DNA of 64,000 nucleotides, from positions 18,727 through 82,726 of the forward strand of contig JAKFDE010000035.1 of the NCBI GenBank assembly GCA_036676295.1. Reading direction: 5' to 3'. This document shows, one piece after another, positions 1 to 64,000 of the stretch (within the stretch, counting starts at the first letter, position 1; every line of letters begins with the position of its first letter). Below the pieces are notes generated by a model, which made no database searches, was not told the DNA's origin, and saw only the letters and a program-made list of their open reading frames with translations. The stretch is from Bacteroidia bacterium (GTDB lineage: Bacteria > Bacteroidota > Bacteroidia > B-17B0 > Aurantibacillaceae). The position numbers and the translations under genes are program-made.

Positions 1-180
1 GTTAAGCACTAATAAAGCAACAGCATCAGGCACTAAAGGCACACGGTTTTCCTGAAAAGCCATTTCTTTAGGCATACCGATATACAGTTTCCCTTTTTTA
101 CGGGCTATTTCCAACATTTCTTCCTGAGGTGCATAAGCGCCTTTAGTCAGAGAAAACAAAACATCTTTAGTCATTACCAT
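1..180 (-). CDS. Alanine dehydrogenase/PNT-family protein, N-terminal fragment (gene runs off the window start)
   Basis: Reverse-strand ATG at 178-180. Translation is MVMTKDVLFSLTKGAYAPQEEMLEIARKKGKLYIGMPKEMAFQENRVPLVPDAVALLVLN, which carries the IG.PKE..ENRV.L.P signature of AlaDH/PNT N-terminal domains. Truncated, so absent from the ORF track. Confidence 0.5.
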   Translation of the reverse strand, partial: MVMTKDVLFSLTKGAYAPQEEMLEIARKKGKLYIGMPKEMAFQENRVPLVPDAVALLVLN

Positions 181-198
181 CTTTTTTTAGTTTTGAAA

Positions 199-912
199 TT
201 AAAAATCACTACCATGATATCGAGGCGCATTACAATCATCTAAAGATTTTTGAGGGCGATAAATTATACCAACTCTTAATTCAAAAGTTCTATTCCAAAA
301 AACAACAGGGCCGGTATGTACTTTAATTAGATCAGGATTATAATGAAACTCAGTAAAAAATTTAAAAGGACTATAGGAAGAAAATTCATAACCAATACCT
401 ACATCCGGAGTTACAGTGATTTTAGGCATTAGGCCAGCAACTGCGGGATATGCTGTAATTGATCTTGATAAATTATATTCTAATCTTCCTCCTAACATGA
501 TGTAGGGAGTTCCTCTGTAACCTTCATTTAAAAAGATCTTGGCAAAGTTATTCCATTGAATGTTAACATAAGAGTTGGCAGTTGGGCCACCTCTTTCTGC
601 AGGCCATGGAACTAACAATGGACGTTCGATTGCACCTTTGTTGCAATATTCAATTTCTGTTTGCCATCGGATATGATCATATTTCAAGAACTCACCTAAT
701 ATACCAACGCTATAGCTGAAGTATTCTGCCGAACGATGAGCAGGAGCAGGTTGAGTATGGGTGAAGTAAAAACTGTCAACCGGGGTTGGGTTAACGTAGC
801 GATGACTTGACATGGTAGCACCTACAAAGATTCCCACACCTCTAAAAAACTGTGCATTCAATTGTATAGAAAATTGAATAAGACAAACTATGATGATTGA
901 TTTTTTAAGCAT
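199..912 (-). CDS. Hypothetical secreted outer-membrane beta-barrel-like protein
   Basis: 237 aa ORF with ATG start and signal peptide MLKKSIIIVCLIQFSIQLNAQ. Alternating aromatic/Gly-rich strands. No recognisable catalytic motif. Confidence 0.5.
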   Translation of the reverse strand: MLKKSIIIVCLIQFSIQLNAQFFRGVGIFVGATMSSHRYVNPTPVDSFYFTHTQPAPAHRSAEYFSYSVGILGEFLKYDHIRWQTEIEYCNKGAIERPLLVPWPAERGGPTANSYVNIQWNNFAKIFLNEGYRGTPYIMLGGRLEYNLSRSITAYPAVAGLMPKITVTPDVGIGYEFSSYSPFKFFTEFHYNPDLIKVHTGPVVFWNRTFELRVGIIYRPQKSLDDCNAPRYHGSDF

Positions 913-915
913 AAT

Positions 916-1803
916 TTAAGCGCTAACGGTTTCCATGGTTGAACTCACTTTTTTAACTAAGCCTTGTAACACTTTACCTGGCCCAACTTCTGTAAAATGA
1001 GTAGCCCCATCCGCAATCATTTGCGTGACAGTTTGAGTCCATTTTACAGGCGCTGTTAATTGAGAGATTAAATTTTTCTTGATATCATCCGGATTAGAAA
1101 CCGCAAAAGCAGTTACGTTTTGATACACCGGACAAATGGGATTACTAAATGTGGTAGCATTGATGGCTGCTTCCAATTCTACACGAGCAGGCTCCATTAA
1201 TGGTGAATGGAAAGCGCCGCCAACAGGCAATACCAAGGCACGTTTAGCGCCGGCTGCTTTTAATTTTTCGCAGGCAATGTTTACACCTTCTATCGTTCCT
1301 GAAATTACGAGTTGTCCCGGGCAGTTATAATTTGCAGCAACAACCGTATGACCTGAATCTGTAATTTCTTTACAGATTGTTTCTATAATGGCATCATCTA
1401 AATTTAATACGGCAGCCATTGTAGAAGGATTAATTTCACAGGCTTTTTGCATAGCCATGGCACGTTTGTATACCAGTGTTAAAGCACTTTCAAAACTCAA
1501 CGTTTTATTGGATACTAAAGCTGAAAACTCACCAAGTGAGTGACCTGCTACCATATCAGGAACGAACGAATCTCCCATAGTAGCAGCTAATATGACTGAA
1601 TGTAAAAATATTGCAGGTTGAGTAATTTTTGTTTGTTTTAATTCTTCGTCAGTACCCGTAAACATGGTTTTGGTGATTTCAAATCCCAAAATATCGTTAG
1701 CCTGATGAAATAATTTTTTCGCTAGATCAGAATTGTCATATAAATCTTTCCCCATTCCGGAAAACTGAGATCCCTGACCGGGAAATATGAATGCCTTTTT
1801 CAT
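916..1803 (-). CDS. fabD: Malonyl-CoA:ACP transacylase
   Basis: 295 aa. FPGQGSQ N-terminus, GHSLGE nucleophile elbow and GGAFHSPLM motif typical of FabD. Confidence 0.95.
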   Translation of the reverse strand: MKKAFIFPGQGSQFSGMGKDLYDNSDLAKKLFHQANDILGFEITKTMFTGTDEELKQTKITQPAIFLHSVILAATMGDSFVPDMVAGHSLGEFSALVSNKTLSFESALTLVYKRAMAMQKACEINPSTMAAVLNLDDAIIETICKEITDSGHTVVAANYNCPGQLVISGTIEGVNIACEKLKAAGAKRALVLPVGGAFHSPLMEPARVELEAAINATTFSNPICPVYQNVTAFAVSNPDDIKKNLISQLTAPVKWTQTVTQMIADGATHFTEVGPGKVLQGLVKKVSSTMETVSA

Positions 1804-1973
1804 ATAAATGTTAGTTTATGTTAAGTTTGAACAGACTATAAAGTTAGTAGATTTTTGCTAAAAAACAAGTCGACTTTTTAACTAAAAAACTAACGCTGAA
1901 ATGTTAATGAAATGGCTTTAAAACGAGAAAATAATTAATGTTCTTATTTGTATCAAATAGTATTGTTGTGTGT

Positions 1974-2055
1974 TTCCCCCTCTGGAGGGGGCAGTGGGAG
2001 GATGAGTAATTAGCATATCCTCCCCCGTCCTACGGACACTCCCTCCAAAGGGGGA
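1974..2055. repeat. REP-like G/C-rich palindromic element (CCCCTC..GAGGGG family)
   Basis: ttccccctctggagggggcagtGGGAGGATgagtaattagcatATCCTCCCccgtcctacggacactccctccaaaggggga. Nested inverted repeats in the fabD-dtd intergenic region. Related to the element at 47625-47662. Confidence 0.7.
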
Positions 2056-2108
2056 TACGTACTTTTGAATTAAAACTTAAAAAATGAATTCAGATTTTAA
2101 AGAGTGAA

Positions 2109-2561
2109 TTACTCCTTATTTTTACTGTCCATTAAAATAGTCACAGGCCCATCATTCACTAAGCTGATCTTCATGTCAGCGCCAAACTGCCCTGTTTTGA
2201 TGGGGTTATTCAATAATTGAGATACTTGTTGAATACAATATTCGTAAAGAGGAATAGCTATATCAGGTTTCGCCGATTTAATAAAAGAAGGTCGGTTTCC
2301 TTTTTTTGTTGAAGCAAATAAGGTGAATTGAGACACTAAAAGAACATCGCCTTTTATGTCTTGTAACGATAAGTTTAACTTGTCTTCGGAGTCAGAAAAA
2401 ATGCGGAGGCTAATTAATTTATTACAAAGCCAATCTGCATCTTCTTTAGTATCCAATTCTTCAATACCAACTAATACCAAAAAACCTTGTTGTATTTCGG
2501 AGTAAACCGAACCATCAATTTTTACAGATGCTTCGCTAACGCGTTGAATAACAAATCGCAT
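2109..2561 (-). CDS. dtd: D-aminoacyl-tRNA deacylase
   Basis: 150 aa. MRFVIQRV start and SQFTL motif typical of Dtd. Confidence 0.9.
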   Translation of the reverse strand: MRFVIQRVSEASVKIDGSVYSEIQQGFLVLVGIEELDTKEDADWLCNKLISLRIFSDSEDKLNLSLQDIKGDVLLVSQFTLFASTKKGNRPSFIKSAKPDIAIPLYEYCIQQVSQLLNNPIKTGQFGADMKISLVNDGPVTILMDSKNKE

Positions 2562-2575
2562 AAACTATCAAACAA

Positions 2576-4696
2576 TTATTTTTTGTACTGTTTAATTCCT
2601 TCATCTAACCATTTGATGTATTCCGGAATACTAGGATCGTAACCTCTGATGGTATGTAACATTTTTTCGTTCCCGTCTACTAACACATACAAAGGTTGTG
2701 TACTTTGTCCATACAAGGATTCTTCCATGTATTTGAATTTATCGCCAATATCAGTGATCTCACGCTCTTTGCCATACCATTGCACTTTCATGTAATCTTT
2801 AGGATCCAAACTACGTTTGTCGTCTACGTATAATGAAACTAATACCACATCGTTATTTAAACGTTTTGTTACTTCTGCATCAGGCCACACATAATCTTCT
2901 GTTTTACGGCAGTTAGCGCAAGCGTGTCCGGTAAAATCAATTAATAATGGTTTACCAACTTTTTTGGCATAAGCCAAAGCATGTTCGTAATCGTTTTTAA
3001 AATGCACAATTCCATTTTTATTTTCTTCCATGTACTGGCCAAATTCCGGATCTTTAGTAACAGTTGAATTGGCTGAAGACGTTGAATGTGAACCACCAAA
3101 TCCGTGTGGAGATTCAGAGTATTCTAATGGAGGTAAAATACCACTAAATAATTTTAAAGGAGCACCCCACAATCCTGGAATTAAATAAATGGTGACAAAG
3201 AATGCGGTAATAGCCACAAACATTCTTCCAACCGAAACGTGTTTTAGATCGCTATCGTGTGAGGTTTTAAATAACCCAATTAAATACATGCTTAGTAAAC
3301 CAAAAATCACGATCCATAAACCAATAAAAACTTCGCGGGTTAAGATTCCGGCTTGTACTACCAGATCAGCATTAGAAGCGAATTTTAGAGCCAGAGCCAA
3401 TTCTAAGAAACCAAGGGTTACTTTAACTGCATTTAACCATCCTCCCGATTGAGGTAAAGAGTTTAGCCAACCTGGGAAAGCTGCAAATATACCAAAAGGT
3501 AAAGCCAGGGCTAAAGAGAAACCAAACATTCCCCAAAATGGTCCGGAAATATTTCCGGTAGAAGAGGCTTCAACTAAAAGTGTTCCGATAATTGGTCCTG
3601 TACATGAAAAAGAAACCAAGGCTAATGTAAAGGCCATAAAGAAGATACCGATGTAACCACCTCTGTCGGCTTTAGCATCAATTTTATTAACGAAAGAGCT
3701 TGGTAAGGTTATTTCGAAAGCTCCTAAGAAAGACATGGCAAATACCAATAATAAAACAAAGAATGCTAAGTTGAACCATACATTTGTAGAGAGAGAATGC
3801 AGAGCACCGGCACCAAAAATTAATGTCACGCCTAATCCTAATCCAACATATAATACAATAATTGAAACGGCATATAATAAGGCATTTCTGATTCCCTGAG
3901 CTTTAGATTTACTTTGTTTGGTAAAGAAACTCACATTCATAGGAATCATTGGGAACACACATGGTGTTAAGAGAGCAGCTAAACCACCTATAAATCCTGC
4001 AAGAAAAATACCCCACCATGATCTTTTTTCAGTAGGCATTTTTTCAGGAACGGTACGACCTTCTTTAATTTTTTCAGTTGATGAAGAAGTATCTTTAAAT
4101 TGTTCTTTAGAGATCTGATCAGGACGCACTAAATTTAAAGCTGTTAAAATAGCTGACGTATCGCAGTTACAAGAATTTTCAGCTTCTGCAGAAACAACAG
4201 TTGTATTAGAAGCTGTGGCTGATTTTAAACAATTGGTAGTACCTTGTAATTTAAATTCAAAATTATCTGCCGGAGGGAAAATACATTTTTCTTCGGTACA
4301 GGCTTGCGCTTCGTATTTCCCTTTTATACTAACAGGTTTGTCAGTTAAGAGTTTAATACGTTGAGTAAAAGTAGCATTGTGTTTAAAGTATTGAACTTTC
4401 ATTTCAAATACTTTATCAAATTCTGTTAGAGGTTTACTTTCTGTGGGTTTACCTACCAACTCATAATCTTTTGATTTTATAAAAGTAAAAGAAGTGGGGT
4501 TAGGTCCATCTTCACCGGCTTTAATTAACGAATACATATGCCAAGGTTCGTCAATACTTACATTAAAAATTAAATCATACTCACAATCAGATATTTTTTT
4601 TGAGGAAAACTTCCAATGCATGGGTTGTTCCTGAGCTGAGATGAATGAAAAACTGGTAACGAATAATAAAACGAGCAGTGATAATTTCTTTAGCAT
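2576..4696 (-). CDS. dsbD: Thiol:disulfide interchange protein DsbD-like (N-terminal DsbD-alpha domain, polytopic membrane core, C-terminal thioredoxin fold)
   Basis: 706 aa. Signal peptide, multi-TM core (LTPCVFPMIP and SCTGPI motifs), and a C-terminal thioredoxin-like CANC (CxxC) motif. Confidence 0.85.
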   Translation of the reverse strand: MLKKLSLLVLLFVTSFSFISAQEQPMHWKFSSKKISDCEYDLIFNVSIDEPWHMYSLIKAGEDGPNPTSFTFIKSKDYELVGKPTESKPLTEFDKVFEMKVQYFKHNATFTQRIKLLTDKPVSIKGKYEAQACTEEKCIFPPADNFEFKLQGTTNCLKSATASNTTVVSAEAENSCNCDTSAILTALNLVRPDQISKEQFKDTSSSTEKIKEGRTVPEKMPTEKRSWWGIFLAGFIGGLAALLTPCVFPMIPMNVSFFTKQSKSKAQGIRNALLYAVSIIVLYVGLGLGVTLIFGAGALHSLSTNVWFNLAFFVLLLVFAMSFLGAFEITLPSSFVNKIDAKADRGGYIGIFFMAFTLALVSFSCTGPIIGTLLVEASSTGNISGPFWGMFGFSLALALPFGIFAAFPGWLNSLPQSGGWLNAVKVTLGFLELALALKFASNADLVVQAGILTREVFIGLWIVIFGLLSMYLIGLFKTSHDSDLKHVSVGRMFVAITAFFVTIYLIPGLWGAPLKLFSGILPPLEYSESPHGFGGSHSTSSANSTVTKDPEFGQYMEENKNGIVHFKNDYEHALAYAKKVGKPLLIDFTGHACANCRKTEDYVWPDAEVTKRLNNDVVLVSLYVDDKRSLDPKDYMKVQWYGKEREITDIGDKFKYMEESLYGQSTQPLYVLVDGNEKMLHTIRGYDPSIPEYIKWLDEGIKQYKK

Positions 4697-4777
4697 AGTG
4701 GTATAATTGAGCGGTAAAAATATAATTAATTAAGTATTAGTTTAAGTAAAGGGGCTGTTATTATTTGATTCCTAAAT

Positions 4778-5251
4778 TTAATTTTTAGAATTTAAATTGG
4801 AAGCTGAAATATTAAGCGGTAAACTCACAATTTTAGGAGGATTGCACATTACATCATTACAGCTCATGAATTCTATATAAGAAGAAATAGAAAAGGCTTT
4901 ATTTGTTTTTCGCTTGATTTTTTGTTTAAATACGGCTTCGTGTTCAAATACATATACCTTGGCTTCAAAAGCCTTCACATATTCTTCGTGAGCACCGCTT
5001 TCTTCTACTTTACCTACCAGCTCAAAGTTATCGTTGGTTGTTATACTAAATGATGTCGGCACCGGCCCATCATTGGTTACACGTTGAGAGTATGTATGCC
5101 ATTTGTCCTGAATAGTAGCGGTATATACAATTTCGCCTTCATGGTTAGCATTTTCAATATAAGATACTTTCCATGTAACGGGTTCTAATGGATTTTGAGC
5201 AAAACCAACACTAGTAATGATGTATAAAATAAATAGAATGAGTGTTTTCAT
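4778..5251 (-). CDS. Stand-alone DsbD-alpha-like (protein-disulfide reductase N-terminal domain) secreted protein
   Basis: 157 aa with signal peptide. The TWKVSY...DKWHTYSQ and MSCNDVMCNPP segments parallel HWKFSS...EPWHMYS and CTEEKCIFPP in the N-terminus of the adjacent DsbD. Confidence 0.5.
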   Translation of the reverse strand: MKTLILFILYIITSVGFAQNPLEPVTWKVSYIENANHEGEIVYTATIQDKWHTYSQRVTNDGPVPTSFSITTNDNFELVGKVEESGAHEEYVKAFEAKVYVFEHEAVFKQKIKRKTNKAFSISSYIEFMSCNDVMCNPPKIVSLPLNISASNLNSKN

Positions 5252-5505
5252 GATAAAATATTTTGCTTGAAGTTACTTATTAAAAATGAGTGTTCTAAAT
5301 CCTAATATACAAAAAAATGTTAAGCCGAAAAGTCAGAAAAACTAATTTAAATCAGTCATTTCGTCTACTTAGATCATCTTTTCACGACTAAATTTCAGGT
5401 AATTTTGAATGGACTATCATTTGAGTTGGAAAGTTGAGAAAGTTTAAAAGTTCGAAAGGACTAAATGAACTTTCTAAACCTTCAATCATTTAAAACTTTA
5501 TAATT

Positions 5506-8100
5506 ATGAACTTTAATAATTTTACAATTAAATCACAAGAGGCTATTCAACAAGCCATGCAAATAGCCACAGCCAATGGTAATCAAGCCATTGAAAATGG
5601 GCATATTCTAAAAGCCATTTTAGAAGTGGATGAAAATGTAACCCCTTTTATCCTTAAAAAGTTGGGCGTTAAGCAAGAGGTATTTACCAAAACGGTGGAT
5701 GCTATTGTGAACTCTTACCCTAAGGTAAGCGGCGGCCAACCTTATTTATCTAACGCGGCTAATCAAACGGTAGCTAAGGCAACCAATTATTTAAAAGATT
5801 TTAAAGACGAGTACGTGTCTATAGAGCATTTATTATTAGGGATGTTGGCCAGTGGTGATTCGGTAGCTCAACTATTGAAAGATAATGGTATCAAAGAAAA
5901 AGAATTAAAAGCTGCTATAGTTGAATTGAGAAAAGGTTCTAGTGTAACCAGCCAAACTCAGGAAGACACGTATAATGCTTTAAATAAATATGCCATCAAT
6001 TTAAATACACAGGCTCGTAACGGGAAGTTAGATCCGGTGATCGGACGCGATGAAGAAATACGTAGAGTGTTACAGATCTTATCTCGTCGTACTAAAAATA
6101 ATCCGATTTTAGTAGGGGAGCCGGGTGTTGGTAAAACCGCCATTGCCGAAGGTTTAGCGCATCGTATCATTGATGGTGATGTGCCGGATAATTTAAAGAG
6201 TAAGCAAATTTATTCTTTGGACATGGGCGCTTTAATTGCCGGTGCAAAATACAAAGGTGAATTTGAAGAACGTTTAAAATCAGTGGTGAAAGAGGTGATT
6301 GCCAGCGAAGGAGATGTTGTGTTGTTTATTGATGAGATTCATACATTGGTTGGCGCCGGTGGTGGAGAAGGGGCGATGGATGCTGCTAATATTTTAAAGC
6401 CTGCTTTAGCACGTGGCGAATTAAGAGCGATAGGGGCAACGACATTGAATGAGTATCAAAAATATTTCGAAAAAGATAAAGCATTAGAAAGACGTTTTCA
6501 AAAAGTGATGGTAGATGAGCCAAGTGAAGAAGATGCAATTTCTATTTTACGTGGAATCAAGGAGAAATACGAAACTCATCATAAAGTGCGTATCAAAGAT
6601 GAAGCGATTATTGCGGCCGTAGAATTATCACAACGTTATATCAGTGATCGTTTCTTACCGGATAAAGCAATTGACTTAATGGATGAAGCGGCTTCTAAAT
6701 TGCGCATGCAAATTAATTCTATGCCAATTGAGTTGGATGAATTAGAACGTAAGATCATGCAATTGGAAATTGAGCGCGAAGCGATGAAGCGTGAAAATGA
6801 AGATGCTAAAGTTAATGCACTCAACAAAGAGTTAGCTGATCTAAACGATAAGCGCATTGATCTGAAAGCAAAATGGCAAGGTGAAAAAGAAGCCATTGAA
6901 GGTGTTCAAAAGATCAAGCTGGAAGTTGAAGACCTAAAACTACAAGCAACTAATTATGAGAAACAAGGCGACTTTGGTAAAGTGGCAGAGATCCGTTACG
7001 GAAAAATTCAGGAAGCAGAAGCAAAGTTAAAAGAGTTAGAAGCTAAATTAACCGAAGCCAAAGATAATGGTTCACAAATGGTAAAAGAGGAAGTGGATAG
7101 CGAAGATATTGCGGATGTGATCAGTGCATGGACAGGAATTCCTGTATCGCGTATGTTGCAAAGTGAAAAACAAAAATTGTTATTATTAGAAGATGAATTA
7201 CACAAACGTGTGGTTGGTCAGCACCAAGCCATTGAATCGATTGCGGATGCTGTAAGAAGAAGCAGAGCCGGGTTACAGGATGCGAAGAAACCAATTGGAT
7301 CGTTCATCTTTTTAGGAACAACCGGTGTTGGTAAAACAGAATTAGCAAAAGCCTTAGCCGACTTTTTATTCAATAACGAAAATGCAATGACGAGAATTGA
7401 TATGAGTGAATATCAGGAACGTCATTCAGTAAGTCGCTTGATCGGTGCTCCTCCGGGATATGTTGGTTTTGATGAAGGCGGACAATTAACAGAAGCAGTT
7501 CGTCGCAGACCATACAGTGTGATCTTGTTGGATGAAATTGAAAAAGCGCATCCGGATGTCTTTAATATCTTATTACAGGTATTGGATGATGGACGTTTAA
7601 CAGATAACAAAGGAAGAACCGTGAATTTTAAAAACACGATAGTCATCATGACATCGAATATTGGTTCGCATTTGATCCAGGAAAACTTTGATACGATGGA
7701 TGAGTTCAATAAAGAAGAAGTGTTAGCTAAAACTAAAACAGAGGTGTTTGAGTTGTTGAAAAAAACCATTCGTCCGGAGTTTTTAAATCGTATTGATGAA
7801 GTAATCATGTTTGAACCATTGAATAGAGAAGATGTAGCAAATATTGTGAAAATTCAATTCAAACAAATTGCTGATCGATTAGCGGAGCAACATATCACAA
7901 TATCAGCAACAGATGAAGCCATTGAATGGTTAGGAGAATTAGGCTATGATCCGCATTATGGTGCCAGACCAGTGAAACGAGTGTTGCAAAAACAAATACT
8001 CAACGAATTGTCTAAACAATTATTGGCCGATAAGATCGACAAATCAAAAGAGATAATTGTGGATGTATTTGATAAGCAGTTTGTTTTTAGAAATGCGTAA
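5506..8100 (+). CDS. clpB: ATP-dependent chaperone ClpB
   Basis: 864 aa. Two AAA+ modules (GEPGVGKT and GTTGVGKT Walker A), a long coiled-coil middle domain and a Clp N-domain. Confidence 0.97.
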
Positions 8101-8122
8101 TTAAGTTTGAGTGGTTATAAAC

Positions 8123-8156
8123 AAAAAGACTTCGTTATATTATAACGAAGTCTTTT
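8123..8156. terminator. Bidirectional intrinsic terminator between convergent clpB and esterase genes
   Basis: Near-perfect 17 bp palindrome aaaaagacttcgttata/tataacgaagtcttttt, flanked by A-run and T-run. Confidence 0.7.
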
Positions 8157-8177
8157 TGTTTAAACTCTTGTAGTTAA

Positions 8178-9320
8178 TTATTCCATAAACATTATTTTTT
8201 TAGATAGATTCACATTCTTGCTCTGTAGTTTCATTAAATAGATTCCGTTTGATATTCCTAATTCTTTTAGAGATATAGACTGTTGGTCATCATTGATTTC
8301 TTTAGATAAGATCAAATTTCCGGTGAGATCAACAACGGTTAAAGTATAATTTTTATCAGTATTGTTGTTTAAGTTTAAATGTATGATATCATTTGTAGGG
8401 TTAGGGTATAAGTTGATATTATTTTCAATGGTTGATTCTTTAATATCAGTAATCAATGTTTTATGTTTATTAAAAAATTTCCAGATCTCAACAGTATAGG
8501 AAATATCATTTGCGGCTGTGAGCCAAACATGATCGGCTCCTGTTACTTTAAAAAATTCTACTTCGCTATTGTTTTGTCCGCCTGCATATAAGTAATGATC
8601 AACCGTGTAGCCATCGCTTTTTGTATCTGGCAAACTTGTATGAATAGGTGTGGTATTACAAACATCATTACTAAACCAAAATTTCACTAAAGAGTCAGCG
8701 CCAATTCCTGAAGCATTTCCTGCATAAGGAACTGTGCCATCTGTGGTGCCGTGAAAATGGGCTATAGATAGTTTTTTATTTGGAACATAAGAAGGTAGTC
8801 CATCTCCAAAAGTTCCGGATACAGAAGCAAAAGCAGTAATTTTATTATTTAAAGCAACAGCTAAACGATTTGTCATAAAACCACCCATCGAAAAACCACA
8901 TGCATAAACTCTGTTTGGGTTAATGGCATAATTGGTTTTAATGGTATCAATCAATGCACTCATAAAAGCAACATCATCAATTGTTGAGTTTGGATAATAA
9001 CCCGAATAACCCGCTCCTGAGTTCCAGGCAGTTCCTGCAAAAGCATCAGTCATGGCTTGTGGTACTACAACAATAATGTTTGCAGTATCTGCAACGTTAT
9101 TCATGCCTATACCACTAAAATTAGTCATATTATCGCCTAGACCATGCAAGGTTAAAACAAGAGATGCCGGATTAGAAGCATTATAATTAGGGGATTTGTA
9201 TACCCGATATTGACGGGCATTTCCCTGATGAGTAAAGCCTTTGTTTTGCCATTGAGCATAGCTATTAGCTGATAGCACCATGAATAAAATAGCGCTAAGA
9301 ATCGAATTTGTTTTTTTCAT
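8178..9320 (-). CDS. Secreted alpha/beta-hydrolase esterase (PHB depolymerase/feruloyl-esterase-like) with T9SS C-terminal sorting domain
   Basis: GFSMGG nucleophile elbow. Signal peptide MKKTNSILSAILFMVLSANSYAQ. C-terminal ~80 aa (NLYPNPTNDIIHLNL...GIYLMKL...KKIMF) resembles the Por secretion tail. The ORF-track start at 9338 is TTG, so ATG at 9320 is preferred. Confidence 0.7.
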   Translation of the reverse strand: MKKTNSILSAILFMVLSANSYAQWQNKGFTHQGNARQYRVYKSPNYNASNPASLVLTLHGLGDNMTNFSGIGMNNVADTANIIVVVPQAMTDAFAGTAWNSGAGYSGYYPNSTIDDVAFMSALIDTIKTNYAINPNRVYACGFSMGGFMTNRLAVALNNKITAFASVSGTFGDGLPSYVPNKKLSIAHFHGTTDGTVPYAGNASGIGADSLVKFWFSNDVCNTTPIHTSLPDTKSDGYTVDHYLYAGGQNNSEVEFFKVTGADHVWLTAANDISYTVEIWKFFNKHKTLITDIKESTIENNINLYPNPTNDIIHLNLNNNTDKNYTLTVVDLTGNLILSKEINDDQQSISLKELGISNGIYLMKLQSKNVNLSKKIMFME

Positions 9321-9402
9321 GATCTGTTTTTTAAACAAACCTAAACCGATCGAGTAAATTTATTCTTGACCTTTATCAAAAAGGAAATTGACAAATGTCA
9401 AA

Positions 9403-10005
9403 TTATTTTTGAGAACGGATCCGACTCAAGGTTTCCTGAGTGATCCCTAAAAAGGTAGCGACAAAATTCAAGGGTAATCGAGGGATGATATCAGGGAAAC
9501 GTTCAATCAATTTTTGATAACGTACTTGTGCTGATTCAGAAACCAGATCTTCTATTCGTTGTTGTTGGATAATAATGACGTAATTATATAATAGCCTGGC
9601 AATGCGTTCGGATTCAGGAAATTTTTTATAAAAGGCTTCTAAATCATGAAAATTAATAACCCATAATACGGAAGGTTCAACTAATTTTACGGTTCGTTTA
9701 GATTCACGTCTGGTTAGAAAACTAATAATGTCTCCACCAATTCCTCCTTCTGCATAAAAACCAGCCCCTATTTCTTTTCCATCTATTAACATGGTATTAC
9801 ATAATAAGCCTTTTTCTACAATGTATACTTCGTCACAAATTCGATCAGGTGTATTCAATACATAACCTTTAGGAAATTCTTTTCTTTTCAATATAGAAAA
9901 AAAACCAAGTTTGGTTTCTTGTGATAAACTATTCACCGCTTCGGCATTTGCCTGGCCACTGGCGATGTTGATTAATTTATAGATCGAATCAAATATTTTT
10001 TCCAT
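9403..10005 (-). CDS. Crp/Fnr-family transcriptional regulator
   Basis: 200 aa. Central cNMP-binding-like beta-roll and C-terminal HTH (FLGITQETLSRIR). Confidence 0.8.
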   Translation of the reverse strand: MEKIFDSIYKLINIASGQANAEAVNSLSQETKLGFFSILKRKEFPKGYVLNTPDRICDEVYIVEKGLLCNTMLIDGKEIGAGFYAEGGIGGDIISFLTRRESKRTVKLVEPSVLWVINFHDLEAFYKKFPESERIARLLYNYVIIIQQQRIEDLVSESAQVRYQKLIERFPDIIPRLPLNFVATFLGITQETLSRIRSQK

Positions 10006-10115
10006 GTTTTATAGGACAATTTAAAATGAGTACTCAAGCATAAAACAAGTTAAAGCTAATGTTTTTTATTTCTTGTAACTATTTTGATCGACTATGGTGA
10101 GTCTAACTAAATTTA

Positions 10116-11477
10116 CTAATATTTTTGTTTTAAATAAACTTCTTCAATTATTTTCAAATCTTTGTATGCCAGCGTTTCATGTTCTTTGTGAAACAATGCA
10201 GGGTTCTCGTAATACATCAAAATTCCAATTGGATATTCTTTATCAATATAAGTCAAGCCTCGCGTTTTAGGTTTTAGTAAAAATATTTCTTTTTTGTGAT
10301 CGTCTTCGTTCCATACTTCTAATAAATACGTCACAACATCATTTTTTAAATAATATTTTTTGAGTAAGCGTGCTTCTTTTTTGTGTTGTATAACTGACTT
10401 ATCTTTATTGACAGGATAGATCAAAATGGTATCGCCCATGTATTTCAGAAATTGAAACTCTTTTTCACCTTCACCTCTGATCTTAATAGGAATCCATAGG
10501 AATTTAAAATCCTCATCGTCATTTTGTGTGAAGTAAAATGGTAGCTGAAGTTTTATAGGAAAATATTTTCGCTTACTTATTTTTAATCGACTAATTCTAA
10601 CAGAAACTATCAATACTAATAATCCTTCTTTGAAAAGATTATTTAGAACAGATTTCACTGCAAATAAAAAGTCGATATAATAAAAAGCATAAATAAATTC
10701 TAATACAATTAAGGAAGTGTACCAAAATAGTATGGTTTTATATAAGGCTGTAGCGGAAGCAATTTTTCGGTAATTAAAATAGGGCGAATAGTTAATAGCA
10801 TTATTAAACATCTGGATCCAAAAATTTATTCCTACCAAATAAACAACAGTTGCTAAAAATGGAGTGAGTATGCCAATAAATTCCTGAGTTAAAAAGAAAT
10901 CAAATAGTCCATGCGATGCAATTGCTACAGCAATTCCTATGATCGAATTAAGATATACATTTCCCTTATTGAAAATTTTATATCTATATAAACCGTATAC
11001 ACAAATACTTGTATTAATGATATGGGCCAAACAGGCAATGATCGTTCTACCGGTGATTGTTTGGGAACCATAATTATTATAATAAATAAAATTCTCCCGT
11101 ATAGAAAAACCTAAGGCTACAATGCCAGCAAATAATAAATAATCAATGGGTTCGCTAATTCGTTTTTTCAGAAGAAGAAAAGTAATGAATACACCAATTA
11201 ACTTTACAAATTCTTCGGTAACGCCAATGCCGAAAATGGAATATAGAAAATCATTCACGAATTCGCCATCAAACTTAAAGCCTAAATAATCGAGTCCTGC
11301 GTAAACCCATAAAGCCAAAGTAGGAGTGAAGTATCCTATAGAAAATGCCACACAAACATCAATCGTACGTTCTGCTTCCAGCATATCTATTTTCCGGAAA
11401 TAAGCCAGCCAAAGCATGGCGCCTATGACGGCGCCAAGAATTGGAAATATCAGATAGATATGGTAGGCAGTTATCAC
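10116..11477 (-). CDS. PrsW-family intramembrane protease-like membrane protein with extra soluble C-terminal domain
   Basis: 453 aa with GTG start. Multi-TM N-terminal part carries EEFVK, GFSIRENFIYY, AHIINT and SHGLFDF motifs matching PrsW signatures. The last ~170 aa are a hydrophilic domain of unknown type. Confidence 0.55.
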   Translation of the reverse strand: MITAYHIYLIFPILGAVIGAMLWLAYFRKIDMLEAERTIDVCVAFSIGYFTPTLALWVYAGLDYLGFKFDGEFVNDFLYSIFGIGVTEEFVKLIGVFITFLLLKKRISEPIDYLLFAGIVALGFSIRENFIYYNNYGSQTITGRTIIACLAHIINTSICVYGLYRYKIFNKGNVYLNSIIGIAVAIASHGLFDFFLTQEFIGILTPFLATVVYLVGINFWIQMFNNAINYSPYFNYRKIASATALYKTILFWYTSLIVLEFIYAFYYIDFLFAVKSVLNNLFKEGLLVLIVSVRISRLKISKRKYFPIKLQLPFYFTQNDDEDFKFLWIPIKIRGEGEKEFQFLKYMGDTILIYPVNKDKSVIQHKKEARLLKKYYLKNDVVTYLLEVWNEDDHKKEIFLLKPKTRGLTYIDKEYPIGILMYYENPALFHKEHETLAYKDLKIIEEVYLKQKY

Positions 11478-11493
11478 GGGAGGTTTTTAAATA

Positions 11494-11530
11494 AAAAATC
11501 CCTCCACCAAGCGGGGAGGGATTTTATTTT
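11494..11530. terminator. Intrinsic terminator downstream of dnaA
   Basis: aaaaaatccctcc-accaagcgg-ggagggatttt hairpin flanked by A-run and T-run, 15 nt after the dnaA stop. Confidence 0.7.
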
Positions 11531-11544
11531 TATAAAAGCATTGC

Positions 11545-12981
11545 TTAGTTATTAATGCTGATTTTTTTATCTAATTCTTCAATGTAAGCTTTGAAGCGTT
11601 TATCTGTATCCATTAAGTTATTTACCGTACGGCAAGCATGTAATACAGTAGCGTGATCTTTACCACCGCAATGCATACCAATAGTAGCTAAAGATGATTT
11701 AGTCATACTCTTTGCAAAGAACATGGCAATTTGACGAGCCTGAACTACTTCACGTTTACGAGTTTTAGATTTCATTAAATCGATGTTTAAGTCGAAATAA
11801 TCGCAAACTACTTTTTGGATATAGTCGATAGAAACTTCGCGAGCCGTTGATTTAACAAATTTGTCAATCATTTGTTTCGCTAATTCTAACGTAATTGTTT
11901 TTTTGTTTAAAGAAGATTGTGCTAATAATGAAATTAAAGCTCCTTCTAATTCACGTACGTTTGAAGTGATGCTGTATGCTAAATACTCACAAACTTCTTT
12001 AGGTAATTGAATTCCTTCGTTATACACTTTCTTTTCTAAGATCGCGATACGGGTTTCTAAACCAGGAGTTTGTAAATCTGCGCTTAAGCCCCATTTGAAA
12101 CGAGATAATAAACGTTGTTCAATTCCTTGCATTTCTACAGGTGCACGATCAGCAGTTAAGATGATTTGTTTACCTAATTGGTGTAAGTGATTGAAAATAT
12201 GGAAGAATACATCCTGAGTTTTTTCTTTTCCTGCTAAGTATTGAATATCGTCAATAATTAACGTGTCTATCATTTGGTAGAAATGAACGAAATCATTTTG
12301 GTTATTGTTTTTGATAGCATCAATGAACTGAGCAATGAATTTTTCTGATTGAACGTAAAGAACAGTTTTATTAGGAAAGTTCTTTTTGATCTCAATACCA
12401 ATAGCCTGAGCTAAGTGAGTTTTACCTAAACCAACACCACCGTATAATAATAATGGGTTAAAAGCAGTTCCTCCTGGTTTTTGAGATACAGCATATCCGG
12501 CAGAACGAGCTAAACGATTACAATCACCTTCAATAAAGTTTTCGAAAACGTAGTTAGGGTTTAATTGAGACTCTACAGATACTTTTTTTAAACCTGGTAT
12601 AATAAACGGGTTTCTGATAGCGCCATTGCTAATATCAATTGGCATTGAAACCGGATTGTTTCTTAAGTTGGTGTTAATATTCGGAACTTTAAGCATTACT
12701 GCTTTTTCAGATTTACCTGTTCCGTTATCCATTACAATGCTGTATTCAATTCTTCCTTCTGCACCTAATTCTTTACGAATTACTTTCTTTAAAATTGTAA
12801 TATAATGTTCTTCTAACCATTCATAAAAAAATTGTGATGGTACTTGTATATTTAAAACGTTATCCTGAATCTTTATTGCTTTAATCGGTTCGAACCAAGT
12901 TGCGAAATTTTGAGGGCTTACATTATCCTGAATTACTTTGAGGCAATTCTTCCACACGGTCTCTGCTGTTTTTTCCTTCAT
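11545..12981 (-). CDS. dnaA: Chromosomal replication initiator protein DnaA
   Basis: 478 aa. AAA+ core (GGVGLGKTHL Walker A, IIDDIQ Walker B) and the C-terminal DnaA-box-binding domain (VQARQIAMFF...GGKDHATVLHA). Confidence 0.97.
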   Translation of the reverse strand: MKEKTAETVWKNCLKVIQDNVSPQNFATWFEPIKAIKIQDNVLNIQVPSQFFYEWLEEHYITILKKVIRKELGAEGRIEYSIVMDNGTGKSEKAVMLKVPNINTNLRNNPVSMPIDISNGAIRNPFIIPGLKKVSVESQLNPNYVFENFIEGDCNRLARSAGYAVSQKPGGTAFNPLLLYGGVGLGKTHLAQAIGIEIKKNFPNKTVLYVQSEKFIAQFIDAIKNNNQNDFVHFYQMIDTLIIDDIQYLAGKEKTQDVFFHIFNHLHQLGKQIILTADRAPVEMQGIEQRLLSRFKWGLSADLQTPGLETRIAILEKKVYNEGIQLPKEVCEYLAYSITSNVRELEGALISLLAQSSLNKKTITLELAKQMIDKFVKSTAREVSIDYIQKVVCDYFDLNIDLMKSKTRKREVVQARQIAMFFAKSMTKSSLATIGMHCGGKDHATVLHACRTVNNLMDTDKRFKAYIEELDKKISINN

Positions 12982-13119
12982 ATTATAAAAAAGTTTTAAA
13001 GTATATAGTGTTTAGTCTTATTAACAATTCTGAGTTTGTAAATATATATCGATTATTTAATCTCGCAAGAGAAAAATGAATAAATAATTTCAAAAAATTT
13101 TCGTTTTGGGCTTGCTTTT

Positions 13120-14052
13120 TTAAATTTTTCTGTTATCTGAATTATGGGATATTTTTTTCTTACCATGAGAAAAGAACACATCTACTTTCCCTAACCAAAT
13201 TCCTGCCCATCCAACTTGCGTTACAAATACTTCTTTACCCACTCTGTTAGCCACTTTTACAGGGTGTTCCAGAAAGGTATGTGAATGCCCGCCGATGATC
13301 AGATCAATATTTTCGGTTTGTGGAGCCATGCTCATATCACTTATTTTTTTGTCGTTATACGAAAAGCCTAAATGAGATAAAGCAATTACATAATCGCAGC
13401 CTAAATCCTGTTTTAATAATTTAGCCGTAGCATTGGCAATTGGCAATGGGTTTTGGTAGACCGTTTCTTTGTACATTTTTTTGTCAACTAAACCATCTAA
13501 TTCAATTCCGTACCCTAAAATGCCAATTTTGATCCCGCTTTTTGTAAAAATCTTGTAAGGAGAGATCTTGTTATTTAAACAGGTATTTGAAAAATCATAG
13601 TTACAGTTGATGAATGAAAATTTTGCATGAGGCATTTGTTTTTCAATATTTTCAATACTCAAATCAAAATCGTGATTGCCAATTGTTGTGGCATCATAAC
13701 CCATCATGCTCATTAATGTGTATTCCAACTCACCTTGGTATAAATTGAAGTAAGGCGTGCCCTGAAAGATGTCTCCTGCGTCTAATAATAACACATTCTC
13801 ATTCTCTTTTTTTATTTGTTCTACAATGGCAGCTCTCCGAGCAAAGCCTCCCATATTGGCAAATTTAGGGTCATTGCTGGGAAAAGGTTCAATGCGACTA
13901 TGAATATCATTGGTGTATAAAATAGTCAGCTTTGTTAGGTCCTTGCTGATGAGGGCTTCTTTTGATAATGCCGGAAAACCAGCTAATACAGCTGTTGTGC
14001 CAGCAAAATATTTTAAAAAGTCACGTCTATTTTGATATTGAAATTCTGCCAT
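13120..14052 (-). CDS. Metallophosphoesterase (5'-nucleotidase/UshA N-terminal-type domain), Tat-type signal
   Basis: 310 aa. RRDFLKY twin-arginine-like N-terminus. TNDIHS, DAGD, GNHDF and GGHSH metallophosphatase motifs. Confidence 0.8.
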   Translation of the reverse strand: MAEFQYQNRRDFLKYFAGTTAVLAGFPALSKEALISKDLTKLTILYTNDIHSRIEPFPSNDPKFANMGGFARRAAIVEQIKKENENVLLLDAGDIFQGTPYFNLYQGELEYTLMSMMGYDATTIGNHDFDLSIENIEKQMPHAKFSFINCNYDFSNTCLNNKISPYKIFTKSGIKIGILGYGIELDGLVDKKMYKETVYQNPLPIANATAKLLKQDLGCDYVIALSHLGFSYNDKKISDMSMAPQTENIDLIIGGHSHTFLEHPVKVANRVGKEVFVTQVGWAGIWLGKVDVFFSHGKKKISHNSDNRKI

Positions 14053-14779
14053 CTAAATACGGTTTTAAAGTTTTTCCTTGTTTGGTCATATCATTGCAGT
14101 AGTTAATAACTACATCTCTCAGTAAGGCATTCATTGGTTTTCGTTCAATGGCATTTTTAAAGAAGGTGTAGTTATCTCCTCCATTGGCTAAATAATCAGA
14201 GGTTACTACCCAATAATTTTTTGTTTCATCAAATGCTTTTCCCCTAATAGTGATGTCAGTTGGTGTAGTTCCTTTCATCACCATTCGCATGCCACCAACC
14301 GGAATACCACCTTTTTCTACGATCTTAAAACACATATCTTTGAATTGAACGCCACTTAATTTTAGTAATACTAATTCATTATCAAAAGGCATTAACTCAA
14401 AAATATTTCCAATAGTGATATTGCCTTTTGGTAAAGAATTACGGAGCCCGCCTTTATTAAATACGGCGGCATCCAACATGGCAGAGTCTTTTCCTAATAA
14501 TAGTTTGGTTTCATAAATAACACCATCGCAAAAAAAGTTTCCTAAAGTACTTTCCACATCAGCTTTTATAAAGGCATCTTCAGCTTGTGCAATTACTTTA
14601 TGCATTTGTTCATCATGCGATTTTTTATAGGGTGCTATTACTTTGTAAATGTTGCTGTCAATGTCATTTTTGTTAATAACATAATGCGACTCTGCAACAT
14701 TAGATACAATGGCTTTGTGTTGACAGCCGGATAAACTAATAAGTGCTGAAAAAAATATAGAACAGAAGAATAATTTCAT
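14027..14779 (-). CDS. 5'-nucleotidase C-terminal (substrate-binding) domain lipoprotein
   Basis: 250 aa. Lipobox LSGC. Resembles the UshA C-terminal domain. Overlaps the downstream metallophosphatase gene by 26 nt. Confidence 0.7.
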   Translation of the reverse strand: MKLFFCSIFFSALISLSGCQHKAIVSNVAESHYVINKNDIDSNIYKVIAPYKKSHDEQMHKVIAQAEDAFIKADVESTLGNFFCDGVIYETKLLLGKDSAMLDAAVFNKGGLRNSLPKGNITIGNIFELMPFDNELVLLKLSGVQFKDMCFKIVEKGGIPVGGMRMVMKGTTPTDITIRGKAFDETKNYWVVTSDYLANGGDNYTFFKNAIERKPMNALLRDVVINYCNDMTKQGKTLKPYLDGRISISK

Positions 14780-14822
14780 GAATTTATAAAGTAAATTAGG
14801 AGTCTTAAAGATACGTTTTTTT

Positions 14823-15236
14823 ATGATAAAATCCGAGACATCAGTACGTGTAAGATATGGTGAAACTGACCAAATGGGCTTTGTATATTATGGGGTATAT
14901 GCTCAATATTATGAGGTAGGAAGAGTGGAGGCCATGCGCAGTTTAGGTTTTAGTTACCGCGAAATGGAAGAAGCGGGTGTATTGATGCCGGTGATCAATC
15001 TTAACATTAATTACAAAAAACCTGCCCTATATGATGATGAAGTAAGGATCGTAACTACTATCACAGAAATGCCATCGGTGAGAATTACATTTCACTACGA
15101 ATGTTTCAATCAAAAAAATGAACTACTCAATAATGGTTCTGTAACTCTTGTATTTATTGATAAAGTAAAAAATAAACCAATGCAACCGCCTCAATGGTTT
15201 TTAGATGGGTTTATGAAGAAGTTTAAAAAAGATTAA
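14823..15236 (+). CDS. Acyl-CoA thioesterase, YbgC/4HBT hotdog family
   Basis: 137 aa. VRVRYGETDQMGFVYYGVYAQYYEVGRVEAMR is typical of YbgC-like thioesterases. Confidence 0.8.
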   Translation: MIKSETSVRVRYGETDQMGFVYYGVYAQYYEVGRVEAMRSLGFSYREMEEAGVLMPVINLNINYKKPALYDDEVRIVTTITEMPSVRITFHYECFNQKNELLNNGSVTLVFIDKVKNKPMQPPQWFLDGFMKKFKKD

Positions 15237-15270
15237 GGACACAAGATTAAAGATTTATGATTCGTAAAAA

Positions 15271-16125
15271 TCAAAATCTAATCTCGCAACCGGGTAACAA
15301 TGCTTTTAACTCTTCAATGTATTCTTTAGAAAAATTATTGCCACGAACATCAAGCAGAGTAAGGTTTTCAAGCTGAGAGATGGAATCCGGCAATTTTTTT
15401 AGAAAATTATTTTTGACAGAAAGTAACCGTAAATTTTTGGCTAAATAAATTTGATAAGGAATTTCATTGAGTTTATTTGCATCTAAAACCAACACTTCCA
15501 ACGTATTAAAACGTTCAAAATGTTTGGTAAGGTAAAATACATTTGCATTGGTTAAGTTTAAATAATTCAAATTTGGAACTTTGAATATTTCTTTTGGAAA
15601 GCTATCTAATACACAGTTTTCAATTGTCACATCTTTTAAATTTTTTAAATAACGTAAAGACGTTGGTAAATGTAACGTATCGTTTGTAGAGGAAATTTTC
15701 AATGTTTTTAATTTACTTAAGTAAGCAATATCAGCAGGAATGCTATCGAATTTTGCTCCAAAGAATTCCAGATAATTTAAATTTGCTAACTTTTTAAAAT
15801 CGGGAGGAAAGCTTTCAAATTCATTGTTATAGCTGGCAAAATAAACCAAATTATATAGATCACTAAATCCGGGGGGAAAGGTTTTCACTTCATTACCACT
15901 CAGTTTTAAAGCCTGAAGGTCTTTGAGCTTACCTAATTTTGCATATAATTTTGGCTCCAGTTTTTGATAGCTGAGATCCATTTTAAATACATTTTTCTGA
16001 ATATCTAAAGCCACTTTTAGATCGGTGTAAACTTTAGAACCAAAAGGCCCGTATTTATCAAATTCATTATTTTGAGCAAAGCTTAAGCTTGTAATCAATA
16101 AAAATATGAAGAGGAATTTGTACAT
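15271..16125 (-). CDS. Secreted leucine-rich-repeat protein
   Basis: Repeated L..L..L.L..N.L..(F/I)P units. Signal peptide MYKFLFIFLLITSLSFAQ. The ORF-track start at 16149 is TTG, so ATG at 16125 is preferred. Confidence 0.7.
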   Translation of the reverse strand: MYKFLFIFLLITSLSFAQNNEFDKYGPFGSKVYTDLKVALDIQKNVFKMDLSYQKLEPKLYAKLGKLKDLQALKLSGNEVKTFPPGFSDLYNLVYFASYNNEFESFPPDFKKLANLNYLEFFGAKFDSIPADIAYLSKLKTLKISSTNDTLHLPTSLRYLKNLKDVTIENCVLDSFPKEIFKVPNLNYLNLTNANVFYLTKHFERFNTLEVLVLDANKLNEIPYQIYLAKNLRLLSVKNNFLKKLPDSISQLENLTLLDVRGNNFSKEYIEELKALLPGCEIRF

Positions 16126-16184
16126 ATCGGTTCTAACGAATGTACTCAATTTTTTGAAAAATAAAAGTGGGAATGAATAAATTG

Positions 16185-16598
16185 TTAGAAACCCATTTTC
16201 GTCAAAATTTCAAGCTTGTAGTGCATATCCAGCGAGTAGGATAGTGTTGCCTGAGTTTTCAAAAATGAATACAGTAAAAATGCCTTTTTATAACACTGGT
16301 CGGCTTGTTTTGAAGATGTTTCTGACTTTAAATAATATTCTGCTTTTTCAAACAAGAGATCGCCTAACATTTTTAGTTGTTCGTCGCTTAGCTTTTTGTC
16401 TTCAATTAAAGTTTGTAATAGTAGTTCGTCAGGGATCGTTTCTACAAAATTAATTTCAGTACTGGTATATTTTTGTGAGGTGGTGTTTATTAATTCTTCC
16501 AATTCCGAAAATTTGGCATCACGTTTTAATCCTAATAAAACGGCCATTACTTTTCCAAATTCTTCAAATTGTTTAACTAAATAATCACGCTTTAACAT
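16185..16598 (-). CDS. Hypothetical protein
   Basis: 137 aa ORF with ATG start. Overlaps the coaE stop by 14 nt, which suggests co-transcription. No motif recognised. Confidence 0.4.
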   Translation of the reverse strand: MLKRDYLVKQFEEFGKVMAVLLGLKRDAKFSELEELINTTSQKYTSTEINFVETIPDELLLQTLIEDKKLSDEQLKMLGDLLFEKAEYYLKSETSSKQADQCYKKAFLLYSFLKTQATLSYSLDMHYKLEILTKMGF

Positions 16599-17175
16599 GA
16601 GTTTTTAATTTGTTGATGATCTGTAATACTTGTGGAATTAAGGCATTCGAAGGATCGTTGCTAATAGTGAAATTAGCTAAAGGAATTTTTTGCTCATCGG
16701 TCCATTGGGCATGCATGCGCTTTTCAATTTCTTCTTTTGAAACAGAACTACGTTTCATTACCCGCTCTATTTTTACATCTAATGAAGCAGTCACAATGAT
16801 ATTATAATCCAGATCTTTATAGATACCGGTTTCAAATAATAAAGCGGTTTCTTTGATGATCAATTTATTTTGAGGGAATAGCGCAACAAATTGTTCAAAA
16901 TCTGTTTTTACTGCCGGATGAATAATAGCGTTTAGTTGATGTAAGAGTAACGTGTCTCCAAATACTTTTTTTGAAATATAATTCTTATCAATTTCCTGAT
17001 CTGATACATAAGCTTCTTTGCCTAATAAAGAGATGACTTGTTGTTTGACCTGAGGCTCGAAATATAATTCTTTGGCTCTTTCATCGGAATTATAGACAGC
17101 GCAACCCATTGTTTCAAACAATTTAGCTACCGTTGTTTTTCCGCTACCTATGCCGCCTGTAAGCCCAATGATCAT
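16585..17175 (-). CDS. coaE: Dephospho-CoA kinase
   Basis: 196 aa. MIIGLTGGIGSGKTT P-loop at the extreme N-terminus. Confidence 0.9.
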   Translation of the reverse strand: MIIGLTGGIGSGKTTVAKLFETMGCAVYNSDERAKELYFEPQVKQQVISLLGKEAYVSDQEIDKNYISKKVFGDTLLLHQLNAIIHPAVKTDFEQFVALFPQNKLIIKETALLFETGIYKDLDYNIIVTASLDVKIERVMKRSSVSKEEIEKRMHAQWTDEQKIPLANFTISNDPSNALIPQVLQIINKLKTHVKA

Positions 17176-18140
17176 TATTTGTAAATTAAATAAGAGATGG
17201 TTGAAGGTTCTATTTTCAATATTTTAACTTGAGACGGAGAAACGGCCAATTCAACTTTTAGATTTTTTTCTTTCTGTAAAATTTGTCGGTAATCTACTAC
17301 GGCTTTAAAAGAATTGACATCAATATTGTCATATTCCTGCATTGAAACTAAATAGGTAACATTAACAAATTCAGGGAGTAATTTAATGGTTTGTTTTCCT
17401 GTTTTATTTAAAATTTGAATAGGGATCTTTAAAGTAGCTTCTGTTACACGGTCAACTTCAAAACTGAGTTGAACGTTTTTTGTATTGTAACTAACAGTAG
17501 AAGATTTTTTTATTAACCGAACCGGTGAGGAATAGTTTTCGTGAATGTCTTTTAAGTTTAACTGTTGTGTGTAAACAGTATCTATGTTTTGAAGCGCAAT
17601 GCTATCACCACTGATAGAAATAAAGGCAGGGTTTAATACAGGCGTTGAGATCAAAGAATAGCCGGGTAAACAATGAACTGTTAAGTTTGCTTTTAAAGGA
17701 ACTAATTTTGATTTTCCTTTACTGGAAGAGAAAAATAAAGTATCGGGTCTTATTTTTAAAACATCAACATCAAAATTGATGACATTTTTTAAATTGAAAT
17801 TACCATTACTGATAGAATAAGCCTGAGATTTAGCATTGGTTTTAAGTGAATTAAAATCAATAGACAGCTCTTCAGTTCTTTTTTGCAAAGAAATAAATAA
17901 CAGTTTTAAACCACTGGTTTTTATTTCAATTTCTAATTTTTCGGGTAGTTCGCCAACAATTAATTTATTGGCCGGTAAGTTTTGAAAGGTTACCGGGATG
18001 TGAAGAGTGTACTTGTAATTTCTGTTTAAAGCACGCACCACCCAAAGTAGTGATGCGATGCCTAAACATATTAAGAATGTTACAACTTTTTTACTTAAAA
18101 GTTGACGCCGAATGCGTGTAATGGCATTTGACGATTTCAT
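17175..18140 (-). CDS. YbbR-domain-containing membrane-anchored protein
   Basis: 321 aa. One N-terminal TM helix followed by repeated YbbR-like beta modules. Tentative. Confidence 0.55.
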   Translation of the reverse strand: MKSSNAITRIRRQLLSKKVVTFLICLGIASLLWVVRALNRNYKYTLHIPVTFQNLPANKLIVGELPEKLEIEIKTSGLKLLFISLQKRTEELSIDFNSLKTNAKSQAYSISNGNFNLKNVINFDVDVLKIRPDTLFFSSSKGKSKLVPLKANLTVHCLPGYSLISTPVLNPAFISISGDSIALQNIDTVYTQQLNLKDIHENYSSPVRLIKKSSTVSYNTKNVQLSFEVDRVTEATLKIPIQILNKTGKQTIKLLPEFVNVTYLVSMQEYDNIDVNSFKAVVDYRQILQKEKNLKVELAVSPSQVKILKIEPSTISYLIYK

Positions 18141-18144
18141 TGAA

Positions 18145-18465
18145 TTATGCGTTTTGGTTTAAAGTTGAAGTAGCATCCTGAGAAACAGCATTTTTAGAAA
18201 TTTTCATTTTCGTGCCATCTTCTACAGCCATAATAATGGTGCCATCATCATTCATTTTTTGAATAGTTCCATAGATACCGCCAATAGTTAAAATTTTATC
18301 TCCGGCTTTTAATGCCTCAATGTATTTTTTAGTTTCTTTAGCTTTTTTCATCTGAGGTCTGATCATAAAGAAATAAAATACCACAATGATTAATACTAAA
18401 GGAATAATTTGTGTGATTGGGTTTCCACCTGGTGCACCTCCCATTAAAATAAATAAATTGTTCAT
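18145..18465 (-). CDS. yajC: Preprotein translocase subunit YajC
   Basis: 106 aa. Single TM, then FYFFMIRPQMKKAKE...GDKILTIGGIYG, typical of YajC. Confidence 0.85.
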   Translation of the reverse strand: MNNLFILMGGAPGGNPITQIIPLVLIIVVFYFFMIRPQMKKAKETKKYIEALKAGDKILTIGGIYGTIQKMNDDGTIIMAVEDGTKMKISKNAVSQDATSTLNQNA

Positions 18466-18518
18466 GTTTGTTTGGTTGTTATTTGATTTGTTATTGGTTA
18501 TTTTTTATTGTCGATGTA

Positions 18519-18998
18519 TTAATGTGCTGTTGGCATATTTTTAGAGTCAACAGTTGTAGGCACAATAATATTGGCTTTGATATAAATGATTTTTGTGCTT
18601 GGTTCGCAGTTTGTAACTATAGTTACTGATTTTTCAACTAAGCCTGATTTTCCTTCGCTGCTAAATACAACATTCACGGTTGCCTCTTCGCCCGGAGCAA
18701 TTGGTTTTTTGGGATATTCAGGAACAGTACAACCACAACTACCGCTAGCCGAAGAAATAATTAAATTAGTTCCTCCTGTGTTTTTAAATTTAAAACCGTA
18801 AGTTACTTTTTCACCTTGGGTAATACGCCCAAAATCATGAGTTTCCTCATCAAATTTAATATCAGGTAAGCTGGTGTTATTTTTACCATCAGCTGATTGT
18901 GTGTTCATTACATCATTTGTTGAAATTTCTTTACTTTCTTCTTTACAAGAAGTTGTAATGATTAAAACAGATGCAACCAATAAATAGATAGTTTTCAT
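18519..18998 (-). CDS. DUF1573-domain lipoprotein
   Basis: 159 aa. Lipobox TTSC. F.E..HDFG.I.QGE...F.F.NTG...L.I......CGCT pattern of DUF1573. Confidence 0.7.
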   Translation of the reverse strand: MKTIYLLVASVLIITTSCKEESKEISTNDVMNTQSADGKNNTSLPDIKFDEETHDFGRITQGEKVTYGFKFKNTGGTNLIISSASGSCGCTVPEYPKKPIAPGEEATVNVVFSSEGKSGLVEKSVTIVTNCEPSTKIIYIKANIIVPTTVDSKNMPTAH

Positions 18999-19138
18999 AT
19001 TTTATGTTTTACCGGACGTAAATTTATGATTTTATACCGATTTACAAGGTATTATATTGCATAAAAAACACTAAAAAGGGGTCTGTTTTTTAATAATAAA
19101 TCAGACTCATTTTAGCGATCATAAAATATTTAAATGCC

Positions 19139-20140
19139 TTATAGCAAGGCTTTTAACGAATTAATTTTAGAGATTAATGCTTCTGATTCAATAAAATTCA
19201 GCGTTTGCTGAGCATCGGAGAAAGCTTCTTCCGGTTTTTCGTGTACCTCATAAATTATCCCATCAGCTCCGGATATTAAGGATGATAAAGCAAGTTTAGA
19301 AACATATTCTCTGATTCCTATTCCATGAGAAGGATCGGCAATGACCGGTAAATGTGATCGGTCTTTAAGGATCTGAATGGCGTTAATATCAAATGTATTT
19401 CGGTACATGGTTTCAAATGTACGAATGCCTCTTTCGCATAACATTAAGCGTTCATTTCCTTTACTAAAAATATATTCTGCCGAGGATAATAATTCTTCGA
19501 TGGTCCCACTAACTCCGCGTTTAATTAAAACAGGTTTATCTATTTCTCCTAAGGCATCTAATAAATTAAAGTTTTGTGAGTTGCGGGCACCAACCTGAAA
19601 CACGTCTACATAATCATACATTTCTTTGATCTGTGATACCTGCATCACTTCCGTAATGATCTTAATTTTATGAGGTTTGCATTGTGCCTGCATCATTTTT
19701 AATCCATCTATTCCTAAACCACGAAACGCATAAGGCGAACTACGAGGTTTAAAAACACCACCACGGATAATGTGAATATTGTTTTGAATGAGATGCTCTA
19801 CAACTTTTTTAATTTGTTCTTCACTTTCTACAGAACATGGTCCAGCCATGACAGCAGGGGAACCACCACCAATAATGATGTCATCTCCAAGATCAATTTT
19901 GGTGTTTTCTGTTTTCCATTTGCGACTTACTAATTTGTAATTGTCTGATACACGATGAATATCTTTTACGCCTTTTAAATGGCCAATAGATCTCAAATCA
20001 ACTTCTTCCTTGCCAATGCAAATCAAATAGTTTTCGAATTGAGTGTTGACAGGTGTGATAGAATATTTATAATTTTTGAGCGTAGCATTGATCGTATCAA
20101 TGTCTGCTTGTTGACTGTTTTTATCTAATTGAATGATCAT
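19139..20140 (-). CDS. 3-deoxy-7-phosphoheptulonate (DAHP) synthase, class I-beta with N-terminal regulatory domain
   Basis: 333 aa. KDO8PS/DAHPS-like core (MAGPCSVESEEQ, VADPSHG) preceded by a ~80 aa ferredoxin-like extension. Last gene in the trp gene string. Confidence 0.8.
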   Translation of the reverse strand: MIIQLDKNSQQADIDTINATLKNYKYSITPVNTQFENYLICIGKEEVDLRSIGHLKGVKDIHRVSDNYKLVSRKWKTENTKIDLGDDIIIGGGSPAVMAGPCSVESEEQIKKVVEHLIQNNIHIIRGGVFKPRSSPYAFRGLGIDGLKMMQAQCKPHKIKIITEVMQVSQIKEMYDYVDVFQVGARNSQNFNLLDALGEIDKPVLIKRGVSGTIEELLSSAEYIFSKGNERLMLCERGIRTFETMYRNTFDINAIQILKDRSHLPVIADPSHGIGIREYVSKLALSSLISGADGIIYEVHEKPEEAFSDAQQTLNFIESEALISKINSLKALL

Positions 20141-20143
20141 ATC

Positions 20144-20935
20144 TTATGTAGTTAATGTGGTTTGTTTAATTGATGAAATAAACTCAGGGATATCTTTTTC
20201 TATATTGGATGATGCACTCAGCATTTGAATAAAGGAAGTTCCGATGATGGCGCCATTGGCTAATTTGCAGGCTTTTTCAAATTCAGATTTACCTTTTATA
20301 CCAAAACCAATTAGGATTGGATTTTTTAAATTCAATGATTTTAATTTGTCGCAAGTGGTTTTTAAAGTCTCTGACACGCCTTTATTTGCACCTGTTGTAG
20401 AGTTCGAGGATACTAAATAAATAAAACCTTTACTGGTAGCATCAATTAGTTTAATACGTGCATTAGACGTCTCCGGACTAATTAAAAATACTGTATGAAT
20501 ATTATACTTATCTGCAAATGGTTTGTGAACTTTATTAAATTCTTCAATTGGTAGGTCAGGTAAGATCAATCCATCGATTCCAACTTCGTGGCATTTTTCA
20601 TAAAAAGCCTCAATCCCAAATTGGATCACACAGTTTAAATAACCCATTAATAATATAGGTAGTTGTGTATGAGTTCTCACTGTTTTTAATTGTTCGAAAA
20701 TGTGCTTTAAAGTAATGCCATTGTCTAAAGCAATTTGACTGCTTTGTTGTATGACCGGACCATCGGCAATAGGATCGGAGTAAGGGATGCCAACTTCTAT
20801 CAAATCAATATCCGTTGAATTTAATTGCTTGATGATCTCTAACGTATCTAATGGTTTTGGATAACCGGCTGTTAAGAAAATGGATAAGATGTTTTCCTTT
20901 TTGCGTTGAAATAATTCATCAATTCTATTTTGCAT
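20144..20935 (-). CDS. trpA: Tryptophan synthase alpha chain
   Basis: 263 aa TIM-barrel TrpA-like sequence ([17 protein letters not shown]). Overlaps trpB. Confidence 0.92.
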
Positions 20936-22136
20936 GATCTTGTTCGTTTATAAAGTTTATATAAGTGGTTAAGTCTTTGTCACCTCTTCCGGAAAGGTTT
21001 ATCACAACCGTATCATCTGGCTTAAAGTTTAATTTTGCTAATGCTGCTAAAGCGTGTGCACTTTCTAAAGCTGGAATAATTCCTTCTTTACGTGTTAAAT
21101 TTAATACGGCTTCCATCGCTTCATCGTCAGTTACACTGATGTATTGTGCACGTTTCACATCGTGTAAAAATGAGTGAATAGGACCAACACCAGGATAATC
21201 CAAGCCTGCAGAAATACTATACGGTTCTGTGATTTGTCCGTCTTCGGTTTGCATTAAATACGTTTTACTACCATGAATAATTCCCGGTGTACCAATGGTT
21301 AACGTAGCTGCGGTATGTCCGGAATGAATTCCTTTTCCGGAAGCTTCTACACCAATTAATTTTACTTCTTCATTTTCTAAGAAATGATAAAAGGCTCCTG
21401 CAGCGTTACTACCACCACCTATACAAGCAATGACATAATCAGGATTTTCTTTTCCTAAAGTAGATTGTAATTGTTGTTTGATTTCTTTGCTGATGATGGA
21501 TTGAAATCTGGCTACCATATCAGGGTAGGGATGTGGCCCAACCACAGAGCCGATAATGTAATGAGTATCTTCTGCATTATTGATCCAGTCTCTGATAGCT
21601 TCATTAGTAGCATCTTTTAAAGTTTTACTTCCTGAAGTAACAGAAACAACTTTAGCTCCTAACATATTCATGCGTGATACATTAGGTGCTTGTCTTTGAA
21701 TATCAGCTTCGCCCATATATACAATGCATTCTAAGCCCATCAAAGCACATGCGGTTGCAGTGGCTACGCCATGTTGCCCTGCACCTGTTTCGGCAATGAT
21801 CCGTTTTTTACCTAAACGTTTGGCTAATAAGATTTGCCCTAAAGCATTATTGATCTTATGTGCACCGGTGTGATTAAGATCTTCACGTTTTAAAAAGATG
21901 TTAGTTTTAAATTGCTGAGATAAATTTTTAGCATGATACAAAGGTGTTGGACGTCCAACATAATTTTGTAACAAGTCGTCAAATTCTTTTTTGAAAGATT
22001 CATCAGACATGATGGCTAAATAATTATTCTTTAATTCTTCTACATTATTAAAAAGAATTTCAGGAATGTAAGCGCCGCCATATTCGCCATAGTAGCCTTG
22101 TTCGTCAACAGAATAGTTTTGTTGTAAGGTTGTCAT
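20925..22136 (-). CDS. trpB: Tryptophan synthase beta chain
   Basis: 403 aa. [19 protein letters not shown]-lysine region and GGGSNA motif. Confidence 0.96.
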
Positions 22137-22137
22137 A

Positions 22138-22755
22138 TTAGTTTAATTTTTGAATGAATGATTGGATTTTTTCTACGTCTTTTAAGCCTGGGTTTATTTC
22201 AAACTTTGAATTAATATCAATGGCATGTAACTGTTTATAGTTTAAGTTTTTAATTACTTCTGCTGACGTTTCATCAATGCCTCCGCTTAAAAAGAAAGGG
22301 ACATCGTAGTTGTAATTTTTTAAAATTTCCCAGTTAAATTTTTTTCCGCTGCCTCCGTATGATTCTGTTAAAGTGTCAAACAAAAAGAAGTTAACATGAG
22401 GGATGAATTTTTCTAGTTTACTGAAATCAAAATTGTCAACTAATTGAAAAGCTTTAATCACTTTTACATGACCCTTCAATTCTTTGCACACCTCTCTGGA
22501 TTCATCGCCGTGTAATTGAACCACATCCAAATTATAATGTGCTATTGCATTGAAAATAGAATACACCTCTTCATTGACAAACACACCGGTTTTTTTGATG
22601 TGTGATGGAATTTCTCTAACGAGATCAAAATCGATCTTGTCTTCAATGTACCTTGCCGATTTTTTATAGAAGATGAAACCCATATAATCAATTGGCAAAG
22701 TGCTTAGTTCTTTTATGTTTTTGTGGTGTTTCATGCCACATACTTTTATTTTCAT
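22138..22755 (-). CDS. trpF: Phosphoribosylanthranilate isomerase
   Basis: 205 aa. MKIKVCGM start and VQLHG motif. Confidence 0.9.
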
Positions 22756-22757
22756 GA

Positions 22758-23600
22758 CTATATATTTTTACCTAATTCGAGCATCGTTAACCGTTTATTA
22801 GAATCGTTTTCAATACGAATATTTAATTGTCTAATAAATTCTTTGCAGGCTAAATGAGGTTGTGGTTGTTTCATAAAATTGCTTCCAATTAAAAAGCCTT
22901 GATAACCGTATGACTTTAATTCTATGATCGTTTCAATATTTTCAATACCACTTTCTGAGATTTTTACCATTTCTTTTGGTAACAAGTCACTCATAATAAT
23001 GGATTGGTTCACATCAATTTTCATGGTAGTAAGATCGCGGTTATTGATACCTACTACATCTACTTTGTGATATACTTTTTCTAATTCTTCGGGGCCATGC
23101 AATTCCAATAATACTTCCATTCCTAAGGAGTGCGTAAGGTCTGTCAAGTCAATGATCTCCTGTTTGGTTAAAACTGCCGCGATTAATAAAATCGCATCTG
23201 CTCCAATTGATTTTGCTTCAATGATCTGATAGCCATTAACGGTGAAATCTTTTCTTAAAATAGGGCAGAAATTAAATTTACGGGCAGTGATCAGATCTTC
23301 GGAGGAACCATCAAAAAAAGTTTTGTCAGTTAATACAGAGATGGCACTGGCACCGGCTTGCATATAGCCAATGGATGTTTTTTCTATATCCACATATTTA
23401 TTAATAACGCCTAAGGATGGAGATTGTTTTTTGATCTCAGCAATGATGCCACTTTTATCGTCGCGTAATAAATATTTTTTTAGAGAGACGGGGACTGAGT
23501 TAAAATAATTAGAACGCTCTAACAGTTTAGTTGGATAAAGAGATTCACGTTCTTTAACTTCAACTCTTTTGTGTTCGATGATCTTGTGTAAAGTGTTCAT
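22758..23600 (-). CDS. trpC: Indole-3-glycerol-phosphate synthase
   Basis: 280 aa. IAEIKKQSPS, LRKDF and GINNRDL motifs. Confidence 0.92.
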   Translation of the reverse strand: MNTLHKIIEHKRVEVKERESLYPTKLLERSNYFNSVPVSLKKYLLRDDKSGIIAEIKKQSPSLGVINKYVDIEKTSIGYMQAGASAISVLTDKTFFDGSSEDLITARKFNFCPILRKDFTVNGYQIIEAKSIGADAILLIAAVLTKQEIIDLTDLTHSLGMEVLLELHGPEELEKVYHKVDVVGINNRDLTTMKIDVNQSIIMSDLLPKEMVKISESGIENIETIIELKSYGYQGFLIGSNFMKQPQPHLACKEFIRQLNIRIENDSNKRLTMLELGKNI

Positions 23601-23601
23601 G

Positions 23602-24588
23602 TTAGTTAGTGATTAATTGTTTAAATAATTGAAAAGTTTTTTTGGATTCAATAGTTTCTCTGCAAATTGCCAAGCAATCATTAACGCTAGTATTTGCGTT
23701 ATAGCAGTGCATAGCTAAAGCACTGTTAGCGATCACTACATTTTTTTGTTCGTTGGTGCATTCATTATTCAATACATTCACAAAAATTTCGGCAGCATCT
23801 TTGATGGTTTCGCCGCCAAAAATTGTTTCTTGTTTTAGATTTGAAAAACCAAGATCTGTTGGTTCAATAGTTTTTTCTGTTGAACGTGAAATATATCTGA
23901 AAGGGGATGTTAAGCTCACTTCATCATATCCATCTAAAGAATGCACAATGGTATACGTAGAAGTGCTTTGTTGTAAGATGTAATTGTATAATCTCGCAAT
24001 TTCCAGGTCATATACGCCAATGTAACGATACTTTACATTAGCGGGATTTACCAATGGCCCCAGCATATTAAAGAAAGTTCGGATCCCTAATTCTTTTCGC
24101 TGAGCTGCAACAGCTTTCAAAGCCGGATGAAATAAAGGAGCATGCATAAAGCAAATGTTGTGCTTATTCAAATCCAGGTTTAATTCATCCGAGTTGGATT
24201 TGAATTTGTAGCCCAGGTAATTCAGAATATCAGAAGAACCTGATACAGATGATGAGCCGTAATTGCCATGTTTTGCCACCGGGATCCCTGATGCAGCTAA
24301 TACCAATGCAGATAGAGTTGAGATGTTGAATGTGTTTTTTTGATCGCCACCTGTGCCGCAAACATCAATGGCATCTTTTTCGATAGTAACAGGAAGGCAA
24401 ACATCTAACAAGGCTTTTCTAAAACCGGTTAATTCATTTACAGTAATTGGTTTGGCAATGTAAAATGCTATGATAGCCGTTATTTGAGAAGAATTTAATT
24501 CTCCTTTGTAAATTGCCTGTAGCAATTGGTAAGCTTCGTTTTCGGATAGGTTATGTCCCTGACATAACATTTCAAATGTTGTTTTCAT
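23602..24588 (-). CDS. trpD: Anthranilate phosphoribosyltransferase
   Basis: 328 aa. DVCGTGGD and KHGN motifs. Confidence 0.92.
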   Translation of the reverse strand: MKTTFEMLCQGHNLSENEAYQLLQAIYKGELNSSQITAIIAFYIAKPITVNELTGFRKALLDVCLPVTIEKDAIDVCGTGGDQKNTFNISTLSALVLAASGIPVAKHGNYGSSSVSGSSDILNYLGYKFKSNSDELNLDLNKHNICFMHAPLFHPALKAVAAQRKELGIRTFFNMLGPLVNPANVKYRYIGVYDLEIARLYNYILQQSTSTYTIVHSLDGYDEVSLTSPFRYISRSTEKTIEPTDLGFSNLKQETIFGGETIKDAAEIFVNVLNNECTNEQKNVVIANSALAMHCYNANTSVNDCLAICRETIESKKTFQLFKQLITN

Positions 24589-24618
24589 TGTGATTTATTT
24601 TAAAATATTGTGAGAACT

Positions 24619-24673
24619 GTCACATCGAGCTCGTCGAGAACGATTGCATACATCTCGACGAGCTCGATGTGAC
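24619..24673. repeat. REP-like perfect palindrome (GTCAC..GAGC..TCGAGA family) between trpG and trpD
   Basis: gtcacatcgagctcgtcgaga-N13-tctcgacgagctcgatgtgac, with perfect 21 nt arms. Related copies at 44462, 48745, 50436 and 51249. Confidence 0.85.
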
Positions 24674-24697
24674 GAAAGATTATGGAAGAATAATTAA

Positions 24698-25264
24698 CTA
24701 GGCTTTAAGCCAATTGTGGATCATGGTTTCACCATGTTCAGACAAAATAGATTCAGGATGAAATTGTACACCGCGCACATCATACTTGGTATGTTTGAGT
24801 GCCATGATATTTCCATCTGCGTCTGTTGCCGTAACTTTTAAATCAGTTGGCAATTGATGGGTATTAATTACCCACGAGTGGTAACGCCCAACTGTAAAGC
24901 TTGCCGGGCAGTTTTTAAAGATGTTATCTTCGGAAACAATACTAATAGGAGTTGCTAAACCATGAAATACCGTATCTAAGTTTTTAAGTGAGGCGCCATA
25001 AGCTTCGCCAATGGCTTGCAAACCTAAACACACACCTAAAATACTTTTTGATGAACCGTAGTGTTTGATGAGTTCCGGCATAATGCCTGCGTCCTTTGGT
25101 AAACCCGGGCCAGGAGATAACAAGATCTTATCGTAAGATTTTACTTCTTCGATAGAAATTTTATTATTTCTGATTACATCAAAGGGAATGTCACTCACTT
25201 TTTCAATTAAGTGAACCAGGTTGTACGTAAAACTGTCGTAATTATCGAGTACTAATAATTTCAT
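24698..25264 (-). CDS. trpG: Anthranilate synthase component II (glutamine amidotransferase)
   Basis: 188 aa. GVCLG nucleophile and FHPES motifs of class-I GATase. Confidence 0.92.
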   Translation of the reverse strand: MKLLVLDNYDSFTYNLVHLIEKVSDIPFDVIRNNKISIEEVKSYDKILLSPGPGLPKDAGIMPELIKHYGSSKSILGVCLGLQAIGEAYGASLKNLDTVFHGLATPISIVSEDNIFKNCPASFTVGRYHSWVINTHQLPTDLKVTATDADGNIMALKHTKYDVRGVQFHPESILSEHGETMIHNWLKA

Positions 25265-26685
25265 TTGTTTGAGATTGTAATGTTATTAAATTTTTCGGCT
25301 TGTTGGATAGCTTTTTTTAAAGCAGATACTTTATTGTTGATCTCGTTTAATTCACTTTCTTCATTGGATGTTACCACAATTCCAGCTCCGGCCTGATAAT
25401 GAAGCGTATTATCTTTACTTAAAAAGGTACGGATCATAATGGCGTGATTCAATTGATTATCGTGGCTTATAAAGCCAATACAGCCTCCATAAAACTCACG
25501 AGCTTCGACTTCGTATAGATCAATTAATTCTAAGGCTTTGTATTTAGGCGCTCCTGATAAAGTTCCTGCAGGAAATGTTCCTAATAAAACTTCAAACGGG
25601 TGAAATTGAGTTTTCTTTTTACCGATCACTTTGCTTACCAAATGGATCACGTGTGAGTAAAATTGTGTTTGTTTAGAAAATTTTACTTCAACTTCAGAGC
25701 AGTATTTGCTTAGGTCGTTTCTTGCCAAGTCAACCAACATGTTATGTTCTGCATTTTCTTTTGGATCGTTCAGTAATTCTTTTGCTTTTTCCAGATCATG
25801 TTCATCATTACCGGTTCTTTTGTAAGTGCCTGCAATTGGATGAATCTCAGCAGTTGATTTGTTGACGATCAATTGAGCTTCGGGCGAAGAACCAAATAAT
25901 TTGAAATTACCTAAGTCAAAATAAAATAAATAAGGAGAAGGGTTAATGTTTTTTAAAGCTCTGTAAACATAAAAATCATCACCTACGTATTTCTGTGAGA
26001 ATCTTCTGGATAATACTAATTGAAACACATCACCTTGCTGGCAGTGTTCTTTGGCTTTAGTCACCAGATTTTTGTAGTCTTCATCGGTAATAGAAGATTG
26101 CGTTTCGTTGATGGTAGAGAAACTATACTCGCTAAAAGCAGCGAATTGTATTTTCTCTGAAACCCTTTCCAGTTGCTGTTTTGCAGCTTCATCCGTAAAA
26201 TGGTGACTGATGATGTGTAGATTATTGGTGTTGTGATTGAACACTAAAATGATGCCGTACACATGGTATAATAACTCAGGTATATCCAAATTTTTATTGT
26301 TTGAGTTTAGCTCAATGTCTTCGGCATAGCTAATGATATCATAAGCGGTGTAACCAAATAAACCGGCATAAGAAAACGGTAAGGCTTGTGTTTCAAATTG
26401 AAATTGATCTTTAAAAGCAATTAATTTGCTTAATAAAGATTGTCCATCATAACTGATCTCAGTACTTGTGGTTGCACCATCAATATTTGTTTTCAGTTGT
26501 TTGTTCTTTAACGAGATGGATGCTAAAGGGTTTAAACAGATATAAGAGTAGTGTCCATCTTTACTGTTATAATCCGAGCTTTCCAGTAATAAAGGATTTT
26601 GAAAATGATCCCTTAATGCCAGATATAACGCTACCGGTGTTTTGGTATCGGCTAAGAAGTGGTTGATGTGTGTGTGTATTTTCAT
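25261..26685 (-). CDS. trpE: Anthranilate synthase component I
   Basis: 474 aa chorismate-binding enzyme (GAPK, YGG.IG motifs). 4-nt overlap with trpG. Confidence 0.93.
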   Translation of the reverse strand: MKIHTHINHFLADTKTPVALYLALRDHFQNPLLLESSDYNSKDGHYSYICLNPLASISLKNKQLKTNIDGATTSTEISYDGQSLLSKLIAFKDQFQFETQALPFSYAGLFGYTAYDIISYAEDIELNSNNKNLDIPELLYHVYGIILVFNHNTNNLHIISHHFTDEAAKQQLERVSEKIQFAAFSEYSFSTINETQSSITDEDYKNLVTKAKEHCQQGDVFQLVLSRRFSQKYVGDDFYVYRALKNINPSPYLFYFDLGNFKLFGSSPEAQLIVNKSTAEIHPIAGTYKRTGNDEHDLEKAKELLNDPKENAEHNMLVDLARNDLSKYCSEVEVKFSKQTQFYSHVIHLVSKVIGKKKTQFHPFEVLLGTFPAGTLSGAPKYKALELIDLYEVEAREFYGGCIGFISHDNQLNHAIMIRTFLSKDNTLHYQAGAGIVVTSNEESELNEINNKVSALKKAIQQAEKFNNITISNK

Positions 26686-26711
26686 TTTGATAATTTTTTT
26701 GTGAATTGGTT

Positions 26712-26753
26712 GAAAAACAAAAAGCCCGCTGTTGTATGAACAGCGGGCTTGGG
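26712..26753 (-). terminator. trp attenuator: intrinsic terminator 26 nt upstream of the trpE start
   Basis: On the minus strand, AAGCCCGCUGUU-CAUAC-AACAGCGGGCUU is followed by UUUGUUUUU. It lies between the leader ORF and trpE. Confidence 0.8.
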
Positions 26754-26779
26754 ATATGCCTTATAAGTATATAATAAAC

Positions 26780-26839
26780 TTAGCTATTCATGTGTATACA
26801 TGAAGGCCACCAAAATTTATTTACTAAAATATTTCTCAT
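26780..26839 (-). CDS. trpL: trp operon leader peptide (19 aa, tandem Trp codons)
   Basis: atg aga aat att tta gta aat aaa ttt TGG TGG cct tca tgt ata cac atg aat agc taa = MRNILVNKFWWPSCIHMNS. The Trp codons are at 26807-26812. A UUCAUG/CAUGAA hairpin (26787-26804) sits inside its 3' end. Confidence 0.75.
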   Translation of the reverse strand: MRNILVNKFWWPSCIHMNS

Positions 26840-26848
26840 TATGTGTTG

Positions 26849-26881
26849 CAAATGTACGTTAACTTTTTTTTAATCTCCAAA
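26849..26881 (-). promoter_or_regulatory. Putative Bacteroidetes-type promoter of the trp leader/operon
   Basis: Minus strand: TTTG (26878-26881), N21, TACATTTG (26849-26856), 9 nt before the leader ATG. Matches the TTTG(-33)/TAnnTTTG(-7) consensus. Confidence 0.5.
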
Positions 26882-27013
26882 TTAATTTTATGATTTAACA
26901 AAAGCGAGCATGAACTTTATCTGATTTATGATGGTGTTATGAGGTATAAAACTAATGTTGTTATTCAATCAACATTACGTCTAATAGCCCATCTCTCAAA
27001 ACTTATAACTCGT

Positions 27014-27955
27014 TTAGTTTCCTTCCATTAAACCTCGTCCGGTTTTTTGGATCTTGTTATCACGTTTTAGATCGGCAATAATTTTATCCAGTACACCATT
27101 GATAAAGGTTTTACTGTTTGGGGTGCTATATTCTTTAGAAATATCAATATACTCGTTCAAGGATACTTTTACAGGAACATTGCTGATGTGCATGAACTCG
27201 GCAATGGCCATTTTCATTAATAACACATCCATTGCTGCAATACGGTCCAATTCCCAGTTCTTTGTTTTTTCGTCAATTAATTTTTCGTAGTCCTTATCAC
27301 CCGAAATGGTTTTGCGGAAAAGAGTAGAGATAAAAGACTTATCATCTTCTGCATCTTTATATAAAGGCAATAAGGTTAAGTAACCGGTAAAGTTTTCAAA
27401 GGTTTTAGATACCATGGAGAAAGCTCCGTATGTATCATCTGCCCAGTGAATATTTTTTTCTTCAAAGTAGTGATTCAACAGATCGTGATTGTATAAGAAA
27501 TCTGTCGCTACCGAAATTAAGAATTGTTTGTCTTCTTTTGCTGATTGTGTTGGCGAAGCCATGTATTCTTTGTAAAGGTCAGTAGCTCTTAATTCTGAAT
27601 ATAATTTACGAACTAAGTCAAAATCACTTTGCCATGAAATTTTACGGTTGATCACTTCTTTTTTTAAATCGGAGCTATGAGCAATGGCTTCTAATACAGA
27701 GTTCTGAATAAACTTTAAGTTTGGTTCCAGATCTTCTTTAGAGGGTAAACGTTTGTTTTTGTTTTCTTCGAGAACTAAATGTGCCGTGTGGTGCATATCT
27801 CCAATTAACACTAACACATAAATATAGAGGTCGTAAATTTTATCTAAACTTTTAAATAATTCTTTTTCATAAAAGGCAATCTCCGGTTTATCTTGCTGGA
27901 AGTAAGAATACAAAGTTTGCATTGTTTTGATTCGTAGGTAACGTCTGTTTAGCAT
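27014..27955 (-). CDS. nusB: Transcription antitermination factor NusB (long Bacteroidetes form)
   Basis: 313 aa. MLNRRYLRIKTMQTLY N-terminus and C-terminal NusB fold (WELDRIA..D..LLKMAIAE). Confidence 0.8.
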   Translation of the reverse strand: MLNRRYLRIKTMQTLYSYFQQDKPEIAFYEKELFKSLDKIYDLYIYVLVLIGDMHHTAHLVLEENKNKRLPSKEDLEPNLKFIQNSVLEAIAHSSDLKKEVINRKISWQSDFDLVRKLYSELRATDLYKEYMASPTQSAKEDKQFLISVATDFLYNHDLLNHYFEEKNIHWADDTYGAFSMVSKTFENFTGYLTLLPLYKDAEDDKSFISTLFRKTISGDKDYEKLIDEKTKNWELDRIAAMDVLLMKMAIAEFMHISNVPVKVSLNEYIDISKEYSTPNSKTFINGVLDKIIADLKRDNKIQKTGRGLMEGN

Positions 27956-28072
27956 AAAGAACGATGTTTAATTAGTCAATTTGATAATTAGATAATGGGA
28001 CAATTGAAGTGCAAAAGTATGGAAAGTTTATGAGAATCCTTTCTAAACTTTCCAAACCTTTTAACTTTAAAC

Positions 28073-29176
28073 TTATAGTACGGCATTTATTCTTGCAATA
28101 CTTTCAATACGTTGTTCTGCAATTTTATTTGCCGCAATGTATGTAGGTATGTTTTGTGTTTTCGCAGTTTGGATAATATTCCAGGTAGTGTCGTATATTT
28201 TTTCGGCATGAGCCATAGCTCGCTCTCTGTTATAACCTTCTAATTCATAAAACACGTTAATGATACCACCGGCATTTACAACAAAGTCCGGGGCATATAA
28301 AATGCCTTTAGATGTTACTGCTTCACCATGTTTTTTCTCATCAGCTAATTGGTTATTGGCAGCGCCGCAAATTACTTTACATTTTAATTTTGATAATGTA
28401 TTGTCGTTTACTGTTGCTCCTAAGGCACATGGCGCGTAAATGTCAATATCCAGATCAAACATTTTATCAGCGGCTACAAATTCGGCCTTATAAGTATCTA
28501 CCGCGTGTTTCACACGCTCTTCCGTAATATCGTACACATATACTTTAGCGCCTTCTTTGGTTAAGTGTTCTACTAAATGCATCCCTACATTACCAATTCC
28601 TTGCACCAATACTTTTTTGCCGCTTAAGTTATCGCTTCCAAAAGCTTCTTTAGCAGATGCTTTCATACTCACATAAACGCCATAAGCTGTTACCGGAGAA
28701 GGATCGCCGCTACCACCCATATTTACAGGCAAACCACTTACATAGTCGGTTTCCATTTTAATGATCTCCATATCGCGGCTGCTCATGGCAACATCTTCCG
28801 CAGTAATGTATTTACCACCAAGGCTGTTTACAAATTTTCCGAAACGACGCAATAAAGCTTCTGTTTTAATTTTTTTAGGGTCACCAATAATTACTGCTTT
28901 TCCACCACCAAGGTTTAAGCCGGCAACAGATGATTTATAGGTCATACCACGAGATAAACGCAATACATCCGTTAAGGCTTCCATTTCGTTATTGTAATTC
29001 CACATACGGGTACCACCTAAAGATGGACCTAAAACGGTATTGTGAATGGCAATAATAGCTTTTAAGCCGGTTGCATTATCGTTACAAAATAGGATCTGTT
29101 CGTGGTTATTAATTAACATTTGTCCAATAACCGGATTTTGAGCTAAGCTCGAGTCTTTAATATCTTTTACCTCCAT
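28073..29176 (-). CDS. Leucine (Glu/Leu/Phe/Val family) dehydrogenase
   Basis: 367 aa. GPSLGGTRMW, GLNLGGGKAVIIGDP and GIGNVG Rossmann motifs. Confidence 0.85.
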   Translation of the reverse strand: MEVKDIKDSSLAQNPVIGQMLINNHEQILFCNDNATGLKAIIAIHNTVLGPSLGGTRMWNYNNEMEALTDVLRLSRGMTYKSSVAGLNLGGGKAVIIGDPKKIKTEALLRRFGKFVNSLGGKYITAEDVAMSSRDMEIIKMETDYVSGLPVNMGGSGDPSPVTAYGVYVSMKASAKEAFGSDNLSGKKVLVQGIGNVGMHLVEHLTKEGAKVYVYDITEERVKHAVDTYKAEFVAADKMFDLDIDIYAPCALGATVNDNTLSKLKCKVICGAANNQLADEKKHGEAVTSKGILYAPDFVVNAGGIINVFYELEGYNRERAMAHAEKIYDTTWNIIQTAKTQNIPTYIAANKIAEQRIESIARINAVL

Positions 29177-29373
29177 GGTATGTTTAATTTTTCGCCGCTA
29201 ATTTAGGGTTTATTTGTATAGAAAAAACAAAGATTTGACTGGCATTGGTTCCTGAATAAAAAAATGGAATAAAACGACTAAAATTTGTGATATAAATTAG
29301 CATTATTAATGCTCCTTTTTAGACGGATTTTGTCAGTTCTATCGTTATATGTCTTATTTTTGTTCTGCAAATT

Positions 29374-30501
29374 TTGAAACTGATTTTAAAATATTTTTTT
29401 ACGGTATTTCCCTTGCTTGCGTTTTCGCAAAAGCAAATGACCGGCTCCAAGGATTTCTATATTAAAGTAGCGCCTACTTATGGCTATATTATGGAACACC
29501 GAAGTACCATTGGTAATTTAGTGAAAGGCTACATACCGGGTGTGGAAGTGGATTTTGTGAAACCAACCCGTGGTAGTAAACTGTGGCATCACGAAAATAA
29601 TTTTCCGGATATAGGATTGTCCTTTAACTTTATTGATTTTGGAAATCCCAAGCAATTGGGTCAGTGCTATGGTTTATCGCCTTTTATAGAAATTCCACTG
29701 AATAAAAAAGTAAGAGCCACGCGAGTGATCATGCGAGTGTGTTGGGGAGTCTCTTATTTAACCAAGCGTTTTGATATTGGCGAAAATCATAAAAACATTG
29801 CCATAGGAAGTAATTGGAACACCTTTGTGCAATGGAAATGGTTTTGGCATTTAAACTTAAGCGAAAAATGGAGACTCGAACCAGGCTTTTCATTTGCCCA
29901 TGCATCTAACGGAAGATCGCAAGTACCTAATTTAGGATTGAATGTAGTTTCCTTGAATTTAGGCTTGACGTATAAGATCAGAAATAATGACAAGTCCGTG
30001 CCTTTACAAGATTCAACTTCTATTTGGCCTAGTAAACATGAAATTATTGCCTGGGATGCAGTAGGCTTTAATGAACATGAACCACCAACCGGACCAAAAT
30101 ATTTTGCCAATACCTTTGGATTGAACTATTACTATAATTTACGTAATACTCACAAATGGGGCGGCGGAGTGGAAGTAAGTTATGATACTCAAAACGCCTA
30201 TCATTTAGAACAATCTGGAGTTACAGTAAATGGTTGGACGGATCTGGTACAAATAGGTGTGAAAGGTTGTTATGCCTACAATGTAGGTAGAATTAGCTTT
30301 CCTATTGAAATGGGTTATTATGCAGTTTCAAAACCTAAAGAAGATGGCCCTATTTTTCACCGTATTGGTATCCGACATTATTGTAAAAATGGTTTAATTA
30401 TTAACTTCACCATGAAATCACATTGGGCTGTTGCCAGTCATTTTGATTATGGTTTAGGTTATCGATTTAGCATTAAAAAGAAAAAAGTAAATGAACTATA
30501 A
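29374..30501 (+). CDS. Acyloxyacyl hydrolase / PagL-like lipid A deacylase family outer-membrane protein
   Basis: 375 aa. A TTG start is needed to keep the signal peptide MKLILKYFFTVFPLLAFSQ. FAHASNG...NLGLNVVSLNLGLTY resembles the PagL H.SNG catalytic region. Confidence 0.55.
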   Translation: MKLILKYFFTVFPLLAFSQKQMTGSKDFYIKVAPTYGYIMEHRSTIGNLVKGYIPGVEVDFVKPTRGSKLWHHENNFPDIGLSFNFIDFGNPKQLGQCYGLSPFIEIPLNKKVRATRVIMRVCWGVSYLTKRFDIGENHKNIAIGSNWNTFVQWKWFWHLNLSEKWRLEPGFSFAHASNGRSQVPNLGLNVVSLNLGLTYKIRNNDKSVPLQDSTSIWPSKHEIIAWDAVGFNEHEPPTGPKYFANTFGLNYYYNLRNTHKWGGGVEVSYDTQNAYHLEQSGVTVNGWTDLVQIGVKGCYAYNVGRISFPIEMGYYAVSKPKEDGPIFHRIGIRHYCKNGLIINFTMKSHWAVASHFDYGLGYRFSIKKKKVNEL

Positions 30502-31228
30502 ATTTTACATCATCTTATGTTTTGTTGTAGGAATGCTTTCCTGCAAAAAAGAAAACTGGTGTGATTGTGTAACATCTACCGGTAAAGAAAATACCATCTA
30601 TCATAATATGTCTGATTTTACATGTATATCAGCCAAAGATAAAATGGATGTGTATTTAACCCAAGGACCAAACTTTGAAGTAAAGGTGGAAGCCGGTGCA
30701 AACCTGCAACGATTGATCAAAACAGAATTGGATGGCGAAACACTGAAAGTGTTTAATAACAATCGCTGTAATTGGGTGAGAGGCTATAAACATAAGATCA
30801 AAGTATATATTACGGCTCCTTATTTTAAACATATTAAAAATATGGGAGTAGGTACCATTCAAAGTGTTGGCACCATTACTCAGGATGATATTTCGGTAAG
30901 AATTGAAAATTCAGGAGATGTTAATCTGAGTTTAAATACTAAATCTTTTTCAGGGAGTACTCATGGTAATGGCGATCTGTATTTGTCGGGTACAACCGAA
31001 AATTTTGCTTACAATTTCACAGGTACTAATTATTTATATACTTCTGATTTGAAAGTAAGCAATTATTTGTATTTACATAGCGCCTCAATTGGTAGCGCTT
31101 ATGTGAATGCACCGGATAATGGCTTAATGGACGTGGTATTGGATAAAGCAGGCAATGCCTATTATTCAGGTAATCCAAAAACAATTAATTTAACAAGAAA
31201 TAACAAGGGCGATTTAATTAAGGATTAA
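30491..31228 (+). CDS. DUF2807-like (GIN/adhesin-head) lipoprotein
   Basis: 245 aa. Lipobox MLSC. Repeated GSGD.../GNGDLYLSG beta-helix-like units. Confidence 0.55.
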   Translation: MNYKFYIILCFVVGMLSCKKENWCDCVTSTGKENTIYHNMSDFTCISAKDKMDVYLTQGPNFEVKVEAGANLQRLIKTELDGETLKVFNNNRCNWVRGYKHKIKVYITAPYFKHIKNMGVGTIQSVGTITQDDISVRIENSGDVNLSLNTKSFSGSTHGNGDLYLSGTTENFAYNFTGTNYLYTSDLKVSNYLYLHSASIGSAYVNAPDNGLMDVVLDKAGNAYYSGNPKTINLTRNNKGDLIKD

Positions 31229-31260
31229 GCTTTGTAATAAATACAAATTAAAATCGTTTT

Positions 31261-32574
31261 ATGTTTATGAATTTCAAGAACTCTTTTCTTTTACTTTTTA
31301 TAGCTTGCTTTGCTACTTCATTTTCTGCTTTTTCGCAAGATGAGTATGTGAACGATAATCAAATGCGTTATGAAGATTGGAGCTATAAATCGTATATCAA
31401 AACAGTTCAGTTGCACGAATCCAGTTTTGATGCCAATCCCGCAATACTTCCTTTTAACGGCACCGAACTATTGGAGTTAAGTTTTGATGATATGGAAGCC
31501 GATAAGAAATCGTATTCCATCAGTTTTGTGCATTGCAATGCTGATTGGGAACCATCTGATTTGATGAGTTCTGAATATATGACCGGTTTTTTTGAAGCCA
31601 ATATTTTAAACTTCAGCTATTCAAGTAACACCATTCAAAAGTACACACATTATTCTATTTTATTTCCTCAGGCTAATATGCAATTTTCTAAATCAGGAAA
31701 TTACATTGTGTATGTGTATCAGGATAACGACAAAGAAAAATTGGTATTAACCAAACGTTTTATGTTGTACGAAAATAAAGTAACAGTAATGGCTAATATT
31801 CGCCAGGCTATTGGTAATGATGAGCAGTATTCAAAACAACACATTGATTTTTCGATCATCAATAGTTTATATGAACTCACTAATCCTTTTACCGATCTAA
31901 AAGTAGTGATCACACAAAACAACCGTTGGGATAATGCTGTGAGGAATATTAAACCAACCTTTGTAGAGCCTAAGCAGCTAACTTATTCTTTAGACGATAA
32001 ATCAACATTTAGCGGAGGCAACGAGTTTCGTTATTTTGATTCACGTTCCTTAAGAACGTATACCGAACGAGTGAGTGATATTACAAGAGACAGTTCTAAA
32101 ATTTATCATATCGAATTAAAAACAGATGAGTTACGTACTTTTAAAAATTATAGTTTTTACAATGACCTCAATGGTGGGTTTTTAATTAAGAATCAGGACA
32201 TGGTTGGTAGCCCTGATACAGAATCGGATTATGCCTGGGTACATTTCTTTTTACCTTATGATAATGCAGAAGGAGCAGGTAATTTTTATGTGTTAGGTAA
32301 ATTAACCGAGTGGCGCTTGAATAAAACAAACCGCATGACTTATAATTATAAAAAATTTGGTTATGAGTGCGATCTGTTTATCAAACAAGGTTATTATAAT
32401 TACACCTATGTGTATTTAAAAGACGATAAAAAAGGTGGTGATGAAACCATGACCGAAGGCGATCATTGGGAAACAGAAAACGATTATACTATTTACGTGT
32501 ATCACCGTCAGCGTGGTACATACTACGATCAGTTAGTAGCAGTGAAGAGATTGAATTCTTTGAGGAAGAATTAA
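31261..32574 (+). CDS. DUF5103-like protein (T9SS plug-protein-like), tentative
   Basis: 437 aa. Signal peptide and Tyr/Asn-rich C-terminal half (QGYYNYTYVY). Family assignment is from memory only. Confidence 0.45.
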   Translation: MFMNFKNSFLLLFIACFATSFSAFSQDEYVNDNQMRYEDWSYKSYIKTVQLHESSFDANPAILPFNGTELLELSFDDMEADKKSYSISFVHCNADWEPSDLMSSEYMTGFFEANILNFSYSSNTIQKYTHYSILFPQANMQFSKSGNYIVYVYQDNDKEKLVLTKRFMLYENKVTVMANIRQAIGNDEQYSKQHIDFSIINSLYELTNPFTDLKVVITQNNRWDNAVRNIKPTFVEPKQLTYSLDDKSTFSGGNEFRYFDSRSLRTYTERVSDITRDSSKIYHIELKTDELRTFKNYSFYNDLNGGFLIKNQDMVGSPDTESDYAWVHFFLPYDNAEGAGNFYVLGKLTEWRLNKTNRMTYNYKKFGYECDLFIKQGYYNYTYVYLKDDKKGGDETMTEGDHWETENDYTIYVYHRQRGTYYDQLVAVKRLNSLRKN

Positions 32575-32641
32575 ATTTTTTTGTAGACTGAGCTGAGCCT
32601 TTTGTTTTATCTTACTTTTTAACTAAGAAAAAAGTAAAATT

Positions 32642-33997
32642 CTAAAGTGCCCCATACAACAACCTACCTACTAAAAAGTAAATGGTGATGCCGATGATAT
32701 CATTAAGGGTAGTTACGAAAGGACCGGTTGCTAAAGCAGGATTGATCTTAAAACGACTCATCATCAAGGGCACAAAAGTTCCTAAAAATGAAGCACATAA
32801 TATCACGGTCATTAAGGCAATACTAACGGTTGCTGCTAAGGTCCATGATTCGCTGATCAATAAATTATAACCTAAAATTAAACCGGAACAAATGATCCCG
32901 TTGATCAAACCCACACTTAATTCCTTAATTAATTTGGGAGCAATTTTATCAATGATCAAGGTGTTATTCGCTAAGCCTTGTACAATGATGGCAGATGATT
33001 GAACGCCAACATTTCCACCGGTTGCACCAATCAATGGAATAAAGAAAGCCATCTCCGGATGAATTTTTATCTGAGCTTCGTATCCGCCAATAATTCTTGA
33101 TCCTACAATACCACCACACATACCAACTAACAACCAAGGAATTCGTGCTCTTGATAATCGCCACAAACTATCATTACTATCAACATCATCGGTGATACCA
33201 CTCATTAACTGAATGTCTTTTTCAGCTTCTTCGCGCATCACGTCTACTACGTCATCAATGGTAATTCGGCCCACTAAGCGACCTAATTGATCAACAACGG
33301 GTAATACAACCAAGTCATATTTCTGAATTAACTCAGCGACTTCTTCGCTGGATGCCGATGTTCTAACAGAGATCACATCTCCATCGTAAATTTCTTCAAC
33401 TAAGGCTAAAGGATGTGAGATGATCAATTTTTTTAAGGACAACATACCGATCAACTTCTCATTATCATCTACCACATAAATGGCATACATCACATCCACA
33501 CTTTCAGTCTGTCGTCTGATCTCATCAATACAGGCACTTACCGTTTCATGAGCATATACGCTCACTAACTCTTTTGCCATCAAAGATCCTGCAGTACCTT
33601 CTTCAAAGCTCATCAAATCAGCAATGTCGCTGGCTTGTTCTATATCTTCAATTTGAGATAATACCTCTTCCTGAATTTCTTCCGGTAATTGGTTGATAAC
33701 GTCAGCCGCATCATCCGACTCCATGTTATCCAACTGCTCGGCAATTTCTTTGGTAGAGAATGTGGCTAATAATTCTTCACGTTTCTCTTCATCCATTTCA
33801 AGAAGTACATCCGCAGATTGTTCTTCCTCTAATAGATCATAGATATAATTAGCATCTTCAAGTTCGAGCTGATTTAAAATTAAGGCAATATCCACCGGAT
33901 ACAACTCACTGAGCTGTTCCTTAATATACTCATCCTCTTGCTGAGCGATGGCATTTTTAAGTCGGTCTAAATACTCTATGCTTAGTTCAAATTGCAC
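32642..33997 (-). CDS. mgtE: Magnesium transporter MgtE
   Basis: 451 aa. Acidic N-domain, tandem CBS domains and a C-terminal 5-TM MgtE channel (GNVG.QS, PF.TT..D). Confidence 0.92.
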   Translation of the reverse strand: MQFELSIEYLDRLKNAIAQQEDEYIKEQLSELYPVDIALILNQLELEDANYIYDLLEEEQSADVLLEMDEEKREELLATFSTKEIAEQLDNMESDDAADVINQLPEEIQEEVLSQIEDIEQASDIADLMSFEEGTAGSLMAKELVSVYAHETVSACIDEIRRQTESVDVMYAIYVVDDNEKLIGMLSLKKLIISHPLALVEEIYDGDVISVRTSASSEEVAELIQKYDLVVLPVVDQLGRLVGRITIDDVVDVMREEAEKDIQLMSGITDDVDSNDSLWRLSRARIPWLLVGMCGGIVGSRIIGGYEAQIKIHPEMAFFIPLIGATGGNVGVQSSAIIVQGLANNTLIIDKIAPKLIKELSVGLINGIICSGLILGYNLLISESWTLAATVSIALMTVILCASFLGTFVPLMMSRFKINPALATGPFVTTLNDIIGITIYFLVGRLLYGAL

Positions 33998-34044
33998 AAC
34001 CTTAATTTAATTGTGGCAAATGTAGGCTTTTATGATTTAAAATC

Positions 34045-34965
34045 TTATCCTTTATGAAACTTTTGTTTCAAAAAAGCATTCAGGAAAATGGCCGCTAAAA
34101 TGATAGCAAAGCCAACATAAAAGGTAAGTGAGAGTTCCTGATTTTCATGAAATAAAATGCTCGCTAAAATGATCCCATAAACTCCTTCCAGATTAACCGT
34201 TAAGTTAATGGTATAAGGTGTTAAATATTTCATCAAATTAACACTGGCGATGAATGGATACACTGTGCACACACCGGCCAGAATAAATAATAAGAAAGTG
34301 TTTTGTTGACCAATTGCAAAAAAGTTTTCCGAAAAATTACCACTTAATCCTATATAAATACTTAAGGCAATTAAAGCCGTGGTTAATTCAATAAAAGATA
34401 AAACCGGAGAAGTGATAGGTTCTTTTTGGTCCTGAATTAAAACGCCATTAAACACGCTAAATATAGAAGCGGTTAAAGCAGCTAAGGCGCCTAATAAAAT
34501 CCCTAATCCAAATTCTATTTCTGCAGAAAAGATCAAACAAATGGCTGCAATGATAATAAGACCGATAAGTAATTCATACCAAACAACTCTTCGTTTATAT
34601 ACTAATGGCTCAACAATGGCGGTAAAAAAAGTGCCCGTACTAAAAGCCGCCATAGTAACCGATACATTGGAAACTTTGATGGCTCCATAAAAACATAACC
34701 AATGCACACAAATGATAATGCCAACAATAGTAAGTTGTAATAATTTTTTTGCTGAAACTAAAATACTGGCCTTGCTGTAAACCAAATAAATTCCCATCAT
34801 CACGATCGTCATCGCAATTCGAAACCAAACTAATTGCATGGCATCGGTAGTAATACCTTTTCCTAATATGGGCGACCAGCCCCAAATAAAAACAATAAGG
34901 TGAAGAAGGATATGATGTTTGGAGATGTTTTTTAGCACGTGCAAATGTAAGGTTTGTATTCTCAA
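34045..34965 (-). CDS. EamA/DMT-family transporter
   Basis: 306 aa, ~10 TM helices in two EamA-like halves. Start codon uncertain (TTG at 34965). Confidence 0.65.
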   Translation of the reverse strand: MRIQTLHLHVLKNISKHHILLHLIVFIWGWSPILGKGITTDAMQLVWFRIAMTIVMMGIYLVYSKASILVSAKKLLQLTIVGIIICVHWLCFYGAIKVSNVSVTMAAFSTGTFFTAIVEPLVYKRRVVWYELLIGLIIIAAICLIFSAEIEFGLGILLGALAALTASIFSVFNGVLIQDQKEPITSPVLSFIELTTALIALSIYIGLSGNFSENFFAIGQQNTFLLFILAGVCTVYPFIASVNLMKYLTPYTINLTVNLEGVYGIILASILFHENQELSLTFYVGFAIILAAIFLNAFLKQKFHKG

Positions 34966-35106
34966 TATGAGAATTGTTTCTTCAAAACAGGAATTTTTGA
35001 TCTTCTATTTAATTTTAAAATAATTGATTTTCAGTAGTTTAAGATTTTGAATGTATAGGCTTAATGTTTGCGATCGTTACAGCGTAACCGTTAAAAATAT
35101 AAAGCC

Positions 35107-35547
35107 ATGAAAAAATCAATTTTAGCATTGGCAGCAAGCACATTTATAACAGGCGCTATTTTAACAAGCTGTAAATCGCCTGAAGAAAAGGTAGTAAATG
35201 CAAAAGACAATGTTATAGAAGCGAGTGAAGATTTAGATAAGGCTAAAGAAGAGTACCTTATAGAGATTGAAAACTATAAGCTTGAAACAGCACAAGAACT
35301 TGAAGCTAATGATAAAATAATCGCCGATTTGGAAGCAAAAATTGCGCGTGAAAAAGCGGTAGCGAAAGAAGCTGATAAAAAAAAATTAGCTGAGCTCAAG
35401 CAGAAAAATCAGGAAATGAAAGAGAAAATCGATCAATACAAAGCTGAAGGAAAAGAAAAGTGGGATTCATTTAAAGCAGAGTTCAAACATGATATGGAAG
35501 AGTTAGGAAAAGCTTTTAAAGATATCGGTAAGGATAATGTGAATTAA
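35107..35547 (+). CDS. Coiled-coil lipoprotein, hypothetical
   Basis: 146 aa. Lipobox LTSC. Lys/Glu-rich heptad-like sequence. Confidence 0.5.
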   Translation: MKKSILALAASTFITGAILTSCKSPEEKVVNAKDNVIEASEDLDKAKEEYLIEIENYKLETAQELEANDKIIADLEAKIAREKAVAKEADKKKLAELKQKNQEMKEKIDQYKAEGKEKWDSFKAEFKHDMEELGKAFKDIGKDNVN

Positions 35548-35597
35548 GCATTACTCGCAACTTACAGAGTAAGAGTTATAATAGTAATCTTTAAAAT

Positions 35598-36227
35598 ATG
35601 GAAATCATGAAAAAGATAGTTTTTATAATTGCCGCTATTTTCTGTCTTACAAATAATAGTAATGCGCAGCAAGATGATTATCGTACAAAATTATTGTTTG
35701 GTGTAAAAGCAGGTGCAAATTACTCAAATATTTATGATGAACAGAGCCAGGATTTTAATACTGATCCAAAATATGGGTTAGCTGCTGGTGCCTTTTTGTC
35801 GATCCCAATAGGAAGGTATTTAGGTGTTCAGCCGGAAGTCTTGTTTTCTCAAAAAGGATTTCATGCAAGCGGAAGTAATTATAGTTTTACCCGAACAACT
35901 GATTACCTCGATGTACCCTTGTTAGTTGCTTTTAAACCGGCTGAGTTCTTGACTATACTTGGTGGCCCGCAATATTCATATTTAATGAAACAAAACGATA
36001 GGTTTGATAGCCCGCTTATTAATTATGAGCAACAGCAAGAATTTGAAAACGATAATATTCGAAAAAATATTCTATGTTTTGTAGGAGGTGTCGATTTTAA
36101 TTTAAGACGATTTGTATTTGGTGCAAGAGCCGGTTGGGATGTTCAACACAACAATGGAGATGGGACTTCGTCTAACCCTCGTTACAAAAATGTTTGGTAT
36201 CAGGGCACAATAGGACTTAGATTTTAA
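35598..36227 (+). CDS. Porin-family outer-membrane beta-barrel protein
   Basis: 209 aa with signal peptide. FGVKAGANYSN start and C-terminal ...GTIGLRF, typical of small OMP beta-barrels. Confidence 0.65.
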   Translation: MEIMKKIVFIIAAIFCLTNNSNAQQDDYRTKLLFGVKAGANYSNIYDEQSQDFNTDPKYGLAAGAFLSIPIGRYLGVQPEVLFSQKGFHASGSNYSFTRTTDYLDVPLLVAFKPAEFLTILGGPQYSYLMKQNDRFDSPLINYEQQQEFENDNIRKNILCFVGGVDFNLRRFVFGARAGWDVQHNNGDGTSSNPRYKNVWYQGTIGLRF

Positions 36228-36291
36228 ATGAAAAGATAACAACAAATGAATACGTTTTTAAATAATTTAATCATTATAAAAAATAGAAATC

Positions 36292-36447
36292 ATGAGCAAT
36301 TTCCTTTATATCGTAGCCGTGGCATTAGTTATACTTTGGGTAATAGGATTTGTTGGATATCATATTGGTGGGTTAATACATATTCTTTTAGTGATTGCAC
36401 TTATCGCAATTTTATTAAGACTTATTAAAGGTGATAAAATCTTGTAG
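36292..36447 (+). CDS. lmo0937-like small membrane protein (51 aa), missed by the ORF track
   Basis: atg at 36292. MSNFLYIVAVALVILWVIGFVGYHIGGLIHILLVIALIAILLRLIKGDKIL has two TM helices with the G.HIGG.IH.LLVIA..A....L pattern of this family. It replaces the overlapping 60 aa frame 36246-36428. Confidence 0.65.
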   Translation: MSNFLYIVAVALVILWVIGFVGYHIGGLIHILLVIALIAILLRLIKGDKIL

Positions 36448-36477
36448 ATCTATTTATAAATTATAAAATTTTAGAAA

Positions 36478-36732
36478 ATGGAAAATTCAATTCATATCGG
36501 AAAGCTGGTTGGTGGCCTATTATTAGGCGCTGCTATTGGCGGAACTCTTGGGCTTTTATATGCTCCTGATAAAGGAAATAAAACCAGAAAAAAGTTGTTA
36601 AGTAAAGGAGAAGATTTGACGGATGGCTTGAAAGAAAAATTCAATGCTTTTCTTGATAATACAAAAAAAGAAGTTGAGACCGTAAAAGTTAAAACAAATG
36701 GAGCTATAGAAAAGGCTAAAGTTAAAACTTGA
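36478..36732 (+). CDS. YtxH-domain protein
   Basis: 84 aa. GLLLGAAIGGTLGLLYAPDKGNKTRKKL is the YtxH signature. Confidence 0.75.
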   Translation: MENSIHIGKLVGGLLLGAAIGGTLGLLYAPDKGNKTRKKLLSKGEDLTDGLKEKFNAFLDNTKKEVETVKVKTNGAIEKAKVKT

Positions 36733-36788
36733 GTTTTTAAATAAGAACATTGTTTCCTTGAATACGATCTCTAAAATTAGCAGTTGAG

Positions 36789-37163
36789 ATGATCTCATTT
36801 CAACTGTTATTTAAAAAAATGACGATGGAAACTAAAGAACATGTGTTTGAACCACTTTTAGAAAGGGCCGAACAGTTTAGTAAAACTAAATTTCAATTAC
36901 TAAAATTAAAGTCTGTAGATAAAACGGCAGACGTTAGTTCTACAGCGGTGTCGTATTTACTGTTAGTAGTTGTTTTTATATTTTCTGTTATTGCTTTAAA
37001 CATTGCCATTGCTCTTTGGATCGGTGATATGCTAGGAAAGAGTTATTATGGTTTTTTTACTGTTTCTGCATTTTACGCCCTACTCGGAATTGTTTTGTAT
37101 ATTATTCATTCTAAAATAAAAAGACACTTACAAAACTTAATTATTGATCAATTACTTAATTAG
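36789..37163 (+). CDS. Holin-X/DUF1469-like small membrane protein
   Basis: 124 aa with two TM helices. Commonly found next to YtxH genes. Start could be any of M1/M11/M13. Confidence 0.45.
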   Translation: MISFQLLFKKMTMETKEHVFEPLLERAEQFSKTKFQLLKLKSVDKTADVSSTAVSYLLLVVVFIFSVIALNIAIALWIGDMLGKSYYGFFTVSAFYALLGIVLYIIHSKIKRHLQNLIIDQLLN

Positions 37164-37169
37164 TAGGTT

Positions 37170-37613
37170 ATGCAAAAGATCACAAATAGACATGAATTAA
37201 AAAGTGCCATACAGCAATTGGAACAGCAGCAAATGGAAGAGTGGGCGTTGTTAAAAGACGAATATAGTGATGCCTGTAAAAATCTGAGAGCTGAAACTAA
37301 AATTCAAAACCATAATGAAAGTACAAGTGTTACAACTGAATTAATAGGCACCGGATTAAGTATTGCAGCAGGTTATTTTTCAAGAAAAATTGTCCCGGAT
37401 TTTTTACCCGGCACTTTAAAAGGATTGTTAAAAACATTCATGCAAATGAGTGTTACAAATTTTGTTTCAAAACATACGGATGAAATGAAATTAGCAGGAC
37501 AGTATTTTGCTCATCGGATACTTACTAAAAAAAATCCACCATCATTAGTTCCTGAAAAAACACTGAATCAGGAAAATAATTATCAGGGACAGGATGATGC
37601 CATTGTGTATTAA
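37170..37613 (+). CDS. Hypothetical protein
   Basis: 147 aa ORF immediately following the YtxH/holin-like genes. No motif recognised. Confidence 0.4.
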   Translation: MQKITNRHELKSAIQQLEQQQMEEWALLKDEYSDACKNLRAETKIQNHNESTSVTTELIGTGLSIAAGYFSRKIVPDFLPGTLKGLLKTFMQMSVTNFVSKHTDEMKLAGQYFAHRILTKKNPPSLVPEKTLNQENNYQGQDDAIVY

Positions 37614-37680
37614 TAATTCAAAAAAAAATGCCTCTGAAAGCCCAATAAAATCAGCTATTTTTAAATTATTTTTAATTTTA

Positions 37681-37713
37681 TTTGGAACTAATGATTTTTA
37701 TGCTTTAAATTTG
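37681..37713 (+). promoter_or_regulatory. Putative promoter of the SAM-riboswitch/met leader transcript
   Basis: TTTG (37681-37684), N21, TAAATTTG (37706-37713), ~30 nt upstream of the riboswitch P1 stem. Confidence 0.45.
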
Positions 37714-37745
37714 CAACGAATTATTACCCACCCATTGTGTGTATT

Positions 37746-37877
37746 AATTTATAAAGAAGTGGCGAGAGAATAGGCTCATTGACCCACTGGCAACCAACTC
37801 AAAGTACAGATGTTACAATCAGTATTGGAAAACAGGTGCCAATTCCTACTCCGATGAAAAGCGGAGGAAAATAAATT
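37746..37877 (+). promoter_or_regulatory. SAM-I (S-box) riboswitch aptamer
   Basis: P1 AAUUUAU (37746-52) pairs with AUAAAUU (37871-77). ...GUGGCGAGAGAAUAGGCUCAUUGACCCACUGGCAACC...GGUGCCAAUUCC UACUCCGAUGAAAAGCGGAGGA reproduces the conserved GGCAACC / GGUGCCAAUUCC junctions and the P4 hairpin (CUCCG/CGGAG). Lies upstream of metX-hom. Confidence 0.8.
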
Positions 37878-37889
37878 AAAAACAAAAAA

Positions 37890-38006
37890 ATGAAACACAC
37901 AAAATCAAAAACAAACAACAAATTCAGTGTTCAAGGTGTAACCTGTAATTCAATTTCTGCTTTCTTCATGATGGCCTGTATGTGTTGCTATTGCTGCATG
38001 TGCTAA
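37890..38006 (+). CDS. Cys/Met-rich short ORF (38 aa), candidate met/cys leader peptide
   Basis: ATG is 13 nt after the riboswitch P1. MKHTKSKTNNKFSVQGVTCNSISAFFMMACMCCYCCMC*; 10 of the last 12 codons are Met or Cys. Below the ORF-track size cutoff. Confidence 0.55.
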   Translation: MKHTKSKTNNKFSVQGVTCNSISAFFMMACMCCYCCMC

Positions 38007-38132
38007 GCTAGTTTTCCCTATTGATCTTATCGGAAAATTTAACCTTGGCAAATCCAAGGCAGGTTTGATGTATTCTTTATTCAAGAATTAGTCAACCTCA
38101 ATTTTTTCAATCATCACTTAATTCAAATCATC

Positions 38133-38369
38133 ATGAAAACAAATAGAAATTTTAATACAACAGATATAACTACAAATAACTTGATCGGAGAAATTGGTCA
38201 CCGTCATTTTTTAGAATTGCAAGCTAATTTTGGTTTTGCACAAAGAGGAGGCGTTAAATTCCCGTTAGGTAATACAAATCATAATAAACGCTTGGCCAGT
38301 GATATCAATATTTTGAATTCACAAGAGCATAAACAATTAATTTTTTCGGAAGTTATTTTTAGTAATTAA
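38133..38369 (+). CDS. Hypothetical 78 aa protein (orphan ORF upstream of metX)
   Basis: ATG-initiated ORF ending 7 nt before metX. No recognisable motif, so it may not be coding. Confidence 0.3.
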   Translation: MKTNRNFNTTDITTNNLIGEIGHRHFLELQANFGFAQRGGVKFPLGNTNHNKRLASDINILNSQEHKQLIFSEVIFSN

Positions 38370-38376
38370 ACAGATC

Positions 38377-39432
38377 ATGAGTCAATATAAATATCATTAT
38401 AAAAAAAGATTTCTTCTTGAGAGTGGTTTGTCATTACCTCATTTAGAAATTGCCTATCATACTTACGGTACATTAAATGCCGATAAGAGCAATGTGATTT
38501 GGGTGTGTCATGCGCTTACAGCTAATAGCGATGTGTTTGATTGGTGGAATGGTTTGTTTGGAGAAAATGATCTGTTTAATCCAAAGGAACATTTTATTGT
38601 ATGTGCTAATAATTTAGGTTCTTGTTATGGTACTACCGGTCCTTTTAGTATTAATCCGGATACAAAACAACGCTGGTACAGTTATTTCCCAAGTATTACC
38701 ATCAGAGATATTGCTAATGGGTTGCAATTGTTAAAACAACATCTAGGTATTGAAAAAATCCATACACTGATAGGTGGTTCGCAAGGAGGACAAATTGCAC
38801 AAGAGTGGGTATTACATGATAAGAGTGTGACTAGTAATTTAATATTGATCGCTACCAATGCACAACATTCTCCCTGGGGTATTGCTTTTAACGAATCGCA
38901 ACGCTTAGCTATTAAAGCAGATCGTACTTATTTTTCGAATTTGGATAATGGCGGAGAGAAAGGATTGCAAGCAGCGCGTAGTATTGCATTGTTGAGTTAT
39001 AGGAATTATCACACCTATAAAGAAACTCAAACCGATATTAAGCCACAGGTAGGCAATCATGCCGCAGCATCCTACCAACGTTATCAGGGAGAGAAATTGG
39101 TAAAACGTTTCAATGCCTATTCTTACGTGAGATTATCAGAAGCAATGGATTCTCATGATGTTATCCGTGACAGATGTTTTAGTGTAGAATCTGCTTTAAA
39201 TGAGATTACTTCTAATACACTGGTTATTGGAGTGACGACAGATGTGCTGTTTCCAATAGAAGAGCAAAAGCTGTTAGCTAAATGCATCAAAAGATCGGTT
39301 TATAAAGAAATTGAGTCTTTATATGGTCATGATGGATTTTTAATAGAAACAAAACAACTGTCAAAACACATCACTGAATTTTTTGAAACTAACAATAAAC
39401 AAATAAAACAACTAACCACTTTAAACAAATAA
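38377..39432 (+). CDS. metX: Homoserine O-acetyltransferase
   Basis: 351 aa. LESG..LPHLEIAYHTYGTLN...NVIWVCHALT N-terminus and GGSQGG nucleophile elbow. Confidence 0.9.
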   Translation: MSQYKYHYKKRFLLESGLSLPHLEIAYHTYGTLNADKSNVIWVCHALTANSDVFDWWNGLFGENDLFNPKEHFIVCANNLGSCYGTTGPFSINPDTKQRWYSYFPSITIRDIANGLQLLKQHLGIEKIHTLIGGSQGGQIAQEWVLHDKSVTSNLILIATNAQHSPWGIAFNESQRLAIKADRTYFSNLDNGGEKGLQAARSIALLSYRNYHTYKETQTDIKPQVGNHAAASYQRYQGEKLVKRFNAYSYVRLSEAMDSHDVIRDRCFSVESALNEITSNTLVIGVTTDVLFPIEEQKLLAKCIKRSVYKEIESLYGHDGFLIETKQLSKHITEFFETNNKQIKQLTTLNK

Positions 39433-39434
39433 AA

Positions 39435-40682
39435 ATGAGCAAAGAATTAAAAATAGGATTATTCGGATTTGGATGTGTAGGCCAGGGACTTTACCATGTG
39501 TTAAACAATAGTACCGGCTTTAAAGCTGATATTGTAAAGATAGGCGTTAAGAATAAAAATAAGGAACGAACGGTTGCTAAAGAACTGATCACTTTTGATA
39601 AAGGAGACATTCTTAACAACCCTGAAATAGACGTTGTGGTGGAATTAATTGATGACGCTACAGAAGCTTTTTTGATCGTGAGCGAAGCGCTGAAAAAAGG
39701 CAAACATGTTGTAACAGCTAATAAAAAATTATTGGCTCTACATTTACAGGAATTATTAGATCTGGCACAGCAAAGCAACGTATCCTTGTTGTATGAGGCT
39801 TCTGCTTGCGGAAGCATCCCTATCATCAGAACTTTAGAAGAATACTTTGATAACGAAGAGTTAGAAAAAGTGTCGGGTATTTTTAACGGTACCACTAATT
39901 ATATTTTAACAAAGACGATCAGCGAAAAACTATCTTATGCTGAAGCATTAAAACAAGCACAGGAAAAAGGTTTTGCCGAATCAGACCCAACTAATGATGT
40001 TGAAGGTTTTGATGCAAAGTTTAAAGCTGTTATTCTGGCATTGCACGCTTTTGGTGTCATTATTAAATCTGAGGATGTGTTAAATTTAGGTATTACCACA
40101 TTGCATGATAATGACATTAAATATGCTTCAGAAAAAGGGTATAAAATTAAGTTGACCCCAATTATTCAGCGTTTGGAAGATGATAAAGTAAGTGTGTTTG
40201 TCGCTCCAAGATTTATTAAAACCAGTAATCATTTGTTTAATGTAGATAATGAGTTTAATGGTGTGATCGTAGAAGGTAAGTTTTCGGGCGAACAATTTTT
40301 GCAAGGAAGAGGAGCGGGAAGTTACCCAACCGGAGCGGCTGTATTATCAGATATCTCAGCTTTATCGCATGGTTATAAATATGAGTTTAAAAAATATACT
40401 CAAAAACATAAACCACAGTTTACCAATGATGTATTGTTAGATGTTTATTTCAGATATAGCTCTGTTTTAGATCTAGAAAAGATAGAATTCACAGAGATCA
40501 AAGAAAAATATACAGGAAGTGATTACAATTACGTAGTTGGAAAGGTGAAGCTTCAAACCCTGATCAAAGAAAGAGGTTATATTTTGAGTAATAATTTATT
40601 CATTTCATTAGTAAATGATAGCGTTAGTTTAGATAAAACAGTAATTAAAACAGAACTTAAAAAAGAGAAACAGTTGGCTTAA
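39435..40682 (+). CDS. hom: Homoserine dehydrogenase
   Basis: 415 aa. GLFGFGCVGQG NAD-binding site, GSIPII, GIFNGTTNYILT and FAESDPTNDVEGFDAKFK motifs. Confidence 0.9.
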   Translation: MSKELKIGLFGFGCVGQGLYHVLNNSTGFKADIVKIGVKNKNKERTVAKELITFDKGDILNNPEIDVVVELIDDATEAFLIVSEALKKGKHVVTANKKLLALHLQELLDLAQQSNVSLLYEASACGSIPIIRTLEEYFDNEELEKVSGIFNGTTNYILTKTISEKLSYAEALKQAQEKGFAESDPTNDVEGFDAKFKAVILALHAFGVIIKSEDVLNLGITTLHDNDIKYASEKGYKIKLTPIIQRLEDDKVSVFVAPRFIKTSNHLFNVDNEFNGVIVEGKFSGEQFLQGRGAGSYPTGAAVLSDISALSHGYKYEFKKYTQKHKPQFTNDVLLDVYFRYSSVLDLEKIEFTEIKEKYTGSDYNYVVGKVKLQTLIKERGYILSNNLFISLVNDSVSLDKTVIKTELKKEKQLA

Positions 40683-40748
40683 TTATTTTGTTTTAATTCC
40701 TACTGAATTAGTAGTATATTTGTTACATAATTGAAAAACGAATTGATT

Positions 40749-41210
40749 ATGTTACAAAAGAAAACAAAATATGCGATAAAAGCCTTACTGGCACTGGCAA
40801 AACAATACAAGGATAATAAACCTATGAGGATCTCAGAAATAGCGGAGACCGAAGGGATTCCCAGAAAATTCCTAGAAGCGATTATGCTAGATTTAAAACA
40901 TAATGGCATAGTAGGGAGTAAAATGGGATCAACGGGCGGTTATTATTTAACCAAACACCCGGAGGAAATTATGCTAAGTAATGTGATCCGGTTAACCGGA
41001 GGGCCAATAGCACTGCTGCCTTGTGTGAGTTTGAATTTTTATGAGCCCTGTGTTGAATGTGTGAGTGAGGAGATCTGTGGATTAAGAAATGTGATATTGG
41101 AAGTGAGGGAAGCGAGTATTAAGATCCTTTCAAAGACAAGTTTGTTGGATATTTTATTAAGAGAAAAAAAGTTAGAAAAAAAAGTTAAACCATTGAAAAC
41201 AAAAGGATAG
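40749..41210 (+). CDS. Rrf2-family transcriptional regulator with four-Cys cluster
   Basis: MLQKKTKYAIKALLALA wHTH N-terminus. C-x8-C-x2-C-x5-C (LPCVSLNFYEPCVECVSEEICG), as in Fe-S-binding Rrf2 proteins. The ORF-track start at 40731 is TTG, so ATG at 40749 is preferred. Confidence 0.8.
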   Translation: MLQKKTKYAIKALLALAKQYKDNKPMRISEIAETEGIPRKFLEAIMLDLKHNGIVGSKMGSTGGYYLTKHPEEIMLSNVIRLTGGPIALLPCVSLNFYEPCVECVSEEICGLRNVILEVREASIKILSKTSLLDILLREKKLEKKVKPLKTKG

Positions 41211-41265
41211 AATGATTTAATTCCTATTACTCCTATAGGATATATGTAAAATAAATCATTTTTTG

Positions 41266-41297
41266 TTTGGATAATAAAAAAACAATGCATTATTTTG
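41266..41297 (+). promoter_or_regulatory. Putative promoter of the sulfate-assimilation leader transcript
   Basis: TTTG (41266-41269), N20, TTATTTTG (41290-41297; one mismatch to TAnnTTTG), 13 nt before the leader ATG. Confidence 0.45.
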
Positions 41298-41310
41298 CAC
41301 ACGAAAAAAA

Positions 41311-41385
41311 ATGAAAAAGACGCCATTACATAAATTATTTTCTACAAAGCACATGATGTATTGTTGGATGCAACGTTGTTGTTAA
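41311..41385 (+). CDS. Met/Cys-rich leader peptide (24 aa) of the AKR-sir operon
   Basis: MKKTPLHKLFSTKHMMYCWMQRCC*; 6 of the last 10 codons are Met/Cys. An antiterminator/terminator pair follows directly. Confidence 0.65.
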   Translation: MKKTPLHKLFSTKHMMYCWMQRCC

Positions 41386-41412
41386 CGGAAGGATATTGTG
41401 TACAATATAAAA

Positions 41413-41441
41413 CCCCTCCGTTTGCACGGTGGGGTTTTTTT
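41413..41441 (+). terminator. Attenuator terminator upstream of the AKR-sir operon
   Basis: CCCCTCCG (41413-20), loop TTTGCA, CGGTGGGG (41427-34), then T7 (41435-41), 37 nt before the AKR ATG. The upstream CGGAAGG (41386-92) can instead pair with CCCTCCG (41414-20), enclosing an ATATT/AATAT mini-hairpin. That pairing is the candidate antiterminator. Confidence 0.8.
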
Positions 41442-41477
41442 ATAATCAAAAATTAGAAAATAGTTAAAACAGAAAAA

Positions 41478-42356
41478 ATGGAAAAAATTTATATCAGCGA
41501 AACAGGACCAGAAGTGTCCGCAGCCATCTACGGTTTTTGGAGATGGAACACTGTAGCTTTAGCAACAGAAAAAAAAGTTGAAGACATTATCAATTATAAT
41601 TTGGAATTAGGTGTAAACACCTTTGATCATAGCAATAATTACAGTAGTGGAAAAATCGAAGAATTATTTGGTAAGGTCATTTCAAAAAGTAACATTAACC
41701 GTGAGGATATTATTATTTCTACGAAATCAGGGATCAGAAACTTTTCGAACAAAAGTTCTAAAGGTGTTTATTACGATCTAAGCCCTGAACACATTACCAA
41801 AAGTATTGAAGAATCATTACAGCATTTAAAAACAGATTACATTGATATCTTTTTGTTAGAACATTACGATCCTTTGTATCAGGTTGAGGAAACTGCTTCG
41901 GCATTAATTAAATTATTACGCAGTGGCAAAGTAAAGCACATCGGTGTTTCTAACTTTAATGTCTTTCAACACCGTTTATTAGCCTCTCATTTAAATCAGC
42001 CAATTGTTACCAATCATATCGAATTGAATTTGTTGCAAAGTAGTGCTATTGATGATGGACGTTTGGATTTTATCAAAGAGCAATACAGTAAACCAATGGC
42101 CTTTGCTCCTTTAGCCGGTGGTCGTATTTTAAATGGTAAAGACAAGAAAGCGATCTCTGTTAGAAAAGCATTAACTGAAATTGCTAAAAATCATTCGATC
42201 AATGTAGAGCAAGCGGCGGTTGCATGGTTGTATAAACTAGGTGCTTTGCCAATTATTGGCAGTACGGATAAAAAACGTATTAAGAATGCGGCGAGCGCTT
42301 ACTCGGTTAATTTAAGTAAAGAAGAATGGTATCAATTGTATAACGCTGCAAAATAA
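41478..42356 (+). CDS. Aldo/keto reductase family oxidoreductase
   Basis: 292 aa. AKR (YdhF-like) pattern FDHSNNY, STKSG, DIFLLEH and HIGVSNF. Confidence 0.8.
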   Translation: MEKIYISETGPEVSAAIYGFWRWNTVALATEKKVEDIINYNLELGVNTFDHSNNYSSGKIEELFGKVISKSNINREDIIISTKSGIRNFSNKSSKGVYYDLSPEHITKSIEESLQHLKTDYIDIFLLEHYDPLYQVEETASALIKLLRSGKVKHIGVSNFNVFQHRLLASHLNQPIVTNHIELNLLQSSAIDDGRLDFIKEQYSKPMAFAPLAGGRILNGKDKKAISVRKALTEIAKNHSINVEQAAVAWLYKLGALPIIGSTDKKRIKNAASAYSVNLSKEEWYQLYNAAK

Positions 42357-42361
42357 TTTAT

Positions 42362-44488
42362 ATGCAAAGTTTTAGATCAGAATTAGAATTAGTCAATCAC
42401 TCAGGCAAAGCCTTGGTAGAAAAAGATATCATTGATCTGGATAAAAAGATCCGTGAATTTCGTGAAGGAAAAATTCATGAAGAAAAATTCAGAAGTCTTC
42501 GTTTAGCTCGTGGCGTTTATGGGCAAAGACAACAAGGTGTTCAGATGATCCGTATTAAATTACCATTTGGTAAAGTGAGTACTCAACAATTGTTGCGTAT
42601 TGCAGATATTAGTGATGAATATTCTAATGGAAATTTGCATTTAACCACTCGTCAGGATATTCAAATCCATCATGTGAGTTTGGATAGAACACCTGAGTTA
42701 TGGGCTAAGTTGGAACAAGAGGATATTACTTTACGTGAAGCTTGTGGTAATACGGTTCGTAATATAACGGCTTCTGCCGAAGCAGGTATCGACCCACATG
42801 AAGTATTTGATGTATCGCCTTATGCACATGCATTGTTTACTTATTTTTTGCGTAAACCATTTTGTCAGGAAATGGGAAGAAAGATCAAGATGGCTTTTTC
42901 TAATAATGATCAGGACACTGCTTTTACTTATATCCATGATTTGGGATTTATTCCAAAAATAAAAAATGGCGAAAGAGGATTTAAAGTTTTAGTGGGAGGT
43001 GGTTTAGGCGCTCAGCCATTTTTGGCGCAAACTGCTTTTGAATTTTTACATGAAGATAAACTAATTCCTTTTGTGGAAGCAACACTCAGAGTGTTTGATA
43101 GACATGGGGAAAGAGCCAGCAGACATAAAGCTCGCATCAAATATCTGATCAATAAAATTGGAATAGAAGAGTTTTTGAAATTGGTGAAAGAAGAAGAAAA
43201 AGCGTTGTTGGTAAAAGAATTTGAAATTGATACACGTTTAGAAAATGGTATAACCACTCTAAAAACAGTTTTACCAAAGGACTTGCCTGTTGTTAATGAA
43301 GATGATTATAAATTGTGGTTACAGACAAACACGTTTGAACAAAAACAAGCAGGGTTGTTTGGTGTGTATGTAAAAGTACAATTAGGAAATATTTCATCTG
43401 ATAAAACACGCAAGTTCGTAAAAGCGATTGCTAAGTACGCAGATACTGAAGATATACGTATTACGATCAATCAGGGCTTTTTATTAAAAAATATTGCTAA
43501 AGAAGAATTGCCATTTCTTTACAATGAATTGAATCGAATTAAGTTAGCTACACCTGGGTTTGATTCGGTAGCGGATATAACGGCTTGTCCTGGAACTGAT
43601 ACCTGTAATTTAGCTATTTCAAACAGCACCCATATTTCGGTGGCTTTAGAAAATGTGATCACGGAAGAATTCCCTGAATTGGTTCATAATCATGATATTA
43701 AAATCAAGATCAGTGGTTGTATGAATTCTTGCGGGCAACATGGGTTAGCTCAAATTGGCTTTCATGGCAGTTCTTTTAAAGTTGGTACAACTGTAGTTCC
43801 TGCTTTGCAAGTGTTATTGGGTGGTGGAACAGTAGGTAATGGTAAAGGTAGAATTTCGGAGAAAGTAATTAAAGTGGCCAGTAAACGTGCTCCGGATGTG
43901 TTAAGAAAATTATTTAATGATTTTGAAGCGAATGCGGTTGAAGGAGAATATTTTAATTCGTACTACGATAAAAAAGGGAAAGATTATTTCTATCAGTTAT
44001 TAAAACCAATAGGAGATAATAGTTCTTTAACTCCTGAAGAGTTAATTGATTGGGGACAGGAAGAGAAATTTGCGACAGCAATTGGAGTAGGAGAGTGTGC
44101 CGGTGTGGTGATCGATTTGGTAGCGACCTTGTTTTTTGAAGCGGAAGAAAAATTAGCCTGGAGTGCAGAAGCCTTTGAAAATAAACAATGGGGTGACAGT
44201 ATTTATTATTCTTATGCCGCTTTTATAAATGCTGCTAAGGGATTATTGTTAGATAAGCAAGTGCATGTGAATACACAACATGGAGTAATTAATGATTTTG
44301 ATAAAACATTTGTAGAATCAGGATTGATAAAATTAAAAGGTGAGTTTAAAGAATTGATCTTACAAATTAATAAACATGAGCCATCTATAGAGTTTGCTGA
44401 ATACTATTTCAACCAAGCAGAGCAGTTTTTAAATACCGTTAAAGTTTATAGGAATACTAATGTCACCCTGAGCGAAGTTGAAAGTTAA
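42362..44488 (+). CDS. sir: Assimilatory sulfite reductase (ferredoxin-type nitrite/sulfite reductase hemoprotein) with ~140 aa C-terminal extension
   Basis: 708 aa. Siroheme/4Fe-4S Cys motifs (ACPGTDTCNLA, SGCMNSCGQH) and duplicated NIR_SIR ferredoxin-like halves. Extra helical C-terminal domain. The last codons (NVTLSEVES) lie in a REP half-unit. Confidence 0.88.
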   Translation: MQSFRSELELVNHSGKALVEKDIIDLDKKIREFREGKIHEEKFRSLRLARGVYGQRQQGVQMIRIKLPFGKVSTQQLLRIADISDEYSNGNLHLTTRQDIQIHHVSLDRTPELWAKLEQEDITLREACGNTVRNITASAEAGIDPHEVFDVSPYAHALFTYFLRKPFCQEMGRKIKMAFSNNDQDTAFTYIHDLGFIPKIKNGERGFKVLVGGGLGAQPFLAQTAFEFLHEDKLIPFVEATLRVFDRHGERASRHKARIKYLINKIGIEEFLKLVKEEEKALLVKEFEIDTRLENGITTLKTVLPKDLPVVNEDDYKLWLQTNTFEQKQAGLFGVYVKVQLGNISSDKTRKFVKAIAKYADTEDIRITINQGFLLKNIAKEELPFLYNELNRIKLATPGFDSVADITACPGTDTCNLAISNSTHISVALENVITEEFPELVHNHDIKIKISGCMNSCGQHGLAQIGFHGSSFKVGTTVVPALQVLLGGGTVGNGKGRISEKVIKVASKRAPDVLRKLFNDFEANAVEGEYFNSYYDKKGKDYFYQLLKPIGDNSSLTPEELIDWGQEEKFATAIGVGECAGVVIDLVATLFFEAEEKLAWSAEAFENKQWGDSIYYSYAAFINAAKGLLLDKQVHVNTQHGVINDFDKTFVESGLIKLKGEFKELILQINKHEPSIEFAEYYFNQAEQFLNTVKVYRNTNVTLSEVES
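44462..44484. repeat. REP half-unit embedded in the 3' end of sir
   Basis: gtcaccctgagcgaagttgaaag closely matches gtcaccctgagcggagtcgaagg at 50468-50490. Confidence 0.6.
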
Positions 44489-44497
44489 TTATAAGTC

Positions 44498-44569
44498 ATG
44501 AAAAAAAGTAAATATATCTATATCAAGTTTGACAGTTGTTGTTGCTGTTGTGCTATCATAATATTTTAA
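44498..44569 (+). CDS. Penta-cysteine short ORF (23 aa), candidate cysteine-sensing leader peptide
   Basis: ATG is 9 nt after the sir stop. MKKSKYIYIKFDSCCCCCAIIIF*, with five consecutive Cys codons tgt tgt tgc tgt tgt at 44537-44551. Confidence 0.6.
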   Translation: MKKSKYIYIKFDSCCCCCAIIIF

Positions 44570-44618
44570 CTGTATGTGATGTTTCGGCTAATACAGTTGT
44601 ACTTAAAACCGAAACACC
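44570..44618 (+). promoter_or_regulatory. Mutually exclusive hairpins downstream of the poly-Cys sORF
   Basis: Hairpin A is CTGTAT (44570-75) with ATACAG (44591-96). Hairpin B is GTGATGTTTCGG (44576-87) with CCGAAACACC (44609-18). B's 5' arm lies in A's loop. No U-tract follows. The cobA ATG is at 44644. Confidence 0.4.
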
Positions 44619-44643
44619 AATAATAAATTAAACAAAAGAAATC

Positions 44644-45432
44644 ATGAGTAAAAAAATATATCCAAAATTAACCTTAGTAGGCGCGGGTCCTGGTGATCCT
44701 GATTTGATTACTGTTAAAGGAATTAAAGCCTTAAATACAGCAGATGTCATTTTATATGATGCTTTAGTAAATCCTGAAATTTTAAAACACGCTTCGTCTG
44801 AAGCCTTAACCATTTATGTAGGGAAACGTAATCACGAACATATTTATACTCAAGAACAAATAAATACCTTGATTGTTAATTACGCATACACTCACGGACA
44901 TGTAGTTCGTTTAAAAGGCGGAGACTCATTTGTCTTTGGTCGTGGTCAGGAAGAGATCAATTACATACAATCCTTTAATATTGAAACAGCTGTTGTCCCC
45001 GGTATATCCAGTTCTATTGGTGTTCCTGCATTGAGTGGTATTCCTGTTACACACCGTGGTGTGAGTGAAAGCTTTTGGGTAATTACAGGAACAACCAGAA
45101 CTAACCAGTTATCGGATGATGTGAAATTGGCAGCTGAAACCAATGCAACCGTTGTTATTTTAATGGGAATTTCAAAATTGAAAGAGATCGTAGAAATTTA
45201 TAAGAAAGAAAGAAAGTATGATACTGCTATTGCTTTGATCCAAAATGGTTCTTTAGAAACTGAAAAAATTGCTTTAGGAACGATTGATACAATTTTAAAA
45301 ACGGCTAAAAAAGAAAAGATTGAAGCACCTGCTGTTATTGTGATTGGTGACGTTGTGAAGCAACATATTAAATTTCCAGTAGAATTCTCAAATCTTAATT
45401 CATTATTAACTAAGATAGGAGGAGTGTCATGA
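44644..45432 (+). CDS. cobA: Uroporphyrinogen-III C-methyltransferase
   Basis: 262 aa. LVGAGPGDPDLITVKG SAM-binding N-terminus and RLKGGDSFVFGRG motif. Confidence 0.9.
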   Translation: MSKKIYPKLTLVGAGPGDPDLITVKGIKALNTADVILYDALVNPEILKHASSEALTIYVGKRNHEHIYTQEQINTLIVNYAYTHGHVVRLKGGDSFVFGRGQEEINYIQSFNIETAVVPGISSSIGVPALSGIPVTHRGVSESFWVITGTTRTNQLSDDVKLAAETNATVVILMGISKLKEIVEIYKKERKYDTAIALIQNGSLETEKIALGTIDTILKTAKKEKIEAPAVIVIGDVVKQHIKFPVEFSNLNSLLTKIGGVS

Positions 45433-46157
45433 AATTAAAATTATTTTTTGTTGTGATCATTGTGTTATTCGTTCTTAAGGCTTCGTCACAAGAAAATCAG
45501 GTTCATAATTATTATAACAATATGCTATGGGGAGGTTATTATAATACGATCGAAATAAATCCAAAATGGAGTATTGCTTCTGACGCACAAATAAGAACCA
45601 ATAATTGGCAGGAGAGTTTGTCTCAGGGCTTTGTTCGTTCTGGGTTAAATTATAAGTTTAATGATAAGATCAATGCTACAGCCGGATTCGCTTATTTTAA
45701 TTATATTATTACAAATTCTATTTGCAGAAATGAATACCGTCCCTGGCAAGAAGTTGCCATTAATGATAAATGGTGGAAGTTAAAAGTAACTCATCGTTAC
45801 AGGCTGGAAGAACGATTTAATCAAAAAATAAAAAATAGTTCTTCTATAAATGATTATACATTTAATTACCGCTTCAGGTATAAATTGGATTTTAAAATTC
45901 CTTTTAAAAAAGAATCTGAGAAAGGATCGAATGTGTATGTGATAGTAGGAAACGAATTGATGGTAAATATTGGCGATAAAGTAAGTCTTAATTTTTTTGA
46001 TCAAAATAGATCTTATATCGGTATTCATTATGAGTTAAATAGTAAACTTGGTCTGCAAATTCAATACATGAGAATATGGCAGCAATTGGCAGGAGGAACT
46101 TCTATGAATAATATTAATGTTTTACGTTTTAATATTTATCACACGATTACATTATGA
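45429..46157 (+). CDS. DUF2490-like secreted beta-barrel protein
   Basis: 242 aa. Signal peptide MKLKLFFVVIIVLFVLKASSQ. Aromatic-rich strands and an R.R.E.RF-type motif (HRYRLEERF). ATGA overlaps on both sides, with cobA and with sirC::TSUP. Confidence 0.5.
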   Translation: MKLKLFFVVIIVLFVLKASSQENQVHNYYNNMLWGGYYNTIEINPKWSIASDAQIRTNNWQESLSQGFVRSGLNYKFNDKINATAGFAYFNYIITNSICRNEYRPWQEVAINDKWWKLKVTHRYRLEERFNQKIKNSSSINDYTFNYRFRYKLDFKIPFKKESEKGSNVYVIVGNELMVNIGDKVSLNFFDQNRSYIGIHYELNSKLGLQIQYMRIWQQLAGGTSMNNINVLRFNIYHTITL

Positions 46158-47620
46158 TATCAGAAACAACAAATCAATTATTCCCGGTTTTTTTAAAACT
46201 AGAGAACTTCCGCGTGCTTATTGTAGGCGGTGGTAAAGTAGGTTTAGAAAAAGTGAGTGCTATTTTAAATAATAGTCCTCAAACGAGAATTACGTTAGTT
46301 GCTTCTAATGTGAGCGATGATATTAGAACGTTGAGTTTAAAACATGATAATTTAAAAATTCAGGAACGTGCTTTTTCAGAAAGTGATTTGAATGAAATTG
46401 ATCTGGTGATTTCTGCAGTTAATAATAAAGAAACGAGTTTAAAGATTAAAAATTTATCTAAGGAAAGAAACATTATTGCCAATGTGGCTGATACACCTGA
46501 GCAATGTGATTTTTACTTAGGATCTATTGTGCAAAAAGGGCAGGTGAAGATCGCTATATCTACTAATGGAAAATCGCCTACCATTGCCAAACGTATTCGT
46601 GAAACACTGGAAGATTCTTTTCCTTTAGAGATCAATGAATCTTTAGATAATTTGACTAATGTGAGAAAACACTTGAGTGGAAATTTTACTGATAAAGTAA
46701 AACAATTGAATAAGATTACTGCTGTGCTTTCTTCTGATCCTTCACAACTGACAAAAATCAGTAAAAAAAGAAGATTGATCTACAGTTTGTCAATCCCGGC
46801 TTTATTGATCCTGGGATATTTGTTATGTTATTATTTACCACCTGTTGTTATTGGCGGTTATAGCATTCAAATAGCAGAAAGCATTGATTCGAATATCCTC
46901 TATTATATTTTAGCAGGATTTGTAGCTCAGATGATTGATGGCGCGTTGGGCATGGCTTATGGTGTAACGGCAACCACATTTTTATTATCAGGTGGTATTT
47001 CGCCGGCAGCATCAAGTGCCAGTGTTCATGCTTCTGAAATTTTCACGAGTGGTGTGTCGGGTTTAATGCATTTGAAATTTGGAAACGTGAATACTAAACT
47101 GTTTCGTTCTTTATTAATTCCAGGAGTGATCGGTGCAATTTTAGGTGCGTATGTTTTAACCTCGCTCGAAGATTATAATTACATCATCAAACCATTGGTT
47201 TCAGGATACACTTTGTTTTTAGGAGTAGTGATTATTTTTAAGGCACTCAAAAAAGATAGTATTCGTAAACGTATCAAGCGAATTTTTCCTTTGGCATTTA
47301 CCGGCGGCTTGCTGGATTCAATTGGTGGTGGTGGTTGGGGACCAATTGTTTCATCAACCTTAATAGCAAGAGGTAGGAATGCACGTTACACCATTGGTTC
47401 TGTTAACCTGGCTGAATTTTTTGTAGCACTTGCTAGTTCTTTAACATTTGTCACCATCATTGGTTTAACACATTGGGTCATAATTGTAGGGTTAATTATA
47501 GGTGGAGTGATTGCAGCACCAATTGCGGCATATTTAGCTAATAAAATTCCTACTAAAACAATTATGATTTTGGTAGGTGTAGTAGTAATTATTGTAAGCT
47601 TAAAACGAATATTTTTTTAA
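46154..47620 (+). CDS. Fusion protein: precorrin-2 dehydrogenase/sirohydrochlorin ferrochelatase (SirC/CysG-N-like) + TauE/SafE (TSUP) family permease
   Basis: 488 aa. The N-terminal ~195 aa carry a VGGGKVG Rossmann site and the NVAD..E.CDF, ISTNGKSP motifs of siroheme synthase N-domains. The C-terminal ~280 aa have ~8 TM helices with GMAYGV and GGGGWGP motifs typical of DUF81/TSUP. Confidence 0.75.
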   Translation: MISETTNQLFPVFLKLENFRVLIVGGGKVGLEKVSAILNNSPQTRITLVASNVSDDIRTLSLKHDNLKIQERAFSESDLNEIDLVISAVNNKETSLKIKNLSKERNIIANVADTPEQCDFYLGSIVQKGQVKIAISTNGKSPTIAKRIRETLEDSFPLEINESLDNLTNVRKHLSGNFTDKVKQLNKITAVLSSDPSQLTKISKKRRLIYSLSIPALLILGYLLCYYLPPVVIGGYSIQIAESIDSNILYYILAGFVAQMIDGALGMAYGVTATTFLLSGGISPAASSASVHASEIFTSGVSGLMHLKFGNVNTKLFRSLLIPGVIGAILGAYVLTSLEDYNYIIKPLVSGYTLFLGVVIIFKALKKDSIRKRIKRIFPLAFTGGLLDSIGGGGWGPIVSSTLIARGRNARYTIGSVNLAEFFVALASSLTFVTIIGLTHWVIIVGLIIGGVIAAPIAAYLANKIPTKTIMILVGVVVIIVSLKRIFF

Positions 47621-47624
47621 AATT

Positions 47625-47662
47625 CCCCTCTCCTCAAAGGAGAGGGGCCAGGGGTGAGGTCG
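47625..47662. repeat. REP-like G/C-rich palindromic element (CCCCTC..GAGGGG family)
   Basis: CCCCTCTCC-tcaaa-GGAGAGGGG ccaggggtgaggtcg, immediately after the sirC::TSUP stop. A likely terminator-like hairpin. Confidence 0.7.
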
Positions 47663-47731
47663 TTATGAGTAACCGCACTTTTGTTCAAGCAAAAAGAAAA
47701 GATAAATAATAATAAAATAAAAAAAACAAAT

Positions 47732-48742
47732 ATGATAACAACAGACATAGCTATTGTAGGCGCAGGACCGGTAGCATTATTTGCCATTTTTGAAGCAGGG
47801 CTTTTGAAAATGAGATGTCATTTAATTGATTACTTGCCACAAGTTGGCGGACAATTATCAGAGATCTATCCTAAGAAACCAATTTATGATATTCCCGGGT
47901 ATCCTACAGTGTTAGCGCAGGAATTGATCGATAATTTAGTGAAGCAAGCTGAGCCGTTTGGCCCAACTTATACCTTAGGTGAGCGTATTGAATCATTGGA
48001 AAAAATTGGCGACCGTGATTTTATTTTAACCACCAATATGGGTACAAAGATCAATGCAAGTGCTGTAGTAATTGCAGGTGGATTGGGCTGTTTTGAACCT
48101 CGTAAACCGGAAGTAGAAGGCTTACATCGTTTTGAAAATGGGAAAGGAATTAGTTACATGATACTGGATCCTGAAACATATCGTGATAAAAAATTAGTAA
48201 TTGCCGGTGGTGGAGATAGTGCTTTGGATTGGAGTATTTTTTTAGCAGATATTGCTAAAGAAGTGACCTTGGTTCATAGAAGTGAATCGTTCCGTGGAGC
48301 ACCTGATAGCGTGAATAAAGTAATGACATTAGCACAGCAGGGAAAAATTAATTTATTATTGAATTCTAATTTATCTAACGTGGGTGGTAATGGTGTTTTA
48401 AAAAGTGTGGGTGTTGTAAATATTAAAACAAAAGAAGAACAAATTATTGAAGCCGATAATTTAATTCCGTTGTTCGGTTTAAGTCCTAAGTTAGGGCCAA
48501 TTGAAGGCTGGGGATTAAATATTGATAAAAATGCCATTGAAGTAAATACGGATGATTATTCAACCAACATCGAAGGGGTGTATGCCATTGGTGATATCAA
48601 TACGTATAAAAATAAATTAAAACTGATCTTGTGTGGTTTTCATGAGGCGGCATTAATGAGTCATAGCGCTTATAAATACATTAATCCGGGCGTTAAGTAT
48701 ACTATGAAATATACAACGGTGAATGGTGTTAATTCTTTTTAG
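47732..48742 (+). CDS. Ferredoxin-NADP+ reductase, thioredoxin-reductase-like (YumC type)
   Basis: IAIVGAGPVALFA FAD site, LPQVGGQLSEIYPKKPIYDIPGYP, GGGDSALDW and AIGDI motifs match TrxR-type FNR. The ORF-track start at 47681 is TTG, so ATG at 47732 is preferred. Confidence 0.8.
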   Translation: MITTDIAIVGAGPVALFAIFEAGLLKMRCHLIDYLPQVGGQLSEIYPKKPIYDIPGYPTVLAQELIDNLVKQAEPFGPTYTLGERIESLEKIGDRDFILTTNMGTKINASAVVIAGGLGCFEPRKPEVEGLHRFENGKGISYMILDPETYRDKKLVIAGGGDSALDWSIFLADIAKEVTLVHRSESFRGAPDSVNKVMTLAQQGKINLLLNSNLSNVGGNGVLKSVGVVNIKTKEEQIIEADNLIPLFGLSPKLGPIEGWGLNIDKNAIEVNTDDYSTNIEGVYAIGDINTYKNKLKLILCGFHEAALMSHSAYKYINPGVKYTMKYTTVNGVNSF

Positions 48743-48744
48743 TG

Positions 48745-48786
48745 GTCACTTCGAGTACCGACGAAGGAGGTGTATCGAGAAGTGAT
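48745..48786. repeat. REP-like palindromic element (GTCAC..GAG..TCGAG family)
   Basis: gtcacttcgagtaccgacgaaggaggtgtatcgagaagtgat, between the FNR and osmC genes. Confidence 0.6.
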
Positions 48787-48843
48787 TGAAATTAAAATAG
48801 ATTAATAGAATAAAGTATATTTAAATAAATAAATTTTAAGAAT

Positions 48844-49257
48844 ATGAAAATTAATTTAAAACGACTGGATAATGATTTTAACATCGAAGCTACCAATGAA
48901 GATGGAAATACTTTATTAATGGATGGTTCAGCCGAGATCGGTGGACATGGAAAAGGAATGCGTCCAATGCAACTATTGTTAGCTGCTGTTGGAGGATGCA
49001 GTGCTATTGATGTGATCCTGATCTTGAAAAAACAAAAACAAGTCATCGACTCTTTTGAGATCGAAGTGGATGGTGAGCGAGAGAAGATCGAAGATTATTC
49101 TTTGTTCAGAGATATTGTTCTGCATTTTAAAATCAAAGGACAAGTGGATTATGATAAAGCAGAGCGAGCTATTAAATTATCTATGGATAAATATTGTTCT
49201 GTTTCTAAAACATTGGAATCAACCGCAAAGATCACTTATAAATTAACGATTAACTAG
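48844..49257 (+). CDS. OsmC-family protein
   Basis: 137 aa. GMRPMQLLLAAVGGCSAIDV and KYCSVSKTL contain the two conserved OsmC cysteines. Confidence 0.8.
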   Translation: MKINLKRLDNDFNIEATNEDGNTLLMDGSAEIGGHGKGMRPMQLLLAAVGGCSAIDVILILKKQKQVIDSFEIEVDGEREKIEDYSLFRDIVLHFKIKGQVDYDKAERAIKLSMDKYCSVSKTLESTAKITYKLTIN

Positions 49258-49262
49258 AACCA

Positions 49263-50432
49263 ATGAAAGATAAACATTTTGAAACCCAGGCCATTCGTGC
49301 TCAATTTGAGCGTAGCGATAATAACGAACATTCTGTTCCATTATATTTAACATCTAGTTTTGTATTTGATACAGCGGAAGAAATGCGCGCGGCTTTTAAC
49401 GAAGAGTCGGATGATTTTATTTATTCGCGCTACATCAATCCAAACACGAATGAGTTCATTAACAAAGTATGTTTACTGGAAGGGGCTGAATCTGGTTTGG
49501 CAACAGCTTCAGGTATGGCCGCTATTTTTACTACGTTCATGACGATCTTAAAATCCGGTGACCATGTGGTGTCCTGTTCTTCGGTATTTGGCGCAACACA
49601 TGCCGTCTTTACCAAGTATTTTCCTAAATGGAATATTTCTTATTCTTATTTTAATACAGGTAATGTTGAAGAGATCGAAAAACTGATCAAGCCCGAAACT
49701 AAATTTATTTATTTAGAAACACCTACTAATCCTGCTATCGAATTAATTGATCTGGAATTAGTTGCTAAAGTGGCTAAGAAACATAATATCCTATTGATCG
49801 TAGATAATTGTTTTGCAACACCTTATTTACAACAACCAATTAAGTTTGGTGCTGATCTGGTAATTCACTCAGCTACTAAATACATGGATGGACAAGGTCG
49901 TGTGTTGGGTGGAATTGTAGTTGGTAAGAAAGAGTTGATACACGATATTTATTTATTTGGCAGATTAACAGGACCGTCTATGAGTCCGTTTAATGCCTGG
50001 GTGTTAAGTAAGAGTTTAGAAACCTTGGCATTACGTATGGACAGGCATTGTGAGAACGCATTACATGTAGCACAAAAATTAGAGGGACATACCAAATTAG
50101 AAAATGTGTCTTATCCGTTTTTGCCTTCTCATCCGCATCATGCTATTGCTAAAAAACAAATGAAAGCAGGTGGAGGGATCATTACTATTACGGTGAAAGG
50201 TGGTTACGAAGCAGCTAAAACATTTTTGGATAAATTACAAATGATAAAAATTTCTCCAAACTTAGGTGATGCACGAAGTATTGTTACACATCCTGCTTCT
50301 TCAACACATTGTAAATTAAGTGAGGAAGAACGATTAAAGGTTGGTATCACGCCGGGATTAATTCGCGTATCTATTGGATTAGAAAATAAAGAGGATATTT
50401 TAAATGATATTTTACAAGCATTGAAAGATTAA
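49263..50432 (+). CDS. Cys/Met-metabolism PLP enzyme (cystathionine gamma-synthase / O-acylhomoserine sulfhydrylase family)
   Basis: 389 aa. Trans-sulfuration family pattern including HSATKYMDGQG (PLP-lysine). Confidence 0.85.
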   Translation: MKDKHFETQAIRAQFERSDNNEHSVPLYLTSSFVFDTAEEMRAAFNEESDDFIYSRYINPNTNEFINKVCLLEGAESGLATASGMAAIFTTFMTILKSGDHVVSCSSVFGATHAVFTKYFPKWNISYSYFNTGNVEEIEKLIKPETKFIYLETPTNPAIELIDLELVAKVAKKHNILLIVDNCFATPYLQQPIKFGADLVIHSATKYMDGQGRVLGGIVVGKKELIHDIYLFGRLTGPSMSPFNAWVLSKSLETLALRMDRHCENALHVAQKLEGHTKLENVSYPFLPSHPHHAIAKKQMKAGGGIITITVKGGYEAAKTFLDKLQMIKISPNLGDARSIVTHPASSTHCKLSEEERLKVGITPGLIRVSIGLENKEDILNDILQALKD

Positions 50433-50435
50433 AGA

Positions 50436-50490
50436 GTTCTCGACTTCGCTCGAACTGACATTATTGTCACCCTGAGCGGAGTCGAAGGGC
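50436..50490. repeat. REP-like palindromic element, two half-units
   Basis: gttctcgacttcgctcgaactgac-attatt-gtcaccctgagcggagtcgaagggc, between the PLP enzyme gene and cysH. Confidence 0.7.
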
Positions 50491-50500
50491 GTAAACAAAC

Positions 50501-51199
50501 ATGAAAGAATTAAACAAAATACAAGAACTACTAAAAAACAAATCACCCGAAGCCTCACTCGCTTCACTGGCGGAGCTATTACCTGGAGAGATCGTGTTTT
50601 CTACGAGCTTAGGATATGAAGATCAGGTGATCACACATCAGATCTTTGCAAATAATTTGAATATAGAAATATTCACGTTAGATACGGGAAGGTTGTTTTC
50701 TGAAACTTATTCGGTATGGAACAGTACGTTGGATCGTTACAAAAAACAGATCAAAGTATATTATCCAAACACAGAGGCAGTAGAAAAGTTGGTTTCAGAA
50801 AAAGGTCCATCTTGTTTTTATGAGTCGGTAGATAATAGAAAAGAATGTTGCCATATTCGTAAAGTAGAGCCATTGAAGCGTGCGTTGAAAGGAAAGAAAA
50901 TATGGATCACCGGTATTCGTGCCGAGCAATCAGGTAACAGAAGTGATATGCCTCAGCTAGAATGGGATGAGGCGAATCAAATTATCAAGTTTCATCCGAT
51001 ATTGAATTGGACATTTGAAGAGGTGAAAAGTTTTATCAATAAGCACAATATTCCTTATAACCCTTTGCATGATAAAGGTTTTGTAAGCATAGGCTGCGCT
51101 CCTTGTACCAGAGCTATTCGCGAAGGTGAAGATTTTAGAGCAGGTCGCTGGTGGTGGGAAGATAAAAGTAAAAAAGAATGCGGGTTGCACAGTAAGTAG
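50501..51199 (+). CDS. cysH: Assimilatory adenylyl-sulfate (APS)/PAPS reductase, Fe-S (APS) type
   Basis: 232 aa. C-terminal KKECGLH. Extra Cys pairs KECCHIRKVEPL and SIGCAPCT are characteristic of 4Fe-4S APS reductases. Confidence 0.88.
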   Translation: MKELNKIQELLKNKSPEASLASLAELLPGEIVFSTSLGYEDQVITHQIFANNLNIEIFTLDTGRLFSETYSVWNSTLDRYKKQIKVYYPNTEAVEKLVSEKGPSCFYESVDNRKECCHIRKVEPLKRALKGKKIWITGIRAEQSGNRSDMPQLEWDEANQIIKFHPILNWTFEEVKSFINKHNIPYNPLHDKGFVSIGCAPCTRAIREGEDFRAGRWWWEDKSKKECGLHSK

Positions 51200-51248
51200 T
51201 TTGCAGTAGCGTAAGAAGTCTAAAAAATAACATTAAAATTAAAGTATT

Positions 51249-51302
51249 GTCAGTTCGAGCCTATCGAGAACTAGACACACATCTCGACAAGCTCGATGTG
51301 AC
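51249..51302. repeat. REP-like palindromic element
   Basis: gtcagttcgagcctatcgagaa-ctagacacaca-tctcgacaagctcgatgtgac, between cysH and cysD. The right arm differs by 1 nt from the trpG-trpD copy. Confidence 0.8.
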
Positions 51303-51317
51303 AAAAAAATAAACAAA

Positions 51318-52229
51318 ATGAACAAATACTATTTAAATTATTTAGATCAATTAGAATCCGAAGCGATTCATATCTTAAGAGAAGTTGCAGGGCAATTCGA
51401 ACGTCCTGCCTTATTATTCAGTGGAGGAAAAGATTCGATCACCTTGGTACGTTTGGCAGAAAAAGCTTTTCGTCCGGGCAAGTTTCCTTTCCCTTTAGTG
51501 CATATTGATACGGGTCATAACTTTCCGGAAGCAATTGCCTACCGCGATAATTTAGCTAAGCAGTTAGATGAAAAATTAATTGTACGCTATGTAGCCGATA
51601 CTATTAAAGAAAAAAAGTTAACCGAAACCAAAGGTAAATTTGCAAGTCGTAATGCTTTGCAAACGTATACGTTGTTGGATGTCATCGAAGAATTCAAATT
51701 TGATGTATGTATTGGTGGAGCTCGCAGAGATGAAGAAAAAGCGAGAGCCAAAGAGCGTATTTTTTCGGTAAGAGATGAGTTTGGACAATGGGATCCTAAA
51801 CGTCAACGTCCCGAATTATGGAATACCTACAATGGTAAAATTCACAAAGGAGAAAACGTGAGAGCGTTCCCTATCAGTAACTGGACAGAGTTAGATGTTT
51901 GGAATTATATCAAAAAAGAAAACATCGACTTGCCAAGTATTTATTTTTCACATGAGCGAGAGTGTGTGGTAACACAAGATAGTCAGTTGGTAGCAATGTC
52001 GGATTTTGTGCAACTTGAAGCAAGTGATGTGATCGTAAAAAAACAAGTACGTTACAGAACCGTTGGTGATATGACTTGTACGGCAGCTGTAGAATCAGAA
52101 GCATCGCATATTGATGATATCATTCGCGAAATTTCAGCATCACGTATGAGCGAACGTGGAGAAACCCGCATTGATGATCAGGTATCAGAAGCAGCGATGG
52201 AAGACAGAAAAAAAGGAGGATATTTTTAA
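51318..52229 (+). CDS. cysD: Sulfate adenylyltransferase subunit 2
   Basis: 303 aa. LFSGGKDS PP-loop and typical CysD C-terminus (...RKKGGYF). Confidence 0.95.
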   Translation: MNKYYLNYLDQLESEAIHILREVAGQFERPALLFSGGKDSITLVRLAEKAFRPGKFPFPLVHIDTGHNFPEAIAYRDNLAKQLDEKLIVRYVADTIKEKKLTETKGKFASRNALQTYTLLDVIEEFKFDVCIGGARRDEEKARAKERIFSVRDEFGQWDPKRQRPELWNTYNGKIHKGENVRAFPISNWTELDVWNYIKKENIDLPSIYFSHERECVVTQDSQLVAMSDFVQLEASDVIVKKQVRYRTVGDMTCTAAVESEASHIDDIIREISASRMSERGETRIDDQVSEAAMEDRKKGGYF

Positions 52230-52244
52230 TAAGAACAGACGAAG

Positions 52245-52291
52245 GATAAATGATGAAGGATTAAAGAAGATCCTGTCATGAATCATTTATC
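52245..52291 (+). promoter_or_regulatory. Long hairpin in the cysD-cysN spacer
   Basis: GATAAATGAT (52245-54) pairs with ATCATTTATC (52282-91), with an inner GGAT/ATCC pair. Function unknown. Confidence 0.35.
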
Positions 52292-52314
52292 TTTTATCAT
52301 TAATCAAATAAGAA

Positions 52315-53556
52315 ATGGATATTTTAAGATTTATAACAGCAGGAAGTGTAGACGATGGTAAAAGTACATTGATCGGAAGACTATTGTACGATAGCAAATC
52401 AATATTGGTTGATCAGTTAGCAGCTATCGAAAAACAAAGTAAGAACAAAGAGAATGGTGAAATTGATTTGGCAATTTTAACCGATGGTTTGCGTGCCGAA
52501 CGTGAGCAAGGTATTACTATTGATGTAGCCTATAAATATTTCTCTACACCAAACCGTAAATTCATTATTGCGGATGCTCCAGGGCATATTCAATACACAC
52601 GTAACATGGTAACAGGTGCGAGTAATGCTGATCTGGCGGTTATTTTAGTAGATGCCCGTAAAGGAGTTATTGAACAAACACGTCGTCATTCTATCATTAC
52701 ATCATTGCTTGGTATTAAGCATGTGGTGGTAGCCATTAATAAAATGGACCTAGTTGAGTTTAGCGAAGTTCGTTATAATGAGATCGTGAACGATTACAAA
52801 AATATCCAGAAGCAATTAGGCTTATCTGATATTGTATTTATTCCTATTAGTGCTTTGATCGGTGATAATATTGTAGATGCTTCTTCAAACATGAATTGGT
52901 ATAAAGGAAAACCCTTATTGGATATTTTAGAAAAGGTTGAATTGAATAACGATATCAATTTAACGGATGTGCGTTTTCCGGTGCAGTATGTGATTCGCCC
53001 GCAAACAGACGAACTGCACGATTACAGAGGCTACGCCGGTAAATTATCAAGTGGTATTATTAAAAAAGGTGATAAAGTGGTGATAGCTCCATCAGGAATT
53101 TCATCAACCGTTAAAGCCATTGAAGTAGGAGGGAAGGAAGTGGAAGAAGCATTTGCTCCGCAAAGTATTGTGTTACATTTAGCGGATGATGTGGATGTAA
53201 GTCGCGGAGATATGATCGTAAAACACGATTCACAGCCAACAGTTACTCAGGATCTGGAAGTACTCTTATGTTGGATGGATAGCAAACAATTGGAGATTGG
53301 TTCTAAGTATTTAATTCAGCACAATACCAAACAAGTGCGTTGTGTGGTTAAAGAGATCGATTACAAGCTGAATGTAAATACCCTTGAAAAAGAAACCAAC
53401 ATTGAGTCAGCTCAGTTAAATGATGTGTGCCGTGTGGTTTTAAAAACCGCTGTACCTTTAGCTATTGATAAATACAAAACTATCAGAAACAATGGAAGTG
53501 CTATTTTAATTGATGAAACGAGCTGTGTCACGGTTGGCGCCTGTATCATTCAATAA
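52315..53556 (+). CDS. cysN: Sulfate adenylyltransferase subunit 1 (GTPase), no APS-kinase domain
   Basis: 413 aa. GSVDDGKST G1, DAPGH G3 and NKMD G4 motifs. Ends without a CysC extension. Confidence 0.93.
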   Translation: MDILRFITAGSVDDGKSTLIGRLLYDSKSILVDQLAAIEKQSKNKENGEIDLAILTDGLRAEREQGITIDVAYKYFSTPNRKFIIADAPGHIQYTRNMVTGASNADLAVILVDARKGVIEQTRRHSIITSLLGIKHVVVAINKMDLVEFSEVRYNEIVNDYKNIQKQLGLSDIVFIPISALIGDNIVDASSNMNWYKGKPLLDILEKVELNNDINLTDVRFPVQYVIRPQTDELHDYRGYAGKLSSGIIKKGDKVVIAPSGISSTVKAIEVGGKEVEEAFAPQSIVLHLADDVDVSRGDMIVKHDSQPTVTQDLEVLLCWMDSKQLEIGSKYLIQHNTKQVRCVVKEIDYKLNVNTLEKETNIESAQLNDVCRVVLKTAVPLAIDKYKTIRNNGSAILIDETSCVTVGACIIQ

Positions 53557-53643
53557 ATTTTTACTCGTATCGATGTTAAAATAAGATATCGACTATTAAT
53601 TATAAAGCTTTCACTAATTTTGTACTCAATAAAAAATAAAAAA

Positions 53644-54111
53644 ATGGAATTAATCACAACCTACATTTGTAAAGAGTTTGATATTGGTGTTCACAGTAAC
53701 ATGTTTGGCGGCAAAATAATGTCGCTCATAGATGACGCTGCAGCCTCGTATGCCGCGCAGTTATGTGATACTCCACGTATGGTAACGATCAAATTTGATG
53801 AGCTGGTATTTAAGAAAGGTGTGAAAGTTGGAAGTATTTTAAAAATTTACGGCAAGGTCATTAAGTTTGGAAATAGCTCTTTGCAATTGTACACCGAAAT
53901 GCGTAAGCACAATGTATATACCGGCGAGCAGGAAATTGTAACACATACCAATGTAACTTTTGTACGTATTGACGAAGAAGGAAATGCCATTCCTATTTCT
54001 GAAAGAGTGAAAGTGCGTTATGCTGAGAGATTTAAAAATTTCGGTAAAGGACTTTTAAATAATGAAGAAACCGATAAAGAAAGAGAATTACAGGTAAGTC
54101 AGAAGAATTAA
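53644..54111 (+). CDS. Acyl-CoA thioesterase (hotdog fold, YciA-like)
   Basis: NMFGGKIMSLIDDAAASYA is typical of acyl-CoA hydrolases. The ORF-track start at 53620 is TTG, so ATG at 53644 is preferred. Confidence 0.7.
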   Translation: MELITTYICKEFDIGVHSNMFGGKIMSLIDDAAASYAAQLCDTPRMVTIKFDELVFKKGVKVGSILKIYGKVIKFGNSSLQLYTEMRKHNVYTGEQEIVTHTNVTFVRIDEEGNAIPISERVKVRYAERFKNFGKGLLNNEETDKERELQVSQKN

Positions 54112-54138
54112 GTTTTTGTTGTTTAGTTAGTTATGGAG

Positions 54139-54168
54139 CCACGGGTTATAATGATCCGTGGTTTTTTT
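54139..54168 (+). terminator. Intrinsic terminator after the thioesterase gene
   Basis: CCACGG-gttataatgat-CCGTGG followed by T7. Confidence 0.7.
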
Positions 54169-54173
54169 ATTTC

Positions 54174-54335
54174 AGAACCTGTTAAATTTTATCTTTTAGA
54201 ATTGTTATAGTGTATTTTTAGCCGAAACGTGGCAATTTTTGCAGTCGAAATCGGGTATATTCGGCGAAAAAATTAACGAAGTTGGAGGCAAAAAGACGCC
54301 TAATAAAATAATTAGATAAAATTTAAACAGGTTCT
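54174..54335. repeat. 162 bp element bounded by ~20 bp terminal inverted repeats (MITE-like or structured RNA)
   Basis: Left agaacctgttaaattttatc (54174-93) and right gataaaatttaaacaggttct (54315-35) are reverse complements apart from one extra base. The interior is non-coding with small GCCGAA/TTCGGC hairpins. Confidence 0.5.
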
Positions 54336-54374
54336 AAGACTTTAATTAACTTAGTATGATTCAATTTGTGAGAT

Positions 54375-54845
54375 ATGGAAAAAAACGAGTTTATGGCAGA
54401 AGCCATTAAGTTATCGATAGAGAATGTAACGATCAGAGGAGGAGGACCTTTTGGTTGTGTTGTTGTAAAGGATGGAAAAATTATTGCACGTGGTTATAAC
54501 CAGGTAACGGCTAATAATGATCCAACAGCACATGCCGAAGTAATGGCTATTCGCGAAGCTTGTAAAGTGTTAAATTCATTTCAGTTGAATGATTGCGAAC
54601 TTTATACCAGTTGCGAACCCTGCCCCATGTGTTTAGGTGCCATTTATTGGGCACGCCCGGCAAAAGTATATTATGCCAATACTAAAAAAGATGCGGCGGA
54701 TATTAATTTTGATGATGATTTTATTTATCAGGAATTGGAACTCCCTATGCCTGATCGTAAATTACCTTTTATACAAATAATGCGAACCGAAGCATTAGAA
54801 GCTTTTAAAGCCTGGCAAAACAAAACAGATAAAGATCTGTATTAA
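54375..54845 (+). CDS. guaD: Guanine deaminase (CDA-fold, Bacillus GuaD type) / nucleoside deaminase
   Basis: 156 aa. GGPFGCVVVKDGKIIARGYNQVT..NDPTAHAEV.AIR and YTSCEPCPMCLGAIYWARP closely follow my recollection of B. subtilis GuaD. Confidence 0.75.
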   Translation: MEKNEFMAEAIKLSIENVTIRGGGPFGCVVVKDGKIIARGYNQVTANNDPTAHAEVMAIREACKVLNSFQLNDCELYTSCEPCPMCLGAIYWARPAKVYYANTKKDAADINFDDDFIYQELELPMPDRKLPFIQIMRTEALEAFKAWQNKTDKDLY

Positions 54846-55050
54846 TTGTTTTAAGGCTTATCTCTTTAAATAAAGTGTTATTTATTCAATAATAAATGAA
54901 TGCGCTGATTCCATTATGATCCGGGCTTTCTTATATTCCTTTTGAATTCTCTTTTCATATAATGATCAACCATTAGCCATTTATTGAAGCAACTTTATTT
55001 TTGAGTTGTTTAATGTGATCAAATTTTTTGTTTGGATGTATTAATGTTCT

Positions 55051-57552
55051 CTATTGATATTGGCTGTTTTTTCTGTTTTTAAAATATTTTACGGTTTCAA
55101 GAATTATCAAAACAGAACTTGCTCCAATTAGTGATGATACAAAATGTTTATAGCCCGGAAATTCAAAGCTGAAAATTTGTTGCATGAACGGAACAGAAAT
55201 CACAACGAGCAACACAACAATTGCAACTGTAAGAATGATCCACGCGGCCCAGTTTTTTTCGGTTATGATTTTAATAAAGTTTCTTGTTTTAGAAAGATTA
55301 GTGAGTATAAGAAATACATTTCCAATGATCAAGGAAGAAAATGCAATTGCTCTCACCTCTTCATTAGTATGGCCTTCGTGAATGGAAAGAAAATAAATTG
55401 TCATGGTCATACCAAGTAGGAGTAACCCTTGTAGTACGCTGGCTAAAATTTTATTTCCTCCAAAAAACTTTTCTTTTGAGTCTCTTGGTTTTCTGCTCAT
55501 AATATTTTCTTCTTCTTGTTCATGTTCAAAAGCAATTGAACAAATAGGATCAATTATCAGTTCCAGAAGCACGATATGTAATGGCATTAATAAGATTGGT
55601 AAAGAAGAGAAAAAAGCAGGTAATAACGTCAACCCAATTATTGGAATGTGGATAGCTATAATGTATGACATTGCTTTTTGTAGATTGTCAAATATTTTTC
55701 TTCCTAAACGAATGGCAGATACAATGGAAGCAAAGTTATCGTCTAATAAGACTAGTGAAGAAGCCTCTCTTGCAACATCGGTTCCTTTGTTCCCCATTGC
55801 TATACCAATATCGGATGCTTTTAATGCAGGAGCATCATTTACGCCATCGCCCGTCATGGCTACAATTTCATTATTAGCCTGCAGTGCCCGTACAATTCGC
55901 AGTTTTTGTTCGGGTACAACGCGTGCAAAAACAGTTATACCGGATATTATATGTTTTAGTTCATCATCATTTAATTTGTTTAATTCACTACCGGTCATTA
56001 ATTTTCCTTCACGCTTCATGCCTATTTGTTGTGCAATACTTTTAGCGGTTGCCGGAAAATCACCGGTGATCATAATTACTTTTACACCGGCATCTTGACA
56101 TTCTTTAATAGCAATTGGCACTTCAGGTCGTATAGGATCTTCCAGACCAATTAGACCCTTAAATTTAAATTCAAACTCAATTTGCGAATCCGGTAAAGTG
56201 CCCGATGTTGGTGTGGAGTCTGCAACAGCAATTACCCTGTATCCTTTTTCTGCAAAAGATTCAACAATATTCAAATATTTTTCAGTGTCTTGGTTATTTA
56301 ATTTACATAATTTAAAAATAGTTTCCGGTGCTCCTTTAGTTGCTACTACAACCGCATTGGATGTAGTATCTTTTAACACCCTTGTCATTGCCAATAATGA
56401 TTTGCTTAAAGGATATTCTTTAAGTAGTTCTGAAGAATCGTCGGCATTGTTATTTACTAATTGATCAGCTGTTTGAAAAGCTTTCTCCATTGGATCTACT
56501 GAGTTTTTTTGAGAAGCCAAATGAGCCAATTTTATAATTTCAGAAATATGATCTCGTGTGTCTAAAAATGTATTTTTTTCGAAAGTGTCATGGCCATTAT
56601 ATACAATGCCAACTTCCATTTTATTTTGTGTAATGGTTCCTGTTTTATCACTGCATAAAACTGTTGCAGAGCCAAGTGTTTCAATAGCTGATGGTTTTCT
56701 TGTTAAAACATTTTTTTTTGACAAGCGCCATGCACCTAAGGCTAAAAAAACGGTAAGAACTACTGGAAATTCTTCAGGAAGTATAGCCATTGCCGAAGCA
56801 AGACCATTTAATAGAGATTGAATAAAATTACCCCTTACAAAATAAAAAGTTAAAACTACAACCGTACTAATAATTGCGCCAAATATAAATAAATTGCGAA
56901 TAAGGGATTTCATCTCTTTTTGCATACTGGTTTCATGTTGTTCGATACTTAATAAGGAACTTCCAATTTTTCCAAACTCAGTATGTATACCTGTAGCAAT
57001 TATCTTGATATATCCTTTACCCTGTATTACCAGTGTTCCGCTGTAAACAAGTCCGTTTTTGTTGGTAGGATCTTTCTGAACAGATTTTAATACAGGGACA
57101 GATTCTCCGGTCAAAATAGATTCGTCTACAGTAAGGTTTAATGAGTCAATTAAAATTCCATCAGCAGAAACTCTGTCTCCTTCGTTTAAAATAACAACAT
57201 CATCAGGTACAACTTCTCTTCCTGAAATTCTTATTTCTTTTCCGTTTCGGATCACTAATGATCTGGGAGAAGAAAGATTTTTAAGAGCGTTTAACGCTTT
57301 TTCGGTTTTTTGATATTGGTAAAACGTAATAAAAATAATAATAAAAATTGTTGACAGGAGTATTATTCCTTCATTTATATCTCCTAATAAAATGTATAAA
57401 CAACCACAAGTTATAAGAAGTAAAAACATAGGTTCTTTGATCACTTCAATGGCAATACCAATAATATTCTTTGGCTTTTCTGAAGGCAATTCGTTGTATC
57501 CAAAAGAGCTAAGTCTTTTTTGCACTTCACTTGTATTTAAGCCATTTATCAT
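55051..57552 (-). CDS. Cation-transporting P-type ATPase (type II, Ca2+/Mg2+-like)
   Basis: 833 aa. TGES, CSDKTGTIT phosphorylation site, MITGD and TGDGVNDAPAL motifs. ~10 TM helices. Confidence 0.92.
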   Translation of the reverse strand: MINGLNTSEVQKRLSSFGYNELPSEKPKNIIGIAIEVIKEPMFLLLITCGCLYILLGDINEGIILLSTIFIIIFITFYQYQKTEKALNALKNLSSPRSLVIRNGKEIRISGREVVPDDVVILNEGDRVSADGILIDSLNLTVDESILTGESVPVLKSVQKDPTNKNGLVYSGTLVIQGKGYIKIIATGIHTEFGKIGSSLLSIEQHETSMQKEMKSLIRNLFIFGAIISTVVVLTFYFVRGNFIQSLLNGLASAMAILPEEFPVVLTVFLALGAWRLSKKNVLTRKPSAIETLGSATVLCSDKTGTITQNKMEVGIVYNGHDTFEKNTFLDTRDHISEIIKLAHLASQKNSVDPMEKAFQTADQLVNNNADDSSELLKEYPLSKSLLAMTRVLKDTTSNAVVVATKGAPETIFKLCKLNNQDTEKYLNIVESFAEKGYRVIAVADSTPTSGTLPDSQIEFEFKFKGLIGLEDPIRPEVPIAIKECQDAGVKVIMITGDFPATAKSIAQQIGMKREGKLMTGSELNKLNDDELKHIISGITVFARVVPEQKLRIVRALQANNEIVAMTGDGVNDAPALKASDIGIAMGNKGTDVAREASSLVLLDDNFASIVSAIRLGRKIFDNLQKAMSYIIAIHIPIIGLTLLPAFFSSLPILLMPLHIVLLELIIDPICSIAFEHEQEEENIMSRKPRDSKEKFFGGNKILASVLQGLLLLGMTMTIYFLSIHEGHTNEEVRAIAFSSLIIGNVFLILTNLSKTRNFIKIITEKNWAAWIILTVAIVVLLVVISVPFMQQIFSFEFPGYKHFVSSLIGASSVLIILETVKYFKNRKNSQYQ

Positions 57553-57603
57553 TATTGCATTTTATGTTTTATTGTGATTGTTGGCTTTTATTTTCCGTGT
57601 TTT

Positions 57604-57690
57604 GTGCCAATAGCAACAAATCTGATAGTTAGTTGGAGTTTAGCGCTTTTGTATATGCCGAAGCTGGATGTCCAAATTTAATTTAGGTGA
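57604..57690 (-). repeat. Junction repeat copy E0 (truncated)
   Basis: caatagcaacaaatctgatagttagttgg...gcgcttttgtatatgccgaagctggatgtccaaatttaatttaggtga aligns with both ends of E3 (61867-62000) and lacks the central part. Lies between the SRPBCC gene and the ATPase gene. Confidence 0.65.
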
Positions 57691-57740
57691 GTTATTGGCT
57701 GTGTTTATATCTTTGTATTTTAAAGATATTCTTGAAATTG

Positions 57741-58226
57741 TTATTTTTCACAAATTTCTTTCAACTTATCGAGTGCTTTTGGGTAGGTCTGGTTCATATA
57801 ATCTAAAAAATCTTCATTGGTGTCTAAGTCAACAGTAACGGTTGCCGTTCCCTGTCCGACTGGATCGCCCGTACGGGCATTGTTTTCTTCGAAGGTATAG
57901 TTTTCAAATCCGTTTGCCCATTTTTCCACTTCTGGTCCTTCTGTAATTTCTTTATCCGCTTTAAAAAGACCATAATGTTGAATCGACACAAATCGGTTGG
58001 GAATGTTTTCAACTATCTTGGAAACCATACCTCCCTTTTCTCCTTTTTCATCTACTCCAATAAATAGAATTTTATTTTCCTTGTCCCAATTTCCTTCATA
58101 GGTCGATGTCGGATTAAACAAAGAAGTCCATTGCTCATAAGTTGATTTACTGTTGATGCCAAGCATAAAATCATAAATCTTGGTCACAGGTGCATTGATG
58201 CTTATTTTGAATTGTAATTTTTTCAT
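57741..58226 (-). CDS. SRPBCC/AHSA1-like domain protein
   Basis: 161 aa, size and pattern of Aha1/BPI-like START-fold proteins. Tentative. Confidence 0.55.
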   Translation of the reverse strand: MKKLQFKISINAPVTKIYDFMLGINSKSTYEQWTSLFNPTSTYEGNWDKENKILFIGVDEKGEKGGMVSKIVENIPNRFVSIQHYGLFKADKEITEGPEVEKWANGFENYTFEENNARTGDPVGQGTATVTVDLDTNEDFLDYMNQTYPKALDKLKEICEK

Positions 58227-58336
58227 ACTATTAATGTTTGTTTAAATGATCCCGATAAACTTGAGCCTGAGATTAGTTGAACGCTATCGTGATCGGGTTG
58301 TTGTTTTTAGTTATACTTAATAGTTGTTTAACTTAG

Positions 58337-58510
58337 CCTATAACGTTTTGGAGCTAAATTTTAGTTTGGGCTTTGAAACCGTTTCTATCAAACTGCTTAA
58401 TAACAAAGTTAAATGTTTATTAGCCATTTGCAAAGTGAAAATTAAAAACTTGTCTACCGCTTTTGCAAATGCTTTGATGTCGCCTAAATAATACAACCCG
58501 TGTGTTGGTG
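58337..58510 (-). repeat. Junction repeat copy E1 (promoter-bearing)
   Basis: Minus strand: CACCAAC end box, TTTGCAAA palindromes at 58462-69 and 58427-34, and promoter CTTTG (58431-35)-N19-TAACTTTG (58404-11). Ends AAAACGTTATAGG (58337-49). Its 52 nt core is 51/52 identical to E5. Confidence 0.85.
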
Positions 58511-58572
58511 TCTGGTGTTCTATCTGTCTTTATTATTTGTTAAAGATAATTTGTTAATCCACGGCCATGTTA

Positions 58573-59001
58573 CTAAAAATTAGATCTTTGGATTCTTAAC
58601 ATATTTGCTACTCTTAACTCTACATATATTATCAATACTATAATAAAAATTTCAACCAAAAAATATATCAATCCTATTCGTGTTAAGTCGTTGTAATAAG
58701 TATATAAAAACGTCATTGTCAAAATACAATACAAAAAATTACTAATACCTATTATTCTTAAATAGGGTGTCCAATAGTCTTTAAGAAAAAGGTAACAAGA
58801 CATAGAATAAGCACAATAAACCAAACCAATTATTGATAAGAATGTCAAAATGTTTGCAGGCATACCGAAGTAATCGTAGTAATGTCTTAAAACAAAAAAC
58901 AAGGAACACGTTGTCAATGCTGCACCCAAACCGTCAAGTAGAAAAAGTTTCTTTGGTTTTCTTGAAAAATAATCTATTGTGCTTTTGATATTAATCTTCA
59001 T
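58573..59001 (-). CDS. Hypothetical 4-TM membrane protein
   Basis: ORF-track ORF 58573-59058 starts at TTG. The ATG at 59001 gives MKINIKSTIDYFSRKPKK followed by 4 hydrophobic helices. Confidence 0.5.
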   Translation of the reverse strand: MKINIKSTIDYFSRKPKKLFLLDGLGAALTTCSLFFVLRHYYDYFGMPANILTFLSIIGLVYCAYSMSCYLFLKDYWTPYLRIIGISNFLYCILTMTFLYTYYNDLTRIGLIYFLVEIFIIVLIIYVELRVANMLRIQRSNF

Positions 59002-59093
59002 ATGGTTTTCTCTGAAAAGAATTTGTCTGTCATGTTTTTTTTGGTCAATAGTTAACAATATTTTTATTCATACAATTTTTCGTTCATATAACT

Positions 59094-59525
59094 TTATGCT
59101 TCGATACGAGGCCATTTCCATGCGTAACGGATGATTAGACAAAGAAGAACGGCTTCTACAACAGCGCCAAACACCATGTGCATCCAAGCTTCTCCTGCTA
59201 AATTAAACAATGTAAAGGGAATATACACCGCGGCAATAATGATATTTACCCAGCGATTTATAATAGCCGGTAGGGCAGCAGAAAGGAAAATCATCAGTGC
59301 CGGAATGGTTACTGAGGCGAGTGCTGCCAACAGAAATCCTTGCGTAATATCAAATTCAAACACCCTCCCTGTTTGAATATCTACAAGCTTACTCGGCATA
59401 TATAAGTGGAAATAATCAACATAGATATAGAGAAACATAAAACTCGCCCAAAGCATAGCAAGCTTCAGTTTCATACTAACTTTGATATCTTCCAGTGCAT
59501 TTTGTGATGATTTTTGTGTATCCAT
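59094..59525 (-). CDS. Small polytopic membrane protein (DUF6326-like)
   Basis: 143 aa. KLKLAMLWASFMFLYIYVDYF... and C-terminal YAWKWP resemble DUF6326 members as I recall them. Confidence 0.5.
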   Translation of the reverse strand: MDTQKSSQNALEDIKVSMKLKLAMLWASFMFLYIYVDYFHLYMPSKLVDIQTGRVFEFDITQGFLLAALASVTIPALMIFLSAALPAIINRWVNIIIAAVYIPFTLFNLAGEAWMHMVFGAVVEAVLLCLIIRYAWKWPRIEA

Positions 59526-59535
59526 AAATTTTCAA

Positions 59536-60165
59536 TTAAAAGTTATAACCAACATTAAGGCCTGGTTCCGGAAAGATGAATTTAGACCATTTATCATCTA
59601 GCTGTTTAAATCCATCAGGTAATTTTGTGTGATAAGCACGATGGGTCATACATACTGATGGTTGAAAGAAAAATTTATCTTTAAAGAGTTTGATGTGATA
59701 ACCAACACGGTATGAATTGAAAATCTGAAAACCATCGTCAATTTTCTTACCATTGTCATTCACAAAAATTTGCCAGGTAGGCATTACATCAAGTTGGGCA
59801 TACAAACCTTTCCATAAAAATCGTGTGTAAGAAGTTGTTGCGCCATACTCACGAATATACCCCGGAAATCTTTCTTCCGGTTTTTTGTAGGCTTTGTTTA
59901 AAAATGGATGAATACCATTTGGCCAGGCATATTTCCAGGTTTTTGGAGCTAATGTAATTACATCTTTTCCTGTGATCCGATAACCTATATTGAGTTGAGC
60001 GAAGTTGGGTGGGTTTTCTGTATCAAGATTACCCAATAGAACAAATAAAGAAGTCCCAACGAACCACTGTTTGTAAGTACTGTCTTGTTTGGCATATTGT
60101 GCATTCACCTGTAAGCTGCTTGTCAACACTAGGGCAAGTCCAAAGCATAAAATTTTCTTTTGCAT
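59536..60165 (-). CDS. Hypothetical secreted beta-barrel-like protein
   Basis: 209 aa. Signal peptide ...SSLQVNAQ and C-terminal ...GLNVGYNF, typical of OMP barrels. Confidence 0.5.
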   Translation of the reverse strand: MQKKILCFGLALVLTSSLQVNAQYAKQDSTYKQWFVGTSLFVLLGNLDTENPPNFAQLNIGYRITGKDVITLAPKTWKYAWPNGIHPFLNKAYKKPEERFPGYIREYGATTSYTRFLWKGLYAQLDVMPTWQIFVNDNGKKIDDGFQIFNSYRVGYHIKLFKDKFFFQPSVCMTHRAYHTKLPDGFKQLDDKWSKFIFPEPGLNVGYNF

Positions 60166-60249
60166 ATCTTTTTTTTATTGATAAATGATATTGCAAAAGT
60201 AGATTGGCGAGACACCATAACTTGTTCACTTAAGTTAAGAAATACGTTT

Positions 60250-60828
60250 TTAGCTCTTTTTTTCAAGAATTCTTGCTCTTAATCTGCTTAATGATTGAGG
60301 TTTGATCCCTAAATAGCTCGCTAATTGGTGTTGTGGCACACGCTGAACAAGGTCTGGTCTTTTTTGTAATAAATTAAGGTATCGTTGTTCAGGCGAAGAA
60401 GTTTTAAACTCGTCAAAGTCTAGTTGCCGTTTAGCTAACAATTCTTCCGACAACATTCTGCACATGATTTCAAACTTTGGAAATTTACTGTTTATTTCTA
60501 CTCCCATATCAGAATTTGAAATTAGAAGAATACTGTCTTCAACACAACTTATGAAATAATCAGAAGGAGATTTGTTTATTACACAATGAGGTGTTAAGGC
60601 GTCCTGTTCTGTGTAGAAAGCTGTTGTTTTTTCTTCTCCGTCTATGATATAATAAACCCGAATACAGCCTTTTAAAACAAAATAGCTCTCTGGAGATTTT
60701 TGTCCTTCTTTGAGTAAAACCGTCCCTTTCTTTACTGAGTGAAACAGGTCTAAAGAAAGTAATGCGTTCTTCTCATCATCTGTCAGAGAAACGTATTTTG
60801 AAATAAAGTCAAATAGTAAGTCTTGCAT
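60250..60828 (-). CDS. Crp/Fnr-family transcriptional regulator
   Basis: 192 aa. cNMP-binding-like domain and C-terminal HTH (LASYLGIKPQSLSRLR). Confidence 0.8.
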   Translation of the reverse strand: MQDLLFDFISKYVSLTDDEKNALLSLDLFHSVKKGTVLLKEGQKSPESYFVLKGCIRVYYIIDGEEKTTAFYTEQDALTPHCVINKSPSDYFISCVEDSILLISNSDMGVEINSKFPKFEIMCRMLSEELLAKRQLDFDEFKTSSPEQRYLNLLQKRPDLVQRVPQHQLASYLGIKPQSLSRLRARILEKKS

Positions 60829-60865
60829 TATTTTTACGTGTTGTTAATGTCGTCTGTTACACTTG

Positions 60866-61029
60866 CCACCAACGCCTTTCAGCTACCAGTTTACAGCTCA
60901 AGGCCGTCTTCTACCTAAAAGCTTACTAACAAAGCTAAATATTTCTTAGCCATTTGCAAAACTAAAAAATTCTACGCCTTAAATTTTTGTAAATGCTTAT
61001 ACTTCTGCCCGCATTAGGCAAAGGTGCGG
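60866..61029 (-). repeat. Junction repeat copy E2 (promoter-bearing)
   Basis: Starts directly after the MBL stop codon. Minus-strand promoter TTTG (60957-60)-N19-TAGCTTTG (60930-37). TTTGCAAA at 60953-60 and TTTGTAAA at 60986-93. End box GGCGTTGGTGG (60866-76). Confidence 0.8.
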
Positions 61030-61767
61030 TTAGCGGTAGTTTTTCTTTTTCAGTTTTTTTGCCAACTTTATTGAATGTTTTAATGAGTTTATATTATTCC
61101 AGTCGTGATGTGAAACGATTATAAAGTTTGGATCAGGATATTTTTTCTGCACATTTTTAAGAGTAGTTTCGTATTCAATAACATTGCCATCTCCCAAGTA
61201 ACCTAAATTTTCAGCATCTCCGCCTTTAATAAGACAACCACCGTATAGTATTTTCTCTTTGTTAAACCAAACAATAATGTTGTCTGCTGTATGTCCTTCT
61301 CCGGGGTAATAAGTTTCAAATGAATATTGGCCAATACTGAAAACTGTGTCCTTTGTCATTAAAAACTCAGCCCTTTTCTTGTTATGTTTTTTACTTAGTT
61401 CATCAGTTAGAAAAGTTGTGTAAGTTTTAATTCCTTTTTGTTTGTAATATTCAAGTCCTTCAGTTCTGTCGCTATGCCAATGCGTTGCAATACACAAAGT
61501 CACACTTTTGTTGTGTTTTAATTTTATACTGTCAATCAACGGTTGAAATTGTGTTGTGTCCCAAGGTGTGTCAAACAATACAACGCCATTATTTGTGAGA
61601 AGATACATTCCATTTGAAGGTATTAGGCTTCCTTCGTAAGTATTGTATGTTGTATAAATGTAAAAGTTGTCTGTTAAGTATGAGATTTTAAGTTTCGCTT
61701 CTTCTGTCTGTCCAAAAATATTGGTTAGTGAAAAAATGAATGTTATTGTCAATATAATTGTTTGCAT
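61030..61767 (-). CDS. Subclass B1 metallo-beta-lactamase
   Basis: 245 aa with signal peptide. HWHSD (H116-x-H118-x-D120), GEGHTADNIIVW (H196), GGCLIK (C221) and SHHD (H263) are in B1 order and spacing. Confidence 0.85.
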   Translation of the reverse strand: MQTIILTITFIFSLTNIFGQTEEAKLKISYLTDNFYIYTTYNTYEGSLIPSNGMYLLTNNGVVLFDTPWDTTQFQPLIDSIKLKHNKSVTLCIATHWHSDRTEGLEYYKQKGIKTYTTFLTDELSKKHNKKRAEFLMTKDTVFSIGQYSFETYYPGEGHTADNIIVWFNKEKILYGGCLIKGGDAENLGYLGDGNVIEYETTLKNVQKKYPDPNFIIVSHHDWNNINSLKHSIKLAKKLKKKNYR

Positions 61768-61812
61768 TTATTTCTTGTCTTTTTTGATTGGATTATGTTG
61801 TCTTTAAAACTA

Positions 61813-62014
61813 CCACTAGCGTTTTTAAGCTACCAGTAGTGCTGTTTGAAATCGTTTTCTACCGAACTGCTAATAACAAATCTAAATGTTTATTGGCTAT
61901 TTGTAAGACAGCGCTCCGATTTTTTTATCGGAGGTGAATTAACTAATTGCCTGCCGCTTTTGCAAATGCCGAAGCATAATGCCCAAATGGGATTTAGGTT
62001 GTGTTAGGCGCTGG
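61813..62014 (-). repeat. Junction repeat copy E3 (promoter-bearing, longest)
   Basis: Minus strand begins GCCTAAC (62003-09 on plus as gttaggc), 5 nt after the upstream stop. TTTGCAAA at 61959-66. -7 box TAGATTTG (61877-84) with a degenerate -33. Inner CTCCGAT/ATCGGAG hairpin. End box AACGCTAGTGG. Confidence 0.8.
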
Positions 62015-62020
62015 TTAATT

Positions 62021-62488
62021 TTAATTCATTTGTCTAATAAAAGTATATTGTTTTGTGTCATTTGTTATTTGTCTAACAAATTTAAGTTGGTATATATGTT
62101 TAATATTGCATTTATTTTTAATAAGCATTTTGTTGCCTTGTAGCGTTTTATATTTGAAAGTGCTGCAAGGAAAGTCATAGGTGTATACTGGTGGCTTTTT
62201 GCAAATTAGCTCTGTAGTCAACCACAAATGTTTTTTTGATTTGAATGTCAAAACAGTTATTTCACAAATAGATGAGTCTTTTATATAAGCACTATTGTCA
62301 TAGAATACAATAGTATCGTTATTAAAAATGTCTTCATAATGCTTTAAGCAAATCAAATTTTTTGTGCTAATTTCTTTGTCTGATAAAAATTTGATTATAA
62401 TTTCATCCAGTTTGAAATTAGTTATTGGCTGTCCGTATGCAGAAACAAACATTGTCATTAAGAAATATATAATTACGAGTCTATTCAT
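62021..62488 (-). CDS. Hypothetical small secreted protein
   Basis: 155 aa. Signal peptide MNRLVIIYFLMTMFVSAYGQ. Several Cys. No motif recognised. Confidence 0.5.
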   Translation of the reverse strand: MNRLVIIYFLMTMFVSAYGQPITNFKLDEIIIKFLSDKEISTKNLICLKHYEDIFNNDTIVFYDNSAYIKDSSICEITVLTFKSKKHLWLTTELICKKPPVYTYDFPCSTFKYKTLQGNKMLIKNKCNIKHIYQLKFVRQITNDTKQYTFIRQMN

Positions 62489-62664
62489 AACGGAAAGCGG
62501 CTAAATTTTAGTTTGGGCTTTGAAACTCTTTCTACCGAAACATTACTGACAAAGATAACTGCTTAATGGACATTTGCAAAGCACAAATAAACTACTTTCA
62601 CGCAGCGACAGCTTTTGCAAATGCTGTACTCGAATACCCAAATAGAACCGAGAATTTGTAATTG
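62486..62664 (-). repeat. Junction repeat copy E4 (promoter-bearing)
   Basis: Promoter CTTTG (62577-81)-N19-TATCTTTG (62550-57). TTTGCAAA at 62573-80 and 62614-21. The 5' UTR module ggtttcaaagcccaaactaaaatttagc is shared with E1. End box CCGTTATG overlaps the next gene's ATG. Confidence 0.8.
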
Positions 62665-63201
62665 TTATTTTATTGATTTTTCGTTCGACCATACAATTGT
62701 TTGTTTGTCCTTTGGTCTATTGAAAATATTTATGTCCCCTAAATTTTTATTTGTTAAGTCGAAAGTTTTTTCAACCGAATAAAAGTCAAACCCTAAGTTA
62801 ATTTTTGTCTCCTTACTACTACACCTGAAATGTGCTTGAAAATCATACTGTCCTTTTGGCGCTATTTTCATAAGTCTCGGATAACTGGCGTTGCAATTTA
62901 TAAAAGGTGTCAATACAAATTTCGCTGTGTCGTAACGTAACGAATATTGTTCTCCGTCACATGAAGAAGATAGAAAATAAACAGTGTCAGTATTGTCGTT
63001 GAAGAGCGAAGCTTTGATTTCTATTGTCTCTTTAAAAGTGTTAATTCGTTCTGCAGTAAAGTCAAAGCGTATATTTTCTTTTACTTTTCCCTGTGTCTTG
63101 TCAGAACCTACAACACTTAGTTCGGGTTGGTTTGGTTCTCTGCCCGCAATACAAGAAAGTCCTAAAGTAAGAATTATCAAAAATAGAGTTTGTCTTGTCA
63201 T
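62665..63201 (-). CDS. Hypothetical lipoprotein
   Basis: 178 aa. MTRQTLFLIILTLGLSC lipobox. No motif recognised. Confidence 0.5.
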   Translation of the reverse strand: MTRQTLFLIILTLGLSCIAGREPNQPELSVVGSDKTQGKVKENIRFDFTAERINTFKETIEIKASLFNDNTDTVYFLSSSCDGEQYSLRYDTAKFVLTPFINCNASYPRLMKIAPKGQYDFQAHFRCSSKETKINLGFDFYSVEKTFDLTNKNLGDINIFNRPKDKQTIVWSNEKSIK

Positions 63202-63231
63202 TTTATTGTCGTTTTACAATTACACTTAACT

Positions 63232-63400
63232 TGCACCTAACGTTTTCGCGGTTTACTTCGGCCGTTTTGGAACCATTGTCTACCGAAATGTTTCCTAACA
63301 AAGCTAAATGTTAATTGGCCATTTGCAAAGTAAAAATTAAAAACTTGTCTACCGCTTTTGCAAATGCCAAAGTTCAATGCCCGTATTTTTTATAGGTGCA
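63232..63400 (-). repeat. Junction repeat copy E5 (promoter-bearing)
   Basis: Minus strand: TGCACCTA...TAGGTGCA terminal 8 bp inverted repeats. TTTGCAAA at 63357-64 and 63322-29. Promoter CTTTG (63326-30)-N19-TAGCTTTG (63299-306). End box AAAACGTTAGGTG (GTTAGGT fits GTTRRRY). Confidence 0.85.
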
Positions 63401-63435
63401 GTTATATGCTGTAAGCGTCACCCATTTAATACTAG

Positions 63436-63927
63436 TTAATTATTGTATTGTTCTTTAATATAAATATGTTTTATATTACCATCATCCCAATTTACAATTA
63501 AAGAGTCGTTTTTAACAACACCTTTTAGTACTTTTCTTTCGTACTTTTTGTTTGGAGCTTGTTGAGGATAAAATTGTTCTATTTTTATCTCGTTGCCAGA
63601 TACGATAAAACGTCCACGCCATACGGAACTATTTTCAACGCTCAGGTCATTTTTCAAGAATAGTTCTTTTTTATAAACATTTAAAAATGTTCCATTAGCA
63701 TAAAACTTAATGTAGTCGTTGTAGTCATAATTTTGCGCCTTAATCTTTTTATAAATTGCCCCAGTGTCAATAACACTAAAGTCGTTCGATTTCATCGGCT
63801 GGTTGAATTTGAAGTAGGCCTGATTTATCGAAGCTTTCCCGTCAGCAGATCTTGTCACGTGATAACCACAAGAGTAAAGCAAAACGAAAGTTAAAATGAA
63901 AAGAAATATGTCAATTCGCCTTGTCAT
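63436..63927 (-). CDS. Hypothetical lipoprotein
   Basis: 163 aa. MTRRIDIFLFILTFVLLYSC lipobox. The N-terminus resembles that of the 62665-63201 product. Confidence 0.5.
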   Translation of the reverse strand: MTRRIDIFLFILTFVLLYSCGYHVTRSADGKASINQAYFKFNQPMKSNDFSVIDTGAIYKKIKAQNYDYNDYIKFYANGTFLNVYKKELFLKNDLSVENSSVWRGRFIVSGNEIKIEQFYPQQAPNKKYERKVLKGVVKNDSLIVNWDDGNIKHIYIKEQYNN

Positions 63928-64000
63928 TCTGATTATTTTATCGTGAATAACTCTTCTATGTGTGACTTATAATGTTTCAGTAACATTTTGTTTTTATCTG

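Follow-up and report, generated by a model that had tools for sequence, protein, structure and literature searches.

Amino-acid sensing by ribosomes on short open reading frames (sORFs) is textbook knowledge for the Proteobacteria. To our knowledge, sensing of cysteine by short ORFs is established only in the mycobacteria and has been predicted for a few other groups. The mycobacterial elements are polycysteine leaderless sORF attenuators which together form a "Cys ribulon" (Canestrari et al., bioRxiv 10.1101/834739), and Cys-sORF attenuators had been predicted earlier for the Actinobacteria (PMC1262725). In the Rhodobacterales, uORFC-8-2 upstream of cysS is a Cys leader attenuator (PMC8632094). 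Cys-codon attenuators are already known from Actinobacteria and Alphaproteobacteria; no prior description of such an element in the Bacteroidota was found in the literature searched, most subscription journals being outside its scope. In the Bacteroidia, initiation is tuned by mRNA structure instead of a Shine-Dalgarno sequence (PMC6847099).

The window, which is the whole 64-kb stretch of Bacteroidia DNA that was analysed, has a sORF (sORF3) between the sulfite reductase gene sir and cobA. It contains a run of Cys codons and is followed by two hairpins, A and B. Its most likely role is that of a ribosome-read cysteine sensor, a leader-peptide-type attenuator sited between cistrons. As in the mycobacterial Cys ribulon, a short ORF with a Cys-codon run lies in cis to genes for cysteine synthesis and sulfur assimilation, there is no intrinsic terminator, and stalling on the Cys codons is proposed to relieve an inhibitory RNA structure. 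The mycobacteria have several sORFs for related operons and here there are three in one cluster; in addition, the Cys codons of four relatives are complementary to the region where the following gene starts, as in the mycobacterial elements. However, sORF3 is neither leaderless nor first in its transcript but intercistronic and coupled to the sir stop codon, and it belongs to a different phylum without Shine-Dalgarno-based initiation and has no sequence homology to the mycobacterial elements. The ribosome stalled on the window copy would spare A, which would block B, rather than mask an inhibitory duplex, and the Cys run of the window shows no significant complementarity to the cobA start.

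Classical leader attenuation (trpL, hisL, uORFC-8-2 and sORF2 of the present cluster) has in common with sORF3 that the regulatory codons are those of the pathway end product. They would also share two competing helices, the more stable of which is the off state, and the "anti" one would be opened once a ribosome arrives at the stop codon. The differences are that sORF3 is intercistronic and not in a 5' leader, that no U-tract follows B, and that A and B interleave, the loop of A holding the 5' arm of B, instead of sharing one strand. In the translational attenuation of ermC and cat, a stalled ribosome also picks among hairpins and the output is initiation at the next cistron, which fits ten relatives in which the B state is paired to the region ahead of cobA. 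The signal here would be a shortage of aminoacyl-tRNA and not a drug together with a nascent peptide, though; there is no Shine-Dalgarno sequence to hide, and the window copy is without the start-region pairing. Rho-dependent control of the tnaC type resembles sORF3 in having a leader ORF without an intrinsic terminator, with the position of the ribosome near the stop codon deciding on downstream transcription, but no C-rich rut-like sequence is evident by eye beside the sORF3 stop and stalling would occur at Cys codons rather than at the stop.

sORF3 and its gene context

On the + strand, sORF3 runs from the ATG at 44498 to the TAA at 44567-44569 (44498..44569; 23 codons) and encodes MKKSKYIYIKFDSCCCCCAIIIF. 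The gene upstream is sir (42362-44488, +), which has NIR_SIR and NIR_SIR_ferr domains and ends with its stop codon at 44486..44488. The AUG of sORF3 is 9 nt past this stop, so the ORF and sir coordinates bear out the earlier note, which had described a 23-codon ORF at this place. Since there is an in-frame TAA at 44492-44494, a start upstream of 44498 is ruled out. The five consecutive Cys codons, TGTTGTTGCTGTTGT (44537..44551, +; UGU UGU UGC UGU UGU), would be the stall site when Cys-tRNA is scarce. The note had considered them unlikely to arise by chance. They are the sole TGY run of at least four triplets on both strands of the whole window, where 0.0023 (TGY)5 runs are expected from base composition, and therefore the run is not fortuitous; a (TGY)5 run occurred in 2 of 300 first-order Markov simulations. 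Short ORFs in general are plentiful across the window. A search of the NCBIfam families with the three sORF peptides of the cluster gave no match.

Downstream of sir are genes for uroporphyrinogen-III C-methyltransferase (cobA), a DUF2490 protein and a fusion of a siroheme-synthase N-domain with TauE/SafE, which agrees with the gene names given in the note. PAPS reductase, cysD and cysN are found further downstream, and the cluster as a whole is devoted to sulfate reduction, siroheme synthesis and Met/Cys synthesis. An internal promoter ahead of cobA was rejected, as the Bacteroidetes-type promoter box TAnnTTTG does not occur on the + strand between 41805 and 49355. The conserved GTTTG of the element in relatives reads TGnnTTTG and is missing from the window copy.

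Three Met/Cys sORFs, each conserved in relatives, are located inside one 7-kb cluster. The first, sORF1 (37890-38006, +), ends in FFMMACMCCYCCMC and begins 13 nt past a SAM-I riboswitch (37746-37877, +) upstream of metX-hom; 12 relatives have kept sORF1 together with the three hairpins downstream of it. The riboswitch (66.1 bits) is the only Rfam match in the window at gathering thresholds, and a permissive Rfam scan of 44400-44750 gave chance-level matches only (E >= 1.2). The second, sORF2 (41311-41385, +; MKKTPLHKLFSTKHMMYCWMQRCC), is upstream of AKR-sir in the region 41311..41441. Its antiterminator pairs AACGGAAGG (41384-41392) with CCUCCGUU (41415-41422), and the 5' arm overlaps the stop codon like that of hairpin A. 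The sORF2 terminator (41413-41420/41427-41434) is followed by U7 at 41435-41441, and sORF2 with this U-tract terminator is kept in most relatives, Pedobacter included. The only other U-tract terminator on the + strand of the window is at 54135-54172. The earlier note had also seen in the MKK... N-terminus of sORF3 a resemblance to the two other sORFs. These sORFs do exist, but the likeness is not specific because Lys-rich, A-rich starts are generic in an AT-rich phylum without Shine-Dalgarno sequences.

Conservation of the sORF and the two hairpins

At the sir-cobA junction, 25 genome loci and 4 metagenome contigs have a sORF of 17-32 codons with 3-7 consecutive Cys. The search of the sir-cobA spacer that the note had proposed had a positive outcome, with the poly-Cys sORF in 25 of the 30 close loci with this gene order. 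All carriers are from one uncultured Bacteroidia clade whose members are metagenome-assembled genomes. The sORF is absent from the close relatives L013, L016 and L031, in which the spacer is 17-23 nt, and it is replaced in L022 and L023. In L021 it has decayed to one Cys codon while A and B are kept. It is also absent from Pedobacter, Arcicella and Emticicia, and since it is missing from these genera and from some close relatives, it is considered clade-specific and dispensable. Distant genera have plain hairpins in the sir-cobA spacer without any sORF. A pattern scan of metagenomes for other gene contexts gave 70 matches, of which 66 were due to chance; the 4 real ones were all at sir-cobA.

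The Cys run is the constant part of the peptide, with TGT and TGC mixed, and the remainder is variable. The peptide types include YIYIKFDS-C4, MKIIMCLHKA-C6-7, MKNYTQIKY-C5 and MKTKLIQRKY-C3, which differ in length and in the number of Cys. In 21 of 26 loci the sORF AUG is placed -8 to +2 nt relative to the sir stop; overlaps of the forms ATGA and TAATG are among them, and the arrangement has the layout of translational coupling. The last Cys is 4-5 codons from the stop in 18 of 26 loci; therefore, a ribosome stalled on the last Cys would end just 5' of hairpin A. Stop codon usage over the 26 loci is mixed (13 TAA, 10 TAG and 3 TGA).

Over the 8 codons that precede the Cys run, the Cys frame has a pN/pS of 0.25 versus 0.83 and 0.75 in the other frames. 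This difference indicates that purifying selection on the sORF acts solely in the Cys frame and that the sORF is read as protein. A poly-Leu reading of the (TGY)n run was rejected: that frame has no ATG and crosses the covarying hairpins, and the selection is confined to the Cys frame. There is also constraint at the peptide level on YIYIK[FY][DE]S in one subgroup, and a hydrophobic tail (MIMI, MIML or AIIIF) is kept. Neither the YIYIK[FY][DE]S constraint nor the conserved M-I-M tail would be required by a pure codon sensor.

Hairpin A is formed by UAACUGUAU (44567..44575, +), which overlaps the sORF3 stop UAA (44567-44569), and AUACAGUUG (44591..44599, +), with a predicted energy of -7.8 kcal/mol. 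The 5' arm of B (44577..44587, +; core UGUUUCGG at 44580-44587) is inside the loop of A. Its 3' arm (44609..44619, +; core CCGAAACA at 44609-44616) is followed by CCAAUAAUAAAUU. Two outer pairs (44577-44578/44618-44619) add to the core of B and bring its predicted energy to -11.3 kcal/mol. The A-rich linker UACUUAAAA (44600..44608, +) connects the 3' arm of A to the 3' arm of B. The refolding barrier is 12 kcal/mol in the window and 9-20 kcal/mol in the relatives. In this folding model, B is the ground state, and A, which forms first, is a kinetic trap.

The 59-nt structured stretch of the window on its own is not exceptional (z = -1.65), so it is the comparison with relatives that supports the hairpins. 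The alignment of helix A has 11 pairs, 6 of them changed on both sides, with 92.9% of cells paired; that of the B core has 8 pairs, 3 of them compensatory, with 90.3% paired. For both helices together, 88% of cells pair, and sliding the partners lowers this to at most 52%. Against a covariation score of 0.328, shuffles gave 0.173 and none of the 500 reached 0.328; 10 pairs have double changes. RNAalifold predicts helix A unaided, with 5 of 8 pairs compensatory. In L130, a 94% relative, CAG is changed to CGG in the 3' arm of A and the pair is kept as U.G. In the relatives, the start of the A 5' arm is offset by 0 to +3 nt from the stop codon's first base, and the UUUCGG core of the B 5' arm is conserved. 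The divergent loci L024, L026, L029 and L030 have the same interleaved A/B layout rebuilt from unrelated sequence. The comparison indicates that both helices, which the earlier note had placed here, are real and have compensatory support.

The note had further stated that hairpin B has no U-tract and so would not be an intrinsic terminator. None of the 22 loci examined, the window copy and those of 21 relatives, has a U run 3' of B, and the same organism does use canonical U-tract terminators; therefore, B was rejected as a canonical intrinsic terminator. A terminator scan of the window reported the sORF2 terminator and the operon-end terminator and did not report hairpin B. The claim that A and B are mutually exclusive is established for the outer, full-length B only. 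The core of B, with its 6-8 bp, might be present together with A in a pseudoknot.

Proposed mechanism and the cobA start region

In the proposed mechanism, ribosomes ending sir would re-start on sORF3. When charged tRNA-Cys is scarce, the ribosome would stall on the UGU/UGC run with its front edge just short of the stop codon, so that hairpin A could form once transcribed. Hairpin A would keep the 5' arm of B trapped within its loop, leaving the 3' arm of B and the A-rich cobA start single-stranded. Under starvation, cobA, DUF2490 and sirC-TauE would then be expressed, probably along with the remaining genes of the operon as far as cysHDN. With ample cysteine, the ribosome would reach the stop codon and unwind A. 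The arms of B could then pair, and this more stable state would lower downstream expression. That stalling leaves A intact and turns on cobA and the genes downstream, while a ribosome at the stop melts A and favours B so that expression drops, is probably the correct direction of the switch.

This preferred direction draws on kinetics and analogy. Starvation would be the on state because sORF2 in the same operon has a canonical terminator and an antiterminator that starts at the stop codon. Two features of the relatives are taken to argue the same way. In ten of them (listed as L003-L009, L028, L008 and L011), an extended B pairs the 5' arm of A with positions -20..-9 of cobA (z -2.8 to -4.9), which would hide the start region of an mRNA that has no Shine-Dalgarno sequence. 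The change of UUUAACUG/CAGUUAAA to UAUAACUG/CAGUUAUA in this extension is compensatory. In the four relatives L010, L012, L015 and L017, which are without A and B, the start of cobA contains CAACAACAA, to which the Cys codons are complementary (z -2.2 to -3.2), as in the mycobacterial design, which follows the same logic. Pairing of the Cys run with the cobA start was also found in L026 and L027.

The translation initiation region of cobA, the proposed first regulated gene, is A-rich and unstructured (44620..44646, +; AUG at 44644). It is predicted to be 78-83% unpaired in every modelled state of the window. The B extension onto the cobA start is not seen in the window copy (z = 1.3), where only UUAAA remains, and the window Cys run has no pairing with -30..+12 of cobA (z = 0.2). 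Hairpin B ends 27 nt before the cobA AUG. Since there is neither pairing, B is 27 nt from the AUG and no U-tract follows it, the window copy is without an evident off mechanism. The B state in the window may act by weak translational inhibition, factor-dependent termination or polarity. Readthrough or frameshifting driven by a pseudoknot was rejected, because there is an in-frame TAA at 44624-44626 and cobA is in another frame; the varied stop codons and the lack of a conserved slippery site or downstream frame also led to its rejection.

A broader version of the cysteine-sensor reading is offered tentatively, as a possibility with the odds against it. Here the element would be a terminator-less "ribosome relay" in the middle of an operon of the Shine-Dalgarno-less Bacteroidia, in which the sir ribosome is passed to a poly-Cys sensor ORF; its action would be purely translational and it would belong to a three-sORF Met/Cys "ribulon". 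Crossing of the stop codon would turn the trapped hairpin into the ground-state hairpin that closes the start of the next cistron. One arm of the ribulon would be in series with the SAM riboswitch, and the peptide before the Cys run would tune stalling.

Alternative readings and significance

Equilibrium folding of the relatives with three ribosome positions makes the cobA start more open with a ribosome at the stop codon than with one stalled. With the ribosome at the stop, the unpaired fraction of the cobA start rises from 0.38 to 0.87 in L003, from 0.35 to 0.68 in L007 and from 0.43 to 0.93 in L021, and the rise is smaller if the ribosome is stalled. Read naively, this result gives the opposite switch logic. 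It would suit an element in which translation of cobA requires ribosomes to finish the sORF, whereby they melt a long hairpin and open the cobA start or hand over to it. In that case cobA expression would fall when ribosomes stall on the Cys codons, or the element would do no more than link the translation of cobA to that of sir. The long hairpin, made of B and the A 5' arm paired with the cobA start, is indeed the minimum-energy fold in many relatives. The tight coupling of the sORF to sir is in agreement with such an element, as is the 17-23 nt spacing of sir and cobA in relatives without it, which amounts to direct coupling. Nevertheless, this alternative is unlikely. It would make no physiological sense to lower siroheme synthesis and cysHDN under a shortage of cysteine, and sORF2 has the classical logic with an antiterminator that likewise overlaps its stop codon. 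The pairing of the Cys run with the cobA start in the four relatives without A and B is workable only if starvation is the on state, the window copy is without any start-region pairing, and a Cys run would be superfluous if the element only coupled the two genes.

The coding constraint could instead reflect a functional poly-Cys micro-protein, e.g. a metal- or Fe-S/siroheme-related or a membrane peptide. The hairpins would then be unrelated intercistronic structures that set the sir:cobA ratio, for instance by stabilising the mRNA, directing its processing or terminating it in part. A functional peptide is favoured by its conserved hydrophobic tail and by the purifying selection seen in the 8 residues ahead of the Cys run. 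The sORF-less hairpins of distant genera, and the A and B retained in L021 despite its decayed Cys run, are in favour of independent hairpins. However, the peptide types are unrelated outside of the Cys run and vary in length and Cys number, and two more Met/Cys-rich sORFs are in leader positions, one of them with a textbook attenuator. The locking of the A 5' arm to the stop codon and a Cys-to-stop distance that fits a ribosome footprint would be needless for independent elements. Both a micro-protein and a precursor of a RiPP are further disfavoured, as there are no maturation or partner genes nearby (the neighbours are sulfur-assimilation enzymes) and the peptide has no family match. The micro-protein is considered unlikely.

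The interleaved arms of A and B allow for another structure, in which A and the B core form a static H-type pseudoknot right after the stop codon and serve as a mechanical barrier or a protective structure instead of a two-state switch. The pseudoknot would have a stem 1 of 9-11 bp, a loop 1 of 1-4 nt, a stem 2 of 6-8 bp and an A-rich loop 3 of 7-12 nt. These loop lengths are within the range of known minimal (IBV-type) pseudoknots. The A-rich linker between the 3' arms is 7-12 nt in the core group and is compatible with loop 3. In many members A and the B core have no common bases, and the geometry would permit a pseudoknot; few or no bases are shared in the window and in L003-L007, and both helices covary simultaneously. 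However, UUUG is used both by the inner A (GUUUG/CAAAC) and by the outer B (UUUGAA/UUCAAA) in seven loci (L001, L002, L008, L009, L011, L019 and L021). A full-length B of 12-14 bp cannot fit a loop of 9-15 nt, and the energies give a clear ground state and a trapped state. There is also no conserved downstream frame for readthrough or frameshifting, since cobA is in a different frame and readthrough would end at the TAA at 44624-44626. A static pseudoknot thus seems improbable.

That the ORF arose by chance in an AT-rich spacer and that the hairpins are fortuitous, as the unexceptional z of the window stretch and the abundance of short ORFs might suggest, is contradicted by the comparative data and can practically be dismissed: about 0.002 (TGY)5 runs are expected per window, and 29 other loci have kept the sORF in the same frame and position together with both helices, which covary.

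The cysteine-sensor reading, as judged from sequence, would mean that the Bacteroidota, which do not use Shine-Dalgarno initiation, employ cysteine sensing by the ribosome between cistrons and without an intrinsic terminator. The site would be unusual in that the sensor is fed by a ribosome that has just finished the upstream gene. The element provides a compact, covariation-backed model for control of initiation by structure only in the Bacteroidia, and it would be one of successive checkpoints in a single operon, sORF2 with a terminator and then sORF3 without one. For annotation, poly-Cys and Met/Cys sORFs beside sir, cobA and metX in the Bacteroidia should be regarded as regulatory and not as noise. 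The element could further serve as a part in the cysteine-responsive control of genes in the Bacteroidia.

The poly-Cys ORF between sir and cobA

The sulfite reductase gene sir (42362-44488, forward strand; NIR_SIR and NIR_SIR_ferr domains) ends in a TAA codon. Nine bases past its end begins sORF3, a 23-codon ORF on the same strand encoding MKKSKYIYIKFDSCCCCCAIIIF, with its ATG at 44498 and its TAA at 44567-69, as the earlier note had placed it. An earlier start is excluded by an in-frame TAA at 44492-94. Across both strands of the 64 kb window, the five Cys codons inside it (TGTTGTTGCTGTTGT, 44537-51) are the sole run of at least four TGY triplets. The run had been called unlikely to be chance, and the numbers agree: base composition predicts 0.0023 five-codon TGY runs per window, and such a run was present in 2 of 300 first-order Markov simulations. 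The window's Sir has 708 aa, and its C-terminal extension (residues 590-676, 44129-44389) has a weak HEPN-domain match (E = 2e-5).

A Sir protein scan, with one genome per species, gave 80 loci, nearly all with sir followed by cobA. Loci L001-L031 are from uncultured Bacteroidia MAGs (Sir identity 64-82%); the remainder are from Pedobacter, Arcicella, Emticicia and allies (about 62%). A search of the sir-cobA spacers of the 30 close loci found, in 25, an sORF of 17-32 codons that contains 3-7 Cys codons in a row; the spacer in these is 135-220 nt long. Examples of the peptides are MSKRKYIYIKYDSCCCCIKNK, MKIIMCLHKACCCCCCCWLIHN, ..DKMRCCCCCCCKYK, MKNYTQIKYCCCCCMIML and MKTKLIQRKYCCCFMCMR. Four further poly-Cys sORFs, all at sir-cobA, came from a pattern scan of metagenomes; its other 66 matches are chance. 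The genes of one metagenome contig share 94% identity with those of the window, and its sORF encodes MKKSKYIYIKLDSCCCCRMIMF.

The earlier note regarded absence of the ORF or of its Cys codons in close relatives as evidence against it. Set against the 25 loci that carry it are L013, L016 and L031, which have no sORF and a spacer of only 17-23 nt, and L021, which kept the RNA element (hairpins A and B) while its Cys run decayed to Cys-Trp. L022 and L023 carry very short ORFs (MMC/MVC) and different structures. No Cys sORF was found in the distant genera, which often have a plain hairpin instead. Since the poly-Cys element is absent or decayed in some close loci and absent in the distant genera, it is clade-specific and has been lost several times. 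The spacers of L012, L017 and L020 contain GC-rich repeat-like insertions.

Evolutionary patterns indicate that ribosomes read sORF3. In the YIYIK subgroup, 16 members give a pN/pS of 0.25 for the eight codons preceding the Cys run when these are read in the sORF frame; the two alternative frames give 0.83 and 0.75. The YIYIK[FY][DE]S segment upstream of the run is constrained at the peptide level, and TGT and TGC interchange freely within the run in relatives. Of 26 loci, 21 place the sORF AUG between -8 and +2 nt relative to the sir stop, including ATGA and TAATG overlaps, and in none of the 26 is it more than 12 nt away. This arrangement is the standard layout of translational coupling; the sensor sORF is probably supplied by ribosomes fresh from completing sir. 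In L018 (9110-9517) the Sir C-terminal region is a separate, split-off ORF whose stop overlaps the sORF AUG.

Hairpins A and B

Two predicted hairpins follow sORF3 at the positions first proposed for them. On the forward strand, hairpin A pairs 44567-75 with 44591-99 (-7.8 kcal/mol), and hairpin B pairs 44580-87 with 44609-16 and has two outer pairs besides (-11.3 kcal/mol). The window's 59-nt structured stretch by itself is unexceptional (z = -1.65), so evidence for the hairpins has to come from comparison. In all core members helix A has 9-14 bp, and its 5' arm begins at the first base of the stop codon or up to 3 nt after it. Its 9-15 nt loop holds the B 5' arm (core UUUCGG) and is followed by the A 3' arm, a 7-12 nt A-rich linker, the B 3' arm (CCGAAA) and an A-rich stretch of 23-33 nt that leads to the cobA AUG.

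Covariation was tested on a MAFFT alignment of 18 sequences, made without fitting to a structure. The A and B partners pair in 88.2% of cells, compared with at most 52% when they are slid by 1-3 columns, and the covariation score of 0.328 (0.173 in shuffles) is reached by 0 of 500 shuffles. Both sides change at 6 of 11 pairs in helix A (92.9% of cells paired) and at 3 of 8 pairs in the B core (90.3%); outer B is weaker, at 68% paired. RNAalifold predicts A unaided, with 5 of 8 pairs compensatory. In L024, L026, L029 and L030 the interleaved pair is rebuilt from unrelated sequences, e.g. AGCUCAUUGUAAU/AUUAUAAUGAGCU with UUUCCUCC/GGAGGAAA.

The hairpins had been described as mutually exclusive, which holds for part of the structure. 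Outer B and inner A use the same UUUG in seven loci; therefore, full-length B and A exclude each other. The 6-8 bp B core, however, shares no bases with A, and judged by loop lengths the two could coexist as a putative H-type pseudoknot. In L022 (9138-9260) a 6-codon ORF (MMCRIL*) precedes a hairpin AUGGUGGUU/AACCACCAU, whose 11-nt loop UCGAGAGCCUC can pair along its whole length with the loop of the following hairpin (UUGUUGAC-UGAGGCUCUCGAA-GUCAACAA). The two hairpins resemble interleaved A and B recast as kissing loops.

The predicted ground state is B, including the extensions it has in relatives; A is less stable yet transcribed first. The pseudoknot-free refolding barrier is about 12 kcal/mol in the window and 9-20 kcal/mol in relatives. 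Between the last Cys codon and the stop, 13 of 26 loci have four codons, 18 have four or five, and the window has five. The front edge of a bacterial ribosome extends some 13 nt 3' of the first A-site nucleotide; with this spacing, a ribosome awaiting Cys-tRNA on the last Cys codon would stop 2-5 nt short of A. One moving past the Cys run would have to unwind A, and at the stop codon it would cover the A 5' arm. In many relatives (L008, L011, L012, L014, L017-L021, L027, L030, L107, L108, L130 and L146) the Cys run is followed by a tail, AUGAUAAUG (Met-Ile-Met), that hardly varies; the window has GCUAUCAUAAUA (AIII) instead. Ribosome pausing on the AUGAUAAUG Met codons would mask the A 5' arm.

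Proposed direction and output of the switch

Three lines agree in suggesting that A is the on state. The first is analogy with sORF2 (41311-85, forward strand; ..HMMYCWMQRCC*, in full MKKTPLHKLFSTKHMMYCWMQRCC*), upstream of AKR-sir in the same operon. The 5' arm of its antiterminator AACGGAAGG/CCUCCGUU overlaps the stop codon, and a canonical terminator, CCCCUCCG-UUUGCA-CGGUGGGG-U7, lies 3' of it (whole unit 41311-41441). Met/Cys leaders with U-tract terminators occur upstream of sir in most relatives (L001-L031, L033-L079), including Pedobacter (MNQTIYNGNLMLTHCMCG*). sORF2 reads as a textbook Met/Cys leader-peptide attenuator, of a type for which no description was found in the literature searched. 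Its predicted logic is unambiguous, in that a ribosome at the stop codon would give the terminator, and hairpin A has the antiterminator's relation to the stop codon.

The second line is the extension of B. In L003-L009, L028, L008 and L011 the freed A 5' arm is predicted to pair with -20..-9 of the cobA AUG, which turns B into one long hairpin (z = -2.8 to -4.9; UUUAACUG/CAGUUAAA to UAUAACUG/CAGUUAUA is compensatory). Initiation in Bacteroidia needs an unstructured A-rich start region, not a Shine-Dalgarno sequence (PMC6847099). Thirdly, L010, L012, L015 and L017 are without A/B, and their Cys codons (GUUGUUGUUGC) could instead base-pair with CAACAACAA, directly before the cobA AUG (z = -2.2 to -3.2). 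These loci appear to be a second, mycobacterial-like architecture of the same sensor; in the mycobacterial design the start site is exposed when a ribosome stalls (10.1101/834739). Physiology also favors this direction, as siroheme synthesis and sulfate activation would be needed under cysteine shortage.

Equilibrium folding in relatives, read naively, would favor the opposite logic, since the cobA start region is predicted to be most open when a ribosome sits at the stop codon. The direction with A as the on state depends on kinetics: the ribosome would depart, and the freed arm would then extend a preformed B.

In the window itself the B extension onto the cobA start has decayed to UUAAA (z = 1.3), and no pairing of the Cys run with the cobA start region was found (z = 0.2). 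This region is predicted to be 78-83% unpaired in every modelled state. B ends 27 nt upstream of the cobA AUG and, as the earlier note observed, has no U-tract; no U run after B was found in any copy. The B state in the window may lower expression through weak steric or standby-site effects, factor-dependent termination or polarity, or may have very little effect.

Operon context and known systems

Downstream of sORF3 are cobA (44644-45432, forward strand), encoding uroporphyrinogen-III C-methyltransferase, and a DUF2490 protein. The gene at 46154-47620 encodes one 488-aa protein that joins a siroheme-synthase N-domain (precorrin-2 dehydrogenase/ferrochelatase type) to a TauE/SafE sulfite-exporter-like membrane domain. 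Further downstream are genes for a pyridine-nucleotide oxidoreductase, OsmC and a Cys/Met PLP enzyme, and lastly PAPS reductase, cysD and cysN. The only forward-strand U-tract terminators in 37-55 kb are at 41416-41441 and 54135-54172.

A SAM-I riboswitch (37746-37877, forward strand, 66 bits) lies 13 nt before sORF1 (37890-38006, same strand; ..FFMMACMCCYCCMC*), upstream of metX-hom, with no terminator between them. Three conserved hairpins 3' of sORF1 (UUUUCC/GGAAAA, CCUUGG/CCAAGG and GAUGCAUUC../..GCAUC; region 37746-38110) have no U-tract. The riboswitch P1 3' strand (AUAAAUUAA) is at about -21..-13 of the sORF1 AUG; therefore, the riboswitch may gate translation of this Met/Cys leader peptide, which would place two sensors in series. 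The arrangement is kept in 12 relatives. A 78-codon putative ORF without a Pfam match (38133-38369) lies between the sORF1 leader structures and metX.

Cys-codon sensor ORFs without terminators have been predicted in Actinobacteria (PMC1262725), and Cys-codon sORFs act translationally in Mycobacterium smegmatis (10.1101/834739). In Rhodobacterales a Cys-codon ORF with a terminator is predicted upstream of cysS (PMC8632094). Transcriptome papers on Flavobacterium psychrophilum and Bacteroides thetaiotaomicron treat leader-peptide-like sORFs in general terms only. Nothing on cysteine sORFs in Bacteroidota was found in the literature searched, the coverage of which is incomplete, and the sORF3 element matches no Rfam family. 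Unlike classical attenuators, it has neither a 5' leader position nor an intrinsic terminator; unlike the mycobacterial class, it is not a leaderless first ORF and its Cys tract is not in a sequestering duplex. It probably shares its working principle with both.

Arcicella/Cytophagales loci (L035, L036, L039, L040, L057 and others) have a strong plain spacer hairpin, e.g. GGUGAGUGAAUAGG...CCUAUUUAUUCACC, without an sORF. Because distant genera with the same sir-cobA order carry such hairpins, an intercistronic RNA element appears to recur at this junction. The regulatory interpretation first put forward is supported, and the sORF3 element is real, conserved and probably regulatory.

Follow-up and report, generated by a model that had tools for sequence, protein, structure and literature searches.

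The window analysed here is a 64 kb stretch of a Bacteroidia contig. Between co-oriented genes at 57.6-63.4 kb we identified a repeat of 165-190 nt in five full copies and one truncated copy. These lie at the positions given in the original prediction (E1-E5 full, E0 truncated), and the ORF list bears out its statement that every ORF from 57741 to 63927 is on the minus strand. The repeat family is absent from the rest of the 64 kb window (24-mer with up to 3 mismatches, 3 hits vs 0.00 expected), and every member of the direct-repeat families D1-D7 falls within 57.6-63.4 kb. The array runs past position 64000: locus L001, which extends the window by about 600 nt, adds one gene, with the site end '..GCGAAAAC|GTTACCAG' before it. 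The features are listed below in the direction of transcription of the array; site coordinates follow the coding (minus) strand and span each site with its TAAC and GTTA boxes included.

Beyond 64000, upstream of the 201-aa ORF: site end '..GCGAAAAC|GTTACCAGTAATG' (L001)
63933-64000, minus: 3′ end of a 201-aa ORF with its start beyond the window, first gene of a two-gene cassette (L001)
63436-63927, minus: 163-aa ORF with a lipoprotein-like N-terminal signal, second gene of the same cassette (ORF list)
63404-63238, minus: E5, attC-like site TAAC..GTTA (nhmmer 151 bits; box coordinates)
63329-63299, minus: promoter motif of E5, TTTG-N19-TAgcTTTG
62665-63201, minus: 178-aa lipoprotein-like cassette ORF, its TAA stop being part of the E4 TAAC box
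62667-62488, minus: E4, TAAC..GTTA, with GTTA overlapping the ATG of the next ORF
62580-62550, minus: promoter motif of E4
62021-62488, minus: 155-aa cassette ORF, small secreted protein
62006-61817, minus: E3, TAAC..GCTA, with an additional 25-nt hairpin insertion at about 61911-61936
61030-61767, minus: cassette ORF for a subclass B1 metallo-beta-lactamase (BlaB/IND/MUS family), its stop codon within the E2 TAAC box
61032-60870, minus: E2, TAAC..GTTG
60960-60930, minus: promoter motif of E2
58573-60828, minus: four-gene cassette, with the following four genes
60250-60828, minus: Crp/Fnr-type regulator (Pfam cNMP_binding)
59536-60165, minus: 209-aa OMP-like protein
59094-59525, minus: DUF6326 membrane protein (Pfam DUF6326)
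58573-59058, minus: 142-161-aa membrane protein
58507-58341, minus: E1, CAAC..GTTA
58434-58404, minus: promoter motif of E1
57741-58226, minus: 161-aa ORF, last cassette (ORF list)
57640-57700, minus: E0, truncated terminal site with start box AGCCAATAAC, TAAC at 57694-57691 and a body of about 50 nt (alignment, D5/D6 repeats)
55051-57552: P-type ATPase gene adjoining E0 (Pfam matches)

E0 marks the distal end of the array. The end box of E3, GCTAGTGGTAG, is complementary to the start box of E2, and the unusual end GTTG of E2 is matched by the start CAAC of E1. Pfam and NCBIfam searches gave no match for the 163-aa ORF (63436-63927), and the label SRPBCC proposed for the 161-aa ORF found no support in these databases at E ≤ 0.01. 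The metallo-beta-lactamase label is correct, with a BlaB/IND/MUS subclass B1 match to NCBIfam NF012146 (294.6 bits vs a cut-off of 270).

The family comprises about 255-284 copies in 114 blocks from Bacteroidota MAGs. Within any one locus all copies share a strand, at a density reaching 9 per 7 kb, and the longest ORF was co-oriented with the sites in 141 of 159 units. The median unit measures 681 nt, the ATG following GTTA after 40 nt and TAAC following the stop codon after 32 nt. Two checks proposed with the original prediction gave clear answers. The repeats are not scattered independently of genes and form same-strand arrays with sites exactly between ORFs; the genes between them vary in content and order among genomes, with breakpoints exactly at GTTA. 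The proposed start and end boxes are real, being the most conserved columns family-wide (235 of about 270 copies have TAAC, 197 of about 240 have GTTA). The same grammar of boxes and pairing holds with unrelated bodies in L125 (a Chitinophagaceae array), L166, L195 and L126 (Flavobacterium restrictum), and there is a short site family of about 124 nt from TAAC to GTTR.

The 3′ part of an end box belongs to the next cassette, and thus pairing joins the two ends of one cassette. Bases 3′ of the GTTA of one copy complement bases 5′ of the TAAC of the next at 6.29 of 10 positions on average, with at least 7 in 56 % of units, compared to 3.20 for boxes of the same site (1.4 % with at least 7) and 3.04 for random pairs (1.7 %; Mann-Whitney p = 1e-55). 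Watson-Crick pairing is 0.88-0.99 at positions 0-8, of which positions 4-8 show 3-4 pair types, and 0.71-0.81 at positions 11-14. Positions 9-10 are systematically mismatched, and position 10 is C.A in 64 % of units, which on the bottom strand would be a G.T wobble. Within the window, the ends of the metallo-beta-lactamase cassette (GCTAGTGGTAGTTT / AAACTACCGCTAAC) match at 9 of 10 positions, as do those of the last cassette (GTTATAGGCT / AGCCAATAAC), whose boxes were read directly; the ends of the four-gene cassette (GTTGGTGGC / GACACCAAC) are complementary, including the covarying G/C of the core. Strong end pairing is absent in the 178-aa, 155-aa and first cassettes of the window, in a family where only 56 % of units are strong. 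Cassette ends covary as those of integron cassettes do, in agreement with the integron-like reading.

The sites also fold. Paired cells make up 86.5 % of the total; the share falls to 69.7 % in shuffled data and to 28-43 % with the partner slid. Double-sided (compensatory) changes number 352 against 153 shuffled, and the observed values were reached by 0 of 500 shuffles. These changes demonstrate a conserved imperfect hairpin with covarying long-range stems beside TAAC and GTTA, plus a central TTTGCAAA stem. The original prediction had held that the repeats do not fold symmetrically, a caveat that has to be dropped, while its other two caveats stand: the sites of the window exceed canonical attC sites in length and contain a promoter motif.

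We consider it likely that the repeat-bearing region represents the distal part of a chromosomal mobile gene cassette array, one that belongs to an integron-like system of Bacteroidota. The integron- or CALIN-like reading, put forward with caveats, was supported by every one of its suggested tests that was run. In the literature we searched, no description of this integron-like system was found.

No recombinase was found within the 64 kb window, and by itself the window is therefore CALIN-like. In relatives a linked recombinase is present, with an attI-like site at a fixed distance, so that this part of the expectation held there and not in the window. In 10 of 11 loci selected by the repeat, a tyrosine recombinase precedes the array and has the same orientation. 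The complement of the start box of the first site was found 3′ of the recombinase gene in 10 of 10 loci, usually between +93 and +103 nt, and an attI-like motif TATAAG-N1-2-AGTTA in 12 of 13. This attI-like site (TATAAG-N-TA|GTTA), about 90 nt past the recombinase, opens the first cassette in the related loci. Walking from it, we recovered an unbroken run of 10 units in L166 and one of 8 in L195, with ends typically matching at 13 of 14 positions and a constant 119-120 nt from TAAC to the next GTTR. The linkage is also demonstrated in an unbiased set of 80 loci picked by recombinase homology alone, 46 of which are on contigs that stop within 1 kb past the recombinase gene: all 22 repeat matches were 3′ of the recombinase and co-oriented, and direct-repeat pairs numbered 87 downstream vs 8 upstream. 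The array is absent in roughly half of the recombinase homologues having long downstream sequence.

The linked recombinase is not a canonical IntI and is Xer/XerA-like. It consists of PF00589 and Phage_int_SAM_4 domains with an additional N-terminal domain of 70-105 aa, and keeps all catalytic residues. It scores 215-224 bits against NF040815 and 194-211 bits against the integron integrase model TIGR02249, under the cut-off of 265; the nearest folds are XerA and then IntI4. The IntI-specific insertion is missing (18 aa vs 60 aa in VchIntIA). Since this insertion is described as essential to integron function (PMC8138268), catalysis on folded DNA is only putative for this enzyme.

These properties bear on the idea that the locus is a canonical integron or CALIN whose attC sites are ordinary and depend on a true IntI from elsewhere in these genomes, the Xer-like recombinase beside the arrays being incidental. 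The order of ..YAAC, imperfect hairpin and GTTR.. with crossover at GTT is indeed attC grammar, the short family is within the canonical attC size range, the window itself has no recombinase, and the notion of CALINs served in trans is established (PMC8618304). However, a conserved site about 90 nt past the Xer-like gene forms the 5′ boundary of the first cassette in many independent genomes, also in loci chosen by protein alone, and repeats occur only 3′ of this gene. Moreover, no IntI-type protein was found among about 900 kb of array-bearing loci, where the Xer-like family is the sole recurrent recombinase family, and complete integrons are reported to be nearly absent from Bacteroidetes (PMC9024848). 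We regard this explanation as unlikely.

Identical units of a gene and its downstream site part company exactly past GTTA. In four loci the common sequence covers the upstream region, the start box and the body through '..GAAAACGTTA', with divergence thereafter. Among 249 pairs of bodies at least 88 % identical, 9 share the upstream flank as well, 1 shares both flanks and 0 share the downstream flank alone; in 239 the genes on both sides were unrelated. Two shared genes have differing downstream bodies, and here the break falls at TAAC. Given the unrelated flanking genes and the TAAC breaks, bodies are also exchanged or newly attached, through a process outside the simple integron scheme. Such exchange could be taken further, in which case the 170-nt body would itself be mobile, as a short non-autonomous element or a gene-conversion unit of the MITE/REP kind, and the genes among which it spreads would not be mobile cassettes. 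Bodies 95-100 % identical do occur between unrelated genes in different MAGs, with identity ending exactly at TAAC/GTTA, a body-body fusion is seen in L092, and E1 and E5 share 50 of their central 52 nt (recounted; 51 had been claimed) while their flanks differ. We find this quite improbable, as it leaves unexplained the compensatory complementarity of gene-unit ends, which is absent between the flanks of each body, the attI-like array start without a body, and the joint movement of gene and downstream body. The metallo-beta-lactamase is a further difficulty, as the gene retains its 5′ box among unrelated bodies: homologues with the same 5′ box recur as cassettes in other arrays, with other site families and in other orders. 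Judged by these comparisons, the gene moves as a cassette.

The exact Bacteroidota sigma-A promoter motif (consensus from PMC9723704), facing the next gene, was present in 108 of 222 bodies on the coding strand, compared to 1 of 222 both after shuffling and on the opposite strand, and is presumably active. The motif TTTG-N19-TAnnTTTG faces outward in the site, and therefore the site of the preceding cassette would drive transcription of each cassette, in place of a single Pc. With a promoter in about half of the copies, and a central TTTGCAAA hairpin that could serve as terminator or operator, the repeat might be a purely regulatory intergenic module (terminator, promoter and 5′ leader) whose copies arose by homologous rather than site-specific recombination. 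This is very unlikely: it gives no reason to expect covarying cassette ends, sharp breaks at GTTA or a linked recombinase with its attI-like site, and the short family retains the grammar, apparently without a match to the promoter motif. The long-range stems, furthermore, cannot form in one transcript from the site promoter, because one arm lies upstream of the promoter and the other in the leader.

Many invertases are used by Bacteroidota, and the gene-flanking boxes are inverted repeats with a site-specific variable core, as an invertase requiring identical overlaps would select, but phase-variable switches in which a tyrosine invertase flips the gene against a fixed promoter, as in Bacteroides, are hardly credible here, since sites have a single orientation in all loci, 141 of 159 units are 'ON', reversed gene families hold a constant orientation relative to the boxes, and a swapped position 10 (normally C in the start box and A in the end box) was seen in 0 of 114 units.

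For the cassette array, we propose the following scheme. A cassette runs from TTA-Rvar through its gene or genes to Lvar-TAAC, the folded body and a terminal ..AAAAC-G. Upon circularisation, the 14-15 nt 5′ of TAAC would pair with the 14-15 nt 3′ of GTTA in a closing stem of 9 bp, a conserved 2-nt mismatch and 4 bp. This stem would seal a long imperfect hairpin that extends into the body through a covarying stem in which C.C and A.C mismatches are conserved. The substrate may be single-stranded, in which case it is probably the bottom strand. A tyrosine recombinase, putatively the linked one, would cleave the folded site at or beside G|TTA and join it to a second such site or to an attI-like site. 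The platform is documented only in relatives, where it comprises a recombinase gene heading the primary array, co-oriented with the cassettes, and the attI-like site (a hairpin plus TATAAG-N-TA|GTTA) about 90 nt past its stop codon.

The system resembles sedentary chromosomal integrons and CALINs, such as the Vibrio superintegron with its VCR sites, in its one-directional arrays of small, mostly unknown accessory genes, in sites within ..YAAC / GTTR.. that form imperfect hairpins with structure conserved rather than sequence, in stop codons often within the start box, in an insertion site adjoining the recombinase gene and in multiple recombinase-less arrays per genome. Unlike in integrons, the recombinase has no IntI insertion, falls short of the integron-integrase cut-off, carries an extra N-terminal domain and is co-oriented with the cassettes, and the attI-like site is downstream of its gene, not upstream. 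The closing stem has 15 positions instead of 7, the spacer from core to inner stem is asymmetric (1 nt vs 5 nt), the site family of the window is 165-190 nt long with its own promoter motif, and the host phylum is reported to be almost devoid of complete integrons.

The chromosome-dimer resolvases XerA/XerC/XerD provide the best sequence and fold matches of the recombinase (NF040815, PDB 5hxy and 4a8e) and share its simple CB+CAT architecture lacking the IntI insertion. However, the system differs from Xer modules (dif, pdif modules, IMEXs) in having no 28-bp dif-like site with two 11-bp arms; its sites are folded elements of 120-190 nt with variable covarying stems, its arrays are many-unit with fixed polarity, and the locus has just one recombinase gene, encoding an enzyme with the additional 70-105-aa domain. 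Bacteroides invertible promoters and shufflons (Mpi, Tsr) share the phylum, the promoter type TTTG / TAnnTTTG and short inverted repeats for site-specific recombinases. In contrast to them, the present units show no orientation polymorphism, have the promoter outside the segment bounded by inverted repeats, and are arrayed, with GTTA breakpoints and movement between genomes. As to gene content, 138 cassette proteins match 130 Pfam families, and toxin-antitoxin modules are present in related arrays.

The window carries at one end a run of genes with a repeat between them, as listed here together with two other structured features.

63927 to 57741, minus strand: ten co-oriented ORFs
57.6-63.4 kb, minus strand: repeat copies (sites) E5 to E1, which split these ORFs at five places; the repeat is 163-190 nt long from TAAC to GTTA
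After E1: E0, a sixth, truncated copy, adjoining a P-type ATPase gene
61911-61936, minus strand: additional 25-nt hairpin CACCTCCGAT-AAAAAAA-ATCGGAGCG in the central loop of E3
37746-37877, plus strand: SAM riboswitch RF00162 (66.1 bits, gathering score 44.4), unrelated to the array

The arrangement confirms the one-directional, cassette-like array described in the original prediction. The repeat is restricted to this end of the window, as a 24-mer with up to three mismatches gave 3 matches against 0.00 expected from shuffling, and the window search placed every related repeat family within 57.6-63.4 kb. Scanned against Rfam, the window matched only the SAM riboswitch, so the repeat fits no known RNA family. 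One unit is a BlaB/IND/MUS subclass B1 metallo-beta-lactamase (MBL) gene and another is a four-gene block whose first gene encodes a Crp/Fnr-type regulator (Crp block); most of the remaining array ORFs had no family assignment. The array was also predicted to lack a visible integrase and to reach the window edge, and both points hold: no recombinase was found within the 64 kb, and a Logan contig of the same strain, which adds about 600 nt past 64000, shows one more gene with another repeat end before it, so the array goes on. A CALIN is defined by two or more attC sites in an array with no integron integrase nearby; the sites here number six, with no recombinase over the 64 kb and an array that runs past the end of the window. 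Exact-protein look-ups with the 163-aa ORF, the ATPase and the MBL yielded short Logan contigs of the same strain and nothing longer; these contigs stop at the edges of the array, and its head was not reached.

To search for the family we used a pattern for two TTTGCAAA boxes in one genome per species. It returned at least 114 stretches, almost all from Bacteroidota MAGs, with a few records labelled Bdellovibrio or Falkowbacteria. Among the matches listed were Bacteroidia, Sphingobacteriaceae, Saprospira, Flavobacteriales and Chitinophaga, and one MAG often contributed several contigs. A nucleotide profile found at least 255-284 site copies in 8-kb blocks of the 114 stretches listed. Within every locus all copies lie on one strand, typically spaced by 450-1500 nt and reaching nine per 7 kb. 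Between consecutive copies we delimited 159 units with a median length of 681 nt; the longest ORF is on the strand of the repeat in 141 of them, and the medians are 40 nt from repeat to ATG and 32 nt from stop codon to the next repeat.

In 149 full copies, the columns of a 5′-terminal TAAC and a 3′-terminal CGTTA are the best conserved. Of about 270 copies, 235 have TAAC, and of about 240, 197 have GTTA, in agreement with the integron-like start and end boxes proposed earlier. After TAAC, the body between the boxes consists of a variable arm, GCATTTGCAAAAGC, a variable loop, GCTTTGCAAATG, a TTTG-N19-TAnnTTTG block, TTTCGGTAGA, another variable arm and AAAAC. Base pairing joins the first variable arm to the second. 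On a plain MAFFT alignment RNAalifold recovered only the central 7-bp stem; mutual information revealed the long-range stems, which were then assessed against a named structure. In 100 copies, the 20 pairs of the three helices were paired in 86.5% of cases, compared with 69.7% in column shuffles and 28-43% with a slid partner. Double-sided (compensatory) changes numbered 352 against 153 in shuffles, and none of 500 shuffles scored as high. For example, one pair is G-C in 40 copies and C-G in 38, and another is A-U in 47 and C-G in 30. The statement that the repeats do not fold into a bulged hairpin is contradicted by these covarying stems. Conserved C.C and A.C mismatches are interspersed in the stem adjoining TAAC/GTTA. 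'CCCGATAGCTATCGGG' insertions resembling that of E3 occur in site copies of three other loci (L008, L024 and L112).

The promoter-like block is exact on the coding strand of 108 of 222 bodies, with the 19-nt spacing in 100 of these; shuffled bodies and the opposite strand each gave 1 of 222. The claim that the repeats carry promoters stands in the sense of a predicted motif. TAnnTTTG is the sigma-A -7 consensus in flavobacteria (PMC9723704), and the motif in the sites is presumably active.

In integrons, the bases after the core-site G belong to the next cassette, and they therefore match the start of that cassette's own site by complementarity. For the sites here, we scored complementarity over the ten variable bases that flank the GTTA/TAAC cores on the outside.

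Pairing of variable box bases (boxes compared; mean matches; share with at least seven matches)
End box of site n-1 and start box of site n; 6.29/10; 56%
Boxes of the same site; 3.20/10; 1.4%
Random box pairs; 3.04/10; 1.7%

The pairing of neighbouring boxes differs from the controls with p=1e-55 (Mann-Whitney). In the 114 best units it consists of 9 bp, a conserved 2-nt mismatch and a further 4 bp, and each variable position of the 9-bp stretch displays three or four pair types. Within the mismatch, most units have A.A at position 9, and 64% of these units have C.A at position 10. The latter would be a G.T wobble on the bottom strand only, which hints at recombination of a folded bottom strand, the mode of integrons, in which replication provides the resolution. 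Three cassettes in the window have complementary ends; the pairing is absent in the 178-aa unit, the 155-aa unit and the first unit.

Cassette ends in the window
MBL cassette: GCTAGTGGTAGTTT / AAACTACCGCTAAC, complementary
Crp block: GTTGGTGGC / GACACCAAC, complementary, with a compensating change within the core
Last cassette: GTTATAGGCT / AGCCAATAAC, complementary

A tyrosine recombinase of about 380 aa is the sole recurrent recombinase in the repeat-selected loci among the matches listed. In 10 of 11 loci it is upstream of and co-oriented with the array, with a single ORF preceding the first site, and in 10 of 10 loci the complement of the first site's start box lies 3′ of its gene. This attI-like site is located 85-103 nt, usually 93-103 nt, past the recombinase stop codon and has a local hairpin and a conserved TATAAG-N-TA directly joined to GTTA before the complement of the first start box. 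The first cassette after it has no body upstream, which defines the cassette as TTA..gene..TAAC-body-G.

As an ascertainment control, we took 80 metagenome loci chosen by recombinase homology alone. All 22 profile matches were downstream of and co-oriented with the recombinase, and self-comparison gave 87 direct-repeat pairs downstream and 8 upstream. Walking from the attI-like site, we recovered 10 consecutive units in locus L166 and 8 in L195. Their ends typically match at 13 of 14 positions with the miss at position 10, and TAAC and the next GTTR are a constant 119-120 nt apart; these arrays use a shorter body family (about 124 nt) with the same architecture as that of the window. Of the recombinase homologues whose downstream sequence is long, only about half showed arrays. 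As 46 of the 80 contigs end less than 1 kb after the recombinase gene, the region 3′ of it is a systematic assembly breakpoint, which is expected of repeat arrays or of population-level variability. Large contigs, the longest of 314 kb, break off within tens to hundreds of bases past the recombinase gene (L116, L117, L141, L163, L168, L173, L189, L200, L206 and others).

The junctions also vary between genomes. Four loci in three MAGs are alike over more than 369 nt upstream, through the start box and along the body as far as '..GAAAACGTTA', and diverge right after it. The breakpoints sit exactly after GTTA; as GTTA is invariant, they locate the crossover to this box rather than to one phosphodiester bond. 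A cassette common to two MAGs at 96% identity differs in its order relative to a second shared cassette, as expected from the variable gene order that the original prediction had put forward as a check. For the flanks, we took 249 body pairs from different loci with at least 88% identity. Nine pairs kept the upstream flank as well, one kept both flanks and no pair kept the downstream flank alone, so the body travels with the upstream gene as in integron cassettes. The reverse scheme, in which body and downstream gene move together as a promoter-gene unit, was rejected on the same 9:0 ratio and on the first cassette after the attI-like site, which has no upstream body. Taken together, we are highly confident that this is a real cassette array with site-specific junctions.

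Transfer with the upstream gene is not the whole story of the bodies. In 239 of the 249 near-identical pairs the genes on both sides are unrelated and identity ends exactly at TAAC and GTTA, two shared genes have different downstream bodies, and E1 and E5 have a core identical at 50 of 52 positions within otherwise different bodies. The near-identical core had been noticed before, with 51 of 52 identical positions, a count that needs correction. These three observations imply a further process, outside the simple scheme, that exchanges bodies, converts them or attaches them to new genes. The near-identical VCR sites of Vibrio arrays pose the same puzzle. Array-level homogenisation of bodies as in Vibrio was rejected, as identity was 0.69 within a locus and 0.68 between loci. 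No empty junctions were found except for a body-body fusion without GTTA..TAAC (L092, about 3924-4129), a 56-nt mini-unit that has no ORF and is enclosed by a pair of end boxes (L013, minus strand, oriented 1045-1101), as well as box-box fusions in L127, where at 9950-9975 a start box is joined directly to the next end box with no body (GCATAAC followed by AGCGGTAATTTT).

The recombinase scored 215-224 bits against NF040815 (XerA-like) and 194-211 bits against TIGR02249 (integron integrase), below the cut-off of 265 and with a match in two stretches. Its alignment with XerA is unbroken. Instead of the 60 residues that VchIntIA (IntI4) has around the IntI-specific insertion, the recombinase has 18. 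Its catalytic motifs (Arg, Lys, His-x-x-Arg, His and Tyr) are invariant. The family is large: at E<=1e-30 it counts at least 8000 database proteins, whose annotations read site-specific integrase, XerD or 'tyrosine recombinase/integron integrase'. The AlphaFold model (pLDDT 80) has an additional N-terminal beta-beta-alpha-beta-beta-alpha-beta domain, for which a fold search gave no informative match; the nearest folds of the recombinase are XerA and then IntI4. Judged by its sequence, the linked recombinase of the relatives is not a canonical IntI. The insertion is considered essential for integron function and is not fully conserved in an integron-like subgroup (PMC8138268).

The system thus shares some features with integrons and lacks others. 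The sites are imperfect palindromes with YAAC/GTTR cores and a structure conserved over sequence, and unrelated body families have the same grammar; crossover falls at the core (between G and TT in integrons), the 5′ end of the cassette pairs with the start of its own 3′ site, an insertion site lies beside the recombinase gene, and orphan arrays occur elsewhere in the genome. In contrast to canonical integrons, the I2 helix insertion of IntI is missing from the enzyme of the relatives, and the attI-like site is downstream of a co-oriented recombinase gene instead of beside a divergent intI with a common Pc. The sites of the window family exceed the attC range of about 57-141 bp, into which the short family fits. 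Whereas canonical cassettes are promoterless and served by Pc, about half of the sites here have their own promoter motif. Membership among Xer/dif-type modules agrees with the XerA-like enzyme and disagrees with the junctions, which are folded and 120-190 nt long and not 28-bp sites with XerC/XerD arms and a 6-8 bp spacer; no dif-like 11-6-11 site was found at unit boundaries. An inverton or shufflon would present segments in both orientations and was rejected, as the swapped box state occurred in 0 of 114 units and all sites within a locus are on one strand.

The MBL gene was followed in other contexts. Homologues with 82-88% protein identity are present in Saprospiraceae, Chitinophagaceae, Marinilabiliales and the isolate Flavobacterium restrictum. 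The Chitinophagaceae MAG carries the gene in an array with an unrelated body family of about 185 nt and the same grammar; in one example the ends pair at 13 of 14 positions (GTTGGCTGTAATTC / GAACTACAGCCAAC). In F. restrictum it is downstream of a short-family site, and in a Marinilabiliales-type contig its boxes are fused without a body. The 5′ box GTT[AG][AG]CGGTAATTT is kept across these contexts and reads GCTAGTGGTAGTTT in the window. The BlaB/IND/MUS-type gene is a bona fide cassette here. It bears on the origin of mobile B1 MBL cassettes, and it recurs in arrays of four different Bacteroidota orders or families. In a Saprospiraceae MAG, about 6 kb upstream of an MBL homologue, tandem units spaced by 104-184 nt (one gap of 266 nt), each with the palindrome GGAAAGTCCCTTTAGGGATTTAGGG, occupy L124 2914-3724; they are unrelated to cassette sites.

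With moderate confidence, the Xer-like enzyme would be the cognate recombinase and folded single-stranded DNA its substrate. We lean slightly towards the broader view that Bacteroidota possess their own phylum-wide, integron-like gene capture by an I2-less Xer-like tyrosine recombinase, either an ancestral integron state or an independent invention, in which some site families gained a promoter so that every stored cassette may be expressed, and which may be a natural reservoir and shuttle of subclass B1 MBL cassettes. Integron recombination is thought to need the insertion unique to IntI (PMC8138268); if this view is true, the system would reveal how single-strand site recombination arose from Xer-like enzymes, or else that it evolved twice. 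The predicted promoter in the site would free cassette expression from position, a qualitative contrast to classical integrons. Complete integrons are reportedly nearly absent from Bacteroidetes (PMC9024848), and we found no description of the present system in the searchable open-access papers and preprints. Because standard integron detection requires IntI, it would report these elements at best as orphan attC clusters. As a cultured carrier of a related site, F. restrictum opens the system to experiment.

Regarding the cargo of the related arrays, 138 cassette proteins match 130 Pfam families, most commonly TPR, T9SS sorting domains and MORN repeats. Cassettes with OMP_b-brl_2 (outer-membrane beta-barrel) are always opposite to the array (L007 754-1392, L052 4829-5470, L073 2845-3486) and keep their orientation relative to their own boxes, similar to the reversed cassettes of classical integrons. 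Toxin-antitoxin pairs (HigB/HTH, Phd/YoeB, ParD), as in sedentary chromosomal integrons, and Fic genes are also present (L125 7042-7675; L127 13722-14230 and 16841-17050), and L127 has an IS110 transposase at 2335-3303. In L118 (GCA_030153465.1), the recombinase and attI-like site are followed first by a 5-kb unit of several genes (11529-16876) with VWA, PP2C phosphatase, Ser/Thr kinase, DUF4407, DUF4236 and DUF6804 genes, which may be a defence-type module. The recombinase gene of L118 follows those of NAD kinase and enolase, and the same synteny is seen in L050 and L077.

Follow-up and report, generated by a model that had tools for sequence, protein, structure and literature searches.

The window analysed here, a 64,000-nucleotide stretch of Bacteroidia DNA, ends inside an array of minus-strand genes that are separated by five full copies (E1-E5) of a repeat, with a truncated copy (E0) at the distal end. 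What these junction repeats are, and whether each supplies a promoter to the gene that follows it, is the question that the locus raises. The explanation we consider best, with a probability of roughly 0.7, is that the repeats are attC-like sites that belong to an integron-like system of gene cassettes, widespread in Bacteroidota, and have a built-in promoter directed toward the next cassette. Features of the array are listed in Table 1.

Table 1. Sites, hairpins, predicted promoters, boxes and cassette ORFs of the array (positions are those of the window)
Feature	Positions	Strand	Description	Score or match
E5 full attC-like site	63238-63404	(-)	R'' TAAC 63401-63404; R' GTTA 63238-63241	nhmmer 63413-63219, E=1e-46
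E4 full attC-like site	62488-62661	(-)	R'' degenerate TTAC 62658-62661; R' GTTA 62488-62491	nhmmer 62662-62482, E=4e-44
E3 full attC-like site	61817-62006	(-)	R'' TAAC 62003-62006; R' GCTA 61817-61820	nhmmer 62015-61795
E2 full attC-like site	60870-61032	(-)	R'' TAAC 61029-61032; R' GTTG 60870-60873	nhmmer 61041-60840
E1 full attC-like site	58341-58507	(-)	R'' CAAC 58504-58507; R' GTTA 58341-58344	nhmmer 58516-58323
E0 truncated attC-like site, distal array end	57641-57701	(-)	R'' TAAC 57691-57694	nhmmer model positions 7-68, E=2e-4
E5 central hairpin	63320-63366	(-)	arms CATTTGCAAAAGC 63354-63366 and CTTTGCAAATG 63320-63330	DNA fold -9.1 kcal/mol, z=-2.1; family pairing
E4 central hairpin	62571-62623	(-)	arms 62611-62623 and 62571-62581	DNA fold -10.0 kcal/mol
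E3 central hairpin	61898-61968	(-)	arms 61956-61968 and 61898-61911 (3' arm degenerate)	DNA fold -11.4 kcal/mol
E2 central hairpin	60951-60995	(-)	arms 60983-60995 (CATTTACAAAAAT) and 60951-60961; weak pairing	DNA fold -3.8 kcal/mol, z=0
E1 central hairpin	58425-58471	(-)	arms 58459-58471 and 58425-58435	DNA fold -7.7 kcal/mol
E5 predicted promoter	63299-63329	(-)	-33 TTTG 63326-63329; 19-nt spacer; -7 TAGCTTTG 63299-63306	exact match
E4 predicted promoter	62550-62580	(-)	-33 TTTG 62577-62580; 19-nt spacer; -7 TATCTTTG 62550-62557	exact match
E3 predicted promoter	61877-61907	(-)	-33 degenerate CTTA 61904-61907; 19-nt spacer kept; -7 TAGATTTG 61877-61884	
E2 predicted promoter	60930-60960	(-)	-33 TTTG 60957-60960; 19-nt spacer; -7 TAGCTTTG 60930-60937	exact match
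E1 predicted promoter	58404-58434	(-)	-33 TTTG 58431-58434; 19-nt spacer; -7 TAACTTTG 58404-58411	exact match
E5 box	63278-63288	(-)	TTTCGGTAGAC, right after predicted transcription start	
E4 box	62530-62540	(-)	TTTCGGTAGAA	
E3 box	61857-61867	(-)	GTTCGGTAGAA	
E2 box	60909-60919	(-)	TTTAGGTAGAA	one mismatch
E1 box	58383-58393	(-)	GTTTGATAGAA	two mismatches
Cassette ORF, 163 aa	63436-63927	(-)	lipoprotein-like	no Pfam family
Cassette ORF, 178 aa	62665-63201	(-)	lipoprotein-like; predicted driver E5 promoter	no Pfam family
Cassette ORF, 155 aa	62021-62488	(-)	signal peptide; predicted driver E4 promoter	no Pfam family
Cassette ORF, 245 aa	61030-61767	(-)	subclass B1 metallo-beta-lactamase; predicted driver E3 promoter	
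Four-gene cassette, gene 1, 192 aa	60250-60828	(-)	Crp/Fnr-like regulator; predicted driver E2 promoter	Pfam cNMP_binding
Four-gene cassette, gene 2, 209 aa	59536-60165	(-)	secreted	no Pfam family
Four-gene cassette, gene 3, 143 aa	59094-59525	(-)	DUF6326 membrane protein	Pfam
Four-gene cassette, gene 4, up to 161 aa	58573-59058	(-)	membrane protein	
Last cassette ORF, 161 aa	57741-58226	(-)	predicted driver E1 promoter	no Pfam family

Junction repeats and the cassettes they delimit

A genome scan and an nhmmer profile place the repeats in one family of about 170-190 nt, with 250 copies in about 100 metagenome-assembled genomes of Bacteroidota and, in the densest case, up to 8 copies in 8 kb. 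The repeats read as attC-like recombination sites, with ..TAAC (R'') and GTTA.. (R') as their limits. At these boundaries TAAC and AACGTTA hardly vary; beyond them conservation drops. In the window, the ORF after E4 takes the A of its ATG (62486-62488) from the last base of R', the metallo-beta-lactamase gene has its stop codon within the R'' of E2, and the central loop of E3 carries an inserted 20-nt hairpin, CTCCGAT-A6-ATCGGAG (61914-61933). E0 retains R'' together with the 5' arm and one hairpin arm, the first (GCATATACAAAAGCG); its promoter is absent.

The start of a cassette (the 6 nt after GTTA) pairs with its own end (the 6 nt before TAAC). Complementarity averages 4.59 of 6 positions (n = 103) and reaches at least 5 of 6 in 73 of the 103 cassettes, compared with 2.17 of 6 for the two flanks of one repeat and 2.05 of 6 for random pairs. 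Examples from the window are GTTGGTGG in E2 with CACCAAC in E1, GTTATAGG in E1 with the E0 R'' CCAATAAC, and GCTAGTGGTA in E3 with TACCGCTAAC in E2; three of the six window cassettes show no such start/R'' complementarity. The cores covary too, the R'' CAAC of E1 matching the GTTG at the start of its cassette in E2. When minimum-energy folds were compared, the ends of the site paired in 70-75% of 106 sites in the reconstituted circular form, versus 22-41% in the array form.

The same cassette occurs in two genomes with different neighbours. Identity between the two loci (L019 and L051) is 99.5% in the cassette body and 98.1% in the downstream repeat, 73.6% in the upstream repeat and 60.7% in the next 150 nt, and it starts and stops at CG|TTA. 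In the proposed system, a cassette opens with the TTA of a GTTA core, takes in one ORF (sometimes several), the ..TAAC of the next site and the site body of about 165 nt, and closes with the G of that site's GTTA. With this extent the repeat belongs to the upstream gene, and the promoter would therefore not travel with the gene that it drives. Ownership of the repeat by the upstream cassette was overlooked in the preliminary description of this DNA.

The cassette of the 163-aa ORF begins beyond the window and also carries a 201-aa ORF. The metallo-beta-lactamase scores 252 bits against the NCBIfam model bla_subclass_B1 (cut-off 200) and 295 bits against BlaB/IND/MUS (cut-off 270).

Promoter motifs in the repeats

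The preliminary description had placed a Bacteroidetes promoter, TTTG-N19-TAnnTTTG, in every full repeat. Reading of the minus strand and pattern searches found the motifs where it had put them in all five, perfect and with a 19-nt spacer in four (E1, E2, E4 and E5). The exact pattern has four matches in the 64-kb window, both strands included, and all four are inside repeats; widening the spacer to 17-21 nt adds only four matches in the remaining 57 kb. The distance from the -7 box to the ATG is 178, 102, 110, 62 and 98 nt in E1 to E5, in agreement with the earlier figures. Shuffled windows contain 1.02 matches on average, and 4 or more in 2 of 100 shuffles, a comparison that is not a meaningful null since E1-E5 are homologous. 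Upstream of the window's other genes (55 genes), exact TAnnTTTG shows no enrichment (10 sense versus 9 antisense); this counts against the promoter reading, and use of the consensus by the organism itself is presumed.

What does count as a test is conservation in other genomes: the motifs hold across 209 copies that cover the promoter region. The -33 TTTG is kept in 197 of the 209, while the aligned -7 box is exact in 115 and has one mismatch in another 84 (199 of 209). Of 109 exact matches, 99 have a spacer of 19 nt and 10 one of 18 nt. The consensus applied here, with TAnnTTTG at -7 and a TTTG at about -33, was deduced for sigma-ABfr (PMC7366714). Across 89 non-redundant copies the TA of the -7 box never varies; the box contains two of the element's only three invariant columns, its consensus positions are about 90% conserved, and its position 3, an n in the consensus, varies. 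The longest ORF is co-oriented with the promoter in 114 of 130 cassettes surveyed, and the median distance from R' to ATG is 41 nt. Conservation across the family is strong and supports the earlier claim of a Bacteroidetes-type -33/-7 promoter in each junction repeat facing the downstream ORF, and the repeats are predicted from their sequence to be active as promoters.

Could the repeats be recombination sites only, resembling promoters through recombinase-binding or structural constraint in AT-rich DNA, with the genes served by read-through from the platform as in classical integrons? The -33 element is part of a hairpin arm, so its conservation alone can not be credited to promoter function. 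In one subfamily (at least 10 copies) the hairpin is retained and no promoter is recognisable, indicating that the promoter is dispensable for the persistence of a copy, and a candidate platform promoter lies at the end of the recombinase gene. However, the -7 box, with its invariant columns, is outside all predicted stems, and T A n C T T T G (position 3 free) with the 19-nt spacing fits the sigma-ABfr consensus position by position. The promoter geometry is also the same in subfamilies with different arms, two of which retain TTTG-N19/20-TAnnTTTA, and the motif faces a co-oriented ORF about 100 nt away. We regard this alternative as unlikely, if still worth keeping in mind.

A conserved TCGGTAGA box had also been noted just downstream of the predicted start. 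It is exact in E3 (61858), E4 (62531) and E5 (63279), and altered in E2 (TAGGTAGA) and E1 (TTGATAGA); over the family, conservation of the box (model positions 129-139) is 80-99%. A direct repeat of it, GCGGTAGA, is found in the central loop of E5 (63348-63355) and in E1 (58453-58460).

The central hairpin and the Crp-like gene

The promoters were originally described as nested in paired TTTGCAAA palindromes, seen as either a hairpin or an operator pair. Exact pairs are present in E1 (58427/58462), E4 (62573/62614) and E5 (63322/63357), 35, 41 and 35 bp apart; E2 and E3 have none, the upstream arm of E2 being TTTACAAA and the downstream arm of E3 CTTACAAA. Of the 13 exact TTTGCAAA matches in the window, 8 are in repeats. 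The evidence supports a central hairpin in which the two boxes are the arms: pairing is seen in 84.8% of cells, versus 27-51% with the partners slid, and one hairpin pair covaries (AU 66, UA 10). Three subfamilies hold the stem despite different arms (TTTTTTGCCTACA/TGTAGGCAAAAAA, GCAAAGCCAA/TTGGCTTTGC and GCAAATGCA/TGCATTTGC), so the stem outlasts complete replacement of TTTGCAAA. Individual hairpins in the window are AT-rich and of modest stability (z -1.4 to -2.1). That of E2 is not stable, a large share of the E3 fold energy comes from the inserted hairpin, and arm types are mismatched in most window copies. The 3' arm of the E5 hairpin contains the -33 element.

The operator half of the earlier reading fares worse. 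It holds that the promoters are regulated and that the TTTGCAAA pair is a dimer operator through which the Crp/Fnr-like protein (60250-60828) switches the whole array. In its favour, the palindromes do exist and keep a fixed position, and one overlaps the -33 element, where protein binding would mask the promoter; this array has a Crp-like gene, and another directly follows a repeat in locus L109. That second gene, however, is the one Crp-like homologue among 794 ORFs of about 100 loci with 250 repeat copies, and the gene in the window is the first of a four-gene cassette and hence cargo. Subfamilies swap TTTGCAAA for unrelated, still mutually complementary arms, and the complementary changes at the one covarying pair are as expected for base pairing rather than for a fixed recognition sequence. 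The consensus of CRP is TGTGA-N6-TCACA and that of FNR is TTGAT-N4-ATCAA; TTTGCAAA is unlike both, which counts against an operator. This model is quite improbable, and of the two readings of the palindromes the hairpin is the supported one. In a variant of the scheme, the regulator may be a conserved chromosomal one encoded elsewhere.

The recombinase platform and comparison with integrons

A recombinase of about 380 aa, of the Xer-like tyrosine type, is located upstream of the array and co-oriented with it in 7 of 7 loci, where an attI-like site likewise heads the array; none was seen in the 64-kb window, whose end falls within the array. All seven loci have, downstream of this gene, an exact 9-mer complement of the R'' of the first detected repeat. 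A conserved TATAAGnTAGTTA is directly at the 9-mer in five of the seven, and in L086 and L096 this motif is at an earlier junction adjoining the recombinase gene. A match to TTTG-N19-23-TAnATTT(G/A) extends across the recombinase stop codon, again in 7 of 7 loci.

These findings bear on two further alternatives. It is very doubtful that the repeats are structured RNA (a 3' UTR terminator plus 5' leader, or a small RNA) or a duplicated insulator, with no site-specific recombination. The element is on the coding strand between co-oriented genes, many copies have small GC-rich TTCG-loop hairpins followed by T-rich runs in the central loop, and metatranscriptome contigs contain related copies, contigs of a kind that does not place 5' ends. 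But no Rfam family matched at either threshold, the window copies have no predicted terminator-like site, and such a role would leave unexplained the complementarity of a cassette's start and own end over 0.3-5 kb, the shared cassette with CG|TTA breaks, and the recombinase and attI at the array head. The 3' arm could serve as an RNA leader alongside recombination. Least credible are MITE- or REP-like miniature transposable elements with TAAC..GTTA terminal inverted repeats and an incidental outward promoter, which would suit the many dispersed copies per genome, their size of about 180 nt and their inverted ends, but not the unrelated flanks of single copies (complementary at the chance level given above), the pairing sequences that flank the gene and not the repeat, a moving unit made of a gene and its downstream repeat, or the co-oriented tandem arrays with a tyrosine recombinase at the head; no direct target-site duplications are evident in the few copies inspected.

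In the integron-like system that we favour, the array-head recombinase probably acts on the attC-like repeats. It would cut at G|TT, excise cassettes as circles and insert them into an attI-like site (..TATAAGnTAG|TTA) that closely follows its own gene. The substrate is likely to be folded single-stranded DNA, with a terminal stem of NNNNNNTAAC with GTTANNNNNN, which only the circular form would complete, an imperfect arm stem, and the central hairpin with TTTGCAAA boxes as arms. A primary-sigma Bacteroidetes promoter would sit in the 3' half of the site, with the -33 TTTG in the 3' hairpin arm, the -7 TAnnTTTG after a gap of 19 nt and the TTTCGGTAGA box close behind the predicted start. In the double-stranded chromosome this promoter would fire out of its cassette, past the GTTA junction and into the ORF of the next one, about 100 nt away; as a result each cassette, wherever it lies in the array, would be transcribed from its upstream neighbour's promoter. 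The first cassette would rely on the similar promoter found where the recombinase gene ends.

We found no description in the literature of a promoter-bearing recombination site that faces the next cassette. The Xer-like recombinase at the array head lacks the insert specific to IntI, a point against the integron-like explanation. Classical integron cassettes are mostly promoterless, and the contrast already drawn with them is upheld: in the Bacteroidota array, each junction repeat has its own predicted promoter.

Promoter motifs in the junction repeats

The minus-strand end of the window holds a run of co-oriented ORFs with a repeat between them, comprising five full junction repeats (E1 to E5, with E5 nearest the window end) and a partial sixth copy (E0). 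The pattern TTTG-N19-TAnnTTTG, which joins the -33 and -7 elements of Bacteroidetes promoters, occurs exactly four times in the 64 kb, always within a repeat, versus a mean of 1.02 matches in shuffled sequence (Table). Relaxing the spacer to 17-21 nt adds just four further matches across the other 57 kb of the window. Exact -7 and -33 elements at a spacing of ~19 nt, with a co-oriented gene, are the attributes of a sigma-ABfr promoter and are found in four of the five full copies. The preliminary description had assigned such a promoter to each repeat, and reading of the minus strand together with an exact pattern search shows its motifs, coordinates and distances to be correct. The TCGGTAGA box that comes after the predicted start is exact in E3 to E5 and degenerate in E1 and E2. 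A sigma-70 scan gave nothing beyond shuffle level, and TAnnTTTG is not enriched 5' of the window's other genes (10 sense vs 9 antisense matches).

Two features lie elsewhere in the window. TTTG-N21-TAAATTTG, among the few full promoter matches outside the array, lies just 5' of a SAM riboswitch (RF00162, 66 bits). A 36-nt repeat, 86% identical between its two copies, contains an internal palindrome (CATCTCGAC..GCTCGATGTG) and is unrelated to the array.

Table. Positions of the array elements and of other features of the window
Feature	Position	Strand	Remark
36-nt repeat, first copy	24647-24682	+
Promoter match, N21 spacer	37681-37713	+
SAM riboswitch	37746-37877	+
36-nt repeat, second copy	51276-51311	+
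P-type ATPase gene	55051-57552
E0, partial sixth repeat	57641-57701	-	first third of element only (model positions 7-68), no promoter
Last cassette	57741-58226	-
E1 exact promoter match	58404-58434	-	pattern search
E2 exact promoter match	60930-60960	-	pattern search
Metallo-beta-lactamase cassette gene	61030-61767	-
E3 -7 box TAGATTTG	61877-61884	-	19-nt spacer kept, -33 reads CTTA (degenerate)
E3 central-loop hairpin	61914-61933	-
E4 exact promoter match	62550-62580	-	pattern search
E5 exact promoter match	63299-63329	-	pattern search

The repeat belongs to a large family. Scanning one genome per species for GCATTTGCAAAAG-N20-50-TTTGCAAAT returned at least 114 stretches, and those listed come nearly all from Bacteroidota metagenome-assembled genomes (Bacteroidia, Sphingobacteriaceae, Saprospira, Flavobacteriales). 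With 91 copies as the basis of a profile, at least 250 copies were detected among the loci of the matches listed, with up to eight per 8 kb. The family consensus is ~200 nt long, and the span from the ..TAAC end (R'') to the GTTA end (R') is ~165-190 nt. Two stretches, TAAC towards its 5' end and AACGTTA towards its 3' end, hardly vary at all, conservation drops just beyond both, and a core of ~110 nt shows 80-99% sequence conservation. No earlier description of these arrays or repeat motifs was found in the literature searched, which left most subscription journals outside and is not proof of novelty.

The promoter motif is a property of the family as a whole. Only three columns of the element are invariant in 89 non-redundant copies, among them the T and the A that open the -7 box. 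Among 209 copies covering the promoter region, the -33 TTTG is present in 197, and the aligned -7 box is exact in 115, has one mismatch in 84 (TATCTTTA in 51, TATCATTG in 13, TATCTTCG in 12) and has two mismatches in three. With at most one mismatch in 199 of 202 aligned sites, these cassettes would not qualify as promoterless. The spacer measures 19 nt in 99 and 18 nt in 10 of the 109 exact full matches, 19 nt being the optimal spacing reported for Flavobacterium promoters. Position 3 of the -7 box, where the consensus allows any base, varies among copies, and the sequence of the spacer is only loosely conserved. The pattern agrees with the sigma-ABfr consensus of TAnnTTTG at -7 and TTTG at -33 (PMC7366714).

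The motif is always oriented across the GTTA junction. The longest ORF is co-oriented with it in 114 of 130 cassettes and starts a median of 41 nt past the junction, implying a leader of ~90-100 nt. Since the site belongs to the upstream cassette, each cassette would carry a promoter that serves its downstream neighbour; were the cassette circular, its promoter would point at its own gene. From the motifs themselves we infer that the repeats have promoter activity. The sequencing runs that contain the window's organism are all DNA runs, from groundwater and soil. Element sequences occur at depths of up to ~214 in the RNA assemblies of four metatranscriptomes compared with L019, one of the loci collected for comparison, in contigs that are unstranded and end at repeat branch points.

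Recombination-site features and the palindromes

Of the repeat copies, 196 have TAAC and 176 have GTTA. The 6 nt after GTTA, where a cassette starts, are complementary to the 6 nt that precede TAAC where it ends, with a mean of 4.59/6 (n = 103) and at least 5/6 in 73 of the 103 cassettes; the two flanks of one repeat score 2.17/6 and random pairs 2.05/6. A start that pairs with its own end in this way is the hallmark of integron cassettes, which form circles and are cut within the GTT core. The ends of the repeat show these attributes of integron attC sites, an RYYYAAC inverse core, a GTTRRRY core, complementarity and a putative G|TT crossover, the bases after GTTA not always being purines. 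In the window the complementarity is present for E2/E1 (GTTGGTGG with CACCAAC, the core base covarying), E1/E0 and E3/E2, and absent in the other three of the six cassettes. Window copies mostly combine the 5' arm of one type with the 3' arm of another; together with the three cassettes lacking complementarity, these hybrid arms suggest rearrangement between conserved cores or a decaying array. Across the family, 5' and 3' arm types match above chance (-16.6 vs -12.2 kcal/mol, p = 2e-7).

The extent of the mobile unit is indicated by a cassette common to two genomes, at loci L019 and L051. Its body is 99.5% and its downstream repeat 98.1% identical, while the upstream repeat is 73.6% and the next 150 nt are 60.7% identical. 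Identity is bounded at CG|TTA on both sides, which makes a gene and the repeat after it the mobile unit. The cassettes are compact, with a median of 716 bp, of which the ORF makes up 88%. The complementarity and the shared cassette make the junction repeats putative attC-like recombination sites, with gene plus following repeat as the mobile unit. A comparison of the array with DNA contigs from four groundwater runs, aimed at presence/absence alleles, gave only short-sided joints that break inside repeats; repeat-fragmented assemblies produce such joints, and they were set aside as evidence.

The -33 element lies in one of two palindromic TTTGCAAA boxes, which the preliminary description had read as an operator pair, with a Crp/Fnr-type regulator encoded in the array as a candidate ligand, or alternatively as a hairpin. 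Exact pairs occur in E1, E4 and E5, spaced 35, 41 and 35 bp respectively, and E2 and E3 each have a single mismatch in one arm. The two boxes pair as the arms of a stem of 12-13 bp that is bulged once on either side. Arm pairing holds in 84.8% of cells (89 copies), versus 27-51% when partners are slid by 1-3 columns, and one stem pair covaries in the same copies (AU in 66, UA in 10). Three subfamilies carry other arms, in each case mutually complementary. TTTTTTGCCTACA/TGTAGGCAAAAAA, in at least 10 copies, has no recognisable promoter. GCAAAGCCAA/TTGGCTTTGC and GCAAATGCA/TGCATTTGC both keep TTTG-N19/20-TAnnTTTA, which points to independent selection on the promoter geometry. Of the earlier interpretation, the promoter and the hairpin are retained and the Crp operator is not.

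Binding of the palindromes by a regulator encoded elsewhere on the chromosome is possible. The Crp-like protein itself is an unlikely ligand. Its gene is the first of four in the E2-to-E1 cassette, only one homologue was found among the 794 ORFs of the repeat-bearing loci listed, and the arms are swapped for unrelated complementary sequences in the subfamilies. Small Crp-like regulators are recurrent cargo. In L109 a Crp/Fnr-like gene lies directly after a repeat (from ~2861, plus strand) and matches the window protein with E = 1e-17. A MITE or REP element was rejected, given that the flanks of one repeat match each other at the chance level and the unit common to genomes is a gene with its downstream repeat; complementarity of a cassette's start to its own end also rules out a repeat inserting on its own, and no target-site duplications were evident at the copies inspected by eye. 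A structured RNA was likewise rejected, Rfam 15 having no family that matches the repeats at the gathering threshold and only chance-level matches at E up to 5.

The hairpin arms are part of a larger predicted fold. RNAalifold returned no structure for the MAFFT alignment of 89 sequences, the arms being too gappy, and the structural evidence comes in its place from explicit pair counts, arm-duplex energies and per-sequence folds. The window stems are modest (-7.7 to -11.4 kcal/mol), and that of E2 is not stable. Of 106 sites, 70-75% pair their two ends in the minimum-energy fold when rebuilt as circular, versus 22-41% in array form, and bottom-strand folds are predicted to be ~2.5 kcal/mol more stable on average. 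In integrons the integrase recombines a folded, single-stranded (bottom-strand) attC; the folds given here for the repeats are predictions. The repeat has central stem bulges, which may correspond to the extrahelical bases of attC.

The central loop of E3 contains an inserted hairpin (CTCCGAT-A6-ATCGGAG), and those of many other family members have small inserted hairpins of the types CCCTTCGGG, CGCTCCGCG or TCCCGATAGCTATCGGGA, usually with a T-rich run after them. These insertions may act as terminators for the upstream gene. No intrinsic terminator, a GC stem followed by a T run, was predicted in any window repeat.

The recombinase, its attI-like site and the cargo of the array

A tyrosine recombinase of ~380 aa is encoded in eight loci (in L015 as a 242-aa fragment that is not at an array head). 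In all seven judgeable loci (L068, L086, L090, L096, L097, L099, L103), the array follows the recombinase gene in the same orientation, and in all seven an exact 9-mer complement of the R'' of the first detected repeat is found downstream of the recombinase gene. A conserved TATAAGnTAGTTA stands directly at the 9-mer in five of them (L068, L090, L097, L099, L103) and represents an attI-like site; in L086 and L096 it stands at an earlier junction, adjoining the recombinase gene. A site beside the integrase gene at the start of the first cassette, the position of an attI, is thus present in seven loci other than the window, which ends inside its array. Locus-specific inverted repeats precede the attI-like site, and in L097 and L103 an extra gene separates it from the recombinase gene. 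The motif TTTG-N19-23-TA(t/c)ATTT(G/A) spans the recombinase stop codon in 7/7 loci, its TTTG falling in the conserved C-terminal ..PFD codons. It is a candidate platform promoter.

The recombinase contains Phage_integrase and SAM-like domains. It passes the NCBIfam model NF040815 'XerA / integron integrase' (223.5 bits, cut-off 220) and fails the integron-integrase models TIGR02249 (199 bits, cut-off 265) and PRK15417 (123, cut-off 435). Its best matches among solved structures are archaeal XerA (4a8e, 1e-40; 5hxy, 6e-39), ahead of VchIntIA and XerD. The alignment to VchIntIA (2a3v) falls into two pieces, with 26 aa of the query (285-310) standing against 68 aa of IntI4 (181-248), indicating that the IntI-specific insert is absent. 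The N-terminal ~105 aa have no Pfam match. There are more than 8000 homologues, variously named XerD, site-specific integrase or integron integrase. A further sequence, CGGTAGAC, forms a direct repeat in E1 to E5 and in the compared loci generally, with one copy in the central loop and one directly after the -7 box, ~70 nt apart; it is a candidate binding site for the extra N-terminal domain of the recombinase.

The array is closed by E0, which adjoins a P-type ATPase gene. Partial 5' portions of the repeat with differing break points also occur in L018, L038, L041, L060, L067 and L081. At the other end the array runs on past position 64000 into a public contig of 1257 bp (L001, positions 1-662), which adds the 3' end of a further repeat (..GCGAAAACGTTACCAGTAATG) and, 5 nt upstream of the 163-aa ORF that is the last gene of the window, an ORF of 201 aa. 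The two ORFs form a two-gene cassette whose start shows no complementarity to the R'' of E5. The cargo includes a subclass B1 metallo-beta-lactamase as a single-gene cassette (NCBIfam bla_subclass_B1, 252 bits; BlaB/IND/MUS, 295 bits), whose stop codon is the TAA of the R'' CTAAC in the repeat after it. The last cassette has an assembler depth of 245-347 in groundwater run X5, versus ~6 for its neighbours, and seems to sit also in other, more abundant genomes.

Significance and comparison with known systems

Taken as a whole, the repeats, recombinase and cassettes amount to an integron-like system of Bacteroidota, with recombination sites that would also act as promoters. We put at roughly 0.6 the probability that Bacteroidota carry a widespread, undescribed class of integron that combines a XerA-like recombinase without the IntI insert, long sequence-conserved attC sites serving as portable promoters, promoters supplied by the neighbouring cassette and position-independent expression. 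The prevailing view is that Bacteroidetes have almost no integrons and that integron cassettes lack promoters and depend on how far they lie from Pc. A promoter within the recombination site would allow every cassette to be transcribed at any position, and insertion of a cassette would re-wire the promoter of its neighbour. The cassette logic of integrons would here be operated by a recombinase without the hallmark domain of IntI, which bears on the origin of integrons from Xer-like recombinases. Today's attC size limit and IntI profile probably overlook such arrays in environmental Bacteroidota. As the cargo includes subclass B1 metallo-beta-lactamases, one of them a single-gene cassette, the arrays are a plausible route for such genes among Bacteroidota. 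The 170-nt element would also offer Bacteroidota genetics a ready-made, conserved promoter module.

The arrays resemble classical integrons in their tandem, short, mostly single-ORF and co-oriented cassettes, each ending in an imperfect inverted-repeat site that starts with ..YTAAC and ends with GTTA... As in classical integrons, the cassette start is complementary to its own inverse core, implying a circular intermediate cut at G|TT, and the array is headed by a tyrosine recombinase and an attI-like site, with a putative platform promoter overlapping the recombinase gene. Three features that define integrons are missing, namely the IntI insert, a short and sequence-variable attC, and promoterless cassettes. 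The Bacteroidota recombinase also has an extra N-terminal region of ~105 aa. The repeats, at 165-190 nt with a sequence-conserved core of 110 nt, exceed the 57-141 bp of classical attC, which is conserved in structure only. The recombinase is co-oriented with the cassettes, an arrangement otherwise known from Treponema and its relatives, whose integrons are termed 'inverted'.

The predicted built-in promoters set these sites further apart, since a classical cassette usually has no promoter of its own and relies on Pc (PMC2791841, PMC11511950). What IntegronFinder 2.0 reported for Bacteroidetes was limited to In0 elements plus a single complete integron, in Salinibacter ruber (PMC9024848). Two known cases come closest to a promoter at attC (PMC8876359, PMC3001079). 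Cassette-borne promoters (cmlA, qac, qnrVC and toxin-antitoxin cassettes) are located in the 5' UTR of the gene that their cassette carries. Group IIC-attC introns, which sit in attC, have an outward promoter, Pout, from which the cassette downstream is transcribed (PMC3001079; PMC8876359). Both resemble the present case in that promoters inside the array free cassettes from position effects, but neither forms part of the recombination site itself. Pout belongs to a separate mobile element inserted in attC, whereas the Bacteroidota promoter is integral to the site; it also sits 3' of the cassette's own gene and would serve the neighbour, unlike cassette-borne promoters.

Xer resolvases (XerA, XerC, XerD) are alike in that archaeal XerA is the best structural match and NF040815 is passed, and some XerA-like homologues are already named 'site-specific tyrosine recombinase/integron integrase' in NCBI records. 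Unlike them, the Bacteroidota enzyme has its extra N-terminal region and is encoded at an array head by an attI-like rather than a dif-type site; the 28-bp dif sites bear no resemblance to the repeats. The pdif modules of Acinetobacter plasmids are gene modules bounded by Xer-type sites, some with resistance genes, and share with the present arrays the arrangement of discrete gene modules between sites of a Xer-type recombinase. They rely on the XerC/XerD of the host, acting at 28-bp dif-like sites whose orientation alternates, and differ in having no dedicated recombinase, attI, large folded site or built-in promoter. Finally, sigma-ABfr promoters share the TAnnTTTG at -7, the TTTG at -33 and the 19-nt spacer with the repeats, but here the promoter is a repeated module within a putative recombination site, and the -33 element of this promoter also belongs to a hairpin arm.
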